A stretch of DNA of 64,000 nt, taken from sequence record MH494197.1; one strand, given 5' to 3'. Numbering within the stretch: the first letter of the stretch is position 1; the number at the start of each line of letters is the position of its first letter. This stretch comes from Escherichia phage CMSTMSU. The translations under genes were made by a program, and so were the position numbers. Positions 1 to 64,000 of the stretch are shown piece by piece. The notes under the pieces were generated by a model, which was given only the letters and a program-made list of their open reading frames with translations, did not search any database and had not been told where the DNA came from.

Positions 1-267
1 ACTTTCAGTATCCATAACAGTGACCGAACCGCGTTTAGTACTTGCATCGTAATAAATTGTCGTGCTACCTTTTTCGTCTTCTTCATGGAACGGCCCGTTT
101 TTAAATGCTTCTGGCTGGATCTCTAAATCCTTTAAAACAATCTCGCCAGTACTTTCATTGGTCATCGCTACAGTGCACTGAATGAATTTTTCACTACTTA
201 CATCTAACGACGCATTAACAGCGAAAGAGGAAACAGATAAAGCCGTGGCGATGATTGCAATTTTCAT
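1..267 (-). CDS. secreted hypothetical protein, 3' end outside window
   Basis: Minus-strand ATG (A at 267) preceded by AAGGATAATCAA; N-terminus MKIAIIATALSVSSFAVNA resembles a cleavable signal peptide; frame open to window edge, so absent from ORF track. Confidence 0.5.
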   Translation of the reverse strand, partial: MKIAIIATALSVSSFAVNASLDVSSEKFIQCTVAMTNESTGEIVLKDLEIQPEAFKNGPFHEEDEKGSTTIYYDASTKRGSVTVMDTES

Positions 268-310
268 TTGATTATCCTTAGTTACGGGAACCGCTCTTGC
301 GATGTAAAAT

Positions 311-338
311 ATTATACAGTACTAAAAACTATTATCAA
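311..338 (-). promoter_or_regulatory. sigma70-type early promoter (read on minus strand: TTGATA-16-TATAAT)
   Basis: Member of the repeated element GATGTAAAA(C/T)ATTATAC...TTGCAAGTACTTT seen 7-8 times in 0.3-5 kb; lies just upstream of CDS 1..267. Confidence 0.5.
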
Positions 339-677
339 GTACTTTATGATTTTTATAAAACATTTCAGCAGTGATATTTTACCCGTTGGCTGTACTTTAT
401 CCAGAATTTTTGATGTCCGGCCGTCCAAATGAATATGATCCGTAAACCGTAAACCAGTAGTTACCCTCAGTGTTTACATGTACAGCATAATAGGGAACGC
501 CCGCGATTCATCACTAGTAAAGTGTGCTACCGTTCCGTTACATTCGCAGACGTTGATTTGATTTGTTCAAGCATTTTATTATTCCTTAGTTACCGTGGGA
601 ACTGCTCCTATGCAAAACATTATACGCGTTTAAAACTAATTGCAAGTATTTTAATAAAAGTATTTGAAAAATAGTTG

Positions 678-706
678 TTGACAAGTGCATCCAGTACTGG
701 CATAAT
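678..706 (+). promoter_or_regulatory. sigma70-type promoter, plus strand (TTGACA-17-CATAAT)
   Basis: Hexamers at 678-683 and 701-706 with CAGTACTG in the spacer; no ORF of 60 aa or more downstream before hairpin at 784-817. Confidence 0.45.
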
Positions 707-783
707 TACTACATCAAGACGAAACAGTCACTAACCCACCGGGTGCATAGATCCGTCTATTAAATGATTCAGTACTGAAAAGT

Positions 784-817
784 AACGGGAGTTATTATCT
801 CCCCGTTGTTATTTTGT
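784..817. terminator. hairpin terminator, probably bidirectional
   Basis: ACGGGAG-TTATTAT-CTCCCCGT stem-loop flanked by T/A runs; follows minus-strand ORF 909..1013 and a short plus-strand transcript. Confidence 0.45.
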
Positions 818-908
818 GGTATAAACAGAAGTCGCCTTTATTTGCTACGCCGCCAGTGTAACGCGAGGAATAGTCACCCGACTTCTGCTATTACCAGTGT
901 ATCATCAT

Positions 909-1013
909 TCAATTCGCGCAAACGGCTGGATCTTGTACGCCGATTTTGTCGGCATGTTCCCGCATAGATTTAACCAGTGCTTCCAGTTGGGAAAGAGTAG
1001 TGATATTAGCCAT
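909..1013 (-). CDS. small hypothetical protein (34 aa)
   Basis: Minus-strand ATG directly downstream of promoter 1063..1090; translates MANITTLSQLEALVKSMREHADKIGVQDPAVCAN; below ORF-track length cutoff. Confidence 0.3.
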   Translation of the reverse strand: MANITTLSQLEALVKSMREHADKIGVQDPAVCAN

Positions 1014-1062
1014 TGTATTTTCTCATTACCGTGGAGAACCATTTCTCCCTTTGATGTAAAAC

Positions 1063-1090
1063 ATTATACAGTACTGAAAACTAATTGCAA
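1063..1090 (-). promoter_or_regulatory. sigma70-type early promoter (minus: TTGCAA-16-TATAAT)
   Basis: Plus-strand ATTATA at 1063-1068 and TTGCAA at 1085-1090; followed on the transcript by conserved leader hairpin GGAGAA..TTCTCC. Confidence 0.55.
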
Positions 1091-1097
1091 GTACTTT

Positions 1098-1355
1098 TTA
1101 ATATTGTTTGTCGTCGTCTTCCTCGATGAATTGACCGACGAAATGATCTACTTTCGCTTTGAGGCTTTTATAATCTTCTTCTACTTCCTTTAAACGTTCC
1201 GTAGTATTCCAGTGCCTCAACATATGCGGCCTCAGCCGTTTTCTCACGCATAGCTAAATTCATTCCACGCGTTTCATCAAATAGCCAAAACCATCGGTGC
1301 ATTCACTGATAGACAATGATTTGTTTAACACATTGTACTTTATTACTTTACTCAT
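1098..1355 (-). CDS. hypothetical protein, frame breaks
   Basis: Minus-strand ATG at 1355 after promoter 1405..1432; translates MSKVIKYNVLNKSL...; continues in shifted frames to stop near 1098. Confidence 0.3.
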
Positions 1356-1404
1356 TAGATAACCTCAGTAAAGGCGGGAACTATTACCCGCCTCGATGTA
1401 AAGT

Positions 1405-1432
1405 ATTATACGCTTTTAAACTTAGTTTGCAA
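1405..1432 (-). promoter_or_regulatory. sigma70-type early promoter (minus: TTGCAA-16-TATAAT)
   Basis: Same conserved element; followed by leader hairpin GGCGGGTAATAGTTCCCGCC. Confidence 0.55.
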
Positions 1433-1443
1433 GTACTTTTAAA

Positions 1444-2034
1444 TTAATATTCGATTGATTCTACTACGCCATCAATAACATTGAATTGATACTCGTTTCA
1501 ATCAGTGCCGTAATGTTTTCCAGTAGTGAATTGATCCTCATATGCATTCTCTAAATCACGGTACAACTTGCGGGACAATTCACGAATAGTGTCAGTGAGT
1601 AGTTCCTCAAGCTCATTAACTAACGTTTTTGTTTTGCGGTTAAATCCAGTGTAAGCCGATTCAATGTACCCGCTTACAGTATTCTTGAGTAGTGGGAGTG
1701 CGAACGCTTTACACTCATCGCCAAACCATCTTCATTCAGCAAGTGACGGATTGAGCGATTAGTTAATGCTTTACCTTGCGTAAAACTTCACTGCGTCAAC
1801 GTGGTCAGTACTGATTGATGCACCGTCCCCGGGACCAAAAGCCACTGAATCGTAAATCAGCGTCATTAATGCCATATTCCGGTAGTACTGTTTCAGTATT
1901 CATTTCACTTTCAGAAAAATAATCATCGTTTAAGTTTTTTCACGTTCCCGAACCAGTTCGATAGCTGACGTTTGTTGTTCTGCGTTCAATTCAGAAAAAT
2001 CCATAACGAAAGTAGTAGTAGTGATAGTTTTCAT
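1444..2034 (-). CDS. hypothetical protein (~195 aa), several frame breaks
   Basis: Minus-strand ATG at 2034 behind GAGGG; N-terminus MKTITTTTFVMDFSELNAEQQ; open frames continue in alternating frames to about 1444. Confidence 0.3.
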
Positions 2035-2171
2035 TTTGTAACCCTCATTCAGTAGTTGATGTAAGTATTATACGCTTTAAAAACGTCAAACTATTTTATC
2101 AGGGAGTTTTGTGCCTATTCCTCGGCTACTTAACGGAAGTTACTTATTTGTTCCCCGTCCTGATGTAAAAC

Positions 2172-2199
2172 ATTATACGCCTTTAAACATAGTTTGCAA
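2172..2199 (-). promoter_or_regulatory. sigma70-type early promoter (minus: TTGCAA-16-TATAAT)
   Basis: Conserved element copy. Confidence 0.5.
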
Positions 2200-2241
2200 G
2201 TACTTTTAAAAATAGTTTTCAGTACTGAATATTAAAAAGTA

Positions 2242-2269
2242 TTGACAGCATTATCAGTACTAATATAAT
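2242..2269 (+). promoter_or_regulatory. sigma70-type promoter, plus strand (TTGACA-16-TATAAT)
   Basis: Consensus hexamers; CAGTACT in spacer; a 40-codon Cys-rich ORF (MTTANPRCNCNCN...) follows. Confidence 0.45.
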
Positions 2270-2695
2270 TCCCATGACAACAGCTAACCCACGGTGCAAT
2301 TGTAACTGTAATAAACTTTTTCTAGATACACTTCCGCACCCTATGGGCTACGGCTTATCTGCCAATGAATACATTATGCCAGTACTGACAAAATAAGTCA
2401 ATACCGGCAATTGTAAAGATTTGTAAACTGCTTATACTGCAATCGCGTCCGTGCTATAATAATAATAAGTGCTATGGTGTGACTTACCTTTTATTTCAGT
2501 ACTGAATGAATCCGAACGATTTGCATATGATGTTAATTTAAAGTACTTTGATTTGTTGATACGTTACACCACAGATCCGCGTAAGTAGTTTTATTAGTGG
2601 TAGTATCTTTACGGTTTTAACTTCAGTCATATACATATTAGTCATTTTTATTACTCCGAGTTATAGGGGAACTATTCCCGCTCTCGATGTAAAAC

Positions 2696-2723
2696 ATTAT
2701 ACGCTTTTAAACTTAGTTTGCAA
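2696..2723 (-). promoter_or_regulatory. sigma70-type early promoter (minus: TTGCAA-16-TATAAT)
   Basis: Conserved element copy; followed by leader hairpin GGGAATAGTTCCCC and a 35-codon ORF (MTNMYMTEVKTVK...). Confidence 0.55.
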
Positions 2724-2750
2724 GTACTTTTATTCAAGTACTGCAATCTT

Positions 2751-2991
2751 TTAGTACGGTACACGGTCACGCGGTTGCTTTCGGTCGAGCTTTATTTCTA
2801 CCACTCGACGCGATACACTATCAGGACTTTTCAACGCCGCTAACCAGTACTGTAATGATCTGGCTGTACTACGCTTTACAATGGCCCAACGTTTACCACG
2901 TTCCGATTGTACGCCCATATCTTTAAACGTTGCCCGTCCGGCGTGCTGCGATCCGAGCTTGTTCACGCGTCGCAAAATACTTAATATTCAT
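2751..2991 (-). CDS. hypothetical basic protein in a locally GC-richer segment
   Basis: Track ORF 2751..2975 plus upstream ATG at 2991 (MNIKYFATREQARIAARRTGN...) joined by one frame break; Arg/Lys-rich. Confidence 0.4.
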
Positions 2992-3347
2992 GTTGTTCTT
3001 ATCGTTGGTGTATGAATAAACACTATTATAAAGTACTATCATCGTGCAATAGTACTTTAAATCTATTCTATTACATTCCAACCATTGCAGCACGGATCGA
3101 TAGTGCTATATTTGAATCCGTCCGGTGTTTTTCTTGTCCAGTCTGTTCTAAAAAATAACATCATATGACGGGCCGCATCATTGCGATTAGTGCTATCGTT
3201 AATAAAGTCCCAACTGGTATAATGATTCATCGTTATTAATCCAAAGGCTTACATTCCAATGAGTTTTGTTTTTGTGACCTAAGAACATTTTGATTTAGCC
3301 ATTTTTAATCTTATATAGTGGGGAACTATTTCACCCTGATGTAAAAC

Positions 3348-3375
3348 ATTATACGCTTTTAAACTTAGTTTGCAA
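3348..3375 (-). promoter_or_regulatory. sigma70-type early promoter (minus: TTGCAA-16-TATAAT)
   Basis: Conserved element copy; followed by GGGTGAAATAGTTCCCC leader. Confidence 0.55.
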
Positions 3376-3576
3376 CTTTATTAAACTTATTTGTAATTTT
3401 GCACTGTCAGCCCATACTGTGAAACGATGCATATTATCCCATGCATCTTGTTTTAAATTTAAACTGTGCAATTCCTCAGTAGTTGCTATCCCCATTGGCT
3501 TACTACACACCGCGAAATTTTTCTCCATGTACTGATAAACCATCGTTAAATCATTTGAGATCATTACATGGATCAT
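3349..3576 (-). CDS. hypothetical protein (75 aa)
   Basis: Track ORF on the early strand; a 47-codon ORF (3599..3742) upstream may be the same gene split by a frame break. Confidence 0.35.
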   Translation of the reverse strand: MIHVMISNDLTMVYQYMEKNFAVCSKPMGIATTEELHSLNLKQDAWDNMHRFTVWADSAKLQISLIKLQTKFKSV

Positions 3577-3774
3577 TGAATCAGCTATGAAGTAGCGTAT
3601 TGTTCACGCACGGCAACGGTTCCCGATAAGCTGTAAATGTGAATTTTACAGTTTCAGCCGGAAGACCTTTCATTTCACGGAAGTTAACCGTGTTAAGCAT
3701 GATTTTATTGATTTGAGTCGCCATCGTTTTAATCTCTTAATGTAGCGGGAAGTGTTCCTGCCTCGATGTAAAAC

Positions 3775-3799
3775 ATTATACGCTTTTATCAGTATGCAA
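3775..3799 (-). promoter_or_regulatory. sigma70-type early promoter variant (13-bp spacer)
   Basis: Conserved GATGTAAAACATTATACGCTTTT element with ATGCAA in place of TTGCAA. Confidence 0.35.
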
Positions 3800-4063
3800 G
3801 TACTTTCTACAAATACTTTTAAAATAGTTTTCTCTATATAGGGAACTATTATTCAGTACTGCAACCATCCGTGGGAACTATCTTTCTATAGTAGTACTAT
3901 TATTCAGTACTGAATCAATCCACCAAATCATCCTGATACCCGTAAAACGGCCTCAGACGCATTCTAACGCATTAATACACCTAAGCTATACATTTGCACC
4001 ATTCCAATCTTGGCTGGGCCGTTTAAACGCGTTAAATTATTTTCAATTATTTTGTTTTAGCTA

Positions 4064-4090
4064 TTGACTCAGTACTAAAAAGCGTATAAT
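4064..4090 (+). promoter_or_regulatory. sigma70-type promoter, plus strand (TTGACT-15-TATAAT)
   Basis: Consensus hexamers; downstream transcript has 9-bp inverted repeat AGGGTGCGG...CCGCACCCT and no long ORF. Confidence 0.45.
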
Positions 4091-4096
4091 TACACA

Positions 4097-4270
4097 TAGA
4101 CGCGAGAAAGGAAACCAGAGGGTGCGGAATTACGCCCAAAATTCAAGATATAAAAAAAGGATACACCGCACCCTAGCAGGTTAACGCACTTTCTAGTACT
4201 GAAATATAGTAACATAGTCCGCTGATAGCAAGCAATTAAAACTTTTTCATCCGGTATTGCTTTATTTTTC
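4097..4270 (+). ncRNA. candidate small RNA
   Basis: No ORF between promoter 4064..4090 and stem AGCAAT..ATTGCT followed by TTATTTTT; contains TACGCCCAAAATTC motif. Confidence 0.2.
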
Positions 4271-4284
4271 CAGTACTGTATAAT
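4257..4284 (+). promoter_or_regulatory. promoter, plus strand (TTGCTT-16-TATAAT)
   Basis: ATTGCTTTA upstream also matches my recollection of the T4 MotA-box core; TATAAT at 4279-4284. Confidence 0.4.
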
Positions 4285-4379
4285 AGTTCCATCGTCGAGA
4301 AAGACTCAGCCCACCGTATAGTTACGCCCAAAATTCAGTACTGAAAATTTTAAAAATATCCGTCCGTGCGCGTTGTTCC

Positions 4380-4640
4380 CCCAGTTTATAAGATAATGAT
4401 TCCAGACTCCAGAACGGTTCATCCCACGCGGTAGGGGAACTATTGGAAAACAAAATAAAATTTTGATTTAGCCGTCTATACTTCCAGACGTGTAACCATC
4501 TAGCCGTTTAGCTGTCCAAACGTCAGCCATCCAGCCATCCAGAAATCTAGCCGTTTAGCCGTCCAGATGGATAGCCATTTCCAGACTTCTGAGGGCTAGA
4601 CATATCTACGTCCAAAATCCATCCGTGGTAACTACGCCCA
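4380..4640. repeat. cluster of short direct repeats (TCCAGA; TAGCCGTTTAGCYGTCCA)
   Basis: TCCAGA five times and TAGCCGTTTAGC(C/T)GTCCA twice in ~200 bp; locally GC-richer; no ORF. Confidence 0.5.
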
Positions 4641-4949
4641 AAATCCGTCAGTACTATACCATAGATCATCTTTGGAGTATTCAGTACTGCCATCAGCCCC
4701 TCACATGTTACCCTAGGAGGATGAAGATCACCGCGGTACTGAATACTGTTAGAGGGAATCCACCAGCTTGGTGGTATAATCGTTTAGATTAAAATCAGTA
4801 CTGACACCATTCTGTTAATATCAGTACTGTTATTGATTTTCATATGAGGTTCAAAAAGATGTACCCACCACAGGAGGAACTATCTTTTCTGTACTGTCTC
4901 ACAGGAGGTAGAGTAAATGAATCGTTCGCAACTCATCTCTATGTAGAAC

Positions 4950-4977
4950 ATTATACAGTACTGAATCATAATGTCAA
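4950..4977 (-). promoter_or_regulatory. sigma70-type early promoter (minus: TTGACA-16-TATAAT)
   Basis: Matches the conserved early promoter element; transcript runs leftward into the ORF-free repeat region. Confidence 0.5.
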
Positions 4978-5189
4978 TAGCTTTCTTTCATTATTCAGTA
5001 CTGATATTCTTGAGAACTACCCGACTACAAACATCATTATATCCCACAAATCATAAACGTCCCAACGTAAATTTCAACTTTCGAAGATCCAACTTTATTT
5101 CATAGGTACTCCAAAATTTTAGGATCGAGATTTAGGATGGAGTACTAACCAACTTTTGCTGAGCTCTGGATATTAAGGTGAAAGTAATA

Positions 5190-5500
5190 ATTCAGTAATT
5201 AATCATTGGTGATTACTTTTGATTACATTTGATGTAATTTGCAAAATGGAAAAGGAGCTTGAAACTAGTACGGCAGACTTCCTCTGCCTACTAGGTGCTG
5301 GTTTCATCTATCGGAGGGAAATGGATTAACCTTAGCAATACGTAACTGAATACGTTCTTGATTAAACGTGCACATTCCTGTACTCTATTACACTCTAGTA
5401 CACTCTAGTACTCAATACTGATCACTACAATGATTATAAATGATTACTTAAATGTTTATATATGATTACTTATGACTACATATGATTAGGGTTTACTGGG
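5190..5500. repeat. TGATTAC short-repeat cluster with adjacent direct repeat
   Basis: TGATTAC recurs about seven times in two sub-clusters; TACACTCTAGTAC is duplicated in tandem at 5390-5415. Confidence 0.4.
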
Positions 5501-5816
5501 AGAATCTAGTGATCGCATTTGTCCAGCTGAATTTTAACATATATAACATATGTTAAAGCCTGTCCAATGCTTCTGCGGAGCTTCTGTCTATATGTTGAAT
5601 TACTTCCTATATATAAGCATTAACATATAGTAGTACTGATTATGCTGTACATTCTCTTTAATATTATAAGGGTCTATAGCAATCTCGGTACATCTGTTAA
5701 ATGCATATCTATTAAATGCCAGTACTATTATAGATCTAATCCATGCTTGGTCAGTCGGTGGTAGTTTACTTATATAGTACTCTTTATAGTTTTTATGTTC
5801 TGCATAGTATACCTTA

Positions 5817-5996
5817 TTATTTCAAAGTACCATATAGTACTCTTAATAGGAAGTAGTACGTATTAGAGATATCATTACTAGTTAAAACAATCTTTGTACA
5901 CATATTAAATTCGTATTGAGTCATTGCTGGGATTAAATTGTTAACCCATGCTTGTTCGTTTTCTTTGAGTTTACTTATATAGAAGTCTTTATACAT
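5817..5996 (-). CDS. small-ORF array member
   Basis: Translates MYKDFYISKLKENEQAWVNNLIP...; below ORF-track cutoff; degenerate copies lie further left. Confidence 0.35.
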   Translation of the reverse strand: MYKDFYISKLKENEQAWVNNLIPAMTQYEFNMCTKIVLTSNDISNTYYFLLRVLYGTLK

Positions 5997-6228
5997 AGTA
6001 TTATCTCTATTAATATGATAGTACTAGTGTTAGTACTGAGCACAATTGTTCTTTATAGTTCTTAGGGTATATAGAATCTTTTATGCACTCATTGAAGTGC
6101 CATAGGTATAATCTTGGGTCGCATTCTTTATATATTTTACGCCATAGGTATATATCTTGGGTCGCATTCTTTATATATTTTTTACGGGGACGAATGTTAG
6201 TTTTCTTATATAGAAGTCTTTGTGTTCT

Positions 6229-6438
6229 TTATTCATATAGGAATAGTATACCTATGATGCCTGAGTACATGTTAGTACTGTTATTATTGGCGTTTGCGTT
6301 TAAAGTCATTTGAATACAATTGTTGTAGCATAATCTGCCGAAATATGTATCAGTACTTAAAGGTGCAGTAGTCCTTAGAAACATTTGTTCTGTGGGGCTG
6401 AGGTGTTTGGAGTAGAATTCTTTATGTTCATTATTCAT
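6229..6438 (-). CDS. small-ORF array member (69 aa)
   Basis: Track ORF MNNEHKEFYSKHLSPTEQMFLR...; close paralogue of 7020..7226; start overlaps upstream stop. Confidence 0.5.
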   Translation of the reverse strand: MNNEHKEFYSKHLSPTEQMFLRTTAPLSTDTYFGRLCYNNCIQMTLNANANNNSTNMYSGIIGILFLYE

Positions 6439-6634
6439 AGATATATAGGAGTGCCATTATGTTGGAGTATAGTTTATTGTTGTCATTTTCTTGCAGTGCT
6501 TGTATAGTACTACGTATACAGTTATTATAGCATATTTTTGTGAAATTATTTTGTAATTTCATTTTCATTGGTTTTGCTTTATAGAATGATTGTTTTGTGG
6601 GACTAAGATGATTTATGTAGAACTCTTTATACAT
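6431..6634 (-). CDS. small-ORF array member (67 aa)
   Basis: Track ORF MYKEFYINHLSPTKQ...; shares CYNNCIR and C-terminal hydrophobic YE motif with neighbours. Confidence 0.5.
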   Translation of the reverse strand: MYKEFYINHLSPTKQSFYKAKPMKMKLQNNFTKICYNNCIRSTIQALQENDNNKLYSNIMALLYIYE

Positions 6635-6651
6635 GTTAGTACCTTAGTGCT

Positions 6652-6837
6652 TTAGTGTCTGTATATAAGTAATAGTAAGAATACGTACTGCACCTGTTCA
6701 TCTTTAGTATTGAGTACTGTACGTATTGCGTCATTAAACAAAAATATAGTACTTGGGTCATTAGAATTTAAGGGGTTTACGGGGACGGCGTGTTTGTAGT
6801 TCCCTTTAACAAATTGTATATAGTATTCTCTATGCAT
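6652..6837 (-). CDS. small-ORF array member (61 aa)
   Basis: Track ORF MHREYYIQFVKGNYK... Confidence 0.45.
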   Translation of the reverse strand: MHREYYIQFVKGNYKHAVPVNPLNSNDPSTIFLFNDAIRTVLNTKDEQVQYVFLLLLIYRH

Positions 6838-6838
6838 A

Positions 6839-7027
6839 TCAGTACCTATATATTAGGGCGAGAATGTAGTACAGTTCATATGGAATGTAATTTGGGGTGA
6901 TAGCACACTGTGTATGGTAAATGAATTGTTGGGTATTTTTCTTATCCTTGATATCTATTGGGTTTAGTGGTATAAGCATTTGGGAGTTTAGTTCCAGATG
7001 GTTTAAGTAGAATTCTTTGTTATTCAT
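6839..7027 (-). CDS. small-ORF array member (62 aa)
   Basis: Track ORF MNNKEFYLNHLELNSQ... Confidence 0.45.
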   Translation of the reverse strand: MNNKEFYLNHLELNSQMLIPLNPIDIKDKKNTQQFIYHTQCAITPNYIPYELYYILALIYRY

Positions 7028-7226
7028 AGAAGAATATTAGTCCCATTACGCCTGAGTACTGAATATTTTTGTTATTGTTTTCTAAAGCTTCTAGAGTAAT
7101 ACGTATACAATTATTAAAGCAATCTCTGGCGTGTGGTGTATCTAAACGTAAAGGTGATACACTCCTTAGAAACATTTGTTCTGATGCACTGAGGTGTTTG
7201 GTGTAGAATTCTTTCTGTTCGTTCAT
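7020..7226 (-). CDS. small-ORF array member (68 aa)
   Basis: Track ORF MNEQKEFYTKHLSASEQMFLR...; AAGAGG 6 nt upstream of ATG; paralogue of 6229..6438. Confidence 0.55.
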   Translation of the reverse strand: MNEQKEFYTKHLSASEQMFLRSVSPLRLDTPHARDCFNNCIRITLEALENNNKNIQYSGVMGLIFFYE

Positions 7227-7236
7227 ATTGGCCTCT

Positions 7237-7425
7237 TTAGTACACGAAAGCTAGGTACAGTGTATGATACAGTACTCGATGATAGCTATCAAAATCTAGT
7301 ATACATGCTTTAGTGCACATAGTAAAGTACACTTTATCGTTTTGAGCATTGATACCGCGAGGTTTATCTAATAGATTAGTACTGAGGTACATTGGGAAAT
7401 ATTTTGTGTAGTATTCTTTATGCAT
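7237..7425 (-). CDS. small-ORF array member
   Basis: Track ORF 7237..7470 trimmed to internal Met giving family-type start MHKEYYTKYF. Confidence 0.45.
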   Translation of the reverse strand: MHKEYYTKYFPMYLSTNLLDKPRGINAQNDKVYFTMCTKACILDFDSYHRVLYHTLYLAFVY

Positions 7426-7807
7426 ATTAGTACCTGAATATAAGTAGGATAGTGTTATATAATTGGTCATAGCTACTACTATTTTCTATACTGCGTTCTA
7501 TGCAATTATTGAATCCCAGTACTGCCAAATCGTTATCCGGGGGACTTTATATCTGGCGTAGTGTTCAAATATACTGGGAGAAATTGTGTGTAGTATTCTT
7601 TGTGCATATTAGTACCTATATATTAGTAAAAGGATGTGATACAGTACTCGATTATAGTCTTCAATATATATCGAGGATTTAGTGCACTGAATGAAGTAGT
7701 CTTTTTCGTAGTTTTTTCTATACCCAATGGTTCTGTTGGTAGAAGGTGTTGGAGATACATTGGGAGTTTCTCTATGTAGTATTCTTTGTGGTTATTCATA
7801 TTATGTG

Positions 7808-7981
7808 TTATTTCGTGAAAACAAGGGTTAGTACTGCATAGTACAAGTCATACGTATCTTTAGGGTTAATAGCACCTTTAATACATTCTTTCATTACTTC
7901 ATTATAGATAATTTTAGTACTGAATGTATTGGATGTTACTATATCGGAATTAAGGTACGAGAGGTAGAATTCTTTATACAT
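7808..7981 (-). CDS. small-ORF array member
   Basis: Track ORF 7808..8044 trimmed to internal Met giving MYKEFYLSYL; longer form also possible. Confidence 0.4.
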   Translation of the reverse strand: MYKEFYLSYLNSDIVTSNTFSTKIIYNEVMKECIKGAINPKDTYDLYYAVLTLVFTK

Positions 7982-8080
7982 AGTTTGAAATATACGTAAT
8001 GAGGTGATGAAATTTCTTATCAGTACTGATAAGTTCCTGTACATGTTTTGTTAGTTTGTACGCGTTTTATAGAGTCCGGA

Positions 8081-8458
8081 TTATCGATTACAGTACTGTA
8101 CATGAATAGATCTTCTTCTGATAATTCTTTGCCGGTAATTCTTTGAGGAATTGCAGTACTGTATCAGTTTCGTTAGTACGTTGCTTTTGGAAGAAGTGCA
8201 TGTTATCGTGTATTTTTCTGAACCCATGCAGTACATATCTCCGATTTGGAATTGTGCAGTACTGATATCATGGGTGCTATTACAATTCCCGAAGAAGTAT
8301 ACATTCCCGAAAGATAGAATTATAGTGCACGGGATATTATCCATGTGTATATAGATAGATGCATTCTTTAGTGCTTTTGTGCTGGTATTAGTACTCAATA
8401 CTTTTAAATCAGTATTATAGATATTAATAAAAGCAAGAGCTATATTATTTTTCTTCAA
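8081..8458 (-). CDS. hypothetical protein inside the array (125 aa)
   Basis: Track ORF only; lacks the family motif and is low-complexity. Confidence 0.2.
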   Translation of the reverse strand: MKKNNIALAFINIYNTDLKVLSTNTSTKALKNASIYIHMDNIPCTIILSFGNVYFFGNCNSTHDISTAQFQIGDMYCMGSEKYTITCTSSKSNVLTKLIQYCNSSKNYRQRIIRRRSIHVQYCNR

Positions 8459-9207
8459 GTACGATTTGAGGTTCTTAGATACGAGAACATTTCTGGATTT
8501 TTCTTTTTATTTCGTTTCTTTAGTATATTCGGGTGATACGTATAAGATGATGTAACTGATTCTGCTTGAATACTGTTGAGGTATTTAAAGTGCTTAAGGT
8601 ATTGTTTGCTGTGTGCATTAAGTTTCATTTGGTTTCCTTTATACAGATGCGAGTGCGAGGATTTCCCTGAAGGGATTATCTTTTGTTAGTGCGTGATGAA
8701 TGCAGCTATTGAGATTAATATTTTTAGTACTGTTAGTTGCCGTTGTAGTACTTCACGAAGGTGTCGTACATGAAACGGTCTTTAATGCTTATGTGTTCTA
8801 TATAGTATTCTTGCATATTATTCCTTACATAGAGATGAGTTTCAGTACATCAATATACATATAACGTTCAGATGACTGTACACGGGTAGTGATAATCTCA
8901 ATCGATATATTTTAATTCCATGTGCAGATGATTGATGGTGCTGAATAAATGAGTTGTGCATACTTTGTTCTATGTGGTTTAGTTTATTGAAGTAGTACTC
9001 AAAAGTGTTCATGTCTACCTTAGATTGAGATTAGTTTAAGTACTTCTCTGTATGTGTACTTTTCGTTTTGTGCTTCTACTGTACATGATAGTAGGTATCG
9101 TTTTTTATCTCTTTTGTTCCCGACTGTGTAGTACCTTTGGAATTTATTATAGTTGTATCTATCTTTGTGCTGGAGTTTATAGATATAGAATTCTTGCATA
9201 GAGTACC

Positions 9208-9393
9208 TTAGATTGCTATCAGTTTCAGTACTTCAATATATGTGCGGTACTCTGCTTTAATTAAATTTGTACACACTGTAAGGGAATTTCTTTGTATAAG
9301 TTTATTGCCGCTTTTATACGCATTTCTCCACACATAGAGATGAGATCTTTCAGGCATAGATAGTTTATTTGTATAGTACTCAAATGTATTCAT
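9208..9393 (-). CDS. small-ORF array member (61 aa)
   Basis: Track ORF MNTFEYYTNKLSMPERSHL...; similar broken copy at about 8990. Confidence 0.45.
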   Translation of the reverse strand: MNTFEYYTNKLSMPERSHLYVWRNAYKSGNKLIQRNSLTVCTNLIKAEYRTYIEVLKLIAI

Positions 9394-9995
9394 ATATTAC
9401 CTCAAATAGAGATTAGTTTAAGTACTTCTCTGTATGTGTACTTTTCGTTTTGTGCATCTCTTGTGCTTGTATATAGGTATCCTCGACGATATTTGTTGCT
9501 CCCGTTCTTGTAGTTGAATTCGAACTTATTGTAGATGAATCTATCGCCGCTGTAATTTACTTAAGTACAATTCAATGCTCATAGTATTCTCTTTACATAT
9601 CAATAAGTTTCAGTACTGCTCTGTACGTGTACTTAGTTGTTAGTGCTTCTTTATAGCAATACAGAAGTAATGTTGTTTGTCTCTTATACTACCGCGTTTG
9701 TAGTACCATACATTGGAGTTGTGGGTGTACTTGTCCCTGTCGGATAGATTTTGGTAATAGTATAATATATGATTCATGGTAATGTAATTAGCCTTATTAT
9801 GTTAAAGTACTCGGTCCCCGTACACCTTGTAGAATATTATCAACTACATTTTCTTGGTGCAGGATTAATACATTCGGTGCGGTTCTTTTAAGGTTTTTAA
9901 AGTACTGTATTCTTGTTTAAGGATGAACTGTACATCTTTAGGGAGAATATCTAAGTAGTACTGGTGTATGTTCATAGTTTTCATATAGTACTCTT

Positions 9996-10181
9996 TTAGA
10001 ACTTAAAGATGAGGTTCATGATAGATAAGTACTTAGTTTCAGGAAATTGATGTTCTATTGCATAACGTGTCTCCAGTCTGAAGTCAAATTTATAAAAGGG
10101 ACTATTCATATCCATAGGTTCATTGGGAAATGAATCTCTGTATTGTTTGTGCAGCTTACTACAGTAGAATTCTTTATACAT
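9996..10181 (-). CDS. small-ORF array member (61 aa)
   Basis: Track ORF MYKEFYCSKLHKQYR... Confidence 0.45.
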   Translation of the reverse strand: MYKEFYCSKLHKQYRDSFPNEPMDMNSPFYKFDFRLETRYAIEHQFPETKYLSIMNLIFKF

Positions 10182-10182
10182 A

Positions 10183-10395
10183 TTAGTGCTCGATTAAAAG
10201 GGTTAGGATGTAATAGTATTGCATACTTTCTACCCCTTGTACAGCATTTCTTATTTTATTATTCCTGTACGAGTTCAAGAGTTTAGGACAATGTTTGAAG
10301 TTTATATAATTATTTTGTGTATACAGTAGGCTTTCTCGTAGACCTTTTGTTGGTAGTGCATCGATGTAGTACTGTTCAATGTTCATAGTGTTCAT
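10183..10395 (-). CDS. small-ORF array member, first unit (70 aa)
   Basis: Track ORF MNTMNIEQYYIDALPTKG...; abuts 9996..10181. Confidence 0.4.
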   Translation of the reverse strand: MNTMNIEQYYIDALPTKGLRESLLYTQNNYINFKHCPKLLNSYRNNKIRNAVQGVESMQYYYILTLLIEH

Positions 10396-10719
10396 AGAGC
10401 TACCAGTACTAAGATTTTTGATAATTGTTTGTTTCTATCCCGCAGATGTTGTTGTGTAAAATGCTCACTACAAGGGTATCAAGTGCATTGTTCAGCATAA
10501 GGTTACATCCAGTACTGTTATATTTTTTAGCTCAATTAGCCACGAACAATCCGCGAGAAATTTCCCGTACTCTAGTTCATTTAGCGTATTAATGTAGTAC
10601 TTAAGTGCATTTGTCATGTACAGTTCTCCTTATATTCCTTCTATAGTACATCAGTACTGAAAGGTTGTCAAGGGTTTTCTTTTTGGGGTAAATATGATAT
10701 AATGAATAAAGGAGGAAAT

Positions 10720-11866
10720 ATGTTACCTTTTGTAAGAATGGTTAAGTACGGGAATATTGCACCAGTACCGAAAAAATAAAGAAAGTTATAGCAGGATATG
10801 ATAATTTATATGTACTATATGGTGATGGTTCGCTATATGGTTGTGGAATCAATAACTATCAACAGTTAAATATTGATGGAACTGCTACACAAAATAATTG
10901 GGTACTAATTACCAATGGTGTTAGTAATGCATGGGCTGGTGGATACAATATTTTATATTTGAAAGAAGATAAATTTATAATGCACGGAACTAATGTCTCA
11001 TTAGGTTTAGGAAATACTACAATTCCATTAGGTGGAGTAGATGTAACTTCTTCATTCCCAGATATCTCTAATATTAAAATGATATCCATTGGTTTTGATT
11101 CAATGCACTATGTTAGTGCTGATGGTACAACTGTATATGGAAGAGGTATGAACACAAATGGTTCTGTTGGTTCAGGTAGTACTTACTCACAGAGTACTTT
11201 CACTTCAGTACTGAATAATGGAACTAATCAGGTTATTGATATATTTGGTAACGTTAATAATACAGTGCTTCTAACATCGAATGGTGAGCTTCGAGCATGT
11301 GGGACAAGTGCTTATGGTTCTATAGGAAATGAAACTGGTAAGTGGACATCGTTTGGTTTAAAATTATCTGGCACTAAAATAATGGGTGGTAATGGGTATA
11401 GTACGCTTGCATATACAAATTCGGGAATGTACCACTCAGGGTGGCAGTTAAATGGGGAACTAGGAAATGGTTTAGATACTAACGTACAGGTATATCCATT
11501 TCAATTTAACTCTAAAACGATAGATAGCAAGATAGATAAAATTGCCAAATCATCATCTGGGTCATATGTTAACATGTACTCAACAACAGAAGGAAAGATA
11601 TATACGACAGGTTCGTTTGGTAAAACGGGTCAACTACTGCATTGAATTTGTTCACCAATACATTAACACTTATAAATTACAATCCAGATACCGCCTCGTT
11701 GTATACGTGCACAAACTTCAGTGTTGTGTATGATGGTAATGAAACTATTGCTGTAAGTGGTAGTCCTACATATGTACCGAGGGCGTTGCCGCTAATAGAT
11801 GGACTACAATTCCATTACCCAAGTAATACTATGCCAGTACTTGATGCTGGCTTTTCTTTTGATTAA
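10720..11866 (+). CDS. leader-tagged RCC1-like repeat protein F1 (frame breaks)
   Basis: AAGGAGG then ATG; N-terminus MLPFVRMVKYGN; stop after 19 codons at an A-run (10766-10772), one extra A restores a reading colinear with paralogue 24753..25907; body = track ORFs 10959..11645 and 11642..11866. Confidence 0.7.
11833..11860 (+). terminator. intrinsic terminator between F1 and F2
   Basis: Hairpin GCCAGTA-CTTGA-TGCTGGC followed by TTTTCTTTT; same element recurs after most array genes. Confidence 0.6.
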
Positions 11867-11893
11867 ATATAGTATAATGAATAAGGAGGAATT

Positions 11894-13017
11894 ATGTTAC
11901 CTTTTGTTAGAATGTTTGATTATGGGAATATAATCGAAGTTAATAATATAAAGAAAAGTGTTGTTAGTTACACTCTTGAAATGTTTCTAATGCAAGATGG
12001 CACTGTATATGCACACGGTGAAGATTCAAACTATAATGCGGGTTTAAGTACACAGTTTGTATCGTTAGGAGCAGTTCAACAAATCACAACTGAAGTTGAT
12101 GACTTATGGTTAGGATCGTTTTCCGTTGTTATTAAAGGTGATAAAATATATGGTTCAGGTTCAACATATGCATTCACGAATTCTAATACTTTCCAACAAG
12201 GATATACTGACTGGGCTGTGTATTTCACTGGTATAGATGTTACCCAAATTAAAAAATGTTATGTGGTTATACAGCATTTATATTAATGAAAGACGGAACA
12301 CTTTATGGAAGAGGATGGAATCGAAGTGGTACATTAGGTTTAGGACATAAAAATTATGTTTCAGCGTGGACTGTACTTGACACTAATGTGGATAATATAT
12401 TTGGCGGTTACCTTGGCGATACATTGTTTAAGATTAAAAACGATGGAACTGTATATGGTTCAGGTTCAAATAACAGCTTTCAAGTTAAAGCAACATCGGG
12501 TGATGCAACCACATTTGTTCCGTTGTTTGATGATATATCTTATGATATAAAATGCAGTTTTGTTTCTGGTGTTGGTTTTGTAATGATAACATCTGATAAT
12601 AAAATATATGCAACTGGAACTACTTTTGCTGGTAGTGGTGCACATAGTAAAGTTTTTGATGTTGGTTTTACTATAGGTGATATGAGTAATATATATCATC
12701 CTGATTCGTTGGACTATTCGACTAGTGTTGTATTTTTAATTAATGCAGATACAAACAAACTAATAGCAACTGGGCATACCCATTTACGGAAGTAGTTCAA
12801 GTTCCTTCCATATTTTACAGCATTTCAAGAATTCAATTTTACATCGTTCAATTCGAATACACGATATAGTGGGTCTTTATACTGGAATACATTTTACGAA
12901 GGTAATAATGTATGGATGAATGGATATAATCCTGAAAATACGGGTGGAAAGAATTTCTCATTGTGTTCAATACCGTTAGATACTATTATTACTAAGCAAA
13001 TTGATTTACCTTTTTGA
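11894..13017 (+). CDS. leader-tagged RCC1-like repeat protein F2 (frame breaks)
   Basis: Track ORFs 11894..12286 and 12256..12795 plus tail; N-terminus MLPFVRMFDYGN; C-terminus ...TKQIDLPF matches ...FTKIDLPK of F7. Confidence 0.7.
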
Positions 13018-13087
13018 ATACTATGCCAGTACTCAAGTACTGGCTTTTATTTTATTAAATATAGTATAATGAATAAAGGAGGGAAAT

Positions 13088-14273
13088 ATGTTACCTTTTG
13101 CAAGAATGGTTAAGTACGGGAATAAACAGCCTATTCCTGAACCAGTTGAGTTCACTGATGTTTTACAGCAACATTATACTAATGCTATGTATCTACATAA
13201 GCCCACGAATACACTATACGGTTATGGTGGTAATAACTTGAGCCAATTAGGTCTAGGGAATCAATCGACAGTTTCTACTTTTACAGTACTGGCAACGCAC
13301 TGTGCAGCCTTTTGGTTAGGCGTTCATGGCTCATTGATGATTGACTTGGATAATAGAATATATTTCACAGGGAATACAGTAGCATTCCCCGATTATGGAG
13401 ATGCAACTCCAGTTAATGGTTATTTTAGAACATGGACTGATGTTACTGCCGCATTTGACAAAATAAATGTACACGCTAATTTAATCAAGAGTGTACATAT
13501 AGGTGAAAGTACTAGAATATTACTACACGATGGAAGAGTAGTTGTTTGTGGTAAAATGCAAATGCCGAATGTGGAACAGGTAACCAAAATCCCATACCAG
13601 TACTAACAGTTGTTACTGGTATGGGTGAAGTTCTCAATTGGCGTGTTCATTACAGGGTACGCACTATCTCAAAACAAATAAAGAAGCATGGTTTTGTGGT
13701 AAGGATAACTTTGGTGAAAGTGGTGCTGGGACTAGCTCATACGTTTTACTAATAAGTTAATACGATCCAACGTCGATTATATAAGTGCTACTTATGATGT
13801 TACGGTGGTTCACTGCCGGTAGGGTGTACTGGAGTGGTAGAAACAATTCTGGACAAGCTGGGAATGGTACTACTTCAACCACAAACCAATTAACTACAGT
13901 TCAGAATTCACAGGTTATAGTGAATATTAGTGATGGTTTCCTGTGTCCTAGTAATATGGGTAACTCAACAATTGGTGCACCTATGGCTCAATACCCATCA
14001 TATGTCAGAGTGCAGGCATCAATACATATGGTCAAGAAGGGACGGAAATACAACAGTAATTACTTCGTGGGGGCGTTTTCTTTAAGTGCGATACAGGGTG
14101 GATATGACAATGTTCTTATGGCATCCAAAGACTGGTCCAGAACAATAATTATAACTAAAGATTATAAATTATATGCATGTGGGGGCTTTAACGGTTCAGG
14201 TGGTAACTTACCGGATGGTACTTCCGTAATTAAAACATTAACATTAATGCCAACGCAGTTATGGCAATCATAG
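13088..14273 (+). CDS. leader-tagged RCC1-like repeat protein F3 (frame breaks)
   Basis: Track ORFs 13088..13606 and 13785..14273; N-terminus MLPFARMVKYGN; repeats of type YGxGxNxxGQLG. Confidence 0.7.
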
Positions 14274-14282
14274 GAGAAAATC

Positions 14283-15404
14283 ATGTTACCTTTTGTTAGA
14301 ATGTTTGATTATGGAAATGAAGCACCTGATCCTAGTTCGGGATTTCGAATAATAAGTACAGGAGACGCATTACTATTAATTACTAAGAGTGGTGATTTGT
14401 GGGTGCGTGGTTATAACCGTTATGGCAAGTTAGGTATAGGTAATAACACCACTACCTATGTACTTGATTGGACGAAGGTTAGAAGTGATGTAAAGTTTGC
14501 GTGTGGTAGTGGATTGGTAACAGTTATCTTTACTAAGGGTAATCGCATATTGTACTGTGGTGACAAATGGTTTGAAACGGGTGGTGTTGGTAGTGCACAG
14601 ATTTTCACATGGACAGATGTTACGCACCAATTTGGGGCAGTAGATTTGAGTACAGTAAGGGATATGAAAATGTCTTATTACACGATTGGATTATTGACTA
14701 CTAATAATCAATTATACGCTAAGGGATATGATAATAACCTATCATTTGGTGGGGTTAGTAATAAGGCGACTGCTGTGTTTATTGCGAATAATGTACAAGA
14801 GTTGTATACGAGTTTAGTTAGTACAATCTACGTTGATACAAGTGGTATATTACATCGTTGTGGCATGAGTGATAACGGTTCGTTGGGTAATAATGTTAAT
14901 TTAACTTCGTATCTAAGTTATTCACAGACTGGTATGACGATTAAGGACATTGGAATGATGACTACGAACACTGGGTTATTATATACTGATTCTAGTGCAC
15001 GCACGAGATATTTTATTGCTGGACAGAACTTGAATAAACAGATGGGTAATGCGGCGGCTGCGAGTGCCATTACGAGTACTTACACAGAGCTTTCTGGTAG
15101 TGTTGATAAGTTTTCTTCTTTATGGGCGAATGATGGGATATTGATGACATTTGCTGTGGGTAAGAACACTAATCAGTTATTTTATGCTGGGATGAATACT
15201 TTTCATGCGAGTGGTGGTGTATCTTCATATGCGGATACATATGAGTTAGTCCCGATGGTGTTTAATGACATACAGGAAGTGTTATGTGCACAGCGTTTAT
15301 CGGTGGTACATGATTCTACGAAGTGGTATTACTGTGGTGATGCTAATTCAATGTATGGTTTACCGGACGTAAGTACTTTTACTGAGTTACCGTTGCCCTT
15401 TTAA
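14283..15404 (+). CDS. leader-tagged RCC1-like repeat protein F4 (intact, 373 aa)
   Basis: Uninterrupted track ORF; N-terminus MLPFVRMFDYGN; GGAG upstream; about seven repeats of (D/N)GxhYxxGxNxxGxLG; starts 9 nt after F3 stop with no terminator. Confidence 0.85.
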   Translation: MLPFVRMFDYGNEAPDPSSGFRIISTGDALLLITKSGDLWVRGYNRYGKLGIGNNTTTYVLDWTKVRSDVKFACGSGLVTVIFTKGNRILYCGDKWFETGGVGSAQIFTWTDVTHQFGAVDLSTVRDMKMSYYTIGLLTTNNQLYAKGYDNNLSFGGVSNKATAVFIANNVQELYTSLVSTIYVDTSGILHRCGMSDNGSLGNNVNLTSYLSYSQTGMTIKDIGMMTTNTGLLYTDSSARTRYFIAGQNLNKQMGNAAAASAITSTYTELSGSVDKFSSLWANDGILMTFAVGKNTNQLFYAGMNTFHASGGVSSYADTYELVPMVFNDIQEVLCAQRLSVVHDSTKWYYCGDANSMYGLPDVSTFTELPLPF

Positions 15405-15412
15405 TAATAGGT

Positions 15413-15440
15413 CAGTACTGAAATATGTACTGGTATTTTT
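15413..15440 (+). terminator. intrinsic terminator after F4
   Basis: CAGTAC-TGAAATAT-GTACTG hairpin followed by GTATTTTT. Confidence 0.55.
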
Positions 15441-15476
15441 GTAAATACTATATAATTTAATTACGGAGATTTTATT

Positions 15477-16653
15477 ATGTTACCTTTTGTTAGAATGTTT
15501 GATTATGGGAACGTCGTTGAGCGACCTGTGGGTACACGTTATACCTGTAGTGACTATAGTGCGACTTATAGTTTAATAAAGGATGGTGTGTTATATGTAT
15601 CTGGGATGAATAACTATTATCAGTTAGGTAATAACACTAACGTAACACGTTACAACGAGTGGTTAAAAGTTCCAGAGACTGATAGTGTTAAGTTTTGTAG
15701 TACTGGTTATAGTCAGACAATGTATATTACTAACAATGGGAGGATAATGATAGCTGGTGAAGATCCTACTTCCAGTGCGACGGCGGTAAGTGTTAAGGTA
15801 TGGACTGATATAACTTCTAGATTTAGTGCAGTTGATACAAAGAAGATTGTTTATATTTCAATAGAACGCTTTGGTGTAATGATGATCATGCAAGATGGTT
15901 CAGTATGGGCGTGTGGAGTTGATAATACTGGTTGGAGTGGGCAGGAAGTAAAACTGTTGGTTTCTTTACTTTCAGACAAATATACACCGGAAGTGCAGGA
16001 AGTGCAGTTGCTGGTACTGCTGGTACTGGTACTGCGAGAATTCTGTTAGCTAATGGAACAATCTTGTCCGCTGGTACTAATACATATCATCAATGTAATG
16101 CTAGTACTGATCCGGCTGTTCTAACATTCACTGAATCATTCCACGGGTTGATCCTTCATTGATATATCAAATCAAGATGTGTAATAACAACTGTATTATA
16201 TTTTGAGTGATAAGAGATATTACGGTACTGGCTGGGAAGTTTTGGTGCATTGGGTGATGGTGATATTACGGGTTCGAATAATAAATTCTATGCAGGTACA
16301 TTGTCAGTTGCTCCTAAAACATGCGTGCTTATATGTCGTATCTATGTAGTTCTTCTGGGGATTCTAGTATGTACATAGGCGATGATAATTTCATATACAC
16401 CTGCGGTTATCGTGGGAGGAACTTAATAAATGCCACTACAGATATTGGTACGTTCACGAAATGCATTCAAAGTGCACAAGGATACAAGAATGGACTTATA
16501 TATAGTGGGAATTATTGTGCTGTAGTTTTTGATCCAGATTTGGGTTCAGGAATGTCATATGCGGTTTCATCACCAAAATTGAATGCACCAGCACCACAGG
16601 CGAGTGTTCCAACATTGGGTATGAGTTCGTTACAAGCTATTATTTTACCATAA
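15477..16653 (+). CDS. leader-tagged RCC1-like repeat protein F5 (frame breaks)
   Basis: Track ORFs 15477..16049, 15932..16162, 16321..16653; N-terminus MLPFVRMFDYGN; variant promoter TATATAAT and GGAG. Confidence 0.65.
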
Positions 16654-16736
16654 CATTATACCAGTACTGAAATATGTGCTGGTATTTTTTTAAATACATT
16701 ATAATTATTATATGGAGATTTTAGTTATGTTACCTT

Positions 16737-17851
16737 TTGTAAGAATGTTTGATTATGGGAATACAGTGGCTGCTCCCACTGGTATAAAGGATTTCAAGCA
16801 AATGGAAGCCACTGTATGGCACTAACATATAGTGGTGAGATGTGGGCTTATGGTACAAGTACAAGTGGATCAATGGGAACCGGATTCACGGTGGGTGCTG
16901 CTGATAAGGGTTGGTACAAGTCTAACATTAGTAATGTTAAATCATTCAGTTCTAATATGCAGACTAGCACAGTGGCTTTGACAAATGATGATAGAGTGCT
17001 AGTTTGTGGCTCAACTAGATTTGACAAATTCAGTACTCCAGATATTGCATCATCTAACCTTGATTGGTTGGATGTTACTGATCATATTCCACAGGAAGTT
17101 ATTGATGCTGGGATGAAGCAAGTTATTAACCACGTATATTATGTTGCCATTTTACTGAAAACAATCTATTATATAGTGTGGCATTATCTTTGGGTAATAC
17201 TAGTACTATAATAGATAGAACATGGAGAAGAAATACATTTGGTGATATACAAGTTGAACGTGTTGTTTCGTTGACACAAACCCCAAGTGGTCCTTTGTGT
17301 ATAGTTCAAGATGCAGACGGATACCAGTATGGTATTGGATATAATGGTAATAAGATTATTGATAATACTTCCACTAATTCATATTCTGTATATACCAAAA
17401 TGGGTACACTTCCTTACAATGAATTTGCCATATCGAATAGCGGGAAATTCAGTTCAGCGGTATTATCAGATGGGAGAAGTGTTTATAGTGGTACATTTCC
17501 AAAGTCATTCAATAATAGTTTTGGTTCATTTTGAAAGTTGGTGCGGTATCAGATACTGTGTTTGGTTTAGATGCAAAAATATGCGTGGTCAATATGGTCA
17601 AAATCAATTACCAATTGCGTCGGCTGATAACAATGCAAGTAATGGCGTTGTGAACCTTCGTAATGTTCCAGCGGGAACACAAACGAAAGACATTCGATTT
17701 ATATGCGGAAATGATGTAAAGAACGTTTATATCATATACACAAATGAAGACGGCATTAGCTCATTTTATGGATTGGGACCAAACTTTGATCAAAATTCCT
17801 CAACATATGCACAATTCGTCAAAGTGGATTTGCGGGGCATTATCAAATTAA
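16737..17851 (+). CDS. leader-tagged RCC1-like repeat protein F6 (frame breaks, 3' end approximate)
   Basis: ATG at 16737 after terminator 16661..16690; N-terminus MLPFVRMFDYGN then early stop; body = track ORFs 16816..17211, 17178..17534 and 5' part of 17311..18324. Confidence 0.6.
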
Positions 17852-17861
17852 GGAGAGAAAT

Positions 17862-18960
17862 ATGTTACCTTTTGTTAGATTGTTTGATTATGGGAATATC
17901 ACACGGTCCTAAAAATATAATTAAAGTTGGTGCTTCTACACAGGGTCAATTCTTATTGACAGATTCACATGATTTATATTACATAGGTAGAAATCAAGGT
18001 GGTGAATCTGGAAATGGAAATACCAACACAGTATCCTCATGGATATTAGTAAGTACAGATGTTTCTAATTTTTTCGTGGGTGATCGTACACTTGTTATTA
18101 TTAAAAATGATAATACGATATGGTCATCAGGTCAAACGTACTGGTTCACATCTTCCACAACTACTTCTTACAGTACTGTATTAGTTGATAGAACCAGTTG
18201 GTTTACCAATGCCATACCAGTAAGTGAAATTGCTGATATAGTATGTTCGTATGGTTTAATATTTGTACTTAGCACTAGTTCAGTACTCTATGGTGCAGGG
18301 CTAATGGATATCGTGGTGCTTTAGGTATTGGTTCATCATCAATTTACACATTAACTCAATGTGCTACTAATGTGCGTAAAGTAATGACGAATGCAAATGA
18401 CAGTATGTATATTACATTAGATAATAAGTTATATAGTTCTGGGTGGAATGACCGTGGATTACATGGCACAGGAACAGAACACAAGTTAACATTTGGGGAC
18501 TGCGTAGTTCTGGTGTAATAGATGCAGCTATTGGTGGACATACACTCAATTACTATAATGGTACATCATATTTCACATGTGGTACAACTCCAAACTTTCT
18601 TAGTTCAGATTCAACTACATTCAAAGCAGTTCCTGTAAGTACTTTACCTAATAATTCACCTTTGTTTATGACAAATTCAGAGGCAACAAGCACGGCTACG
18701 CAAATTATATTAACTAGTGCATATCAGAAAGGTATTGGAAACCGTGGTTTGGGATTAAACAATTCTCAAACGGTGCTATCTATAGTGCTGCTAATTTACA
18801 ATTACCTGTAGAAGTTAGTGAGATTAGTGATGTTGCTTTTAGTGACGGATTAACATCATTATTAACCAAAGACGGAATGTATATAGTACTGGATCGTATT
18901 ACGCCATTCCGTGCAAGTGCAGATGTTGCAGTCTTTACTAAAATTGATTTACCAAAATAA
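17862..18960 (+). CDS. leader-tagged RCC1-like repeat protein F7 (frame breaks)
   Basis: AGGAGAGAAAT then ATG; N-terminus MLPFVRLFDYGN then stop; body = 3' part of track ORF 17311..18324 plus downstream frames ending ...FTKIDLPK. Confidence 0.6.
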
Positions 18961-18966
18961 CATAAT

Positions 18967-18993
18967 GCCAGTACTTGATACTGGCTTTTCTTT
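18967..18993 (+). terminator. intrinsic terminator after F7
   Basis: GCCAGTA-CTTGA-TACTGGC hairpin plus TTTTCTTTGG. Confidence 0.6.
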
Positions 18994-19000
18994 GGTTAAA

Positions 19001-19023
19001 TATAGTATAATGAATAAAGGAGG
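19001..19023 (+). promoter_or_regulatory. conserved array promoter/RBS module (-10 TATAAT at 19006-19011, AAGGAGG at 19017-19023)
   Basis: Block TTAAATATAGTATAATGAATAAAGGAGG nearly identical upstream of 12 of the 17 array genes; no convincing -35 hexamer. Confidence 0.5.
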
Positions 19024-19028
19024 GAATT

Positions 19029-20198
19029 ATGTTACCTTTTGCAAGAATGGTTAAGTACGGGAATATTGCACCTGTTCGCCCTGAAATAAAGAAATTGGAT
19101 GGTAGTCAATTACATGTCGGATTACTATATAGTACTGGTAATATGTATATGCGTGGTTCTGGTTCGAACTACAAGTTAGGTACAGGTGATGCTAGTGATG
19201 TATTAGATGGTTGGGTACATGTACCCTATGAAGTTGATGATTTTTGGGCGTGTGTGTCCGGTACATTAATAAAGACTAAAGACAATAAGTTATATTGTGC
19301 AGGACTATACATGGGTGGATATTTTGGTGCTAGTGGTTCATATGTTAACTGGACTGAAGTAACTTCATTATTTGTGGGTATTAACGTCTCACAAATAAAG
19401 AATATAGAATTTACATCAGCGAGTACTTCCGGTAGTACACTAATATTGATGTTAGATGGTAGTTTATATGGGTTCGGTATGAACAGTAGGTCGGAGTTAG
19501 GTGTTAATAACAAAGTCGTATCTCCTATTCTTATAGATACTGGGGTAAGTTCAATAGGAGCACATAAATTAGGTGGTTCATCGTTCCATTATATAAAAGA
19601 CGGTAAGTACTACAGATGTGGGACCGCGATTGGTAGTAATATAGGAAGTTCTTCTTTAACTACATTTACTGAATTGAGTATTGCTGATAATGTTATATCT
19701 ATGCAAATATTATTTGACAACGTACAGTTATTATGTTTTGGTAGTACTGGATATAGTATCTATATGGCTGGTTCTAATGATTATGGTGGAAGAGGTGTTG
19801 GTGGTAGTACTGTTTACACTACATTCAGGAAAATAGATCTTACTGGATTTGGTGTTGTTCCCAGTGAAATACTATTTGAAAATGCAGGGAATGGTTATGT
19901 TAATATATCAACTGATAGTACTGGCATATATACATGTGGTGGTGGTGCTGGTGTTAATGGTTTAGGTAGACCGAGTAATGTTATATCAAGTTCACAGTTG
20001 GGTTTGATTGAGTTCAGTACAGGATTATACCCAGCAAATATAAGTCGTGTATTTTCACAGAGTTCATCTTCTGTTATATATTGTATAGTTAATAATGAAT
20101 TGTACTGGGCTGGGAGTAATTCATATTTTACTGATCAAACTACAAATACTGGTACACAATTTTCATTTATTAAGATGAAGGATATGCCTTCTGCTTAG
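19029..20198 (+). CDS. leader-tagged RCC1-like repeat protein F8 (intact, 389 aa)
   Basis: Uninterrupted track ORF; N-terminus MLPFARMVKYGN; Gly/Ser/Thr/Asn-rich repeats. Confidence 0.85.
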   Translation: MLPFARMVKYGNIAPVRPEIKKLDGSQLHVGLLYSTGNMYMRGSGSNYKLGTGDASDVLDGWVHVPYEVDDFWACVSGTLIKTKDNKLYCAGLYMGGYFGASGSYVNWTEVTSLFVGINVSQIKNIEFTSASTSGSTLILMLDGSLYGFGMNSRSELGVNNKVVSPILIDTGVSSIGAHKLGGSSFHYIKDGKYYRCGTAIGSNIGSSSLTTFTELSIADNVISMQILFDNVQLLCFGSTGYSIYMAGSNDYGGRGVGGSTVYTTFRKIDLTGFGVVPSEILFENAGNGYVNISTDSTGIYTCGGGAGVNGLGRPSNVISSSQLGLIEFSTGLYPANISRVFSQSSSSVIYCIVNNELYWAGSNSYFTDQTTNTGTQFSFIKMKDMPSA

Positions 20199-20205
20199 AT
20201 TTTAT

Positions 20206-20235
20206 GCCAGTACTCTGTACTGGCATTTCTTTATT
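20206..20235 (+). terminator. intrinsic terminator after F8
   Basis: GCCAGTAC-TCT-GTACTGGC hairpin plus ATTTCTTTATT. Confidence 0.6.
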
Positions 20236-20265
20236 AAATATAGTATAATGAATAAAGGAGGAAAT

Positions 20266-21470
20266 ATGTTACCTTTTGTAAGAATGTTTGATTATGGGAA
20301 TGAAGCACCTGTGCCAGTTGGTATAAAGATGGTAAAAGTTTTACAGAATAATGTGTTTATTTTATTAGAAGACGGAAGATTATATGGCAGAGGGCATAAT
20401 TTTTACTATCAATTAGGTACTGGTAGTAGTTCTCCTACTATAGTTGAAGAGTGGGTTTTATGTTTAACTGATGTAAAGGAATTTTGGACTACTGGTGATA
20501 CACAAGGAATATTAGTACGTAAAAATGATGGCACATGGTGGAGTACTGGTACTCAAATCTATCGTGGTGTTAATACTACTTATCGTGTATGGACAGAAAT
20601 ACTTGGTATTTTTAATGATGTGAATGACACATATAGTAAAATAGTTATAGGAAGCGGCGTTACATTATTATTAACAATAGATAATAAATTATATAAGATG
20701 GGTGACAATAACAACGGTGAAGTTTTACTGGGGCTGTTGGTCAAAGAGTATCAGTACTGACATTGACACCAGAAGTTAATGTTAAAGATATTGGTGTAAC
20801 CGCGAATAATGCTTCATTTGTATTATACAATGATGGAACATTAAAGTACAGTGGGAATAAATCTAGTATTGGTTCGACTGGTACGACTAGTACAACTCCC
20901 ACATTGACTACTGTTACTACTGGAGTATTACAGATAAATTCGGAAAATGCATATAGTGCTAATTACGTATTAAAGAGTGATGGGCTATATGTATTCGGTT
21001 CACAAATAGATGGACAGTTGGGTGATGGCACTGATGGCACTATTAACAGTCTTAGAACAATCACAAAGATACCAGCTTCTAGTATTCCTAGTACTGCTAT
21101 TGATTACATAGGTGGTTCTAATTTTGAAGCACACGTTAGAGCAGGTGGTATATGGTATTTCGCTGGGCGTGGAAACGCTTCTGGAGATGGAATAACGAAC
21201 TCTAATGTTATTAAAACATGGCGTGCATGTACTAATATAACTGAACCAGTTCCATATGATAAAATGACACATGGTTATATGATAACATTCATGTTAAAAA
21301 CGGTGAATTATATGGTTCAGGGAATGGTGGTAGAACTGCTGGTATGGGTACAATTCCGTATGAAGAAGAAAATGCCGGAAATACAGGATTATTTAAAAAA
21401 TAGTTACACCGAGTTAAAATTAAAAGCCAGTACTCTGTACTGGCATTTCTTTGTATTAAATATAGTATAA
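20266..21470 (+). CDS. leader-tagged RCC1-like repeat protein F9 (frame break)
   Basis: Track ORF 20248..20760 trimmed to MLPFVRMFDYGN Met, plus track ORF 20763..21470. Confidence 0.65.
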
Positions 21471-21488
21471 TGAATAAAGGAGGGAATT

Positions 21489-22595
21489 ATGTTACCTTTT
21501 GCAAGAATGGTTAAGTACGGGAATATTGCACCAGTTCCGGTAGTTCCTACAATAAAAGATTTTAAGATTGGATTTTCACATGAAGTGTTATTGGACAGTG
21601 CAGGTGATGTATGGGGTATTGGATACAATACAGATGGGCAGTTGGCTTTTTGGATGCAAACACCAATTCATTAGGTGCGTGGTCTAAGATATATACTGAT
21701 GTTCGATTAATTGGAGTTACTGCTAGATATACAGTGGTAGTTACTAATAATAATAGAATACTATACGCAGGAAATAACTTAATTTCTAGTACTACCACTC
21801 TTGGGTGGACCGATATAACTACCAGTATGGGTCCGGTTGCGGTGGATAGCATCGATGCATTATATTGTACAGAGGGTATGATGCATATTAAAACTTCAGA
21901 TGGTTCTTTATATGCATATGGTCGTAACATGAACGCAAACAGTGGTGTTACTGGTGGTGTTATTAGTGTTGCAACTAAGGTTAATTTGCCTTCTGCTGTA
22001 AATGACATGCGATATACGTTTAGTTATGGTTCAGTACTATGTAGATTGGATACGACTTCTATATACGCATGGGGACGAAACATAAATGGTGAATTAGGTC
22101 AGGGTAATGCAACAGCCATTGTTACTCCAAAACTATTGTCTGGTTCTTCTATTGCAATGGGTACTTCGTATAATGCTACTGCAATTGTTTCTGGTTCTGC
22201 ATTGTTGCTTACATGTGGTGGACAAAACAGTGGGCAGTTAGGTAATGGTATTACAACTGATGGTAATGTATACACCTTTGGTGTCAGGACATACCAGCGA
22301 TCTTAATACAATAAGAAGTCCAGTGGATTGCAGTACAACGTACACCTCTGCATTTATGAGTCCAGATGGTATATATTACACTGGTGCTAACCGAAGTATG
22401 TTTGGTGGTATTAGTGGTGGTGCTACCGTTGGAATATATACTAAATGTAGTGATTTACCAATAACATATTCTAATATAATTCAGTGGAGTAGTGGTACTA
22501 TTGGTGGTGCTATATGTAGTAGTACAGAGTTATACCAATGTGGTATAGGTAGATACATTGCTGGTGATGGTGCGAGCACAACCGTATGGATTTAG
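21489..22595 (+). CDS. leader-tagged RCC1-like repeat protein F10 (frame breaks)
   Basis: Track ORFs 21489..21674, 21611..22306, 22245..22595; N-terminus MLPFARMVKYGN; break near a T-run. Confidence 0.65.
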
Positions 22596-22695
22596 GAAGA
22601 CACCATTACCTTGGGATACTTATTGACATTACGCCAGTACTTGATACTGGCTTTTCTTTTGATTAAATATAGTATAATGAATAAAGGAGGGAATT

Positions 22696-23884
22696 ATGTT
22701 ACCTTTTGTTAGAATGTTTGATTATGGGAATATCACACCTGAACCTCTTCAAATTAAGAAAATAATACCAACTGATACTGAGGTTGTTGTACTTTATACC
22801 GACGGTCAACTATACGCACGAGGCAGTAATAGTTATGGGAAGTTTGGTAGAGGAAATAATAATGCAGTAAGGTCGTGGACATTAATTAGAGAAAATGTCA
22901 AAGATTGCTGGATGACACAAGGAACTTTGTTAGTTCAAGATAAGGACTTAAATTATTTTTATTGTGGATATGGTAGTCATATTGGTTTAGAAACTAGTAC
23001 TACATCATTTTTAAGTTATAACCAATATATTGAAAATTTGTACACACAAAGTTCAGGTACTTCAATTAAACAGATGTATGCAGGTACTACTTGGTTTACT
23101 TTCTTAATGGATAATAATACAATATGGAGTACTGGTTGGAGTGGGGCTAGACAATTCGCTGATGGTACTGGTAGTACTCAACAAATAACAGATGGATCAT
23201 TTGTAAAAGCTGTCACGCCTAATGTTGATATTGCACGAATACAGTCAACAAATAGCTGTGTAATGTTTTATGATACACAAAATAATTTATATATTGGTGG
23301 TAGTACATCAGGTATAAGTACTACTGATACATGGACTCCATACAATCAATATACTTTATATCAGCCAAGTACAACATATACAAAAACATTACAATATGTT
23401 GTATGTACAATTGGTGCAGTCAGTGCTTTAGTGGAGAATCCAAGTACAGGAGCACGTCAGTTCCTAGTGGGTGGGAACGCCAATAATGGGGCATGGGGTA
23501 ATAACACTACGTCTAGTACAGCACGAGCAGTATTAGGAAATAATAGTACAACCTTACCACCGTACTTTGTATTCAATTCATACTGGATACCCAGCACAAT
23601 CTAGTATACTAGTTACGAGTTCTGGTGTATATGCAACAGGTTTAAATGCGAGTAGTTATGCTGGTTCATTGGGTGTTGGTTCTAATGTTACCATTGGTAA
23701 ATTTACTGCATGTCCATTGCCGTCAGAAATAACATATTCTATGTATGATAAAATAAAAATATATCGAGGGTCGTTACGTACTTTCCTAACTGCTGATATG
23801 AAAAATATATATTCAACCGGAACTTATGATGATGGTGGTCCTAGTACAAATAGATATGTACTGGATACACCTAGACAATTGTAA
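22696..23884 (+). CDS. leader-tagged RCC1-like repeat protein F11 (frame break)
   Basis: Track ORFs 22696..23604 and 23567..23884; N-terminus MLPFVRMFDYGN. Confidence 0.7.
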
Positions 23885-23948
23885 AAAAGCCAGTATCAAG
23901 TACTGGCTTTTCTTTGTTAAATATAGTATAATGAATAAAGGAGGAATT

Positions 23949-24683
23949 ATGTTACCTTTTGCTAGAATGGTTAAGTACGGGAATAAAATTGAATATAAGC
24001 CACATGGTGAACAATTAATCACGACAATAGGAACAACACAATTTACAGTTCCTGCTGGCGTTACCGAAATATCAGTATGTGTTATTTCGCCGGTGGTCAA
24101 CGTGGTGCTGGCGGCGGCTTATCGTGGCGTAATAATATTCCGGTTTCTGGTGGTGAGTACTTAAGTGTTTCTCTTACATCCCAACACTACTACAGCAGTT
24201 GAAAACGGTTTATATCGTGGAACTGAAAAACTATGTGTTAGCTTCACTGGTGCATATACGGTTGGTGGACTAGGTGGAAAAGCTGCTAACGCTATTAATG
24301 ATGGTGGTGGTAATGGTGGCAACACTGGTTTAAGTGGTGGTGCAGTCATTGGTGGTGGTGCTGGTGGCTACACTGGTAAAGGTGGTAACGGAAATGCAAT
24401 CACTGGTGAAAATGGTGCTGGGGGCGGCGGTGGTGGTGGTGCATTCTATAATACCTCGTTCATTGGTACGGGTGGTGGTACTGGTATCATTGTTCAAGGT
24501 GCTAATGGTATTGGTGGTAGCTACGATGGTTCATATAATGGTGGTGCTGGTAGTGGTGGTGCTGGTAATAGGTATGGTGGTGGTGGTAGTATATGGGATA
24601 ATTCTTCTTATACGGCGGCTGGTGGTGGTGCTGTGCGAATAATATGGGGACGTGGGAGATATTATCCTAATAATTCAGTCTAA
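23949..24683 (+). CDS. leader-tagged glycine-rich domain protein F12 (frame break)
   Basis: Track ORF 23826..24164 trimmed to MLPFARMVKYGN Met, plus track ORF 24165..24683 (GGGNGGNTGLSGG..., GAGGGGGGGAF); alternative frame across the break gives FAGGQRGAGGGLSWRN. Confidence 0.65.
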
Positions 24684-24752
24684 AATATAGGCCAGTACTT
24701 GATACTGGCTTTTCTTTGAATTAAATATAGTATAATGAATAAAGGAGGAAAT

Positions 24753-25907
24753 ATGTTACCTTTTGTTAGAATGTTTGATTACGGGAATATTGCACCTGAA
24801 GCTCCAAAGATAAAGAAAGTACTGTGCGGTCTTGATAATTTGTACGTCCTCTATGACGATGGCTCACTTTATGGTTGTGGGGTTAATTCGTATTTTCAGT
24901 TAAACGTTACAAATACAGCAACAAGAAATACTTGGATATTAATTTCAGAAGGTGTTACTGATGCATGGGCTGGGGCGTACAATATTCTTTATATCAAGGG
25001 TGAAGAATTCATAATGCATGGAGTTACCACACAATTAGGCACAGGAAATACTATGATTCCGTTGGGTGGTTTGAATGTTACTTCTTCATTTCCACATATA
25101 TCTAATATTAAAATGATATCAATCGGTGCAGATACAATGCACTACGTTGATGCTAGTGGTTCGATTGTTTATGGTAGAGGCATGAATGGTAACTATTCAC
25201 TCGGTGGTGGGTATTCCACGGCTCAGAGTACTTTTGTTTCAGTTATTAATACCGGAGCTAATACAGTCCTTGATATATTGGGTACACAGAATAACACATT
25301 AATATTAACATCAAATGGTGAACTTCTCGGTTGTGGGAGTAGTGAGTATGGCTCACTTGGCGTAAGTCAAGGACAGTATACTACACTAGTAAGCAGGTTA
25401 ACCAGTGTTAAACTGTTTGGTGGTAACAGTACTGGTACTCTTGCTTATTCAGCCAGCAATATATACAACGCAGGTTGGCAGTATGTTGGTCAACTTGGTA
25501 ACGGTATTACAACGAACACACTAGTATATCCATTTGCATTTAACTCCACTACTATTGATAGTAACATACATAAAATATCAAAATCAAGTACATCTTCACG
25601 TGTTAATATGTACGCAACAACCGAAGGAAAGATATATAGTACTGGTGAATTTGGTAGAAATGGTTCTGGTGGTAGTTTGAGTAGATTCACCAATACACTA
25701 ACTTTAGATAATTACAACCCAGAAAAATCAGCATTATACACATGTGCACATTTTAGTATAGTATTTGATGGTAATAATCAAATTTATGCTTGTGGTTCTT
25801 TTTGTATGTGCGTTCTATTACCACGAACTCATGGTCTGCAATTACAATGCCGAAATGATACTATAAAACTATGCCAGTACTTGATGCTGGCATTTCTTTT
25901 GTATTAA
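24753..25907 (+). CDS. leader-tagged RCC1-like repeat protein F13 (intact, ~384 aa)
   Basis: Track ORF 24735..25907 trimmed to MLPFVRMFDYGN Met; colinear paralogue of F1. Confidence 0.8.
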   Translation: MLPFVRMFDYGNIAPEAPKIKKVLCGLDNLYVLYDDGSLYGCGVNSYFQLNVTNTATRNTWILISEGVTDAWAGAYNILYIKGEEFIMHGVTTQLGTGNTMIPLGGLNVTSSFPHISNIKMISIGADTMHYVDASGSIVYGRGMNGNYSLGGGYSTAQSTFVSVINTGANTVLDILGTQNNTLILTSNGELLGCGSSEYGSLGVSQGQYTTLVSRLTSVKLFGGNSTGTLAYSASNIYNAGWQYVGQLGNGITTNTLVYPFAFNSTTIDSNIHKISKSSTSSRVNMYATTEGKIYSTGEFGRNGSGGSLSRFTNTLTLDNYNPEKSALYTCAHFSIVFDGNNQIYACGSFCMCVLLPRTHGLQLQCRNDTIKLCQYLMLAFLLY

Positions 25908-25936
25908 ATATAGTATAATGAATAAAGGAGGAAAAT

Positions 25937-27070
25937 ATGTTACCTTTTGCAAGAATGGTTAAGTACGGAAATAAAAGACCATCTAATAATATCAAAAGAT
26001 TTCATGTACAACCAATAACAGTGTTTTGGTGCTCACCGAAAGTGGAGATTTGTATGGTTTTGGATTCAATTCAGGTGGTGAACTTGGCACTGGTGCAAAA
26101 CTAGTGTTACTTCAGTTATTCAAATTGACACTGGAGTTGATGATGTATGGGGTGGTAGTCTATGTGCAATGTACAGAAAAGGCGATGAATTCTTTGGCAG
26201 CGGGACGGTTCTTATTATGGTTCAAGTGCTGTTAACTCAACCACATTTGTAAATGTAACACACATATTCCAAGATATAGATATTCTTAATATTAAGAAAA
26301 TTAAAATGACAACAGGTTTGTTTATATTAATGCAAAACGGCAACTTATATGGATGTGGGGTAAACACCAATTGTCAATTTGGTACTGGTGAGGCAGTGAA
26401 TTTTCGTTATCCTATAGCTACATTAACACAAACGGATGTTGTTGATTTTGATATTTTAGGAAACTCTAGTATAATATTAAAGACCGATGGGTACATGTAC
26501 AGTGCGGGTGATAATGGTCGTGGACAACTTGGTAGTTCTACTGCAACCACACTTCTGGTATATACACAAATTAGTAAATTTCCAAACGTAACCAATTTGG
26601 ATCTGTTCGGACACTCACAAGTTACTTCATTATTCAAAGATAGTGATGGTAAAACGTGGTTGAGTGGTAATAGTTATGGTATTGATTACCCAGTAGTAGC
26701 TACAACATTATTCAGTAAAGAAGCACCAGTACCTGAAGGTACATTTCGTTTTATCAACACAAGGGCAGGGTCAAATACACCAATAATATGTACACCCACT
26801 GGGTATTATGTTGCTGGTACTAACCCTTATGGTGCATATGGTATAGGTACGAATGTAACTCTGACAACATTCACAAGAATGGATTCTATGGATAGATACA
26901 TATCTGATTATAATAATGTTCCTGTTTTCGATGGATGTTTCTATGGGACATATTTTGCAGTTGGGGAACGTCTGTTTGGTGCAGGTAATGGTAATACTGG
27001 TAATGTTCCGGATATACTGGATCACAGCGTAACTATGTGGAAATTAATTATAAAAATAATTAAACCTTAA
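25937..27070 (+). CDS. leader-tagged RCC1-like repeat protein F14 (frame breaks)
   Basis: ATG at 25937 behind AAGGAGG; N-terminus MLPFARMVKYGN; body = track ORFs 26026..26235 and 26306..27070. Confidence 0.65.
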
Positions 27071-27138
27071 TACTATGCCAGTACTTGATACTGGCTTTTC
27101 TTTGGTTAAATATAGTATAAAGAATAAAGGAGGGAATT

Positions 27139-28308
27139 ATGTTACCTTTTGCTAGAATGGTTAAGTACGGGAATACTATACCCAAACCCGCTGGTGTGAA
27201 GAAAATTAGTACTTCCATTAATCACGTTGGGATGTTATTCGATAATGGAAATTTATATCTACGTGGGGTGGTGGTGAGTATAAGTTAGGAAATGACAGTA
27301 CTGGATTCGTACAGAATGGTTGGGTTAAGTGTCCATATAGCGTTGCTGATGTTTGGTGCTTCACTTACGCGACAATTATACTTACTACAAGTGGTGAATT
27401 ATACTTAGCTGGACAATTGGGTTATGTTGGTGTAGTTGCAGCGAGCGTACGGATGGACTAATATTACATCTAATTTATCCTCAATACCTGCACTTAGTAC
27501 TATACAAAACATAGCTTATACTGAGACTACAATTTACAATGGTGCTATATTAATTTTGTTAAGCAACGGGGACTTATATGGTATAGGTCGTAATGGTGGT
27601 GGTGTATTAGGCGTTTCTGGAATCCAATCAACTGCACTTAAGATTGACACAGGTGTTACTTTAATTGCTGGCACAGACCGTTCAGCGGCGTTACATTATG
27701 TGAAAAATGGTCAATACTACAGATGTGGGAATAATTCTCGCTACAACCTAGGAACAAGCTCTTCTGTTTTATCTACATTTACGGTAAGTACAGATATCAC
27801 AGGAACCGTACTGGGATTGCATGTACTACAAATGCGACTTCAGTACTGACATCATATAATGGTACTATTAGAGTGTATAGTGCTGGGACGAATACCGATT
27901 ATACGTTAGGTATTGGTTATGGAGATACCAGTATAATAATGAGTCCATTTAGTGCTACACCTCCAATTTATGGTATTGTACCAGATGCGGCATCACTGAA
28001 TAATTCTTGTATTAATTCTAATATGATTGCGATGACACAGGGTGGTAAATTGTATACATGTGGTAATGGTGTTGCTCTTGGTAGAGAAATCACTGCATCG
28101 ACACCTAGAACGGCGTACTATCCAGTACTATTTGAGGATTCAAATACTGCACTTGATGTTAATGCTTTTGCAGTGCAGGGGGTTCCGGTGTGTTATACGC
28201 ATTAGTGGGGGCAAATGAGGTTTACTGGTGTGGTAGTGGTTCTATGTTCCGGAACAGAGTGCAGGTACACAACAAGTTAAAATGAAGAAAATGATTTTAC
28301 CAGAATAG
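27139..28308 (+). CDS. leader-tagged RCC1-like repeat protein F15 (frame breaks)
   Basis: ATG at 27139; N-terminus MLPFARMVKYGN; body = track ORFs 27436..27849 and 27873..28205; upstream -10 is TATAAA. Confidence 0.6.
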
Positions 28309-28317
28309 GAGGAAAAT

Positions 28318-29449
28318 ATGTTACCTTTTGCAAGAATGGTTAAGTACGGGAATATAAAAGTAAAGAGTACTATCCAAAAAGTTATCCTTGGTGGTGGTGG
28401 TCAATGTGTGGTAACATTACTCAGTGATGGTAGAGTGTATGGACGTGGATACAATACAACATATGGGTTGGGTACTGGTACAACAACATTCGTAAGTGAT
28501 TGGGTATTAATGGGCGATAATATTGTTGATATCCATTCAAATGGTGTTACTGGCACATTCCTTATTACCAAAGAAAATAGAATTTTGTATTCTGGTTTTG
28601 CGACACCAATCAATGGCACAACATCACATTATACACGTTTCACTGATTTAACATCAACTGTATTTGCTGCGGTGGATGTTAGTAATATTAAAACAATTAC
28701 GGGAAATGGTAATGTTACAATGGTTCTTTTGAATGATGGTTCACTTTATGGGAGTGCAAATACAGGGTTATAGGTAATGGTAGTAACGTTGCATTATCAA
28801 CACAAACATATGTGACTAATGATGTGCGTGATGTGAAAACATATCCATCAATGAACACTATAACAAAAATAATAATCAAATATTGGCTAGTGGTATTTTA
28901 TACCAAGGCGTGAACGGTACAAATTCATCAATAAACACGTCTTCATATACATTACTGTACACATTACCGAGTTCTGATTGTTTTCAATTTGCATTTGATA
29001 CATATACATTTGGATATGTTGACCCTAGTACTAACACTTCTTATATAAGAGGTATACCAATAAATGGTTCATTAGGTAATGGCGTTACTAATAATACAGC
29101 AGTTACAACATGGGTTACTAAAGTTTGGAATACACCAATTGATAGTTCTATACCTAATAAATCATATACAACTAACCATGTCTCCTTGTTCAATGATGGA
29201 AACTTATGGACAACTGGTGCATCTAGTGTCGGCTATTCCAATGGTACAAATAGCACAACAGCTAATACATGGACCAGTTCATCTAATTTACCATTCAACA
29301 CTAATAACATAACAGACTATGCTTTTGGTGGTAGTATTACTGTGGTGGTAATCGACTATAGGACTATGTACATACTAGCTAACAACGCCATTGCTGGTAC
29401 TGCTACGACAACTTATAAATTTGAGCCATATAATTCTCCACCAGTTTAA
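28318..29449 (+). CDS. leader-tagged RCC1-like repeat protein F16 (frame break)
   Basis: Track ORFs 28318..28773 and 28883..29449; N-terminus MLPFARMVKYGN; starts 10 nt after F15 stop behind GGAGG. Confidence 0.65.
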
Positions 29450-29479
29450 TATAATGCCAGTACTATGTACTGGCTTTCT

Positions 29480-30128
29480 TTACATATTATATAATGTGAA
29501 TGCTGTCACTTTACCAGTTGTTGTTAGTTCATTATAAAGATACTCCAATATTCTCGCACACTCTAAGTATATCTCGATATCATCATGAATAAGTGAGTAC
29601 TGAAATAGCTGTTCTTCAGATAATTTGTATTGACTTCCTTTTAATGAATTGAGAATATCTTTCACATCATCAAGTACTGGGTAAAGTACGAAATCTTCAT
29701 CATATTTTGAAGCAATAAATTCAAATCCACCACCATCAGTACTAGATATACCAATCAGTACTTTATCAACCAAGTTAATGTTTATATAACGGTTGTGATT
29801 TGGGTGAATTGAAATCTCAAACATACGAGTACTGTTACAATCAACATCAATATACAAATATACATCGTTGAATTTATAAGTTAAGCAACCGTACTCAAGA
29901 AAATCAGAGCAAATAATTGATGAGTTTTTCTCGTCTCTGCGTAATGCATCTTGATATTCTTTTCACGCATAAGTAATTCGAACTTTGCACTAAACTTGCC
30001 ACCAGTAAGATAATTAGTATTAGGACGTTTGTAACTTGCAACTGGTCGGTGGGATGATGTAAAGTATTTTTTGTGAATCGTTTCTGTTTAGTGAAATATT
30101 CTTGATAGAACTTACTTCTTTTATTCAT
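29480..30128 (-). CDS. hypothetical protein encoded antisense within the array (frame break)
   Basis: Track ORFs 29904..30128 and 29480..29857 joined by a shifted frame (GGKFSAKFELLMREKNIKMHY...); sits between F16 and F17. Confidence 0.4.
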
Positions 30129-30205
30129 GAGTACCTCAATTAAATCGCTGTAAAATTGTACATTATAAAATGATTAAATAAAGTATAACACAAGGAGATT
30201 TTATC

Positions 30206-31324
30206 ATGTTACCTTTCGTATTGTTATTTGATTATGGGAACGAAAAACAAGAAAGTTCTTATGATGTTAGTGTATATGGAAACAATAACTACATTTTAAA
30301 TAAACAAACTGGAAACCTTTTTGCATCCGGTGCTGCGCATTCATGGGTGATAACACAGTTAAGTATTATATTACCCAAATAGAATCAAATGTTCATAGCT
30401 GTGAGATAGGTTTCCTATCATCATGGATAATTAAGAAGGACAAAACTGTTTTCATTTTAGGAAACAAAAGCAGTATTGGATTAACTGATTCGACAACATC
30501 ATGGTTCGAAATTACAAACTTATTTTCTGCTGTTCCTGAAATATGGGACAACCTATTTGAATGTAAAGTTCAATTGGGATATAACTGCATACGTGTTATG
30601 ACACCACTAGGATCAATATATGCGATTGGTACAAACACTTATGGTGCATTGGGTACTGGTACTACATCCTCATCCACTTCGTTCGTTAAAAGTGGTGCTG
30701 TGGATGCTGTACGCATGGAATCAACAGAACGTTCAGTGTTCTATCAAAACAGTTCTGGACAATGGTTTGGATGTGGTGATAACACATATGGTATACTAGG
30801 TCTAGGAACTACCGCTAGTCGTGTAAACTCATACACCGCACCAGTATGGACTAATGCAGAAGCTGTTAGCTTCTCTAACCGTGGATCATATACAGCCTCA
30901 ATGGTACTCTATACTCATGTGGTGACAAAGTTAATGGTCAGCTAGGGATGGATATACACAAAGCATAGACGCTGCCGAGCACACCATACACCATAGGAAC
31001 CGCATTCCAAATTGGTAAGGCAATAACATCAGCTACACAAGCATCAGCCAACGTATTCATTGGTAAAGATAATAAGTTCTATGGTACTGGTAGTATTGCT
31101 GCTGGTATAAATGGTAGTACTAGTGCTGCATTAAGTAAAGTTACTGCGTTATCAGCATCACTACCACCTGACATTACATACAATGATATTATATCATTTA
31201 ATACAGGGACCGTAACTTTTATTCAAGCAAAGGACAACTATATTATGTTGGTAGAAGAACTTACATAGATAATAGTTCAGACGTTACCACACAGTTCAGT
31301 GTAATTGGTGGATTAGATAATTAA
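30206..31324 (+). CDS. leader-tagged RCC1-like repeat protein F17, divergent leader (frame breaks)
   Basis: ATG behind AAGGAG; N-terminus MLPFVLLFDYGN; body = track ORF 30343..30945 plus downstream frames ending ...VIGGLDN. Confidence 0.55.
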
Positions 31325-31729
31325 AATTAATCCAGTACTATTATAGTACTGGATTTTTATTATAACATACGTTTTTACGAATAGTATTGTGGATATTTTT
31401 AAGTAGTTCACACCTTTACACAACCCATAAAATACACCAGCACATACACCAAATGCAGGTATCATACATGCAAACATCGTTATCAATTCCCACATCTCCA
31501 TACCATCTTGATTCGGTCCAAGGTCAAAGATAACAACCAAAACCAAACCTGTGATACTTAGCATATAATATGCCATGAAGATAATAAAAGAAACAATACC
31601 AACATCAGAGCGAACTGAATTTAGCATATTATATACTGGGGTTACACAGAAGTAATACAATAACCAAATCAAAGAACCTAAACTAAACACAATAATAGTA
31701 ATGATTGAAAATATTTCACGATAACTCAT
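31313..31729 (-). CDS. small membrane protein (WYFK-motif family)
   Basis: Track ORF with predicted TM helices; start of minus-strand block. Confidence 0.5.
   Translation of the reverse strand: MSYREIFSIITIIVFSLGSLIWLLYYFCVTPVYNMLNSVRSDVGIVSFIIFMAYYMLSITGLVLVVIFDLGPNQDGMEMWELITMFACMIPAFGVCAGVFYGLCKGVNYLKISTILFVKTYVIIKIQYYNSTGLILII
31322..31360. terminator. bidirectional terminator closing the array
   Basis: Perfect 13-bp inverted repeat AATCCAGTACTAT-TA-TAGTACTGGATT flanked by A/T runs. Confidence 0.6.
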
Positions 31730-31730
31730 T

Positions 31731-32093
31731 TTAGTCCCTCGTACCTAAACGATCATGGATTTCGGAAATCTTATGATACAACCACGCCATCAACTCAACT
31801 GATGCACAGAGAATAACCACACACAGTGTTAGTGAACATATCATAATACCAAATGTTATAAAATTCAAACTCGATGTTAATAATGCAACCAGCATTAGAA
31901 TAAAACCAAAATTGAATGCTATACTCAACACAGTATATGCTGGACTATATCTCCTTTGTATTACATCATATATATTTGATAATGGTCGCTTATGGAAGTA
32001 CTTCCCAATGCACACGAATGCATTCAGTGAGAAGATAAATGTATACGCCATTACCATTAATTGACCAATAAAAGATAATTCAATATTATTCAT
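31731..32093 (-). CDS. small membrane protein (WYFK-motif family)
   Basis: Track ORF; hydrophobic; KYFHKRPLSNIY resembles WYFKRQFYKR in 33139..33453. Confidence 0.5.
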   Translation of the reverse strand: MNNIELSFIGQLMVMAYTFIFSLNAFVCIGKYFHKRPLSNIYDVIQRRYSPAYTVLSIAFNFGFILMLVALLTSSLNFITFGIMICSLTLCVVILCASVELMAWLYHKISEIHDRLGTRD

Positions 32094-32249
32094 GTTATCC
32101 TCGTTTGCGGTATTTGATGCTTTGGTGCATTCTCTGAAAATGTGGAACTAATACATATTGTACGGTTTGCCAAATTACCATCAGATTATGGACAGCACCA
32201 CCGAGTAGACCAAACACTACACAGATAATTGCCAGTACTGGATCACCAT

Positions 32250-32465
32250 CTACCATACCCCATTTGAATATATGTAAAATCCATACAGTGATAAGTAGTA
32301 ATAAACTAATCCAATACGTAGTAAAAATCCTGCATGTAATTCATAGTCATCAGCAATTTCATCGTATACGGTTTCCAAGAAGGATACACAGAAGAACTTG
32401 CCAATAATAACAATTGTACTAATAAACAACATAGCAGTTAATATAATAAGTGCAATTTCCATCAC
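32250..32465 (-). CDS. small membrane protein
   Basis: Track ORF; hydrophobic N-terminus then KFFCVSFLETVY. Confidence 0.4.
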   Translation of the reverse strand: MMEIALIILTAMLFISTIVIIGKFFCVSFLETVYDEIADDYELHAGFLLRIGLVYYYLSLYGFYIYSNGVW

Positions 32466-32526
32466 ATCCCTCGTTTACGCTTTTGATTGCGTCTAAATTC
32501 GGTTAGCCCACGACTAATCGGTGGCA

Positions 32527-32775
32527 TCAGACTACATAAAAAATAACAGTTGTTGGCAATAACATGAAATCAATCATAGCTGTATCATCAGGTGGATCAC
32601 ATACCAAATAATACAAACAAGTAATACTAATAATGGTTGACCCAATAAAAGGAATACAAAATTCTTTTATCTGTTTTTCAACATAATCAAACATCTTCAG
32701 TACAAATAAAAATCCAACCCAACACATAATAAAATAGAATGAATACAACGTGTAAATCAATGTTAAGATATCCAT
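32527..32775 (-). CDS. small membrane protein
   Basis: Track ORF; hydrophobic. Confidence 0.4.
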   Translation of the reverse strand: MDILTLIYTLYSFYFIMCWVGFLFVLKMFDYVEKQIKEFCIPFIGSTIISITCLYYLVCDPPDDTAMIDFMLLPTTVIFYVV

Positions 32776-32907
32776 TAGTACCTCGCATCAGGAACTTTAG
32801 CACGTAATTTATGAACGACTGGGAACAACAACAAACTTACATATGCAATAGTTGAACCCCAATAGAATACTAATATAATTGGTTCACCATTGGAACGGAA
32901 CCCTCTA

Positions 32908-33138
32908 CTAATCATTGAGTAGTGAATAATAGGCATAAACATCGCCATAAAACCATGCGTGTAATTTTAATTGCAGCATGTTATCAGAGATGAATACTGA
33001 AATTGGTCGTTTGAAGAACCACATCAGAAAGTAGAATCCAGCACTAAGAATATAGTACATAGTACTAACTTTCATATACCACGGCAGTAAGTGTAAAAAT
33101 ATTCCATCATTCCTCCGGTATCTTGTTTCGAAGTTCAA
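32908..33138 (-). CDS. small membrane protein
   Basis: Track ORF; WFFKRPISVF motif. Confidence 0.4.
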   Translation of the reverse strand: MNFETRYRRNDGIFLHLLPWYMKVSTMYYILSAGFYFLMWFFKRPISVFISDNMLQLKLHAWFYGDVYAYYSLLND

Positions 33139-33453
33139 TCATAACACAACAAAGTTTAATGGCCAAGTAAAAACTACACATATCATACCCAATGTACCGT
33201 AAACTGCGGAGAATGCTGGCAGTACCTTTCCTGTGAGTGTTGCTACAATACATGCTATCAATGTTGATGCAAACAACGATTGATTAATGAAAGAATTCAT
33301 AAAATCTTCACCATTACGCTTATAGAATTGTCGTTTAAAATACCATCCTAGAAACATAACTACCCAAAATGTTACATAACCTGTTAGAATAATCCCTGCA
33401 ATTGAATGTGCAACAGAACTACTCTTTAAAAACTCAAGATAAGCTTCAATCAT
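33139..33453 (-). CDS. small membrane protein
   Basis: Track ORF; several hydrophobic segments; WYFKRQFYKR motif. Confidence 0.5.
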   Translation of the reverse strand: MIEAYLEFLKSSSVAHSIAGIILTGYVTFWVVMFLGWYFKRQFYKRNGEDFMNSFINQSLFASTLIACIVATLTGKVLPAFSAVYGTLGMICVVFTWPLNFVVL

Positions 33454-33856
33454 TAGAAATCTCCACGAATTTTTGCTCTACCATTAATGATGAGATTAAA
33501 CAAGTATATCAGCACCCAAATTAGTAATCCAAGGAATACAATATATTGTGATATTGAGTTCAAGTGAGGATTAGCACAATAAATTAAGTGTGCGATAAGA
33601 CCAACAATTGCAAACATACCTTGGATAATAGTGAAAAGAAGTAGTGAAATGTTTCCATCAGGATACAGTTTGAAAACGATTTTCTTTTTAAAATACCATA
33701 GTACTACAACTAGTGCATGATAAAAGAAAAACCAAACAGATAAATCAAAGTAATACTAAGCATTGTATCTGAATTAAAAACTCAAGCATATCGTATCTCC
33801 GGTGGTGAATATTAAGTTATAGTACTACACTATGGTAGTACTGTCAATACATGTAA

Positions 33857-34626
33857 TTAAATTTTCTCAAGGAACATGTTTTCTGCCATTGACTCCCAAT
33901 CATATGGAAATTTATTATACAGACCAGCGATCAGTACTGGCATACGCAGAGAAGGTGAACGCAGCTTTTCTTCGTTGTTCAGCATCCAGTTTAAGATAGC
34001 TTTACAACCATTTTTATTAACCCCATTGTTCTCAAGAATATTAGTCTTGTTCATGATGTTCTCAATGTGAATCATAACTTCTTCGTTAGTGAACAGTTGA
34101 AGATCAACAAAGATACTACGAGTAATCAGTGCATCAATGTGTGGTGCTAAACTGCTTTTACCTTTAGCAATCTGTGACAGGTTTTGTTCGTCAGGAAGAT
34201 TACCTTCCCACGGAATTCAAACTGCTTAGGAATACCCTGCTGTTCCGTACTTCCCAGAAGTTGCATAAGATACAACCCGCTTCTCTGACGTGTCCAACAC
34301 GGCTTTAAGTAAATCAATATTGGTTTCATCACTGAAGATATCAACGTCATCAAGTAACAGTACTGATGCGGCATGACGTGAACGATACAGTGCTTCGTAC
34401 AGACCCATAGTGGTTACTTTACCGCTGATCTTTTGTAGTCGATTTCAAAGTTATCATCAGCTTTCTGCAAACGCTGGTCAACGTTGTAAGTTTTTCCAAC
34501 ACCACCTTTACCAGATACAATCAGGGAATTGATTGAATTAGCTTGGGTATCAAGTAAACATTCCAAAGCTGCCATCATGCTGTTGAAGTTCTTTTCGATT
34601 TGGATTGCTTTCTCTGTACGGGTCAT
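33857..34626 (-). CDS. P-loop NTPase (frame breaks)
   Basis: ATG at 34626 behind AGAGGA; Walker A SGKGGVGKT, Walker B-like VLLLDDVD, IFLTN; assembled from track ORFs 34414..34773, 34226..34408, 34147..34374, 33857..34075. Confidence 0.55.
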
Positions 34627-34654
34627 GTCTTTATCCTCTTGAGTTGATGAAATG

Positions 34655-34686
34655 ATTATAGCAAAAGGGCTGACTAGTGTCAACCC
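34655..34686 (-). promoter_or_regulatory. composite hairpin terminator with embedded promoter (TTGACA-17-TATAAT)
   Basis: Minus-strand GGGTTGACACTAGTCAGCCC hairpin then TTTTGCTATAAT; -35 lies in the stem. Confidence 0.55.
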
Positions 34687-34813
34687 TTTTGTTTTAGATA
34701 ATTTGTACTTCATCATAGATCTTGCACGATTTGCTTTCCGGGTTATTTGTAAATTTATACCTAGTGGAATCAAGAATTATTTTAAATCTTCTTTCACATA
34801 GTACTCATATAAT

Positions 34814-35011
34814 TTAATTACTTTTGTATATTGAATCACATTGTCTACGCAATAGTTTATAGTATGCTTTACCACGAGGAAATAGTTTACGTGTATGTTC
34901 TCCTTTTCCCCACGGTCCTAAATATGTTTTACGCGTGTCGTGATTATTAAAGTTATTTGATACAGTTGATTTTGTACCAATCGGATCTTCCTTACTAAAA
35001 TAGATAGACAT
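34814..35011 (-). CDS. hypothetical protein (65 aa)
   Basis: Track ORF on early strand. Confidence 0.3.
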   Translation of the reverse strand: MSIYFSKEDPIGTKSTVSNNFNNHDTRKTYLGPWGKGEHTRKLFPRGKAYYKLLRRQCDSIYKSN

Positions 35012-35332
35012 TATAAAGTTCTCTCTTCACTAAGTTTTTGTATTAAACTATTTCGGTAGCTCCATACTTAAAGTAAATTTCCTTAATCATTTCAAGATTA
35101 TGGATGCTTGTAGTTTCAGACCAACCATCCTCCATCAATTCACGTTCAATAATACCTTTCGTATTATGGATTTTAATATTTTCAGTTTGAAACAGTTTCT
35201 TACATTCAGTTTCGGCAGCAATACAATCAACTGGATTTTCAAATTTAAAAGAGCTAATACGTTTTATATCATAATAACATTTTAAGTTTTGTTCATATTC
35301 ACGACGACCGAGGATTGTTTCAATTCCATATT

Positions 35333-36611
35333 TTAGCCCAATATATTCACCTGCATTACATATACCACTAATATATGCAATTTTTGATTGCGATGTGCCT
35401 TACGAGGATTGCCACATCCACGCAAATGTATAGATGGTGTTTGCCAGAATTCATCACCACTTTCTGGATCAATAATACACACATTAGTACGGGCATCAAT
35501 ATACTCTACTTTACTGTAATCATATTGTTCATCGTGAATTTCGTTAGCCCTGTTGATAAATTCATCAATTGACATTTTATTTTTCAGGCCAGTTGATATA
35601 TTAGCACGATCATTATTACCACATCCCATCAAATGTGATGATGGTGTTTGCCAGAATTCACCATATACTGGATCTATAATACATACCTTAGTACTGTTGT
35701 TTACGTATACGACCTTACTATAATCATACAGATTATCATGCACCAAATTGGCCTTCTCGATAAATTCATCAAGTGTTAAGCGTTTACTCTGTGCCGTTTT
35801 TCAAAACCACGGATTGGGTTTCCATGACCTTTCCAATGGTAGATTGGTTCTTGCCAGAATTCACCATATACTGGATCTACAATACATACCTTAGTCCATG
35901 CACCAGTATACTCCACTTTACTGTAGTCATATAAATGACCATGTACTGCACGAGAACGTTCAATAAAACTTCGTTGGTGAATGTTTTATTTACTGAAGTT
36001 CCTATACGCCCACGTTCCATGTTACCATGCTTGGATTTTAAATGGTCATATGGCGTTTGCCAGAATTCACCATACACTGGATCAATAATGCATACTGGAG
36101 TTTTACTATTAACATATTCTACGTTTGAATAATCGAACGTATTTCCAAAACGTTCGATAGCTTCAGCTATAAATGTTTCAGTTGTTTTTGATTTAAGTTT
36201 TTACCATTTTCAATGGCACGTTGTGGGCTACCTGCACCTTTTAAATGGGAGCTGGGTTCTTGCCAGAATTCACCATACACTGGATCAATAATACATACCT
36301 TAGTGCTATTATTTTTATAAACAACTTTACTATAATCATAGAGGTTGTTATGAACTTTTTCTGCTCGTTCTATAAACGTTTGGGTGGTTAATTTGCCAAC
36401 ACCTGAACGATATGGATTCCTGACCGCGAATGTGATGTGACGGAGTTTGCCAGAATTCACCATACACCGGATCAATAATGCATACTGGTTCTTTAGCTTT
36501 TACATACACTGCTTTTTCGTAATTATAGAGATCACCATGTACATTTCGTGCAGCAATTAAAAAGTTTCTTGGTCGGTAACACGCATTTTCTTTATCCCTA
36601 GTACGTTTCAT
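35333..36611 (-). CDS. tandem-repeat protein(s), ~45-aa module repeated at least six times (frame breaks)
   Basis: Track ORFs 35333..35746, 35877..36077, 36167..36475, 36348..36611 and shifted frames repeat the module (F)IxRAxxVHxNLYDYSKVxYxxxxTKVCIIDPVYGEFWQTPxxHLxGxG. Confidence 0.5.
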
Positions 36612-36875
36612 TTCGATAGAGCTATAATAGCAAAGGGCTGACCGAAGTCAACTCTTTGATATGATAATATAATCATTCCATAAATTATATATATTGTTTT
36701 CAACACAATCATCATCGCTTAATTCTATAATTGACGAGATAAGTTCTGATAAGGTTTGTGTGTTCAAAACCGTATCACGATGTCTCAACCACCATTTCAT
36801 GGTGAGTGTTCGGATTTTGTACGGATTGTTTGAAAACTTGTATCTAGAAGTGTCAAGTATCATTTTAATCTCTAT

Positions 36876-37310
36876 TTACTTAATCATCTCGGTATAGTAC
36901 TCAGGTAACTCAACATCAGTAAATTTATACCACTTAGGCTTCATTTGGAGCTTCTCAATCAAGCGTTCACGAGACATTTTAATCTCTGAATCAGATGGTA
37001 CATAGTCCGCAAAACTCCGCAGGAAGCCGCTAATGTCGTTTAATTCAATGTTTTGAATCTTCATACCACGACGCAAACATTCGTTAACAATTTCAATATG
37101 ACGCTTCTGTAAGTACAATAACTTGTTGTAGAAGAATGTTACATGACCTGAACCTAACAGGTAAGTACTGTTAATTTTGAAATCACGTACACGCTTACGT
37201 GCTTGAACATGTTTTTGTACAGCACCAAATACACGTGGAAGTTCACGATATTCAGCCATCAGATGTTGGTCAGCAAGTTCTTTAACGTGTACTAAGTTAA
37301 TGCGGGTCAT
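36876..37310 (-). CDS. denV: pyrimidine dimer DNA glycosylase (T4 endonuclease V-like)
   Basis: Track ORF 36876..37367 trimmed to Met behind GAGAGGA; [35 protein letters not shown]...VRDFKI...GHVTFFY closely parallels T4 DenV as recalled from memory. Confidence 0.85.
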
Positions 37311-37314
37311 GTAT

Positions 37315-37533
37315 TCATCCTCTCGTCTTGATGAAATAATTATAGCAAAAGGGCTGACCGAAGTCAACCCGTTTTGAAAGGATTTTTAATGGTTTTCGTA
37401 CTGTATGTATTTTGCTTTGTAGTTCTTCTTCCCACAAAACATTTATATTATAAACTAAATCATTGTAGTCACTGTTCACAAAGATAAAATCATACTTCTC
37501 ATTAAAAGTATGAGAAATCAATTTCATTTTCAT
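37315..37533 (-). CDS. hypothetical protein (72 aa)
   Basis: Track ORF; 3' codons overlap the hairpin element, true stop uncertain. Confidence 0.3.
37339..37370 (-). promoter_or_regulatory. composite hairpin terminator with embedded promoter (TTGACT-17-TATAAT), promoter of denV
   Basis: Minus-strand GGGTTGACTTCGGTCAGCCCTTTTGCTATAAT. Confidence 0.65.
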
Positions 37534-37720
37534 AAGTATTATTGAACTTTTAAATTTATATGTTTCTTTTTCTTCTCCAGTTTTTGAACTTTGTATATTT
37601 TTATAAATTCCATGAATTCATCATTGGTCATTGTTTCAGCATCCAACAATACCCAACTTCACAATCTCATACCCGTCCAGATATCCGTAGGAACACTCAG
37701 GTGTTTCATAAGATGAACCA

Positions 37721-37907
37721 TCATAGATGCCCGCATTGGCTTTTGGAATTCTCAAGCAATCGTTGCAGTACTGATACGTCATCAAGAACGTAATACAAGT
37801 TAGCATATAAATCCGTTACAATACAGTACTCCAACATGTCAAATGTATCAATCGAAATTTCAACCTTAGCAAATCGTTTCTTTTCTTTATTATACAATGC
37901 GTACATA
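37721..37907 (-). CDS. hypothetical protein (62 aa)
   Basis: Track ORF 37721..37972 trimmed to internal ATG (MYALYNKEKKRFAKVE...). Confidence 0.3.
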
Positions 37908-37908
37908 T

Positions 37909-38278
37909 TAATCTCCATAATCAAGTTTAACCAACTTACCACACAGATACCCAAAGTTTTCTGGCTTCGCATCTGAATAGAAGAAGTCAGTACTCAACTC
38001 TGAATCCAATGCTAAAGCACACAACTCCACCCAAAATAAACCCTATGTTGTACTGGCTTACAACGTTTCTGTACAGTTACTAGTCCAGTACATGATGACC
38101 ACAACGTAGGGCAGATACCACTATCACTACGCTTGGAGTACTGCATCCAAGAACGTTCATTGAGGTTAGCTATCATCCCTGTTAAGAATAGCTTCCAACT
38201 TTTAAAGGTTGGAATCTTGATAGCATATTCCCCAATGAGTATGACAGTTCGTGTTGCACCTTTCAAATCTATATTCAT
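37909..38278 (-). CDS. small protein-kinase-like protein (frame break)
   Basis: Track ORF 38012..38323 gives Gly-loop/Lys region (NIDLKGATRTVILIGEYAIKIP); shifted frame gives catalytic-loop-like DAKPENFG and DFG-like KLDYGD. Confidence 0.4.
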
Positions 38279-38286
38279 ATTTTTAA

Positions 38287-38538
38287 TTAGAAGAACACAA
38301 ACCAAGTCCAGAATAAATTCCACACTACAAATAAAGACATAGTGGTTTTATGTACAATATCAGCAGTACTGGTCCATCCTCCACCGTGTCCTATTCCATT
38401 TATGAATAGAACTAAGAACAAGATACCATTTACTACAATAGTACATAGTAAGTACACAAACACATTCCATGCAAGTTCAGGAGATACTAACGTAAATGGT
38501 AAAACAATTAGTAGTATTAGAACTAATAAAATTTTCAT
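38287..38538 (-). CDS. small membrane protein (83 aa)
   Basis: Track ORF; strongly hydrophobic. Confidence 0.45.
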   Translation of the reverse strand: MKILLVLILLIVLPFTLVSPELAWNVFVYLLCTIVVNGILFLVLFINGIGHGGGWTSTADIVHKTTMSLFVVWNLFWTWFVFF

Positions 38539-38571
38539 TTATCGCCTCACTTAATTAACGTGACAATTAGT

Positions 38572-38751
38572 ACGAATCAGATTCCCAGTACTCGATTGCT
38601 TCTTTCAGCAATTCTTTAGCACGTTGTTTTGCAATGCGAGCGGGTAACAGATATGTGTACATTAACTGACGCTTCACTTCATTCAGTGAAAGCTGTTCAT
38701 GGTACAGTGCATCCATCAGTCGATTACGAGTACGTAGTTTCATATAAGTTA
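38572..38751 (-). CDS. hypothetical protein (59 aa)
   Basis: Minus-strand ATG to TAA, below track cutoff; translates MKLRTRNRLMDALYHEQLSLNEVKRQLMYTYLL... Confidence 0.4.
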
Positions 38752-38754
38752 TCC

Positions 38755-39309
38755 TTATTTCAAAGAATCATAGTAAGCAGTGTCAAAGATTGGAGTCATA
38801 ATAACATAGTCAATACGGTCAATGTAAGTTGAACTCCACATTTCTGGTTTGTCATAAAATTGACGCTCGCGTTCATTCATACGAGTCAGTACTTCTTCCA
38901 ATTTACTACGTGAAGCCATCAATGTATTACGCGATCCATAAGTGAAGTACTCAGTCCATTGATATTCATATTCAGTACTGATAGATTGAATAGTACCATC
39001 TTTGAAATGAGCTAAGGCATATCCTTTCTCTACAAAGTTATCAGGTGGAAGAACACCATCTGGATTAGTTTTCAATGCTTTGGTTAACTTTTCTTTAATT
39101 TCAGTTAACGTGCATACTGAACGAATGTTCTTCAGGTTTGATACTTGAAAATCACTGTACTTTCCAAAGAAAAATACACGCCAATCTTTAGGTTCATTAT
39201 CAGATACGGTAATATTCGGATGATGGGCGAGTAAACGAAGAAGGCCAGCTTTGTGACCGTTAATGTAGATCTCATGGATGTGGTTAGCAGTTTTCTTAAA
39301 AGTAATCAT
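38755..39309 (-). CDS. hypothetical protein (184 aa)
   Basis: Uninterrupted track ORF; no motif recognised. Confidence 0.6.
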   Translation of the reverse strand: MITFKKTANHIHEIYINGHKAGLLRLLAHHPNITVSDNEPKDWRVFFFGKYSDFQVSNLKNIRSVCTLTEIKEKLTKALKTNPDGVLPPDNFVEKGYALAHFKDGTIQSISTEYEYQWTEYFTYGSRNTLMASRSKLEEVLTRMNERERQFYDKPEMWSSTYIDRIDYVIMTPIFDTAYYDSLK

Positions 39310-39384
39310 GACAATTCCTCGATTGTGGGGATGAGAAGTTCATCCCTTGATAAACATTATACAGTACTGAATGAGTTTGTCAAC

Positions 39385-39762
39385 TCAAAATAAATTCATT
39401 TCATGTGCGTATTGTGGTTCAAGATGCGATAAGTTTTTGAAGCTTTCTTTCAACTCAGCATCATCTACATACACCGTGCGTACATTCCCCATAGTGAAAC
39501 CTACCCACACAGTCATGTCACCAGTCCCTAAGCGTGGCATTGATAGCGAACCATCAGGTGAAACATCAAACGCTACACTGAAGTCATCAGTAACAACGTC
39601 TGAACCATTTTCGAGAATAATACATCCACTATCTTTAAGCTTCTGAATGTGGATAGCAGCCTCTACAGCACGTTTGAAGTTATAGTAAGACTCTTTATCC
39701 TCAAACATTGATTGTTTAATCAGACGCTTGTTTAGCTCGGTTACTTTGTGCATTTGACGCAT
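39385..39762 (-). CDS. hypothetical protein (125 aa)
   Basis: Uninterrupted track ORF. Confidence 0.55.
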   Translation of the reverse strand: MRQMHKVTELNKRLIKQSMFEDKESYYNFKRAVEAAIHIQKLKDSGCIILENGSDVVTDDFSVAFDVSPDGSLSMPRLGTGDMTVWVGFTMGNVRTVYVDDAELKESFKNLSHLEPQYAHEMNLF

Positions 39763-39792
39763 TACTTATCCATCTCCCACAGTTGTAGAATT

Positions 39793-40017
39793 TCATAAGA
39801 GCCGGTGGTGCTGGATTCCTGATCTCAGGAATTGAGTACTTTTAGGATTACCACCAGCATTAAATTCGTCAAGTAATGATTCCAGTTCGCGACGATCCTG
39901 AACAACATAAACACAATCACCTGAACCTTCTTCGAGAATCATTTCACTTCCTGCACAATCCCATACTGTTGAGATACATAGAATCTCTTTTGTATTTTTA
40001 TTACGCAATGCAAACAT
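39793..40017 (-). CDS. hypothetical protein (74 aa)
   Basis: Track ORF. Confidence 0.4.
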   Translation of the reverse strand: MFALRNKNTKEILCISTVWDCAGSEMILEEGSGDCVYVVQDRRELESLLDEFNAGGNPKSTQFLRSGIQHHRLL

Positions 40018-40025
40018 AGTAATCC

Positions 40026-40229
40026 CTATCGATTTGGCATTTTATCTCGTAATTTCACAAGATAATCAATCACGGTACATCCTGAAATAAAGGTAATATA
40101 AGTACTGAAAAATCCTACCAGAATAAAGGCAACAAGCGTACTCCCATTTGGTTCTTCAGCTTTAATACCAATGATACCATCAGATGCAGTGAAAAATGTA
40201 GACATAAACGTTAGACAGATGTACATCAC
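40026..40229 (-). CDS. small membrane protein with basic C-terminal tail
   Basis: Track ORF; ends ...LVKLRDKMPNR. Confidence 0.5.
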   Translation of the reverse strand: MMYICLTFMSTFFTASDGIIGIKAEEPNGSTLVAFILVGFFSTYITFISGCTVIDYLVKLRDKMPNR

Positions 40230-40369
40230 TAATAAGAATTCATGTTCTAATGACGGATAAAACGGTCAAAAGTTTATAAAATTTAAAGTACAGTAGGAGT
40301 ATACCAACAAAGGCATAGAAAGTAAACAGTGTTGTTATGATATATGATATTAAATTTAAATTATACATC

Positions 40370-40660
40370 TCAACGCTCCGGTAGATTATCACGTAATGTT
40401 TTGATTCGATTATACAATTTCATTGCTACATTCCCAAATAAACCAGAACCCATTACTAAAATGTATGCGATGATCATAGTAATAATTACAATAGTACCTA
40501 GACTGTAATGTACTGCACTGATACCCATTATTGTTTCTACAATGATGTGAGCAACAGAAATCACCAAAAGTACTACTACAATTGGATGATTTGGATACAT
40601 TCGGTTAAACAATGTTTTGTACTTAAAGAAGTACAGTACTCCACCAAATAAGAAGTACAC
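40370..40660 (-). CDS. small membrane protein with basic C-terminal tail
   Basis: Track ORF; ends ...YNRIKTLRDNLPER. Confidence 0.5.
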   Translation of the reverse strand: MYFLFGGVLYFFKYKTLFNRMYPNHPIVVVLLVISVAHIIVETIMGISAVHYSLGTIVIITMIIAYILVMGSGLFGNVAMKLYNRIKTLRDNLPER

Positions 40661-40719
40661 AATGTAGATTGATGCAACGGCATAAGCAAACGCATTAGTG
40701 TAAAAATCATTATCAATCC

Positions 40720-40983
40720 TTACTTTTCAGGGATTTTATTACGCCACTCATCGATGCGATGAAGCAGTTTAAAGAGCAAAAATATTGGAACTGTAGCTAT
40801 CATAGTAGCAATTGTTAGTAATGTCAACACCGATACGAGATTTAATTCGTCCGTACTATATCCACATACCAGTGCTTCAATTATCCCCACGTACATGCAC
40901 AGAACATCAAAATGAAATTGGTGCATCGTAGTATATGCGTTGATACAAGGTCGTGTATCGGAAGAATGCAATAATGTAACCAA
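40720..40983 (-). CDS. small membrane protein with basic C-terminal tail
   Basis: Track ORF; ends ...LLHRIDEWRNKIPEK. Confidence 0.5.
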   Translation of the reverse strand: MVTLLHSSDTRPCINAYTTMHQFHFDVLCMYVGIIEALVCGYSTDELNLVSVLTLLTIATMIATVPIFLLFKLLHRIDEWRNKIPEK

Positions 40984-41063
40984 ACATGTAATACACCCAA
41001 ACTAACGATACTATATAAAATGATACCTTATTAATTAATTCAAAATGATGTTCCATTTTACCC

Positions 41064-41366
41064 CTACATATATTCTAAGAATAATGTATTAGCTTCGTCT
41101 ATGTTCTTAAGATAATACATGTAATACAGATTTGGTTGTCCGTCTTTTGAACTCAAATCAAAGTACTTTAAACTATGCACCTTCATGACAAAAACAAATA
41201 ATGACTTAAAACCAATCTCACCGTACTTAATAAACAGTTCATCTAAATGAATGTAACTCTTAGTTTCAGATAATTCCTTCACATCAGCTTCAATTTCTTG
41301 TAAGCGAAGTTTACCGATTAAGTTTTCAAATGAACGCATGATCTTGTTCCTTATGCTGGTACACAA
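41064..41366 (-). CDS. hypothetical protein (100 aa)
   Basis: Track ORF. Confidence 0.45.
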   Translation of the reverse strand: MCTSIRNKIMRSFENLIGKLRLQEIEADVKELSETKSYIHLDELFIKYGEIGFKSLFVFVMKVHSLKYFDLSSKDGQPNLYYMYYLKNIDEANTLFLEYM

Positions 41367-41520
41367 TTTTTTATAATGAATACACGTTTCATGAATGAAC
41401 TTTCATATACGTACTTCAGTTTACCATTTTCACGCATACGATGAAACACATCTTTACCGCTAGTACTCCATGTTGAACCAGTCTCTGCATCAACATTGTT
41501 CATTACACCAGATGTTACGT

Positions 41521-41763
41521 TTACCCGTACTTGAAGCTAAAGGTACTACCTTCTTCTACCAGAGGGATTGGTGTACTACGTTCATGTTCCAGTACAAGTT
41601 TACTGCCGATGATGTTGTACGAAGTTATCTTGCATTTTAAAACACCCATCTCTTGTGCAGTTGGGTAATTCTTCTCAAACAAATCAGATACTTCATTTGC
41701 ATAACAAACTGAACTAATCATAAGAAGTAATGAACTGATAGAACGGAAAATAACTTTTAACAT
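41521..41763 (-). CDS. secreted hypothetical protein (80 aa)
   Basis: Track ORF; signal-peptide-like MLKVIFRSISSLLLMISSVCYA; GGAGG upstream. Confidence 0.55.
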   Translation of the reverse strand: MLKVIFRSISSLLLMISSVCYANEVSDLFEKNYPTAQEMGVLKCKITSYNIIGSKLVLEHERSTPIPLVEEGSTFSFKYG

Positions 41764-41789
41764 GTTTGCCTCCAGTAGTTGATGAAATG

Positions 41790-41821
41790 ATTATAGCAAA
41801 AGGGCCGACCGAAGTCAACCC
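41790..41821 (-). promoter_or_regulatory. composite hairpin terminator with embedded promoter (TTGACT-17-TATAAT)
   Basis: Minus-strand GGGTTGACTTCGGTCGGCCCTTTTGCTATAAT upstream of 41521..41763. Confidence 0.6.
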
Positions 41822-41842
41822 TTTTCTTTTATATTTTACATG

Positions 41843-42440
41843 TCATGTCTGGTTTTGGCTTTTCATTCTTTGGCTTTTCAAATGGATTTGGCTTAGGGAC
41901 TTTTTATCTTTGTCATCTTTAGCTTTCTTTTTGTTTTCTTTTTTATCCGATTTGTCAGCTTTGTCTTTCTTATCTTTTGAATCTTTGTCAGCTTTAGATT
42001 GTGGTTCCTCACATACAGCAGCTTTTGGCTCCGGCATATCACATGAGTTATCCACAGGTTTAATGAACTCTTTACAGTTGTAGAAGTATAAACTTTCATT
42101 GGTAGTAAGATTGTGGAATCTAAAGGTATTTTCACCATTAGTATATACTTTCTTAGTACTCTCAATATCATTACACATTGCAACCGTGTCACCGGAATTC
42201 ACGCTCGATACCTATTACATCCGACTTACGTTCAGATAGTATTCCAGACGTATATCGATCTTTGTTATCAAATGCATTGAACCCTATAGTTTTATTATTG
42301 TCATGTACCAATCCTCTAGTGTAAGACTTCGTATAGAACTCACCGTTTCTAAACTCCTGTCTAGCAATGGAGCACTGGTATTCAGTACTATAAACTATAT
42401 CAGTAAACAATACAAGTGAAAATAAAACATATTTAAACAT
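41843..42440 (-). CDS. secreted protein with Lys/Asp-rich tail (frame break)
   Basis: Track ORF 42189..42440 (signal-peptide-like MFKYVLFSLVLFTDIVYS) continues by one frame break into 41843..42202 (..KDSKDKKDKADKSDKKENKKKAKDDKDKK). Confidence 0.4.
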
Positions 42441-42480
42441 TGCATTACCTCTTATAAAACCCTCAACAATATTTACAAAA

Positions 42481-42498
42481 GGTTGACCGAAGTCAACC
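42481..42498 (-). terminator. hairpin terminator (GGTTGAC-CGAA-GTCAACC)
   Basis: Palindromic copy of the recurring hairpin flanked by A/T runs. Confidence 0.5.
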
Positions 42499-42849
42499 TT
42501 TTAAATGTTTATTTTTATCTTTTCCAACACCACGGTCGTACTCTTTGAATGAGTTATCAAGTGTAGTTAGTGCATACTCATATGCTTCTGGTGATTCAAT
42601 GTCAACATCATCTGCACCATTTACTAAATCAGCCCACGCCTTTTGAAGTTTACGAGCATTGTTACCAACATTATCTTTAATCCAACTAATGTTTTGTTGA
42701 TACTTTTACTATCAGCACCTGCTTTTTACCAATCTCGGATATCCACATCATTAGCTTTTGAAGTTCATGAATTGATTTATCGGTCATTTCAAGATGTTCT
42801 TCTTCCATACCTTCGGAATCAGATGAACTAACGTCAATTCCATGTTTAG

Positions 42850-44014
42850 CTAATAGTTTACCAAGTTCAAAGAATGCAGCTTCAGCAGGAAGTCATAACC
42901 TTTCTCTTTGTAGTTATTCCATGCACTATCAAACTCGTCAACAAAACGGTTAGCATAATCTGGATTTTTAACTAATGCTTTATATACTGCCATTGCATGT
43001 TCAAAACCTTCTTTATCTGACCCAAACTCTTCCATCTCAGGACGATGAATGTATCCATCCATATCAACGGTATCAGGTAGATCTTCTTGCTCAGGCTCAA
43101 CATCTTTCTGTTCAACTGCACCTTCTTCATCTGCACGCTTTAGATAACCATCTGGTGTTACCTTCTCACCATGTTCGGCTTCATACTTTTTCATAGTGTT
43201 GAATGCAGCATCCATAGCTGTTACGAAGCGACTTTTCTCACCTTGTACATAAGATTTAAGTGCACTGTTAACTGCATCTGATACGAGCTTAACCTTATCG
43301 TCTTTACCTTCTAAACGGTTTTCAAGTTTAGCCAGTACATTCTTGACTTGCTGGGCATTAGCACGGTCTGCTTTACCAATACTATCAAAAGTTTTAAGAA
43401 TACCATCAAGACTTGCTTCACCCTGTTCAGGTTCTTTGGAATCTTCTTTGTGTGTACCTTCAAGTGCACGCATGATAGTACTGAATACTTCAGTAGGTTC
43501 AGTGCTCTTATTACCTTTCATTGCATCAAGTACAGCTTGTGCTTTACCTTTGAGTTCTTCTTTAGGAACTGCCTGTAGTGCTTTGACAATACCCTGAATC
43601 AACTGTGGTTTGTTAGCAAAGATCTTACCTAAGTTATCAGATAACTCTTTAACAGGGTTAGCTGCTTTAGGAGCTTCTGGTTTTGGTTCTTCTTTAGGAA
43701 CTGCTTGTTCTTTCTCAGCACGTTCCATATCAGCAAGGCGTTGTTTCTGTGTTGCGTTAAGAAGACCTAATGAGTTAACATAACGTAGCTTTTCTAGCTC
43801 AGTCATGTTCTCAGTACTCTTAACTTCACCTGCTTCTGCGTTTGCCTTACCAGCTAAACCTGTCCCTTGATTACGTGAACCACGTGACCCTGTCCTGCTT
43901 GGTAGCTATTTTGACGACGATTGCGTTCACTCCATTTATCAGAGTGACCTGCCATGTTCCCGCCATTTTTATCAGTAAATTGACGGCATTTGATTTCTCT
44001 CCATAGATTTCATA
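42850..44014 (-). CDS. highly charged Lys/Glu-rich protein (frame breaks at 5' end)
   Basis: Track ORF 42850..43806 extended upstream through shifted frames to ATG near 44014; contains LRYVNSLGLL. Confidence 0.45.
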
Positions 44015-44041
44015 TTGTTTATTCTCTATGACTATATTTAT

Positions 44042-44073
44042 AGTATAAAGAAAAGGTTGACCGAAGTCAACCC
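44042..44073 (-). promoter_or_regulatory. composite hairpin terminator with embedded promoter (TTGACT-17-TATACT)
   Basis: Minus-strand GGGTTGACTTCGGTCAACC hairpin then TTTTCTTTATACT. Confidence 0.5.
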
Positions 44074-44094
44074 TATTTTCACTGTACTATACCA

Positions 44095-44391
44095 TTAGTA
44101 GTTACAGTCAGCTTTCGCTGTGAATGTTTTACTTTCTCCGCGTTGTGTGGTGATTCGTCCGAGTAAAGTAGTTTTGTCAATAGTCATTGTAGTTAGTACT
44201 GGAACATTACCTTCAAAGTCAATAGCTTTGAAATTGTAGGTGGTTTCATTCTCCACTACACTTGGACCAAAGAGTTCATATGTGTTGATTTCAAGTGTGT
44301 CACCATCCGAACGCATCAGTGTACAGTCCAGATTAGGAGTAGCCAGTACAGGGAAAGCCAAACACATCATCATTGCAATAATTAATTTCAT
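44095..44391 (-). CDS. secreted hypothetical protein
   Basis: Track ORF 44095..44421 trimmed to MKLIIAMMMCLAFPVLA signal-peptide-like start. Confidence 0.5.
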   Translation of the reverse strand: MKLIIAMMMCLAFPVLATPNLDCTLMRSDGDTLEINTYELFGPSVVENETTYNFKAIDFEGNVPVLTTMTIDKTTLLGRITTQRGESKTFTAKADCNY

Positions 44392-44810
44392 TTCACTTCT
44401 CCTGTTTTTTCTTAGGATCAACCAATGACCAAATGAAGAATCCGAGAATTACAAGTACCCACAGAATCATGATAAAGAAAGCAAACAGTACAATAGTATT
44501 TGTCAAAAGAAATACAATAGAATGTTCGACCCAATACTACATACAATCAATGCAGCTTCATGTTTAACAACACGAATGGCTGTAATGAGTGCGGGAAGAA
44601 ATCCGACAAATAACAGTACTAACGCATATAGTGATAATGTTTCAGCCATGATATCCCTTATTTGGTTTGTTCAGCACTAGGTGTATTGATATAGGTGTCA
44701 ATTGAATAACATACTGTACCCACTACAACAGCAGCGATTAGGGCAGCGATGATGAATTTAGTACCTTGCATAATTTAATACCTCACGTTGTTTGTATTTT
44801 GTATCACTTG

Positions 44811-44843
44811 ATGAAAATATTATACGACAAAGGGCTGACCAAA
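44811..44843 (-). promoter_or_regulatory. composite hairpin terminator with embedded promoter (TTGACT-18-TATAAT)
   Basis: Minus-strand GGGTTGACTTTGGTCAGCCCTTTGTCGTATAAT; small membrane ORFs follow. Confidence 0.55.
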
Positions 44844-44936
44844 GTCAACCCTTTTAATTATTTTTAAACTTATGTTTTTCGCCTTCAATAGAGTTCACGA
44901 TGTCATCATGAATCTTGCGAAGGTTATGAGTTTTCT

Positions 44937-45239
44937 TTAGTGCTTCATGTAGTGCACGGAATGCTGCGTGTACTGTTGCCTTGAAGTGCTCTTTAGAGTC
45001 ACTTTAAGTTTCTCAATGATATCACGTACATAAATTGGATGTTCTTCAAATACACGATTCAATTCATGGCCTAGTGATTCTAAACTGAAAGCTTTTTCGC
45101 GTGAAGGACGATCATGTGCAAGACTTTGGTCAGGCTTTAGTAGACCTAGTGAATCAAGATACTTATGCTTATGTGCATTATCAATTCCAGAAATATCCAC
45201 ATCATGCGATGGATCTTTCTTATTCCATTTATCAACCAT
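44937..45239 (-). CDS. hypothetical charged protein (100 aa)
   Basis: Track ORF; contains YLDSLGLL, as in 42850..44014. Confidence 0.5.
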   Translation of the reverse strand: MVDKWNKKDPSHDVDISGIDNAHKHKYLDSLGLLKPDQSLAHDRPSREKAFSLESLGHELNRVFEEHPIYVRDIIEKLKVTLKSTSRQQYTQHSVHYMKH

Positions 45240-45354
45240 TTCATACTCCTTAAAGAGATAAATTACTTTAATATTTATACTTCATGTGCTGTTTATTTCT
45301 ACAGACACTTAAGATTATATCACGTAAGAAATGGTTGTCCCAAAGTCAAATCAG

Positions 45355-45790
45355 TACTGTTTAAGTTCTGAACTGAAGATAAAGGAATCCATATCTTCTA
45401 GTGTTAACTTCAAGTCCGGTGTGTACTTTAATATCACACATTCAGGTTTCTTAATGGCAGCTTGATAGGCAGCAATTGCCAACTGTTGAAGCTGCTCTGG
45501 CGTGTAGTTCATGCGTTCTGCATTGAATACGATGTTCTTAATATCACCACCGGCAGCTTCTCGAACTCACGCATAACAGCAGCCATCACATCATCAGATG
45601 TATTCTTATAAGCCCAATGAGGTAGTTGCATAACGTCATAAATCTCGCCATTGTCGTTCATAAGAGAGATCCATTTTTACCGTCCGATGAACTAAACAGA
45701 CGACCTTTAATAGCAATGTTCTCTACCAAATTAACAAAGGCAAATATGTCTTGCTCATTTAGCTCAATGCTATTAACGTTAATCCAACCC
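45355..45790 (-). CDS. hypothetical protein (frame breaks)
   Basis: Minus-strand ATG at 45790 (MGWINVNSIELNEQDIF...) continuing through two shifted frames to ...SSELKQY. Confidence 0.3.
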
Positions 45791-46375
45791 ATACTACATC
45801 TCCAGTTATAAATCACGAACGACATTCATTAAACACAATTTGGGCTTTATCGCATTCAAAACCCATATGCATTCTTTGTAAGTTGCTATTATAGCATCTA
45901 AATGCTCAGTTACAATGCTTTCTTGAAAATATTCTTCTTCATTGAGCTTTGCTAAATTAGTCACATCACATGTAGGTACTATAGTTCTGGATTGTACACC
46001 CATTCCATTATTGATATTGGTAAAATGTAAAATTTGTACTTCACCACACCGTTATCTACACTTATGATACATGTCAAATGTTCCAACTCAGTTAGTTCGG
46101 TATTACAAGTGACATGGATGAATCCAGCATTATAGGCTCTATAATCATCTACTAATATCTCAAAATCATTACGTTCAAATATAAGTGAAATGAGTTTGTC
46201 TTGTGGTTTAACCTTCTGAAATTTTAACGAATTTACGTATGATACTTTAATCTTAGATGAAATTATCTTTTACTAAGTGCAGTTAATTCTTCTTTAGCCT
46301 TAAAAGTTAAAGTTATAGGTCTAAATCTAGAACTTTTGTTCTTCTTTGATACTTTGAACTTACCTTTTCTATTCA

Positions 46376-46666
46376 TTAATTAAACCCCACATAAAGTAAA
46401 AGGGATGGCATATTACCAACCCTATATCTTTTATTTTTAATAGATTCATAAAGCAGAAACAACCAAATAAACATTGATGAACAAACTACTACTGGGATTA
46501 ATGTAAATTCAGTAAAGAATAAAAGTATTCCATAAGTTAGTATGCAACATAAGTTTACGTACATAATTGCTTCTGCATTTTTATTTTTCATTTTATATGC
46601 AATGAATGTTGGTGACCACATTACCAAAAATGCAAACAACGCACATATGATGATTATAGTTTCCAT
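46376..46666 (-). CDS. small membrane protein
   Basis: Track ORF; hydrophobic. Confidence 0.45.
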   Translation of the reverse strand: METIIIICALFAFLVMWSPTFIAYKMKNKNAEAIMYVNLCCILTYGILLFFTEFTLIPVVVCSSMFIWLFLLYESIKNKRYRVGNMPSLLLYVGFN

Positions 46667-46746
46667 ATTACACCTCCGTAAAATAATGTTCTGTACTGCT
46701 ATTATTTACAGAGAATATCTGAAAAATTGATCTGATCAATTTTTAG

Positions 46747-46959
46747 TCACTTTACAATTTGAATCTTTTTGTACTGAACAATCACATTGTTCTTAAGGAA
46801 GATGATGGTCCCATAGGAACCTTGGGCTGCAACTTCAACAATATGGTTCTTATATGTTTCAGTATATCCTTCCATCTCGTTGATACACACTACATGATAC
46901 TTTGGTTTAGCACATACAACAGTACTCAAGAATAGCAGTACTAGTACTAGATATTTCAT
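46747..46959 (-). CDS. secreted hypothetical protein (70 aa)
   Basis: Track ORF; signal-peptide-like MKYLVLVLLFLSTVVCA. Confidence 0.5.
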   Translation of the reverse strand: MKYLVLVLLFLSTVVCAKPKYHVVCINEMEGYTETYKNHIVEVAAQGSYGTIIFLKNNVIVQYKKIQIVK

Positions 46960-47009
46960 TTTATTACCTTATAAACAAGAACAGGAATCCTTTTACGGAT
47001 TCCTATAAT

Positions 47010-47303
47010 TTAGTCCTTTAATGTACCATTGTGTAAACGATTATACACATCATTGCGACGCAACTCAACAATATCTTCAGCGTACTTCATTGTAAACGCC
47101 CATGCTTTTGGATGCACATTAAGCTTCATACGAATGCGATTCTTCATCAATTCACCGCTTAGGCGAACAAACTCATGAACACCACGACTTCCGTACTCTG
47201 AAATCAAATCATTGATGTACATGTTGCGAAGGGTTTCGTCTGTACATTCTTTAACCATTTCTACGTCTGCCACGATGCTTGCATTTACTGAAGTACTGAT
47301 CAT
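47010..47303 (-). CDS. hypothetical protein (97 aa)
   Basis: Track ORF; AAGGT upstream of ATG. Confidence 0.5.
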   Translation of the reverse strand: MISTSVNASIVADVEMVKECTDETLRNMYINDLISEYGSRGVHEFVRLSGELMKNRIRMKLNVHPKAWAFTMKYAEDIVELRRNDVYNRLHNGTLKD

Positions 47304-47349
47304 TTTAAGTTACCTTATTTGAATTGGACTGTAATTTTATCACCTTCAA

Positions 47350-47577
47350 CTACGAACTTACAGTCGTAGCGACGGCCATATCCATGTACATATGCTCAGA
47401 ATACCACGGAACATCAATCTCAGGATGCTCTGCGTATTGTAGCACTTCACGGTCACCAACAGTAGTGATGACAAAGGAATGTTCATCTCTCGCAAAACAA
47501 CTCAGCACCGGTGAACGATTGACAAACTCAGTGTCGTTACGCAAAGTAAAACCATTGTATTGTAATTTAAGCTTCAT
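47350..47577 (-). CDS. hypothetical protein (75 aa)
   Basis: Track ORF; AGAGGA upstream of ATG. Confidence 0.45.
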   Translation of the reverse strand: MKLKLQYNGFTLRNDTEFVNRSPVLSCFARDEHSFVITTVGDREVLQYAEHPEIDVPWYSEHMYMDMAVATTVSS

Positions 47578-47591
47578 GATTATCCTCTAAG

Positions 47592-47825
47592 TTAATACCA
47601 TTCTTTTAAACCATCAAGTTCGGCTATGTGAGTAATTATAACACAGATAACACTCAGGTCAAGCATTATTTGCTCATAATTTAATTTTATTCTATCATCA
47701 TTGTATGCTCGAAAAACAACATCAAAGTCAAAGTAGTTATCGTTTTCATCATTCATTGGAATGATTCTATATCTACGTCTACCATCATCATTGAATACAG
47801 TCAAACACTGTTTGAATTTCTTCAT
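47592..47825 (-). CDS. hypothetical protein
   Basis: Track ORF 47592..47840 begins at a TTG; trimmed to first ATG (MKKFKQCLTVF...). Confidence 0.35.
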   Translation of the reverse strand: MKKFKQCLTVFNDDGRRRYRIIPMNDENDNYFDFDVVFRAYNDDRIKLNYEQIMLDLSVICVIITHIAELDGLKEWY

Positions 47826-47927
47826 TAACTGTGTAGTCAATGCATTGTAATATGCAACATCATATTGTGTACAACGTGGGTCATTGGGTAGATAAAACGA
47901 TACAAATTTTTTAATTCTATTTGAGTC

Positions 47928-48368
47928 TTATCCATATACAGCCTCATGTATTACTCTTTTACTTTGGCGGTACTCATCCTTTGCTTCTTTCACTGACATG
48001 ATACGAACCAGTTTAGCACTACCACAATAGTACTGAACCTGACTACGACCAATGTCAACATGACTATCAGGAACTTCATATACTGATACAGCAAACCCTG
48101 CACGATGTAATTTACCCAAGTCCATAGTAAAGAACTTAAACAAATCATTCAAACTCTGACAGCCAAATGCCCAGCCACGTTTGATTGAATAGATTCCATC
48201 TTCAGTTGGTTCTGGTTGGAATTGCGAAGGCGTGGTCATGCACAAACGGTCAAATCCATTTTTAGTACTGTATCGTGAAGAGTACCGTGCGAACGGACCT
48301 ACTGTTTTGCTGGATCTAAGTTAGGTTCAATATAACTGAATTTAAGTTCAAAACGATATACGTACATA
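47928..48368 (-). CDS. hypothetical protein (frame break)
   Basis: Track ORF 47928..48245 plus upstream ATG at 48368 (MYVYRFELKF...) in a shifted frame. Confidence 0.35.
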
Positions 48369-48395
48369 ATTAAAATCCCAGTATTTGATGAAATA

Positions 48396-48427
48396 ATTAT
48401 AACAAAAAGGCTGACCGAAGTCAACCT
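48396..48427 (-). promoter_or_regulatory. composite hairpin terminator with embedded promoter (TTGACT-17-TATAAT)
   Basis: Minus-strand AGGTTGACTTCGGTCAGCCTTTTTGTTATAAT. Confidence 0.55.
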
Positions 48428-48928
48428 TTATTTTGAAGTTCTTGAACTAATTGTCGTACTTCTTTGATGTTACGACACTGCTTTACAGTGAAGTAATCAT
48501 ACTTACGACCATAGGTTCTTGGATCATCACCTTCCATATACTGCTGCACATCAAAGATTTGTAAGTAGGGATGCTGCATAACACGAATGTTACCACATTG
48601 ATAAATCAACATATGTTTAGTCCTCATATTTACACAAGCCACCGAATGTTGCCTGTTTTGCTGCCTTACGCATCATCACAAGTTTAACATACTGTTCGCC
48701 ATTACTATCTTCATATACATCAACTTGAAGAAATGCAAGCATATTGGGATCAGTATCGTTCGAGTACTGCGTAAAACTAATGTCACCTACGGTATGTTCT
48801 TTAACAAAATTATACACTTCACCGTCGATATAAACGATAGTATGGTCATCGCTATCACCTTGGTAAATGTGTTTAATATCACCTTCAGTACAGACTAGTC
48901 CGTAATGGTTCTGCATAAGACATACCAC
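48421..48928 (-). CDS. hypothetical protein (frame break)
   Basis: Track ORFs 48617..48928 (starts at GTG) and 48421..48642 overlap in different frames and probably form one gene. Confidence 0.35.
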
Positions 48929-49018
48929 ATATAATCATACAAACAAAAACAAAATTACTTTCATGATTTGTTTCCTTTGGATAAAATGGATTTCTTCACT
49001 TTGTACTGCTTGTAGTTA

Positions 49019-49342
49019 TTATACCAAACATCGGTTACATAAATCAAGTACCAAAGTGATGGATATAATGATAGACCAATAAAACTGAAAAATACTTGTA
49101 TTAATAAAACCAATACAGTGCAGTGTAAATGCAACGATTAGAATACCAATCGTAATCATACTAGCTGAATATGGTACACTATCAGATGCGAACCATGAAT
49201 CAACCTTACTAATTAAAGTATACTTTCCAGTACTGACAGCATAAACAATTGCTGCTATACCAAATAATGCCATTGAAATAGTTATTACTGAGTTAATAAG
49301 AATCGGAGTAATTAATACATAAAGCATTACATCGTTTATCAT
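49019..49342 (-). CDS. small membrane protein (107 aa)
   Basis: Track ORF; multiple hydrophobic segments. Confidence 0.5.
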   Translation of the reverse strand: MINDVMLYVLITPILINSVITISMALFGIAAIVYAVSTGKYTLISKVDSWFASDSVPYSASMITIGILIVAFTLHCIGFINTSIFQFYWSIIISITLVLDLCNRCLV

Positions 49343-49525
49343 TTGTTATACCTTACAGTTCACAATGAATATTCAATTTATCAATGTCCTGATCGCGTTT
49401 ATTCGACGAATCTTGATAAATGACTATGTAAATATCCCCATCCTTTGTCTTGGGGTCCACTATCAATATTACATTTGCTATTATACCAGCATCTGATTTA
49501 TATGTCGATACCTTTTTATTCCCAA

Positions 49526-49747
49526 TCAAACTCTCGGCCTGAAACGGTAAACCTCATCATCTACGACAATATTGTTTCCATTTTGTGGGTCATTAGAAAG
49601 TACATGCCATGTTCCATCGTTTCCCATACAATCAAGGTAAGCAGGTACGGCTGTACTGAACCTTGAATAAAGCATGAATACTACAAACACCATTATCATT
49701 CTTATATATTTTTTCATTATAACCTCTAACGAGCAATACTTCTGCAC
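49526..49747 (-). CDS. secreted or membrane-anchored hypothetical protein (73 aa)
   Basis: Track ORF; hydrophobic N-terminus MKKYIRMIMVFVVFMLYS. Confidence 0.45.
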   Translation of the reverse strand: MQKYCSLEVIMKKYIRMIMVFVVFMLYSRFSTAVPAYLDCMGNDGTWHVLSNDPQNGNNIVVDDEVYRFRPRV

Positions 49748-49794
49748 ATATTATTTGTACAGAAGTATTTAATACTATTAGAGACTTTTGAACG

Positions 49795-50121
49795 TTACTT
49801 CTTACTAGTTAGTTTATCTTTCAAGATATCAACCCAAATGGAAACTTTACCAGCAAACAATGCATTAGTAAACCATACAATACCAACAATGTTCTCAACT
49901 AAATTCATAATTGAAACAAATGGTCCAATTGGTAATACAAAACTTACTAACCATGACAGTACTGAAATAAGTACTACAACGAAGAAGATTCGTGCAATGG
50001 GTGAGTCTAACATAAACAACTCACGAAACTCATCACGCTCGGTTTCGTCTTTAATGAAGAATTCGAAAACCATAACCCATAACAGAATTAGAGCAGGAAT
50101 TGAAATTAGAACTGATAACAT
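49795..50121 (-). CDS. small membrane protein (108 aa)
   Basis: Track ORF; hydrophobic. Confidence 0.5.
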   Translation of the reverse strand: MLSVLISIPALILLWVMVFEFFIKDETERDEFRELFMLDSPIARIFFVVVLISVLSWLVSFVLPIGPFVSIMNLVENIVGIVWFTNALFAGKVSIWVDILKDKLTSKK

Positions 50122-50179
50122 GTTTTATATCCTCAAGTTTAAGTGTTAAGTTTCAGACTACAAGAACCATTATACAGTA

Positions 50180-50422
50180 CTACAAACGTTTGTCAACAGG
50201 TTTTTCTTCAATAAGCATAAGATAACTGAAGACGAATAGTAATACAGATGCCATGTCAATAACCGTAAAGTTCACGGGAATGATAATAGACACTAGAACG
50301 AGTGCCACGTTTAGCAAGAATACCGTAGTGATATCCACCAGCTTTCGTTTAGTGGCTACTGCTACTAGTGTAGGGTAGAACATAAACAATAATGCGACTA
50401 CAAAACTCAATACTAGATACAT
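50180..50422 (-). CDS. small membrane protein (80 aa)
   Basis: Track ORF; ends ...LIEEKPVDKRL. Confidence 0.45.
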   Translation of the reverse strand: MYLVLSFVVALLFMFYPTLVAVATKRKLVDITTVFLLNVALVLVSIIIPVNFTVIDMASVLLFVFSYLMLIEEKPVDKRL

Positions 50423-50429
50423 TTCTTTT

Positions 50430-51072
50430 CACCTTAAGAAAATTATAACATAAAACAACCTCAACATCTGGCTCATCATACAAGTACTCAAAGCGTTCTT
50501 TACTACGCTTAGTACCGATGTACTCACCATTCTTATGCCAACGCCACCCACCACTCTCTGGTTGGTCAGACTTCAGTACTGGATGATAGCACAAGACAAT
50601 TTCTTCTGGACCTTCAATAAGGTTCTTGTACTTCGTCAAAATCTGTTCAAGCGTATCTGCTACACCATAAGATGGGTGCATAAGATAAGACTCAGGGCGT
50701 GCACGACCACTTGGTAGAATGTCATCAGTACTATTAAAGATAGCACGGAAGTCTTCTGACGTGTATAAACTTCCATCTTCATGGATCATGGGATACTCAT
50801 CCACTACATCATAATCAGTGAAGTGTTCAATCGCATGTCCGGTCTGTAACCTGCGAGGATACCTGTATGTTTCGTCTGTACAATAGTCATAACAGATGTA
50901 CTATTGTTTACATTAGGATCATGAATTTCAGCCCAAAAGGATGATGAGGATCAAATGTAGCATTAACTAAAGTACAATCACCAATGTAGTCGAAATTAGT
51001 TTCTTTAAAGTTTAAAGAAACACCACGCAATGCCCAATCAGGAGAAGTGATGAAATTAAGATTAACTAACAT
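50430..51072 (-). CDS. hypothetical protein (frame break, 3' end approximate)
   Basis: ATG at 51072 behind GAGGA (MLVNLNFITSPDWALRGVSL...) continues by frame break into track ORF 50349..50804. Confidence 0.4.
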
Positions 51073-51310
51073 AGTATCCTCAGTTGCGGTTGTTTTGATA
51101 CAGTTATTATATCAAAGACGTGTCAATTTGTACAACATTTATTGTAACTATTTCGTACATAAAATCAATTGCATTGAACTCTGCATACCACTCTACAATC
51201 TCACAAGCAGCATCAACTTGGTTTTCGCATTAACACGTCTGGCATAGGTGCTGCTCATTTTGAATCTACCATATTCATAGACATTGTAGACACCATGACA
51301 CCACCACATT

Positions 51311-51529
51311 TTAGTCATTAATGCTAGGCCATACAGTGAATTGTAAGTTCTGGTATTCGAATTTACCAATATCATTCTTCTTACGGAATGATTCTTCAAC
51401 CTGAATTTCTGCGTCGTACTGACCATCGGCCTTTACTACGTACTTAAAATTTTCTACATGTGAAAAACGATACCCGTCTCCGTCTTGCTTGGATACTTGA
51501 ACTGACCCTTCAACTAGATATAAATTCAT
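51311..51529 (-). CDS. hypothetical protein (72 aa)
   Basis: Track ORF; overlapping track ORF 51193..51426 may be its continuation. Confidence 0.4.
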   Translation of the reverse strand: MNLYLVEGSVQVSKQDGDGYRFSHVENFKYVVKADGQYDAEIQVEESFRKKNDIGKFEYQNLQFTVWPSIND

Positions 51530-51558
51530 TTGTCATTCTCCATCATATTCAGTGAGTA

Positions 51559-51753
51559 TTACACTATGTACTGTTTCAACATAGCGTTGTGTTTTGGTGT
51601 GTTGTACTTAGTTACTTCATCAAACAATTTAAATAGTGCATGTGTTGGACTTAATGCACGAACAAACACATCAATCTTCTGTACTTCTTTCTTATAGCCA
51701 CGTACATTATTAAACTCAGACACATGCTCATAAACAATGTAGTAACGATTCAT
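51559..51753 (-). CDS. hypothetical protein (64 aa)
   Basis: Track ORF. Confidence 0.4.
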   Translation of the reverse strand: MNRYYIVYEHVSEFNNVRGYKKEVQKIDVFVRALSPTHALFKLFDEVTKYNTPKHNAMLKQYIV

Positions 51754-52007
51754 ATATTAAGTAGTTCCATAAATTCATCGATCAAGGAAGTTCTAATGCA
51801 CATAACAAATTCAAAATCAACATCGATAGTATCGAGTAGTTTGAACAACTTTGGTACATTTGGGTCATTCAACTGGAAGTTATGAATCAAGCTCTGTTGA
51901 AACACACTTTCTTCAGTACTGTAATCAATAACAAAATATTCAGCTACACGGTGGTGAATAAACATCATATAATATCTGACGTTTATTGTGTGTTTCTGAA
52001 CCGACAA
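51750..52007 (-). CDS. hypothetical protein (85 aa)
   Basis: Track ORF; start overlaps upstream stop. Confidence 0.4.
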   Translation of the reverse strand: MSVQKHTINVRYYMMFIHHRVAEYFVIDYSTEESVFQQSLIHNFQLNDPNVPKLFKLLDTIDVDFEFVMCIRTSLIDEFMELLNI

Positions 52008-52261
52008 TATATAAGTTCTATTTCATACGAACCTGCCGAGGATCTATCATAAAACACAATTTCAGTACTGATTATTTCACTACCATCACTTCGTTCATGA
52101 AAACATACATCGGCATATCGTTTACCATTGGGCTTCAAAATCTCATGAGTTGTTTTACCATAACATTTATCAGTTTCAATGTGAATTTTGTCTTGATATT
52201 CAGAACGTCTTACATCATTTCCACGATTAAACAATAAGATCAACAACTCATTAATATCCAT
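51983..52261 (-). CDS. hypothetical protein (92 aa)
   Basis: Track ORF. Confidence 0.4.
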   Translation of the reverse strand: MDINELLILLFNRGNDVRRSEYQDKIHIETDKCYGKTTHEILKPNGKRYADVCFHERSDGSEIISTEIVFYDRSSAGSYEIELIYCRFRNTQ

Positions 52262-52515
52262 TATTTCGCCTCGATAACCTTAAGGTTAACAAAATCACCT
52301 TTTACTTTCATGCATTTGAATTCAGTGCGAGTTTCATCCCCACTATCGCGAGGCCAATGAGTAGCAGAGTAGCACTGGTCAGGCGTTTTATATACACCTT
52401 CACCAATAGTACGAGTGATCTCACCATTGGTGAGAACTACTGCGAGATATAAAGTAAGCATGGGAATTCCTATAAAATTTATTAATAATAATAGCACCCA
52501 AACCAAGTACTGCAA
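52261..52515 (-). CDS. membrane-anchored hypothetical protein (84 aa)
   Basis: Track ORF; hydrophobic N-terminus. Confidence 0.45.
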   Translation of the reverse strand: MQYLVWVLLLLINFIGIPMLTLYLAVVLTNGEITRTIGEGVYKTPDQCYSATHWPRDSGDETRTEFKCMKVKGDFVNLKVIEAK

Positions 52516-52610
52516 TAATTGAAGATACCCACATTACCGCATTCACTGCACCAGTAAGTTCTTTATCAAACTCCTGCACTTCTTGCGGTAATCTTCCCAC
52601 TCTTTGTTAT

Positions 52611-52826
52611 TCACACTGCCACTCCTAATAGGTCGGTAGCTTTCTTCAGTACTACGTCAATTGTTTCCAGTACTGCACCTTTGTGTTCAATTGATACAAT
52701 ATTATTATAAGTATCAAGGTCCAAGTACTCCATGTATTCAGTTTTGAATACACGAACATCAGTACTAGTGATTTTAATATCACAACCTTTATCCCAAATA
52801 ACCTGCATCATTTCATTGGTAGTCAT
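52611..52826 (-). CDS. hypothetical protein (71 aa)
   Basis: Track ORF. Confidence 0.4.
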   Translation of the reverse strand: MTTNEMMQVIWDKGCDIKITSTDVRVFKTEYMEYLDLDTYNNIVSIEHKGAVLETIDVVLKKATDLLGVAV

Positions 52827-53083
52827 TATTCAACCTTATCATAAACAAGTTTGTGTGTGCTTAGTACTTTGTTGAGATGTCGGGCATTCATATACATACA
52901 ATCGCTCTGACGTTTTTCCCAACCACCACAGATACGACCTGATTGTGTACATATTTCATACTCGTTAATAAAAGACTTACCTGTGAATGTACAATCCTGA
53001 CGAACTAAGTCTTTTGCACTAAACCTGCCGTCATCATTACATGCTGTAAGAAACATTGTACAGAATACAAAGACCACAGTCAA
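52826..53083 (-). CDS. putative lipoprotein (85 aa)
   Basis: Track ORF; N-terminus MTVVFVFCTMFLTAC has a lipobox-like LTAC. Confidence 0.45.
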   Translation of the reverse strand: MTVVFVFCTMFLTACNDDGRFSAKDLVRQDCTFTGKSFINEYEICTQSGRICGGWEKRQSDCMYMNARHLNKVLSTHKLVYDKVE

Positions 53084-53460
53084 TAGTTTTTAATCATTGA
53101 ACATCACCCCAACGGAAGCCCTTCATATAATTCAAATTCACCTCAACTAGTTCATGTGTTTTGTACACCAAATTGAGAGAGTTTTTGTAACATCACCGGT
53201 TCAGATTCATAATTCACACAATACCCTTCGATTCGGAGAACATTGTTAGTCCATGACTCCACTCAATCCAAATTTCATTTGGATAATAAACCATATCTTC
53301 GTTGAACGTATGGAATTGGTCCATTGGTAAGTGACCTTCAACTTCAATTACTTCAGCACTTCGTGCCAGTTTTCAAGCTTGTACTTTATTTCAGCAAGAA
53401 ATTCTTCATTATTCAGACGAGTTAAATCACCTGCTACACGTGTTGTATCAAGGCTCATTG

Positions 53461-53706
53461 TTATTCTCCATGAATTACGGAAGTGTTGATTCGTGTTTTA
53501 CCGCTAGTGTATCCAGTACTTGTATTTGCATTAGGACAATAAACTGTATACAAGGTTACGTCAGCACCGTCCTTTTGCATACGATAAATCTTACATCCGG
53601 CTTCTTTTAATTCAGTCGGGAGAATAAAATCACTTGTGCGTTCTTTGGTTGAAGCATCACATGCAGTGAGTAAAAATGCGACGAGTACTGCTACGATATA
53701 TTTCAT
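53461..53706 (-). CDS. putative lipoprotein (81 aa)
   Basis: Track ORF; N-terminus MKYIVAVLVAFLLTAC has a lipobox-like LTAC. Confidence 0.5.
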   Translation of the reverse strand: MKYIVAVLVAFLLTACDASTKERTSDFILPTELKEAGCKIYRMQKDGADVTLYTVYCPNANTSTGYTSGKTRINTSVIHGE

Positions 53707-54014
53707 TAACGAACCTCCACTTCTTGAGAAAGAGCATGAGTCAGTGCATTTGAATTCGAACCATTCATTTCACGCTGACATACAAACATAATGGCATCTT
53801 GTACTGAACCTGCGATTTCATACTCACGACCTTCTGGATCAGTTACCAGATGTTCAACGATACAACCACCTCTCAGTACAGAAGCACCAGTACTTACACT
53901 AATTCTGTAACCTAAGAAATCAAACTGCATACATGCGTCAGTAGGTTTCATCCAATAACCGCTGTTTTGATTCAAATCGATGATTACAAAACCTTGAGTG
54001 TTAGTTTGAAACAT
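53706..54014 (-). CDS. hypothetical protein (102 aa)
   Basis: Track ORF. Confidence 0.45.
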   Translation of the reverse strand: MFQTNTQGFVIIDLNQNSGYWMKPTDACMQFDFLGYRISVSTGASVLRGGCIVEHLVTDPEGREYEIAGSVQDAIMFVCQREMNGSNSNALTHALSQEVEVR

Positions 54015-54230
54015 AGTTAATTCCTCATTTAATTTAAAGGGCGGGAACGCAGTGACGAGTACGATTATGCTGTCTTTCCTTTCACTGCATTCCCTTTGAT
54101 ATAAACATTATACAGTACTGATATCTTATGTCAAGTATTAATCACCAAAAATCATCAGATACCCAAACCAACCCACACAGATGACTAAGCTAACAATACC
54201 AAAGATAATCTCTAAAGTCATGTTACATCC

Positions 54231-54431
54231 TTAATCAATGATTTTATATTCACGATGACCATAGAATCCAGCCTCAAGGATGCGATTACCGTCAGCATCT
54301 TCTAAATCCCACCCACGGGATGTTTCGGCAATAATAGTCATGATGTGACCTCTTGGGAAAATTCCACTCAAGGTGGATACATCCTCAAGTAATTGAACCT
54401 TCTTACCAACATTCGAATTTGATTTAAACAT
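54231..54431 (-). CDS. hypothetical protein (66 aa)
   Basis: Track ORF. Confidence 0.4.
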   Translation of the reverse strand: MFKSNSNVGKKVQLLEDVSTLSGIFPRGHIMTIIAETSRGWDLEDADGNRILEAGFYGHREYKIID

Positions 54432-54635
54432 ACTTTACCCTTATTCGTTGATTACGTCAAGTACTTTGTCCAGTTTCTTACCAATACTATCCTTTGGTTT
54501 ATCACTATTCTGGAATACATTAGTACTGCAATACTCAGGACGGGTATTAGGAAACTTCTCGTTCATCCGAGTGACCATATACACCAAGAATGATACCTAC
54601 GATAAGAATGATGATTTGCATGATATATCCTCTAA

Positions 54636-55428
54636 TTAAATTACATACGGTTTATAGTAATGAATCTCGTTTGCGATTGCAGTGAAAACTTTATTATTAA
54701 ATCTTTCACCATAATCACGAAGTGATTCACCTTCTTCGCTTTCAATGAAGTAATTATATACTGGTAGACGTGCGGTGTCAACACCTATAAATGATTTCAT
54801 GTAAATTTGTACTAAACGATTCATTCCTTCATTTAAGCATTGCACCTCAAAGTGCTTGATACCTTTGTCTAAGTGTTTGAATGCATTCATGATACCACGT
54901 TTAAAATCACGCTGCATAGTACTGAATAGATTCTCAGGAACACTGTAATAGGTGACATTGATTTAAGAATGTATGTATCTTTAGCATTCTTAATATACTC
55001 AATAAAGCAGTAGTTAACGTCAGGCTCGATAGAACGATCAGCGTTATGATACCAGTGTTTAAACTCACTGTACTCAGCGAACTTATGCTGGCGTAATGCG
55101 TTACAATCTTCACACAGTGCAGTCATGTTCTCTTTATCATTACCGCCCTGAAGACAGTCCAGTACATTATGGTCTAACGTCATGCGTACAAGGCGTTTCC
55201 TTTAAGTACATAAGGTCTGAATTTATAACGGTCTTTAGTACTGTGTTTATGTAAAGTGAATACCACATTGGATTCACCACAACAATCACATTTAAAGCCA
55301 TCACGTGACATTACATGAATGAGTTTTCGAGTATTTGGGCCGAACTCAGATTTAGTAATGTTGCCAACAATTTCTGATGGGTCGTAGTATTTTGAATTCC
55401 GGCGAATCAATTCATCTATAGTGCTCAT
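54636..55428 (-). CDS. HNH endonuclease (frame breaks)
   Basis: Track ORFs 55180..55428, 54887..55183, 54636..54917 are consecutive; contain KCDCCGES...HKH and DHNVLDCLQGGNDKENMTALCEDCN. Confidence 0.55.
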
Positions 55429-55964
55429 TTTATATTATTCCTTCTATGTTACAACCTATAATTATTTTTGTAACTTCGATAACTCTTACCAAATGGTATC
55501 CGTGAAAAAGTTAAAACCATACATTTGTGCTAATGCATCGGCTTCAGATTTTGCACGGATACATGATAGATATAGTTCTCGTATATCGTCATCCAACGAT
55601 GCTTGTTTCTCGTCATTGATAACAATAGAACGAATCTCAAAACGAACACCATAACTCATTTAGTTTGTCCAACAATTAGTTTCTCTCTAGTATTACTATT
55701 GTAACACCACATTAATTCTTCACCAACTGTTCTAAGTGAAACGCTGTTTACTTGTTCATAAGTACTGTCACGTACTGCAATGCATTGATTCATTGAATTC
55801 ATTGGGGTGATTTGTACACCAGATTGTGGTGAAAGAGCAATAATTAAAAGATTACTGAATTCATTAGATATTCCTTAGTGGTTAATCATCCATCTCTTCG
55901 AGATGTCTGTTCGCTTCTAATACTACGTATTCTACGCGAATGAATCATAACTGTCAAGGACTTT

Positions 55965-56490
55965 TAATATTGACGGGATTTGAGGAAGGATTTTTCTTCC
56001 CCACATGGAGGGAATTTGACGCTGATGGTATCAGAGCTATTGCATTGAAGATTACTCATAATGAGTGCGAAAGCGGGTCATCCTGTTTCTCTCTACTTCA
56101 GTTTCATATGACGGTCTACACTTTTAAACATAGTGTATCTTCATTAAGTATCTATGCAATCAAATACTTAATGTGAGTACTCAAATTTTGGACGCAACTT
56201 TCCTGTACAAAATTCGATAACTCTCCTTAGATAATTCGTAAGGTGTTATCCTTATATGTCTATCGAGGAACCATCAGCTATCCTAACGTGGTTCTTTATA
56301 CAGCCGCATTGCCGTGAGGGGTTCAAACTATGCCCACATCTAACGGGTTTCTTTTGCTGTTCGCTACAATGAAAAGCTCATCTATCCTTTACATTTTCAA
56401 GTGAAGTAGGGGAAGATTGTCAGTACCAGTACTGTCATTGTGATTGTACATAGATCATTGTATCACCATTAATAAATTTGTCCCATAAAA
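55965..56490 (-). ncRNA. candidate structured non-coding region
   Basis: ~500 bp with no minus-strand ORF over 30 codons between terminator 56488..56515 and a TTGACA-17-TAGAAT promoter at about 55935-55963; locally GC-richer; 9-bp stem CATTAAGTA..TACTTAATG. Confidence 0.25.
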
Positions 56491-56515
56491 AGGCTGACCG
56501 AAGTCAACCCTTTAA
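56488..56515 (-). terminator. hairpin terminator after the sigma factor gene
   Basis: Copy of the recurring GGGTTGAC-TTCG-GTCAGCC hairpin with T-run; no TATAAT here. Confidence 0.5.
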
Positions 56516-56517
56516 TC

Positions 56518-57480
56518 TTAAAAATCTTCGAACTCGTAACCTTGCATCTTCACCATCTTACGCAGTCGTTCCATTGCTTCAGAGTACTTACGGTGCAATG
56601 AAGAACGAGCAGTCATGACCTTACCCTTCTCATCTTCAAAACCACTCTCAATGATTTCTCGTAGCGTTTCTGGTTCAGAATAAGAACCAATACCATGTAC
56701 ACGTTCAATCAATTCACGGTCTTTGGCAGATAGGTTACTCATCATTTCTGCAATACTTTGTACCAGTGGGTACTGACAGTTTCTACGCCTAAGTTGTAAT
56801 CAGGTTCAACTGAAGTAACAATGTCAGATAATGTACTTTCTGAATCATTACTCATTTTCATATTCAATGCTACATAAGTGTTATTGTAAGTTAGACAATT
56901 CTTAACGTGTTGAATCTCAATACCAGTCTCTTTTGACACCATCTCAGGAGTTGGGTATTTACCATGTTTCCTTTGATACTCTTCTACACAACGTTTCACA
57001 TAAATGTTATTAACACTCATATAACGTGGGAAATGCACTAGATAATTAGCATCTGCACTTTCGTTATAGATTGTCATGTACACAGTTGTTGTTGCATATG
57101 TAATGAACTTAACATTTTGGTAGTGTCGAACGTATGAATTGCTCGCATTAAACCTTCAACACCATAAGAAATCTTATCTTCAAATGGGATGAAACATGTA
57201 CACTTACGTGCAACACTTACTACCATTGGATAGTTGTAGCGAACCAAAAGGTCAATATTCTTTTCAACGTCAATACCATCACGCACTGCTTGGATGAGCA
57301 TTTCATTCGTTATCCCTTTAGGGCGAGTTAAGCTGATACCTGTTTTGGTTTCTCAAACTTGTGACCGTCATGTTCTTCTTCTTCGACGGAATCAAGAGCC
57401 TCTAATACGTTGACTTCTTCACTAGCAAAACACTCATCCAGTACTTCTTCAGAAATTGCATTTAAATCAAGCTTTTTCAC
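56518..57480 (-). CDS. sigma-70 family sigma factor (frame breaks)
   Basis: Track ORFs 57074..57301, 56742..57083, 56518..56745 plus a GTG-initiated N-terminal piece behind GGAGAAG; region-2-like YGVEGLMRAIHTFD, region-4-like LSAKDRELIERVHGIG...TLREI...ARSSLHRKYSEAMERLRK. Confidence 0.6.
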
Positions 57481-57602
57481 TTACTTCTCCTAATGAATGA
57501 AATCAAAAACGGTATACATTAATATTATCATCGGTATAGATATCATGGTTATGAACATCCATGAAGGTATCAAATACCTTATCAAGAAGAGTATTATACT
57601 CT

Positions 57603-57860
57603 TCATGTACTGCTATCAAGCATGTATTCACCACCACTACCCATAAAGAATGTATAATCATTATGGAGATAATCAATCTTCTTGGTAAACTTACCCTTAT
57701 TAACGATTAAGTGAATGATGTAATCTTTTGACACAAGAACACAGTGACAACTCGCCTTGCGGTCTGGTATCACAGTCTCTTGTGAAATCAAGTATCTCAG
57801 TACTTTGTTAATTTCACTAACCTCACCGCAAGCACTAAACAGTCGGTCGTGTACATACAA
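57603..57860 (-). CDS. hypothetical protein (85 aa)
   Basis: Track ORF. Confidence 0.35.
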   Translation of the reverse strand: MYVHDRLFSACGEVSEINKVLRYLISQETVIPDRKASCHCVLVSKDYIIHLIVNKGKFTKKIDYLHNDYTFFMGSGGEYMLDSST

Positions 57861-58416
57861 TGTTTTTGTGAAACTACACCATAACTAAGTTTTGGTTTCA
57901 ACGGGAATAGGTTCAAAATGAACGTTGCTCAGTTGATGTCACTTTTGAATCAGTAAGTAATACTCCCAAGCGTTTATCAATATAAACAGTCGTCATATTA
58001 AACCTTATCTAAAATTTATCATAGATATAATATTCTTTATCGTTGAATACATTAATTCCGGATCGAAGCGTTGAAGTGTATTCATGTATAATGAACTTTT
58101 AAATAAAAATACAATGCAACAAATTCAGATATATGCATATTCTTTTTATTATTACATAAATTCTTTAGCATTTTAATGCTATCAAAATCATCTTTATCAT
58201 ATCTGTACTGGTAAAATTATATCTATTGAACTGACACTCATAGATACGAAGTGCCATTATGTCAATACATGCTTTAGATTTACAGTACTTATTCAATACG
58301 TCATAATCACCCACACATAATGCTACAAAGATTTTATGCAAGCGTAGCTTTACCTTCAATAGTATAATAACCAAAGAACTTACTGATTAAGTAATGTATA
58401 AATCTAAGCATTGGAT

Positions 58417-58674
58417 TTAGAATTTCTCCGAAATTACCAGTGTATCATCATAGTCATCAGCAACCGTATTCAGTACTTCCAAATTACTTTCACCAGAAAT
58501 ACTTTGTACTTCGTTCAAAAGATAGTTTAGATCAACTTTAGTTACTTTTTCTGAATCAAACACACAGAAAGTCAATTCAGCGTTTGGACAGATCTTCTTC
58601 AGATTATCAGCAACAACTTGTTTGAAGTTAAAAGATGGGAAGCAACGGTTAACTGCAACGAGAATAGATTTCAT
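58417..58674 (-). CDS. hypothetical protein (85 aa)
   Basis: Track ORF. Confidence 0.45.
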   Translation of the reverse strand: MKSILVAVNRCFPSFNFKQVVADNLKKICPNAELTFCVFDSEKVTKVDLNYLLNEVQSISGESNLEVLNTVADDYDDTLVISEKF

Positions 58675-58748
58675 AATGTTTTCCTTTTTAGCTGATAATT
58701 AAATTAGGAGCACATTGTACTCCATGTTATTGGTTAAGTCAAATACTT

Positions 58749-59000
58749 TTAGATACCGAGTGCCGAATTTAATTCTTTACGCTTATTGTATGAATCAGAT
58801 TCAATCTTACTTTTCTTGTTGAAAAGGGATTCGATATCCTTATAGATTGCTTCGATAGATTTAGTTACTACCCATTCGGATTCCTGAAGCATAGCTTGAA
58901 GACGTGCGTACTCAACTTTGATAGTACTGCGAAGTTCTTCACAAGCTTCTTCGTTCTTAATTAGTGCTTCACTAAGTTCTTTGACCTTATCGATGTTCAT
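58749..59000 (-). CDS. hypothetical protein (83 aa)
   Basis: Track ORF; charged, helical-looking (MNIDKVKELSEALIKNEEACEELR...). Confidence 0.45.
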   Translation of the reverse strand: MNIDKVKELSEALIKNEEACEELRSTIKVEYARLQAMLQESEWVVTKSIEAIYKDIESLFNKKSKIESDSYNKRKELNSALGI

Positions 59001-59054
59001 AAGTTCCTTACCATTTCCCAGTTTTGATGTAATAATTATATATCTCTCAATAAC

Positions 59055-59378
59055 TCACGTCAACTGTTTTCCGTACCTTTCTCTGCCATTTTTGTGATGT
59101 GCCATTTGAGTACTGATTTGTGTACCATAAAAATGTGAATGCAAAGACTGTAATGGCTGCTGAAGTAACACTATTAGATAAAGACCAAGTTGGATGTTAG
59201 TACCTAAAATAACAATAAATGGATATAACACAATCAATCTACTGTAAGGTTCGTCTCCAGTATCACGGATAAATCCAAGCCTTTCATGATCAGTATCCAT
59301 AGTGACAATTGGACAGAACATAAGTGCAGACATAACAGCAATACCAATTTGTGCTACATTGGCAATTGTAAACCACAA
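59055..59378 (-). CDS. small membrane protein (107 aa)
   Basis: Track ORF; hydrophobic. Confidence 0.4.
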   Translation of the reverse strand: MWFTIANVAQIGIAVMSALMFCPIVTMDTDHERLGFIRDTGDEPYSRLIVLYPFIVILGTNIQLGLYLIVLLQQPLQSLHSHFYGTQISTQMAHHKNGRERYGKQLT

Positions 59379-59478
59379 AGGATTTAAACCATATGAAATG
59401 TTGTTTTCAGTACAGTAATACCCAAATGTATTGATTGCACAAACTAAAAATACAAAAATACAAATCTTATTGTATCCC

Positions 59479-59754
59479 TCATTTGTTTAGCTCCGTTAAT
59501 TTTCGTTTAACTTCAAGATCATAATACTCATCAGCATATGAGTTTTGAACAGTTCTTGTATATTCCAACATAACAAACATAGAACCACACACCCACAGAT
59601 AAGTATAGTAATCAAATACAAAAGCATAGATAATACATGGTATTAAAATAAATGTAAACACAAAACTATATCTCTTAGTACCGAATACTTTAACAAAAAG
59701 CAGACGGCGGCAATCACGTGCAAATGTATGAATACATATAGAAAATATAATCAA
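59479..59754 (-). CDS. small membrane protein (91 aa)
   Basis: Track ORF; hydrophobic core. Confidence 0.4.
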   Translation of the reverse strand: MIIFSICIHTFARDCRRLLFVKVFGTKRYSFVFTFILIPCIIYAFVFDYYTYLWVCGSMFVMLEYTRTVQNSYADEYYDLEVKRKLTELNK

Positions 59755-59899
59755 TGAATACCATGAAATGCCCGGATTACACCTGAAACATTTACAAGTT
59801 TATGTCCGTCTGAAACCCCAGTGCATTAAGCACTGGAGCCATAACCCAATAATAGCAATAAGAAATAGATACTTTGCATTGCTAAGTGTGAACATTATT

Positions 59900-60351
59900 T
59901 CAGTCCCCATGCCTTTTAATAGCATCCACTGCGTTCTGGTCTACGACTTCCTGTTTAGTAGCACTGGTTTGTAGTTTATCAATTACATAGTTCTTAGCAT
60001 CTTTTTCAATCATAAACTTACCATCAACTAAACACCCAAATACTTTAGAGTTACGTGCTGGATATGTCCCGATTTCATCAAGAGTACGAACTTTCTTATC
60101 AACTACAATTGCTTTGATGTAACCAGTTTCCAGTACTGTAGTAATGACAGTCATTTCGATTGCAATTGGTGACTCTTCCCAGAATGCAATCCACTTGGTG
60201 AAGCTGCGATCCGGTGAATCTTTGTTGGCTTCAGTTTAATTGCACTGTTGAAAATGTACTGCTTGAATCCATCTTCAACCACTTCACTGATACTTAGGTA
60301 TCCTTCACGTTCTTCTGCGTTGCGTTTGAATTGAGTAGCTAATACGTCCAT
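59900..60351 (-). CDS. hypothetical protein (frame break)
   Basis: Track ORFs 60151..60351 and 59900..60154 abut in different frames. Confidence 0.4.
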
Positions 60352-60404
60352 CGTTAAATCCTCTTGTCAGTTATTGCGGTACGAAGCTATTATACTGCCA
60401 TTTA

Positions 60405-60716
60405 CTATTTGGAGTCAACACATTTCAACAAGTATTTTTCTATGTATCTTATATGTGATGGTGGTAACAGTAAGTTTTCGTATCTAACCCTGTACACACT
60501 ACAATCGCCTAGATGAAAGTGACTGGTAGGATACAAGTCAGTTCTAATACTAACACGTTTACGATTATCAGTAAAGTTAATTAATGATTTTGGATTGTTA
60601 TTAGCATGAGTTCTTACAAAGTATTCAATTTCATTGAGTGCTTTTTCGTCGTATACATACTTGTCAAACACACCTAGTGTAAAGTACCTTGGATGGTACA
60701 TATATGAGAATAACAA
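60405..60716 (-). CDS. hypothetical protein (103 aa)
   Basis: Track ORF. Confidence 0.45.
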   Translation of the reverse strand: MLFSYMYHPRYFTLGVFDKYVYDEKALNEIEYFVRTHANNNPKSLINFTDNRKRVSIRTDLYPTSHFHLGDCSVYRVRYENLLLPPSHIRYIEKYLLKCVDSK

Positions 60717-60843
60717 TGCAGGAATATACTTCTTTATCCTTCGTGTTTTGCAATAGCTGACGCATATGCAAAATGTGATGCATCAGAGAAGATGTTAAGA
60801 AAAATGAAATATGACACTAATAAACCTAGAATCAGCAAAAGTG

Positions 60844-61301
60844 TCATTCAAAACCTCTGTATTTTTCATATACTTCAACACATTCCATGATCTTGTCATC
60901 ATCGGTCATGTCATAACCCTGAAGAAATTCTTCTTTATCAACCTTAGCAGCCATCATGTCACCATCCGAGATCCTCGAATCATAGAATGTGTACATATCT
61001 TTATAGTACTGCTTGTTGTGCTGTTCATCCTTAACCTTAGCATACCCAGCACAAAACGATGGCGATTTGACTACATTCCATTTATGCTTTTTGATAGGCT
61101 TATCATTAGCATGTTTTTCACGGTATTGCTGGCGGTAACGTTCACGCATCTCAGGCATGTATTCTTCAGCAGTACGTTTTGGTTGGGCTTTCCTGTTCCA
61201 ATCGTCTTGATTGTTTGACGCTGGTCTTCCGCATGTGCTGGTGCAACAAAGCAGGAAGTACTGAATACAACAGCAGTGATTACTAGAAAGTGTTTAAACA
61301 T
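60844..61301 (-). CDS. secreted hypothetical protein (frame break)
   Basis: Track ORF 61071..61307 gives signal-peptide-like MFKHFLVITAVVFSTSCFVAPAHA, continuing by frame break into 60844..61158. Confidence 0.45.
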
Positions 61302-61893
61302 AATCAAACCTCTTTTACAATAATGTCGATTTGCACAGGAATAGCAATCTCACTGTTGCATGAATAAACATCTGCACAGTACTCAATATCTAGTACTTCA
61401 TAGTATTTTTCAAAGCCACAGATTGTAAGATTCAACGTAGCACCAATAGCTGGCAATACGGGAAAGGATAAAATGCAATTTTAGAATTAAATTCTTCATT
61501 AATATCTTGATATACAGTTGCTTGAATCATAATGGTAACTCCTGAAGTGGTTTAATAATACTCAGTACTGGGTGATTTTCAATCATTGGTCGCCCGTACA
61601 CCTGTTAGCACAACTGGAATCGAACTAATGTCTTTTACATAGTTGAATCCCTCAAATGTGAATTCTTGCTTTTTCTCATTATACAATACCCACAGAATAA
61701 CGTCAGCTTTTTTCTGTATATTTTTAACTGTCGAGTACTAACACATGGTCCAAAGTCGGTCCACGATTTGTACTTGATACCTTTCACTTCAATTCTTAAG
61801 TTGTTTACTTTGATATCACATTCCCCATCACGTCCATCACTTTGGAACGCTGGATCGATGTTAAGTGCAATACCTGAATAGTTTTCAATTTCA

Positions 61894-62103
61894 TTAAAAG
61901 TACAAATGACGCATGTTCACATACCATACCAACAAAATGACTGTGAGCGTGATTAAACCCATACGGCGATTTGCAGGTGCAAGAATTTTATATCGTTCGG
62001 ATTTCTCAATTGCTTTAGCCATAAAAGAATCAGCTTCATCTTTGTATAGCTTAACAGTCATTTTACCATTTTTCAGTACTAAACGTTTTTCTACAACACT
62101 CAT
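61894..62103 (-). CDS. small tail-anchored membrane protein
   Basis: Track ORF 61894..62157 trimmed to Met after AAGGGA (MSVVEKRLVLKNGK...); C-terminal hydrophobic helix; TTGACT-16-TATACT upstream. Confidence 0.45.
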   Translation of the reverse strand: MSVVEKRLVLKNGKMTVKLYKDEADSFMAKAIEKSERYKILAPANRRMGLITLTVILLVWYVNMRHLYF

Positions 62104-62216
62104 AAAATCCCTTATTGATATTCCATTTAAGTATACGTCAAAACACAACTCAGTCAAGGTGCTTTTTACCTATCTAGAATAAATACGTTATAATAATTAT
62201 ACCAATGGAGGGATGA

Positions 62217-62489
62217 ATGTCAAGATCGATTGCTGCTGCTGGACGATATAAGTTCGGTGAATGTGGTTATATAGTCGATGGTGCAATTCTCAACGATGGG
62301 ACTAAACTCAAAAATGTTCGAATCTATCGTCAGAGAAGCCATAGATTATATGATTTACTTGATCCTGTAAGTAATGTAATTTATCGTAAAGTACAAATTA
62401 CAACAAAGGATATACAAGGATATCAATTAAACTACAACAAAACTAATGACCAAATCCTAAGTGAAATAAGAAAGAACTCTTTTTCGTAA
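62217..62489 (+). CDS. hypothetical protein (90 aa), plus strand
   Basis: Track ORF; GGAGGG upstream of ATG; AATAAATA and TATAAT-like boxes just upstream. Confidence 0.5.
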   Translation: MSRSIAAAGRYKFGECGYIVDGAILNDGTKLKNVRIYRQRSHRLYDLLDPVSNVIYRKVQITTKDIQGYQLNYNKTNDQILSEIRKNSFS

Positions 62490-62548
62490 GAGGATACTCA
62501 GATGCTAAACTTGAATCAGATCCTACTGGGTTTGTTTATAAGTTTCTT

Positions 62549-63373
62549 TTGCACAAAACAATTCTAGGTAGTTCACAAACACTATATAATATGTACACCC
62601 CTGAATGCGGGATTATAGATAGAGATATAGACAACATCCTTATGTTCCCAACGTTCGTAGGTGATGATTTGGTAGGTGGTCGCCTATTCAACGCAGGTTC
62701 AGCCATTGATACAACTGGAATGCGTATTACCGTTATACTTCCTGACGGAACCGAGTACTTCACAACTGAAATAATTGATGATGTTTTTAGTATTCCAGTT
62801 GATCCAATTACTCAATCCGGTAAAGGAACCATCATACTCACTTCTGACATATATAATACCAAAACTATTGAATTTGATATACTAGAAAGCGGCGAAGATA
62901 TTGACTTCGTTACTTCAGTACTTCTATCTCAGTTTGAGTACACGTCTGATGGTATGTACATGGCAACTGTACCAGCTACTGTGCATGAACGTGGTGAGTA
63001 TCTTGCTCTACAAGCATACAGTGGTGATTTATTCCAAATTGGAGTAGACCTCATTGTAGATCCTAGCGGTAATATTACTGTGTACCAAACTGATGATGCT
63101 CCAATCTCATTGAGTATTATTGGTAAAACCTTACACACCACTCCATATCACAACACGTATACTGATAGTGATTGGGTAGATGATGGTGATTCTATGTACA
63201 CACTGTCCATTCCTGCCAGTGAACATGGTAAAATCCTCCCACAAGTTCAAGTCTATGCTGAAGACAATCACGTTGTACTAAGTGAAGTTGAACTAGATGC
63301 CGATGATAATGTTGTATTAAAAGTTGTTGAACCATTTGGCTGTACTGTAGTCATTGTTGGTTATAACGCATAA
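62549..63373 (+). CDS. hypothetical protein (274 aa), plus strand, possibly structural
   Basis: Uninterrupted track ORF, acidic and Thr/Val/Asp-rich; followed by terminator 63379..63408. Confidence 0.6.
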   Translation: MHKTILGSSQTLYNMYTPECGIIDRDIDNILMFPTFVGDDLVGGRLFNAGSAIDTTGMRITVILPDGTEYFTTEIIDDVFSIPVDPITQSGKGTIILTSDIYNTKTIEFDILESGEDIDFVTSVLLSQFEYTSDGMYMATVPATVHERGEYLALQAYSGDLFQIGVDLIVDPSGNITVYQTDDAPISLSIIGKTLHTTPYHNTYTDSDWVDDGDSMYTLSIPASEHGKILPQVQVYAEDNHVVLSEVELDADDNVVLKVVEPFGCTVVIVGYNA

Positions 63374-63378
63374 CAAAA

Positions 63379-63408
63379 AGCCACTACATTGTAGTGGCTT
63401 TTCTTTAT
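63379..63408. terminator. bidirectional hairpin terminator
   Basis: AGCCACTAC-ATT-GTAGTGGCT then TTTCTTTAT; lies between converging plus and minus genes. Confidence 0.55.
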
Positions 63409-63419
63409 CTATATCTTAT

Positions 63420-64000
63420 TTGAAGTTTTACGTAGAACTTCTTCCAGTGTTTGTTCTGGATTAGCAATTGCAACAGTGTAAATCAAATCTTTGAATGCCT
63501 GTACTGCTTGCTCAGTTGCTTCTTTACCGAAGTTAGCTGAAATACTGCTAAACATATTTTCAGCACGTTCAGAACTAATTAGTTCATTAACAAAGGTATC
63601 AATCTCTTTTTGAGTTGACCAGTGGTCATGTCACCAATTAGCATTTCATCAACTTCTGGCTTTTCATCAGTACTAACACGTACATTTGTAAAACCAAATA
63701 CATCATCCAGTGAACCAAAACTATGTTTAACTTTAGTAACAATAGATGGCTTAGTGCGTTCTACTGGTTCTTCTTGTTTCTCTTCAGAATCAGTACTTGA
63801 TTCGTATGGCTTGTGAACATATGAGTGAGAACGTCATCAATGTTTTTAATCATACCTTCAACACGTTCTTCAGTTTTCTTAGTAACTTCTTTGAATGCTT
63901 GCTCAAGTAGACGATCTTGAACTGTAGTACGTACATCACCAACAACACCACGTAATTTTTCATTACACTGGTCTAGAATTGATAATAGTTCACCACTTTT
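63420..64000 (-). CDS. hypothetical protein, 5' end outside window (frame breaks)
   Basis: Minus-strand frame ends ...AIANPEQTLEEVLRKTSNK with stop at 63420; open frames continue to window edge. Confidence 0.4.

What the first reader, a model, noticed from the sequence alone, without database searches (positions are those of the whole stretch)
55965..56490. About 500 bp with no ORF inside the gene-dense early region
Between the terminator after the sigma gene and the next promoter, no frame on the transcribed strand exceeds about 30 codons, whereas flanking DNA is tightly packed. The segment is locally GC-richer and has stable stems. Candidates are a regulatory RNA, an intron-like remnant or a binding platform.
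Basis: seen in the sequence. Interest (0 to 1): 0.45.

Follow-up and report, generated by a model that had tools for sequence, protein, structure and literature searches.

The report
New large RNA in jumbo phages
The gene-free stretch is a gene for a large, intricately folded RNA of about 490 bases that giant phages of this group keep in at least three copies (five in one genome) and that matches no catalogued RNA family, so it probably does something important that nobody has studied.

Summary
About 715 nt (55803-56517) carry no credible ORF in a gene-dense, minus-strand region of an Asteriusvirus-like (121Q/PBECO4/BF17) jumbo coliphage.

The gap contains a gene for a ~485-nt non-coding RNA on the minus strand (about 56452 to 55968). 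It has its own promoter (GGGACA-N16-TGATACAAT).

- **Homologs:** full-length copies occur in the related jumbo phages sampled (Asterius-, Mimas-, Eneladusvirus, the Munch group, metagenomic contigs). I found at least three dispersed copies per genome and five in Yen9-04; 59 unique copies were collected.
- **Conservation:** 103 columns are invariant in 35 sequences.
- **Structure:** 13 helices including a pseudoknot; 94.8% of cells pair against 38-46% in slid controls; 48 of 68 pairs show compensatory changes.
- **Strand:** G·U:A·C is 140:40, which favours the minus strand.
- **Negatives:** no conserved ORF, no Rfam 15 family, no adjacent tRNA, no conserved neighbouring protein, no match in 100,044 bacterial and archaeal genomes, and no description found in the literature.

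Function is unknown. My best inference (about 0.5) is a stable, compactly folded, trans-acting RNA, either a ribonucleoprotein scaffold or ribozyme-like. Rivals are a cis-acting leader or antiterminator, or a replication-origin primer RNA.

The window also carries homopolymer sequencing errors that split the sigma gene.

The parts
56487..56510 (-). Intrinsic terminator of the upstream sigma-factor gene (hairpin GGUUGAC-UUCG-GUCAGCC at 56492-56509, U-run at 56487-56491). It marks the upstream boundary of the RNA locus.
   Evidence: Read from the sequence. The same terminator module recurs 7 times in the window and occurs in CBB, GAP32, Serratia BF and Yen9-04. UE-S1 annotates a terminator at the equivalent place.
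56457..56484 (-). Promoter of the RNA gene: -35-like GGGACA (56484-56479), 16-nt spacer, TG-extended -10 TGATACAAT (56465-56457).
   Evidence: Promoter scan. A TGnTATAAT -10 preceded by GGGACA or TGAAAC lies upstream of every paralog examined. The CBB paper describes this as a 'divergent RpoD-like' promoter class with a TGAAACG -35 (PMC5259590).
55968..56452 (-). Gene for the ~485-nt structured non-coding RNA. The window copy lacks about 5 nt through homopolymer errors; BF17 has 490 nt.
   Evidence: nhmmer E = 4.9e-122 over model positions 4-490. Alignments A1 and A2. Covariation. Indels relative to BF17 at 55988, 55999, 56010 and 56225.
56382..56409 (-). Hairpin HP2 with conserved loop GAAAAUGUA, followed by the near-invariant junction GAUGAG (56377-56382).
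   Evidence: Helices 1-2 (6 of 8 pairs with compensatory change). Coordinates.
56300..56360 (-). Domain A: helix H4 (ACAGC/GCUGU) encloses H4b (CCGU/ACGG) and variable hairpin HP5. It carries the invariant strands AAAGAAACCCGU and CACGGCAAUGCGGC.
   Evidence: Helices 4-5 (100% paired). Invariant columns. Coordinates.
56268..56294 (-). Hairpin HP6 (GAACCA/UGGUUC) with a variable loop.
   Evidence: Helix 6: all 6 pairs show compensatory changes, with up to 4 pair types per position.
56239..56264 (-). Invariant junction GAUAGACAUAUAAGG running into hairpin HP7 (UAAG/CUUA).
   Evidence: Invariant columns. Helix 7. Coordinates.
56175..56230 (-). Invariant AAGGGAG motif (AAGGAG in the window because of a lost G), then long hairpin HP8, whose apical module is AAUUUUG-UACA...GCGUCC-AAAAUUUG.
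   Evidence: Local fold of -15.7 kcal/mol. The same module sits inside HP13 instead in other paralog groups (columns 345-380 against 516-553), as expected of a relocatable tertiary-contact element.
56142..56173 (-). Hairpin HP9: a 10-bp stem (CAUUAAGUAU/AUACUUAAUG) with conserved 12-nt loop UUGAUUGCAUAG.
   Evidence: Helix 8: all 10 pairs show compensatory changes.
56046..56116 (-). Domain B: invariant GACCGU; pseudoknot GUCAU (56112-56108) with AUGAC (56081-56077) inside the loop of HP12; helix H11 (56100-56096 with 56050-56046) encloses HP12 and HP13.
   Evidence: Helices 9-12 (98-100% paired; 14 of 18 pairs compensatory). The pseudoknot was first seen.
55993..56014 (-). 3' C-run/G-run hairpin (UUCAUCCCCC-UGC-GGGGGGAUGAA in most copies). 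The G strand is invariant, and the C strand varies between C and U.
   Evidence: Helix 13 (many U·G pairs). An alternative pairing of the G-run with downstream CCUUCC exists in the Asteriusvirus copy.
55970..56021 (-). Two copies of the motif CGUCAA/CGUCAG (56021-56016 and 55975-55970) bracket the G-run hairpin. The second copy marks the sharp 3' limit of conservation.
   Evidence: Alignment, (columns 590-597 and 680-687). Coordinates. Conservation stops after this motif.
55929..55957 (-). Strong sigma-70-type promoter (TTGACA-17-TAGAAT) for the downstream protein genes. It marks the downstream boundary and shows that those genes do not depend on the RNA's promoter.
   Evidence: Promoter scan, 11 of 12 matches.

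Best explanation
Shown: the ORF-free segment is a gene for a ~485-490-nt non-coding RNA. It is transcribed on the window's minus strand from its own promoter (56484-56457), and its conserved sequence runs from about 56452 to 55968. The RNA folds into at least 13 helices, including two multi-helix domains and a pseudoknot, and has more than 100 invariant, mostly unpaired nucleotides. It belongs to a family found in enterobacterial Rak2-like jumbo phages, with at least three dispersed copies per genome and five in Yen9-04. The loci compared across genera share the same neighbouring genes.

Inferred: it acts as a stable, compactly folded RNA in trans. It would be a ribonucleoprotein scaffold or a ribozyme-like 'ornate' RNA of the kind exemplified by GOLLD and ROOL, rather than an mRNA leader. 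The several copies would supply dosage or slightly different isoforms. The biochemical activity is unknown.
For: RNA gene (shown):
- The core is 68-69% identical to phages of other genera, where nothing is annotated.
- nhmmer finds full-length matches, E down to 1e-143.
- On 35 sequences, 94.8% of cells pair against 38-46% when slid; 48 of 68 pairs carry compensatory changes; the covariation score is 0.497 against 0.07-0.12; 0 of 500 shuffles reach it.
- G·U:A·C is 140:40.
- A conserved promoter lies upstream of every copy.
- No conserved ORF.

Stand-alone, trans-acting reading (inferred):
- The Munch-type copy is followed by convergent genes.
- The window copy is followed by an independent strong promoter.
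- Many copies begin with a 5'-terminal hairpin, and at least 13 of 35 carry an internal terminator-like hairpin plus U-run.
- A hairpin module is relocated between HP8 and HP13 in different paralogs, typical of a tertiary-contact element.
- 103 columns are invariant across paralogs and genera.
- No protein gene is consistently adjacent.
Against: - No expression data exist for any phage of this group.
- Only 2 of 57 copies have a canonical terminator within 160 nt after the conserved 3' end. The RNA may therefore stay attached to downstream mRNA unless it is processed.
- Dispersed copies fit a cis-acting role at least as well as a trans-acting one.
- The thermodynamic z-score on the RNA strand is weak (-1.8) and is better on the opposite strand (-3.1).
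- Nothing identifies a partner or a reaction.
Confidence: 0.5

Rival explanations
1. Cis-acting leader. The RNA would be the structured 5' part of a long transcript and would act on its own transcription unit. It could be a processive antiterminator (HK022 put-like or EAR-like), or a stabilising or processing element for the downstream genes.
For: - Every copy lies directly downstream of a promoter.
- 55 of 57 copies have no terminator within 160 nt after the conserved 3' end.
- Most copies are followed by co-oriented gene arrays.
- The region is punctuated by many terminators that a modified polymerase could read through.
- Dispersed copies suit a per-operon element.
Against: - The Munch-type copy has only convergent genes downstream.
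- In the window a strong independent promoter lies between the RNA and the next gene.
- At least 13 of 35 copies carry a terminator-like hairpin inside the element.
- Known antiterminator RNAs are 70-120 nt, not 490 nt (my knowledge).
- Downstream genes differ completely between paralogs.
Confidence: 0.15
2. Replication-origin primer RNA. Each copy would mark an origin, and the structured transcript would form a persistent hybrid and prime DNA synthesis near its 3' end. Precedents are ColE1 RNA II (about 550 nt) and the phage T4 origins oriF and oriG, which use a middle-promoter transcript.
For: - Several dispersed copies per 350-kb genome.
- In CBB this promoter class mostly precedes DNA-synthesis genes (PMC5259590).
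- The length is like RNA II, and there is an invariant G6 run near a sharply defined 3' end. In ColE1 a G-run stabilises the hybrid (my knowledge).
- No terminator follows the 3' end.
Against: - No GC-skew switch at the window copy or the CBB copy (p = 0.07 and 0.18, no sign change). T4-like phages may show none in any case.
- More than 100 invariant unpaired nucleotides and a relocated tertiary module go well beyond what a primer precursor is known to need.
- T4 origin transcripts are not conserved structured RNAs (my knowledge).
Confidence: 0.12
3. Selfish or mobile element. It would be a degenerate group I-type intron or another homing-endonuclease-associated RNA that spread to several sites.
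For: - Several paralogs per genome.
- An HNH homing-endonuclease gene (PHROG 35175) lies two genes downstream in Asteriusvirus, and the same family lies next to another paralog group.
- HP5 types are shuffled between paralog groups, which suggests gene conversion.
Against: - No intron model matches, even at E = 10.
- The element follows a terminator and a promoter and interrupts no gene.
- Copy positions share the same neighbouring genes across genera, so there has been no recent mobility.
- An HNH gene lies near only about 12 of 59 copies.
Confidence: 0.04
4. Not an RNA. It would be a missed protein gene hidden by sequencing errors, or a double-stranded DNA platform for protein binding.
For: - The window has frequent 1-nt homopolymer deletions that break neighbouring genes.
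- The G-run hairpin is a near-palindrome in DNA.
Against: - Across 35 homologs from independently sequenced genomes, no ORF is shared in position, frame or strand.
- Compensatory changes in 48 of 68 pairs and a 3.5:1 excess of G·U over A·C cannot be explained by coding or by duplex DNA.
Confidence: 0.02

Closest known systems
GOLLD and ROOL RNAs (large 'ornate' RNAs of bacteria and prophages)
   Same: Both are large (ROOL averages 581 nt) with multi-junction, pseudoknotted folds. Both are used by phages, have no known function and have no obligatory protein gene alongside (PMC5737381). Both are candidates for sophisticated biochemistry or self-assembly (bioRxiv 10.1101/2024.12.08.627333).
   Different: There is no similarity to either covariance model. 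This RNA is not next to tRNA genes. It is absent from bacterial genomes and prophages. It is found in one clade of lytic jumbo phages, is present as several paralogs per genome, and has far more invariant nucleotides (103, against 10 highly conserved in ROOL).
ColE1 RNA II and the T4 oriF/oriG origin transcripts
   Same: Each is a promoter-proximal transcript of about 500 nt with a defined 3' end. Both have a G-run near the 3' part. T4 has several origins per genome. The promoter class here is shared with replication genes (PMC5259590).
   Different: There is no evidence of origin activity and no skew signal. Sequence and loop conservation are much higher than a primer precursor needs. No antisense regulator was seen.
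HK022 put and other processive-antitermination RNAs
   Same: Both lie immediately downstream of a promoter, at the head of long co-oriented gene arrays, with one copy per transcription unit.
   Different: This RNA is five to seven times larger. One orthologous copy has no co-oriented genes downstream. The window copy is followed by a separate promoter.
Abundant 'lncRNAs' of jumbo phage PA5oct (ncRNA001-004)
   Same: They are RNA-seq-defined non-coding transcripts of 236-619 nt in a distant relative of Rak2-like phages. Two are very abundant. Their function is unknown (PMC7318152).
   Different: nhmmer finds no detectable homology in the first 50 kb of PA5oct, which holds ncRNA001 and ncRNA002. 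No structure or covariation has been reported for them.
phi29 pRNA (packaging RNA)
   Same: It is a phage-encoded, structured, trans-acting RNA that works as an oligomer in a phage-specific machine. It shows what a phage may use such an RNA for.
   Different: pRNA is 174 nt, single-copy, and found in a different phage lineage. No sequence or structural relation was detected. T4-type packaging motors are not known to need RNA (my knowledge).

Membership tests
ROOL / GOLLD | Match to the family's Rfam covariance model | tested here: not met
   Rfam 15 was scanned at gathering threshold on the whole window. It was scanned at E up to 10 on 55700-56650 and at E up to 1 on six paralog loci. No hit to either family.
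ROOL / GOLLD | Frequent location next to tRNA genes and in prophages or bacterial genomes (PMC5737381) | tested here: not met
   ARAGORN on 51 family loci found no tRNA within the flanks of any copy; the nearest is 16 kb away in CBB. There were 0 matches in 100,044 bacterial and archaeal genomes.
ROOL / GOLLD | Large size with multi-stem junctions and pseudoknots | tested here: met
   About 490 nt, at least 13 helices, two enclosed multi-helix domains and one covarying pseudoknot. This is a resemblance of kind, not of family.
ROOL / GOLLD | Homo-oligomeric RNA-only assembly (cryo-EM) | not testable with these tools
   Needs in-vitro transcription followed by native gels or cryo-EM.
Group I intron | Match to the intron covariance model with the conserved P3-P8 core | tested here: not met
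   No Intron_gpI hit at E up to 10. The by-eye similarities (GAUAGACA, AUAUAG) are short enough to be chance matches.
Group I intron | Interrupts a gene, with exons that join into one reading frame | tested here: not met
   The element is preceded by a complete sigma gene, a terminator and a promoter. All paralogs have their own promoter.
RNase P RNA / tmRNA / 6S RNA | Match to the Rfam models; for tmRNA, also ARAGORN | tested here: not met
   Short motif resemblances to E. coli M1 RNA, recalled from memory, are not collinear.
HEARO / IscB omega-RNA | RNA lies immediately upstream of, and overlaps, an IscB-type (RuvC+HNH) ORF; match to the HEARO model | tested here: not met
   No HEARO hit. 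The nearby HNH protein is a 264-aa homing-type enzyme two genes away, present near only about 12 of 59 copies. The neighbours of the CBB copies are unrelated to each other.
ColE1 RNA II-type primer / T4 origin transcript | The 3' end of the transcript coincides with a replication origin | not testable with these tools
   Only an indirect test was possible. There is no GC-skew switch at two copies, which is inconclusive for T4-like phages.
HK022 put-type antiterminator | Acts in cis on a downstream co-oriented transcription unit that contains terminators | tested here: inconclusive
   Most copies fit the position. The Munch-type copy has convergent genes downstream, and the window copy is followed by its own promoter.

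The most novel reading that the evidence does not exclude
These RNAs are a new class of large catalytic or self-assembling RNA specific to jumbo phages. For example, the paralogs might assemble into a homo- or hetero-oligomeric RNA or ribonucleoprotein machine, in the way that ROOL and GOLLD form RNA-only complexes or phi29 pRNA forms a ring. Such a machine would be needed for a step of the giant-phage life cycle.
Probability: 0.3. Interest if true: 0.9.

Novelty: categorically new. Interest (0 to 1): 0.78.

Why it matters
Large, intricately folded RNAs with many invariant unpaired nucleotides are rare in bacteria and phages. Historically they have turned out to be ribozymes, ribonucleoprotein cores or, recently, RNA-only nano-assemblies.

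This family is about 490 nt long, with at least 13 helices, a pseudoknot and 103 invariant positions. It is kept in at least three copies (five in one genome) in a clade of about 350-kb phages that includes culturable E. coli phages such as 121Q, PBECO4, G17 and phAPEC6. It is therefore immediately open to genetics, RNA-seq and cryo-EM.

The RNA is unannotated in public genome records, or is covered by spurious small ORFs. No catalogued RNA family matches it. It also points to three testable biological roles: a trans-acting RNA machine, a transcription antiterminator, or a replication origin. Little is known about how these giant non-nucleus-forming phages organise transcription and replication.

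Tried and rejected
1. I first thought the '4 places per record' in BLAST were only the repeated terminator/promoter module, because a self-BLAST of the window found nothing else. A motif scan of IMG/VR then showed real paralogs outside the window.
2. I suspected a conserved protein partner, because a ~265-aa gene follows the RNA in many phages. The proteins are unrelated: BF17 264 aa, CBB_524, CBB_70 and CBB_69. The Asteriusvirus one is an HNH homing endonuclease and is not universal.
3. I tested homology to PA5oct ncRNA002, which is of similar size and abundant. nhmmer found nothing.
4. By-eye resemblances to E. coli RNase P RNA (ACAGAACCCGGCUUA-like, AGAUGA, UAAGGGUGA) and to group I P/R/S elements (GAUAGACA, AUAUAG) were rejected. 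They are not collinear, or are short enough to be chance, and there are no covariance-model hits.
5. A CsrA-site reading of ACAGGAUGA in the HP12 loop was rejected because the GGA is not conserved in other copies.
6. A mini-ORF after the SD-like AAGGGAG (MH(Q/R)(F/I)CTI in CBB, GAP32, Serratia BF and Yen9-04) is absent from other copies.
7. A palindromic UGUACA loop as a kissing-dimer site is not conserved.
8. Looser motif scans of IMG/VR gave mostly chance hits, although they did reveal extra copies in Yen9-04. Three GC-rich hits from the first scan were chance matches.
9. A permissive all-against-all covariation screen for tertiary pairs was swamped by G·U-compatible noise and was abandoned. 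The long-range pairs proposed by RNAalifold (UGA/UCA, GAC/GUC) involve invariant bases and cannot be tested.
10. The GC-skew test for an origin showed no signal.
11. Literature searches by topic, phage name and sequence string found no description.

Full report
**Where the window comes from, and its quality.** The region is 98% identical to Escherichia phage BF17 and 88-93% identical to 121Q, PBECO4, G17 and other Asteriusvirus jumbo phages of about 350-380 kb. Genes around the finding lie on the minus strand. Compared with BF17, the window has many 1-nt deletions in homopolymer runs. These split the sigma-factor gene, which is one 969-bp CDS in BF17, into four ORFs (56518-57480). They also split an HNH endonuclease gene (54636-55428) into three. 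Five such deletions fall inside the feature studied here.

**The observation.** Between the sigma stop codon (56518) and the next gene start (55802), the transcribed strand has no ORF above 31 codons.
- The sigma gene ends in a textbook terminator: GGUUGAC-UUCG-GUCAGCC followed by U5, at 56487-56509.
- A strong sigma-70-type promoter (TTGACA-17-TAGAAT, 55957-55929) precedes the next genes.
- GC is slightly raised, 0.38-0.41 against about 0.33-0.36 in the flanks.

It missed a second promoter immediately after the terminator: GGGACA-N16-TGATACAAT at 56484-56457. This promoter points into the 'empty' segment.

**What is there.**
- A distant BLAST showed that window 55960-56411 is 68-70% identical to unannotated DNA in phages of other genera. 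These are Pectobacterium CBB, Cronobacter GAP32, Xanthomonas XbC2, Serratia BF, Yersinia fHe-Yen9-04, Salmonella Munch and 7t3, Klebsiella fENko-Kae01 and several Erwinia phages.
- Whole-genome similarity to the Munch group and to Eneladusvirus is only about 29% and 23% (PMC13070987, Table 2).
- Aligning twelve homologs showed a conserved TGnTATAAT -10 element, then about 490 nt of alternating invariant blocks and variable blocks, with conservation ending abruptly at ...CAAAUCUCGUCAG.
- RNAalifold on 11 sequences predicted 79 pairs, 45 of them with compensatory double changes.

**Paralogs.**
- A 20-nt invariant motif scanned against IMG/VR hit three separate places in each ~350-kb genome.
- nhmmer showed these to be full-length paralogs (model positions 4-490, E from 1e-143 to 1e-44).
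- In CBB they lie at about 32.3 kb (+), 258.1 kb (+) and 336.4 kb (-).
- In 121Q they lie at about 90.3 kb, 192.8 kb and 326.6 kb, and BLAST reports a fourth place.
- Yen9-04 has five.
- The window holds only one copy.
- With a metagenome scan (39 loci, mostly on 350-370-kb contigs), I collected 76 full-length copies, 59 of them unique.
- A scan of 100,044 bacterial and archaeal genomes found none.
- Several loci are syntenic across genera: the same neighbouring gene families flank the corresponding copies.

**Structure and strand.** On a 35-sequence alignment spanning paralogs and genera (A2), 103 columns are invariant and 39 more are nearly so. I specified 13 helices (68 pairs) that are in register in the alignment, including a pseudoknot found by a stack search. 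In that pseudoknot, GUUGU/ACAAC changes to GUCAU/AUGAC or GUUGC/GCAAC. The results were:

| Measure | Observed | Control |
|---|---|---|
| Cells forming a standard pair | 94.8% | 38-46% when the 3' partner is slid by 1-3 columns |
| Pairs with changes on both sides | 48 of 68 | |
| Covariation score | 0.497 | 0.07-0.12 (slid) |
| Shuffles reaching the observed score | 0 of 500 | |

Several further hairpins (HP1, HP5, HP8, HP10) vary too much in length to count by column, but they fold in each sequence inspected.

G·U pairs outnumber A·C by 140 to 40. Together with the promoter orientation, this identifies the window's minus strand as the RNA strand. Thermodynamic z-scores alone do not discriminate: -1.8 on the minus strand and -3.1 on the plus strand.

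No ORF is conserved in position, frame or strand.

**Architecture, 5' to 3', in window coordinates.**
- Conserved 5' strand ACAAUYCUG..UGA, then variable HP1.
- HP2, with loop GAAAAUGUA (56409-56382), then GAUGAG.
- Small HP3, with a UUCAAUC loop.
- Domain A (56360-56300), holding AAAGAAACCCGU and CACGGCAAUGCGGC.
- HP6 (56294-56268).
- Invariant GAUAGACAUAUAAGG running into HP7 (56264-56239).
- Invariant AAGGGAG, then long HP8 (to about 56175).
- HP9, with a 12-nt conserved loop (56173-56142), then HP10.
- GACCGU and the pseudoknotted domain B (56116-46).
- CGUCAR, then a C-run/G-run hairpin (56014-55993), a tail, and a second CGUCAR (55975-55970).

One hairpin module (AAUUUUG-UACAAUAUAGAUCCGUCC-AAAAUUUG) sits in HP8 in some paralog groups and inside HP13 in others. 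This is the behaviour of a relocatable tertiary-contact element in large folded RNAs.

Many copies start with a hairpin right at the predicted 5' end. At least 13 of 35 carry a terminator-like hairpin plus U6-8 just after the first CGUCAG, upstream of the still-conserved G-run hairpin and tail. Only 2 of 57 have a terminator within 160 nt after the conserved end. Short and long isoforms, or 3' processing, are therefore likely. This remains unexplained.

**What it is not.**
- Rfam 15 gave no hit at gathering thresholds on the whole window.
- It gave no credible hit at E up to 10 on the locus, or at E up to 1 on six divergent paralog loci.
- ARAGORN found no tRNA or tmRNA in the window and none next to any of 51 family loci.
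- It is not an intron: it follows a complete gene, a terminator and a promoter.
- It has no constant protein neighbour. The ~265-aa genes beside it in different phages are unrelated. The Asteriusvirus one is an HNH homing endonuclease, found near only about a fifth of copies.
- PA5oct, a distant relative with four RNA-seq-defined lncRNAs (PMC7318152), shows no detectable homolog in the first 50 kb of its genome, which holds ncRNA001 and ncRNA002.
- Searches of the literature by topic, phage name and sequence string found no description of this RNA. That includes 2025-2026 genome papers on UE-S1 and fEgEco12.
- Public records either leave the locus blank or cover it with small 'hypothetical protein' CDSs. 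UE-S1 marks part of it as a repeat_region.

**How it most likely works.** Shown: it is a promoter-driven, strongly constrained, multi-domain RNA that is kept in several copies. Its promoter belongs to the class that the CBB authors describe as a divergent RpoD-like promoter with a TGAAACG -35, found mainly before DNA-synthesis genes (PMC5259590). In the window the same class also drives an ordinary gene at 45341.

Inferred, at about 0.5: a stable, compactly folded RNA acting in trans. It would be a ribonucleoprotein scaffold or a ribozyme-like 'ornate' RNA, comparable in kind to GOLLD and ROOL (PMC5737381; bioRxiv 10.1101/2024.12.08.627333). The reasons are:
- One orthologous copy (the Munch type) has only convergent genes downstream.
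- The window copy is followed by an independent strong promoter.
- Terminal hairpins and internal terminators suggest a discrete RNA.
- The number of invariant unpaired bases, and the relocated module, point to a precise three-dimensional fold.

The rivals are:
- A cis-acting leader or processive antiterminator (0.15).
- An origin primer RNA in the manner of ColE1 RNA II or T4 oriF/oriG (0.12). I found no GC-skew switch at two copies, which is weak evidence either way.
- A selfish, intron-like element (0.04).
- Not an RNA at all (0.02).

**Novelty.** By every test available here, this is a new RNA family with no relative among the 4,227 Rfam families, and I found no description of it in the literature. 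It resembles the known large ornate RNAs in kind but fails their membership tests. It matters because it is large, extremely well supported, present in easily grown E. coli phages and experimentally approachable. It could equally reveal a new RNA machine or the replication or transcription logic of giant phages.

Noticed in passing
window 56518-57480 (-) and 54636-55428 (-); indels listed for 54095-58700: The window has systematic 1-nt deletions in homopolymer runs relative to BF17. They split the sigma-factor gene into 4 ORFs and the HNH endonuclease gene into 3. These are most likely sequencing errors, not pseudogenes.
   Followed up: yes
window 36632, 37347, 41798, 42477, 44051, 44829, 48404 and 56487-56534: A near-identical terminator module (GGGUUGACUUCGGUCAGCC followed by a U-run, often followed by a promoter) recurs at least 8 times in the early region. 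Almost the same terminator sequence is present in CBB, GAP32, Serratia BF and Yen9-04. That is unusually deep conservation for a terminator.
   Followed up: partly
window 54636-55428 (-); L002:1438-2232: The 264-aa protein two genes downstream of the RNA is an HNH homing endonuclease (PHROG 35175, E = 5e-149). The same family lies upstream of a different paralog group of the RNA in other genomes, near about 12 of 59 copies in all. It may use the conserved RNA genes as homing targets.
   Followed up: partly
GAP32 JN882285 341071-341184; Kaldavass PQ464595 44307-44887; WPEC3/WPEC5; UE-S1 ON568341 80759-80916: Public records annotate small 'hypothetical protein' CDSs, or a repeat_region, on top of the RNA gene. 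None of these ORFs is conserved, so they are probably spurious.
   Followed up: yes
L003 (CBB), about 70-110 nt downstream of the RNA 3' end; the same position in GAP32, Kaldavass, XbC2, Serratia BF and Yen9-04: A long conserved hairpin, GAUUUUCUUGCnGCGAAGCGnAAGAAAAUC, lies between the RNA and the next gene in Mimas- and Eneladusvirus. It could be an RNase III-type processing site that releases the RNA from the downstream mRNA.
   Followed up: no
window 1194-2750, 3577-4624, 5057-5816: These are further long stretches with no ORF of 50 aa or more on either strand. Relatives annotate many tiny ORFs and direct terminal repeats here. No Rfam hit or tRNA was found. Short tandem repeats lie at 2182-2226, 3359-3400 and 5382-5488.
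   Followed up: partly
window 45314-45341 (-): This is the only other exact GGGACA-N16-TGATATAAT promoter in the window. It drives an ordinary 100-aa gene (44937-45239) with a strong Shine-Dalgarno sequence, so the RNA's promoter class is shared with protein genes.
   Followed up: yes
window 55993-56014 and 55977-55992; BF17 L002 equivalent: In the Asteriusvirus copy the invariant G-run can pair either with the upstream C-run (the conserved hairpin) or with a downstream CCCUUCC. The minimum-energy fold prefers the downstream partner. This may be a conformational switch.
   Followed up: no

What the first reader, a model, noticed from the sequence alone, without database searches (positions are those of the whole stretch)
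56518..57480. Phage-encoded sigma-70 family factor with regions 2 and 4
The reassembled ~300-aa protein has a region-2-like core and a region-4-like helix-turn-helix. A phage sigma implies a private promoter class, for which the array module is the obvious candidate.
Basis: partly seen in the sequence, partly recalled or inferred. Interest (0 to 1): 0.55.

Follow-up and report, generated by a model that had tools for sequence, protein, structure and literature searches.

The report
Known jumbo-phage sigma factor gene
This is the already-annotated sigma-70-family transcription factor of 121Q/PBECO4-type giant E. coli phages, broken in this copy only by sequencing errors, and its likely targets are the phage's DNA-replication ("middle") promoters, not the repeated gene array.

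Summary
Window 56518-57480 (minus strand) encodes a 321-aa sigma-70-family protein once three 1-nt homopolymer deletions are repaired. These deletions are assembly errors: the window carries 256 single-base deletions against 22 insertions relative to phage fEgEco12, and the gene is intact in every relative examined. Pfam finds regions 2 and 3. Region 4 is divergent but supported by alignments and an AlphaFold/Foldseek match to sigmaS/sigmaA.

[quoted passage not shown] It is therefore already known.

The proposed link to the array is not supported:
- The array (RCC1-like virion-protein paralogs) uses a T4-late-like TAAATA promoter shared with about 40 other structural genes.
- The phage has a separate gp55-like late sigma outside the window.

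A better candidate is a promoter class G(G/A)GACA-N16-TATAAT.
- It has 17 sites against 0.3 expected.
- It lies before replication genes and before the gp55-like sigma gene.
- Its -35 box changes between phage genera in step with this sigma's region 4.2 helix.

That assignment is inference, not shown.

The parts
56518..57480 (-). Sigma-70-family factor gene (321 aa after repair); ortholog of fEgEco12 g519, 121Q gp167 and phAPEC6 gp066c
57343..57346 (-). Frameshift 1: A4 run (A5 in relatives); assembly error
57115..57118 (-). Frameshift 2: A4 run (A5 in relatives); assembly error
56768..56770 (-). Frameshift 3: C3 run (C4 in relatives); assembly error
57332..57480 (-). Acidic, poorly ordered N-terminal region (aa 1-50; pLDDT below 50). 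Its resemblance to region 1.1 is only by composition.
57045..57307 (-). Sigma2 domain (aa about 59-146). The core-binding 2.2 motif EGLMRAI..FD and the KF.TYAT motif are kept. W433/W434, Q437 and T440 of sigma70 are replaced by T, T, M and Y.
56805..57026 (-). Sigma3 domain (aa about 153-226)
56545..56766 (-). Sigma4 domain (aa about 239-313) with an 8-residue insertion in the HTH turn; recognition helix ARSSLHRKYSEAMERLRK
56486..56513 (-). Intrinsic terminator immediately after the stop codon (GGGUUGAC-UUCG-GUCAGCC plus U run; -14 kcal/mol, z -4.2); member of a recurring family
   Evidence: (family D8)
56457..56484 (-). Middle-class promoter-like site GGGACA-N16-TACAAT with TGn, directly after the sigma terminator, facing an unannotated stretch of about 650 nt
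59035..59063 (-). Host-sigma70-type promoter-like site (TTGACG-17-TATAAT) upstream of the gene run that ends in the sigma gene
60389..60418 (-). Host-sigma70-type promoter-like site (TTGACT-18-TATAAT) further upstream in the same run
57503..58000 (-). Gene immediately upstream of the sigma gene on the same strand (fEgEco12 g518, weak HslV-like; fragmented here by the same errors). Probably co-transcribed.
45314..45341 (-). Second middle-class site in the window (GGGACA-N13-TGATATAAT), before the ortholog of fEgEco12 g551
10689..30180 (+). Array of about 17 RCC1-like paralogs. Each is preceded by a terminator hairpin and the late-type TAAATA element (14 exact copies found here).

Best explanation
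This is a functional phage sigma factor gene with sigma2-sigma3-sigma4 architecture, and its frameshifts are assembly errors. It sits in a minus-strand run of small genes served by host-sigma70-type promoters, so it is made early by unmodified host RNA polymerase. The protein then binds host core polymerase through its conserved region 2.2 and sigma4. It probably redirects the polymerase to the phage's 'middle' promoters, G(G/A)GACA-N13-TG(A/C)TATAAT. These lie before the clamp, gp32, primase, exonuclease, topoisomerase and helicase genes, and before the gene for the separate gp55-like late sigma. That late sigma in turn reads the TAAATA late promoters, which include the array promoters. The result would be a three-tier cascade (host sigma70, then this sigma, then gp55-like sigma) doing the job that MotA/AsiA does in T4. 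Shown here: identity as a sigma-70-family protein, intactness in relatives, the existence and distribution of three promoter-like classes, and -35/sigma4.2 concordance across genera. Inferred: early timing, core binding, and which class this sigma reads.
For: Sigma identity. Frameshifts as artefacts. Early context: sigma70-type sites at 59035-59063 and 60389-60418, with no M or L site between them and the gene. The CBB paper places the ortholog in the predicted early region (PMC5259590). The sigma is not among phAPEC6 virion proteins in the part of Table 1 that one search returned. Middle class: 17 sites with strict 16-nt spacing, all on the coding strand, against 0.33 expected; controls with other spacings or other first two bases give 0-1. 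The downstream genes are replication genes and g336. Sites and -35 boxes are kept in phAPEC6 while the spacers diverge. Concordance between -35 box and sigma4.2 helix covers five genomes and three types. Asteriusvirus (two clades) has GGGACA with (A/S)RSS(L/I)HRKYSEAM. RaK2 has TGAAC(A/G) with VRGTLHYKFSTAL. CBB and fHe-Yen9-04 have ATG(A/G)AAC(G/A) with SKATLSRRYN. These phages infect Enterobacterales, whose sigma70 region 4.2 is essentially invariant (established knowledge), so a genus-specific -35 box implies a phage-encoded reader. No AsiA homolog was found in fEgEco12 (best tblastn E 2.3). The late class is accounted for by a gp55-like sigma.
Against: No transcript or binding data exist for any member. 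TGnTATAAT is the optimum for host sigma70, and extended -10 promoters need no -35. The phage sigma lacks sigma70's W433/W434, Q437/T440 and H455/E458 equivalents. Its region 2.4 differs between genera while the -10 box stays TATAAT. The concordance amounts to only about two independent changes on a tree. A separate co-evolving MotA-like -35 binder is not excluded.
Confidence: 0.5

Rival explanations
1. One reading: this sigma reads the promoters of the paralog array, either as a private class or as the whole late class.
For: Most array promoters carry a perfect TATAAT 3 nt after TAAATA and no sigma70-type -35. The sigma gene and the array lie in the same window.
Against: The invariant element is TAAATA, not TATAAT. 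Array members g580, g591 and g592 have TATAAC, TTATAAT or TATATAAT, and other late genes have no TATAAT. TAAATA precedes about 40 non-array structural genes and is avoided elsewhere (185 occurrences against 593 expected). It resembles the T4 late promoter TATAAATA, which is read by gp55, and a gp55-like sigma is encoded. The array proteins are virion components. Late promoters have no fixed upstream box for the retained sigma4 domain to read.
Confidence: 0.1
2. The sigma is functional, but the GGGACA class is read by host sigma70 through its extended -10, with the upstream box bound by another phage protein or by none. This sigma would then do something else, such as competing with sigma70/sigmaS for core to shut off the host, or reading a promoter class not detected here.
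For: TGnTATAAT fits sigma70. The phage sigma lacks the sigma70 residues for TG and -12 recognition. The -10 box is constant while region 2.4 varies between genera. The sigma evolves unusually fast: 59.6% identity between Asteriusvirus clades, where neighbouring genes are 75-94% identical and gp32 is 84%. That pattern would suit a conflict-driven role.
Against: No other conserved intergenic motif emerged after the three classes were removed, though the check was a visual inspection of 87 remaining gaps. The -35 box type matches the sigma4.2 helix type in 5 of 5 genomes. No AsiA homolog was found.
Confidence: 0.3
3. In this isolate the gene is a true pseudogene, or is expressed through programmed frameshifts.
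For: There are three frame changes, all in the same direction.
Against: All three lie in homopolymers. Window-wide, deletions outnumber insertions by about 12:1, at roughly 5 indels per kb, and they break most genes. Relatives are intact. No slippery heptamer or downstream structure was sought or noticed.
Confidence: 0.04

Closest known systems
Annotated 'RNA polymerase sigma factor' of Asteriusvirus and related Rak2-like jumbo phages (fEgEco12 g519, BF17, 121Q gp167, phAPEC6 gp066c, RaK2 ORF244, CBB_513, GAP32)
   Same: Orthologous gene, 98-99% identical to BF17 and fEgEco12. Synteny is conserved (the gene follows the g516-g518 homologs). The domain set is the same. [quoted passage not shown]
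   Different: The only difference is the error-induced frameshifts in this copy. In none of these phages has the target promoter been determined.
Bacillus phage SPO1 gp28 (middle-gene sigma) and the SPO1 sigma cascade
   Same: Working analogy: an early-made phage sigma replaces the host primary sigma on host core and turns on middle genes, and a further phage sigma drives late genes (established knowledge; PMC13401047 abstract).
   Different: No detectable close sequence relationship was tested. SPO1 middle promoters have both hexamers changed, whereas here the candidate class keeps TATAAT and changes only the -35 box.
T4 MotA/AsiA sigma appropriation (middle) and gp55/gp33/gp45 (late)
   Same: The temporal logic is the same. 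The late promoter motif TAAATA resembles T4 TATAAATA, and a gp55-like sigma is present. Candidate middle promoters keep a sigma70-like extended -10 with a replaced -35 region, as T4 middle promoters do.
   Different: No AsiA homolog was found. The replaced -35 box sits at the canonical 16-17 nt spacing, as expected for a sigma4 domain, rather than at the -30 position of a MotA box. The protein here is a full sigma2-3-4 factor, unlike gp55.
E. coli RpoS / RpoD C-terminal part (group 1-2 sigmas)
   Same: These are the best structural and sequence matches over sigma2 to sigma4.
   Different: Identity is about 25%. NCBIfam scores (96 and 82 bits) are far below the family cut-offs (354 and 379). 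Region 1.2 was not detected. W433/W434, Q437, T440, H455 and E458 are replaced. There is an 8-residue insertion in the sigma4 HTH turn.
Coliphage phiEco32 gp36
   Same: An E. coli phage-encoded sigma-70-family factor that works with host core on middle and late phage promoters (from my own knowledge; cited as Pavlova 2012 in PMC7318152).
   Different: It was not compared here. As I recall, it recognises a single -10-like element, and the phage is small and unrelated.

Membership tests
Sigma-70 family (Pfam clan of Sigma70_r2/r3/r4) | Region 2 (core binding, -10 recognition) | tested here: met
   PF04542 scores 37.1 bits against a cut-off of 24, aa 79-141. The EGLMRAI..FD...KF.TYAT motif is conserved across 19 homologs.
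Sigma-70 family | Region 3 | tested here: met
   PF04539 scores 44.9 bits against a cut-off of 25.3, aa 162-224.
Sigma-70 family | Region 4 helix-turn-helix (-35 recognition, beta-flap binding) | tested here: met
   The Pfam r4 model gives no hit, and the isolated C-terminus reaches only E 0.055 against RpoS sigma4. Full-length alignments to SigB and RpoS extend to aa 308-319. The AlphaFold sigma4 (pLDDT 73-89) lies within Foldseek alignments of 264/277 columns to sigmaS. Met by structure and context, with a divergent sequence and an 8-residue insertion.
Sigma-70 family | Binds bacterial core RNA polymerase and confers promoter-specific initiation | not testable with these tools
   This needs co-purification or in vitro transcription. 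No such data were found in the literature library.
Group 1/2 sigmas (RpoD/RpoS equivalogs) | Score above the NCBIfam equivalog cut-offs; region 1.2; conserved -10/-12 and TG-reading residues (W433, W434, Q437, T440, H455, E458) | tested here: not met
   RpoD_Cterm scores 95.7 bits against a cut-off of 354, and RpoS 82 against 379. The residues are replaced by T, T, M, Y, Y and V (sigma70 numbering from my own knowledge).
T4 gp55-type late sigma | Minimal sigma2-only protein in PHROG 234/12791 | tested here: not met
   The query falls in PHROG 351 only. The gp55-like protein is a different gene, fEgEco12 g336, outside the window.
Orthologous group of Rak2-like/Asteriusvirus sigma factors | High identity, full-length alignment and conserved gene neighbourhood | tested here: met
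   99.1% to BF17 and 98.8% to fEgEco12, 59% to the 121Q clade, 33-39% to RaK2, CBB and Yen9-04, all at 98-100% coverage. Same neighbours.

The most novel reading that the evidence does not exclude
This fast-evolving sigma may be the missing middle-gene switch of Rak2-like and Asteriusvirus jumbo phages. On this reading its region 4.2 helix reads a genus-specific -35 box: GGGACA in Asteriusvirus, TGAACA in RaK2, and TGAAACG in CBB and Yen9-04. That box is placed 16-17 nt upstream of an unchanged TGnTATAAT. The sigma would switch on replication genes and the gp55-like late sigma, giving a three-sigma cascade that replaces T4's MotA/AsiA. The -35 box and the sigma would co-diversify between phage genera that share hosts with identical sigma70.
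Probability: 0.45. Interest if true: 0.5.

Novelty: already known. Interest (0 to 1): 0.28.

Why it matters
As a gene call it adds nothing. The same protein is annotated in dozens of GenBank records and is discussed as a marker of group 2 jumbo phages.

The open question is which promoters it reads, since no member has been tested. The analysis gives concrete, cheap targets for testing:
- the tandem gp32 promoters;
- the clamp and primase promoters;
- three natural -35 variants paired with three natural sigma4.2 helices.

If the assignment holds, these phages would offer a set of orthogonal sigma/-35 pairs that work on E. coli core polymerase. They would also be an example of promoter and sigma co-diversification within one phage lineage.

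There is also a practical warning. This window is an error-rich assembly, so apparent pseudogenes and 'reassembled' proteins elsewhere in it should be read the same way.

Tried and rejected
- **Pfam region 4 model:** no hit. Replaced by alignments and a structure search.
- **Pseudogene or programmed frameshift:** rejected on the window-wide deletion bias and intact relatives.
- **tRNA or tandem-repeat 'array':** none found. The array is a set of paralogous genes.
- **A fourth promoter class for this sigma:** 8-mer enrichment and inspection of 87 intergenic gaps lacking the three classes showed nothing convincing. Many of those gaps were artefacts of my crude gene caller or held the -10 half of M-class sites. 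This was not a rigorous motif search.
- **Annotated 'transcriptional regulator', 'sigma 54' and 'HdfR' genes of fEgEco12 as MotA/gp33-like candidates:** PHROG matches are uninformative.
- **AsiA:** none in fEgEco12. MotA and gp33 were not searched because I had no reliable query sequence.
- **Rfam on the unannotated 650 nt downstream of the sigma gene:** no hit.
- **Literature search for experiments on this sigma:** none found.
- **PA5oct as a fourth lineage:** not pursued, because it would have needed the whole genome.

Full report
**What is at the coordinates**

On the minus strand, 57480 to 56518 holds four ORF fragments of 50, 75, 113 and 75 aa in frames 0, 1, 2 and 0. The surrounding 3 kb is 98% identical to Escherichia phage fEgEco12 and about 82-84% identical to 121Q, PBECO4 and slurp01. 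These are E. coli jumbo phages of about 350-380 kb in the genus Asteriusvirus, and a single CDS annotated 'RNA polymerase sigma factor' lies at this position in them.

Alignment to fEgEco12 shows that the window differs by three single-base deletions, each in a homopolymer:
- A5 to A4 at 57343-57346
- A5 to A4 at 57115-57118
- C4 to C3 at 56768-56770

There is also one in-frame GAA loss. Ecwhy_1 and EC.P1 are intact at all three sites.

**The frameshifts are artefacts**

Over 50 kb of window aligned to fEgEco12 there are 378 indel events. Of these, 256 are single-base deletions in the window and 22 are single-base insertions, and nearly half fall in runs of 4 or more. That is about five indels per kb. 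It explains why the whole window lacks long ORFs and predicts about five hits in a 966-nt gene. I therefore treat the gene as intact in the real phage.

**The protein**

The repaired 321-aa product passes the Pfam thresholds for Sigma70_r2 (aa 79-141) and Sigma70_r3 (aa 162-224). It matches PHROG 351 'RNA polymerase sigma factor' at E 3e-47. It aligns to RpoD, RpoS and SigB models and to 67 solved sigma chains, but far below the equivalog cut-offs.

Region 4 is divergent:
- The Pfam r4 model gives no hit.
- The isolated C-terminus matches RpoS sigma4 only at E 0.055, with an 8-residue insertion in the HTH turn.
- Full-length alignments do run through it.
- An AlphaFold model built on 19 homologs has confident sigma2, sigma3 and sigma4 blocks (pLDDT 73-89). 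Foldseek returns only sigmaS and sigmaA chains at the top, over 250-270 aligned columns, at E 6e-11.

Region 2.2 and the KF.TYAT core are conserved. The sigma70 residues W433, W434, Q437, T440, H455 and E458 (numbering from my own knowledge) are replaced by T, T, M, Y, Y and V. It is therefore a sigma2-3-4 factor, not an RpoD or RpoS ortholog and not a gp55-type minimal sigma.

**What is already known**

- The gene is annotated as a sigma factor in most related records. Identity is 99% to BF17, 59% to the 121Q clade, and 33-39% to RaK2, GAP32, CBB and fHe-Yen9-04.
- Iyer et al. list phage sigma factors, both a minimal type and an RpoD-like type, as the defining transcription feature of group 2 jumbo phages (PMC7824862).
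- The CBB paper places the ortholog in the predicted early region. It also describes a second, 'divergent RpoD-like' promoter class (TGAAACG plus TATA) before DNA-synthesis genes, an ATAAATA late motif and a gp55-like sigma (PMC5259590).
- I found no experimental work on the target promoters of this protein.

**The 'array module'**

The array is a set of about 17 tandem paralogs at 10.7-30.3 kb on the plus strand, each starting MLPFVRMFDYGN. Each is preceded by a hairpin and TTAAATATAGTATAATGAATAAAGGAGG. In fEgEco12 these genes are g580-g595, annotated as RCC1-like 'chromosome/DNA condensation' proteins. In phAPEC6 at least eight members of this RCC1-like 'DNA condensation protein' family were detected in virions by mass spectrometry; I did not align them to the window's array (PMC7247149).

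**Genome-wide promoter classes**

I assembled the full fEgEco12 genome from eight fetches and called genes crudely, obtaining 657 against 670 annotated. Three promoter-like classes emerge.

*E class.*
- Consensus TTGACA or TTGCAA, then N16, then TATAAT, followed by GTTTTACATC.
- 30 sites, all on the coding strand, against about 1 expected.
- Dense in the terminal repeat and in the 290-327 kb early-type region.

*M class.*
- Consensus G(G/A)GACA-N13-TG(A/C)TATAAT.
- 17 sites with strict 16-nt spacing, all on the coding strand, against 0.33 expected.
- Controls with spacings of 14, 15, 17 or 18 nt, or with other first two bases, give 0-1 sites.
- Located before the clamp, gp32 (in tandem), primase, exonuclease, topoisomerase II and helicase genes, and before g336.

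*L class.*
- The hexamer TAAATA, present 185 times against 593 expected.
- 56 copies are intergenic, in sense orientation and 15-75 nt before a start codon.
- Located before the capsid, sheath, tube, baseplate, fibre and portal-region genes, and before every array gene.

Within the array the invariant part is TAAATA. The following TATAAT degrades to TATAAC or TATATAAT in divergent members and is absent from most other late promoters. The array is therefore an ordinary member of the late class.

fEgEco12 g336 lies next to the gp46/47-like genes and is a gp55-like late sigma (PHROG 12791 at E 1e-152; PHROG 234 at E 1.5e-16). By the T4 precedent (TATAAATA read by gp55; established knowledge) it is the natural reader of the late class.

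**Context of the sigma gene in the window**

- Upstream on the same strand are sigma70-type sites at 59035-59063 and 60389-60418. No M or L site lies in between.
- Immediately after the stop codon is a UUCG-loop terminator.
- An M-class site follows at 56457-56484.
- The sigma does not appear in the phAPEC6 virion list, in the part of Table 1 that one search returned.

This fits early synthesis by host polymerase.

**Which class does it read?**

A factor that keeps sigma4 should use a -35 box at fixed spacing. Only the E and M classes have one, and the E class must fire before any phage protein exists.

I compared orthologous replication promoters in other genera:

| Phage group | Sigma identity to this protein | Promoter at replication genes | Sigma4.2 helix |
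|---|---|---|---|
| Asteriusvirus, fEgEco12 clade | 98-99% | G(G/A)GACA-N13-TG(A/C)TATAAT | ARSSLHRKYSEAM |
| Asteriusvirus, phAPEC6 clade | 59% | GGGACA kept, spacers diverged | SRSSIHRKYSEAM |
| RaK2 (its gp32 is 81% identical) | 39% | TGAAC(A/G)-N16/17-TATAAT | VRGTLHYKFSTAL |
| CBB and Yersinia phage fHe-Yen9-04 | 33-37% | ATG(A/G)AAC(G/A)-N13-TGnTATAAT | SKATLSRRYN |

Box type and helix type agree in all five genomes. The hosts are all Enterobacterales, whose sigma70 region 4.2 is essentially invariant (established knowledge), so the genus-specific box points to a phage-encoded reader. fEgEco12 has no AsiA homolog.

The sigma is also the most diverged gene in its neighbourhood between the two Asteriusvirus clades: 59.6% identity, where neighbouring genes are 75-94% identical.

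**Reasons for caution**

- The concordance rests on about two independent evolutionary changes.
- TGnTATAAT is what host sigma70 likes best.
- The phage protein lacks sigma70's TG-reading and -12-reading residues.
- Its region 2.4 varies between genera while the -10 box does not.
- A separate -35-binding activator is not excluded.

I therefore give the middle-promoter assignment roughly even odds, and about 0.1 to the array or late-class reading.

**Verdict**

The sigma identification is correct but already known. The proposed link to the array is not supported. The useful new lead is the M-class promoter set and its co-variation with sigma4.2, which makes this sigma's specificity directly testable.

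Noticed in passing
whole window, e.g. 1-64000: Relative to fEgEco12 the window carries 256 single-base deletions against 22 insertions in 50 kb aligned, many of them in homopolymers. This is an uncorrected long-read-type error profile that fragments most genes. Any 'pseudogene' or 'reassembled protein' elsewhere in the window should be read with this in mind.
   Followed up: yes
window 55810-56455 (minus strand); fEgEco12 307084-307710 and 110817-111049: About 650 nt between the sigma terminator and the next gene has no ORF or annotation. It is preceded by an M-class promoter. It contains an element (ACCTTACGAATTATCTAAGGAGAG ... AAGTTGCGTCCAAAATTTGAG) that recurs at a second locus in the genome. 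Both copies lie near HNH endonuclease genes. There is no Rfam match. It could be a non-coding RNA or a remnant of a mobile element.
   Followed up: partly
fEgEco12 whole genome; in the window e.g. 307-341, 1059-1093, 11817-11854: AGTACT and CAGTACTG are extremely frequent: CAGTACTG gives 522 counts over both strands, about 261 sites, in 375 kb. They sit in promoter spacers, terminator loops and coding sequence. The cause is unknown.
   Followed up: no
fEgEco12 whole genome; 33 copies in the window: The hexamer TAAATA is 3.2-fold under-represented (185 against 593 expected) and concentrated just upstream of structural genes. This is the signature of a promoter element that is selected against elsewhere.
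   Followed up: yes
window 34655-34683, 37339-37367, 41790-41818, 44819-44848, 48396-48424 (minus strand): The recurring UUCG-loop terminator hairpin GGGTTGAC-TTCG-GTCAGCCC doubles as the TTGACT -35 of a TATAAT promoter placed 18 nt downstream. This gives compact terminator-promoter units between early-type genes.
   Followed up: partly
window 56518-57480 compared with phAPEC6 gp066c: The sigma is a divergence hot spot. It is 59.6% identical between the two Asteriusvirus clades, while flanking genes are 75-94% identical and gp32 is 84%. The DNA-reading helix of sigma4.2 is nevertheless conserved.
   Followed up: partly
window 1-5200 (minus strand) and fEgEco12 terminal repeat 1-21 kb: There is a dense series of near-identical strong sigma70-type promoters (AAAAAGTACTTGCAA-N16-TATAAT-GTTTTACATC). 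Each is followed by a GGGGAG...CTCCCC hairpin and a very small ORF. This looks like an immediate-early module. This part of the window is only about 90% identical to fEgEco12.
   Followed up: no
window 54636-55428 (minus strand): An HNH endonuclease gene (fEgEco12 g522) is split here into several ORFs by the same indel errors.
   Followed up: no
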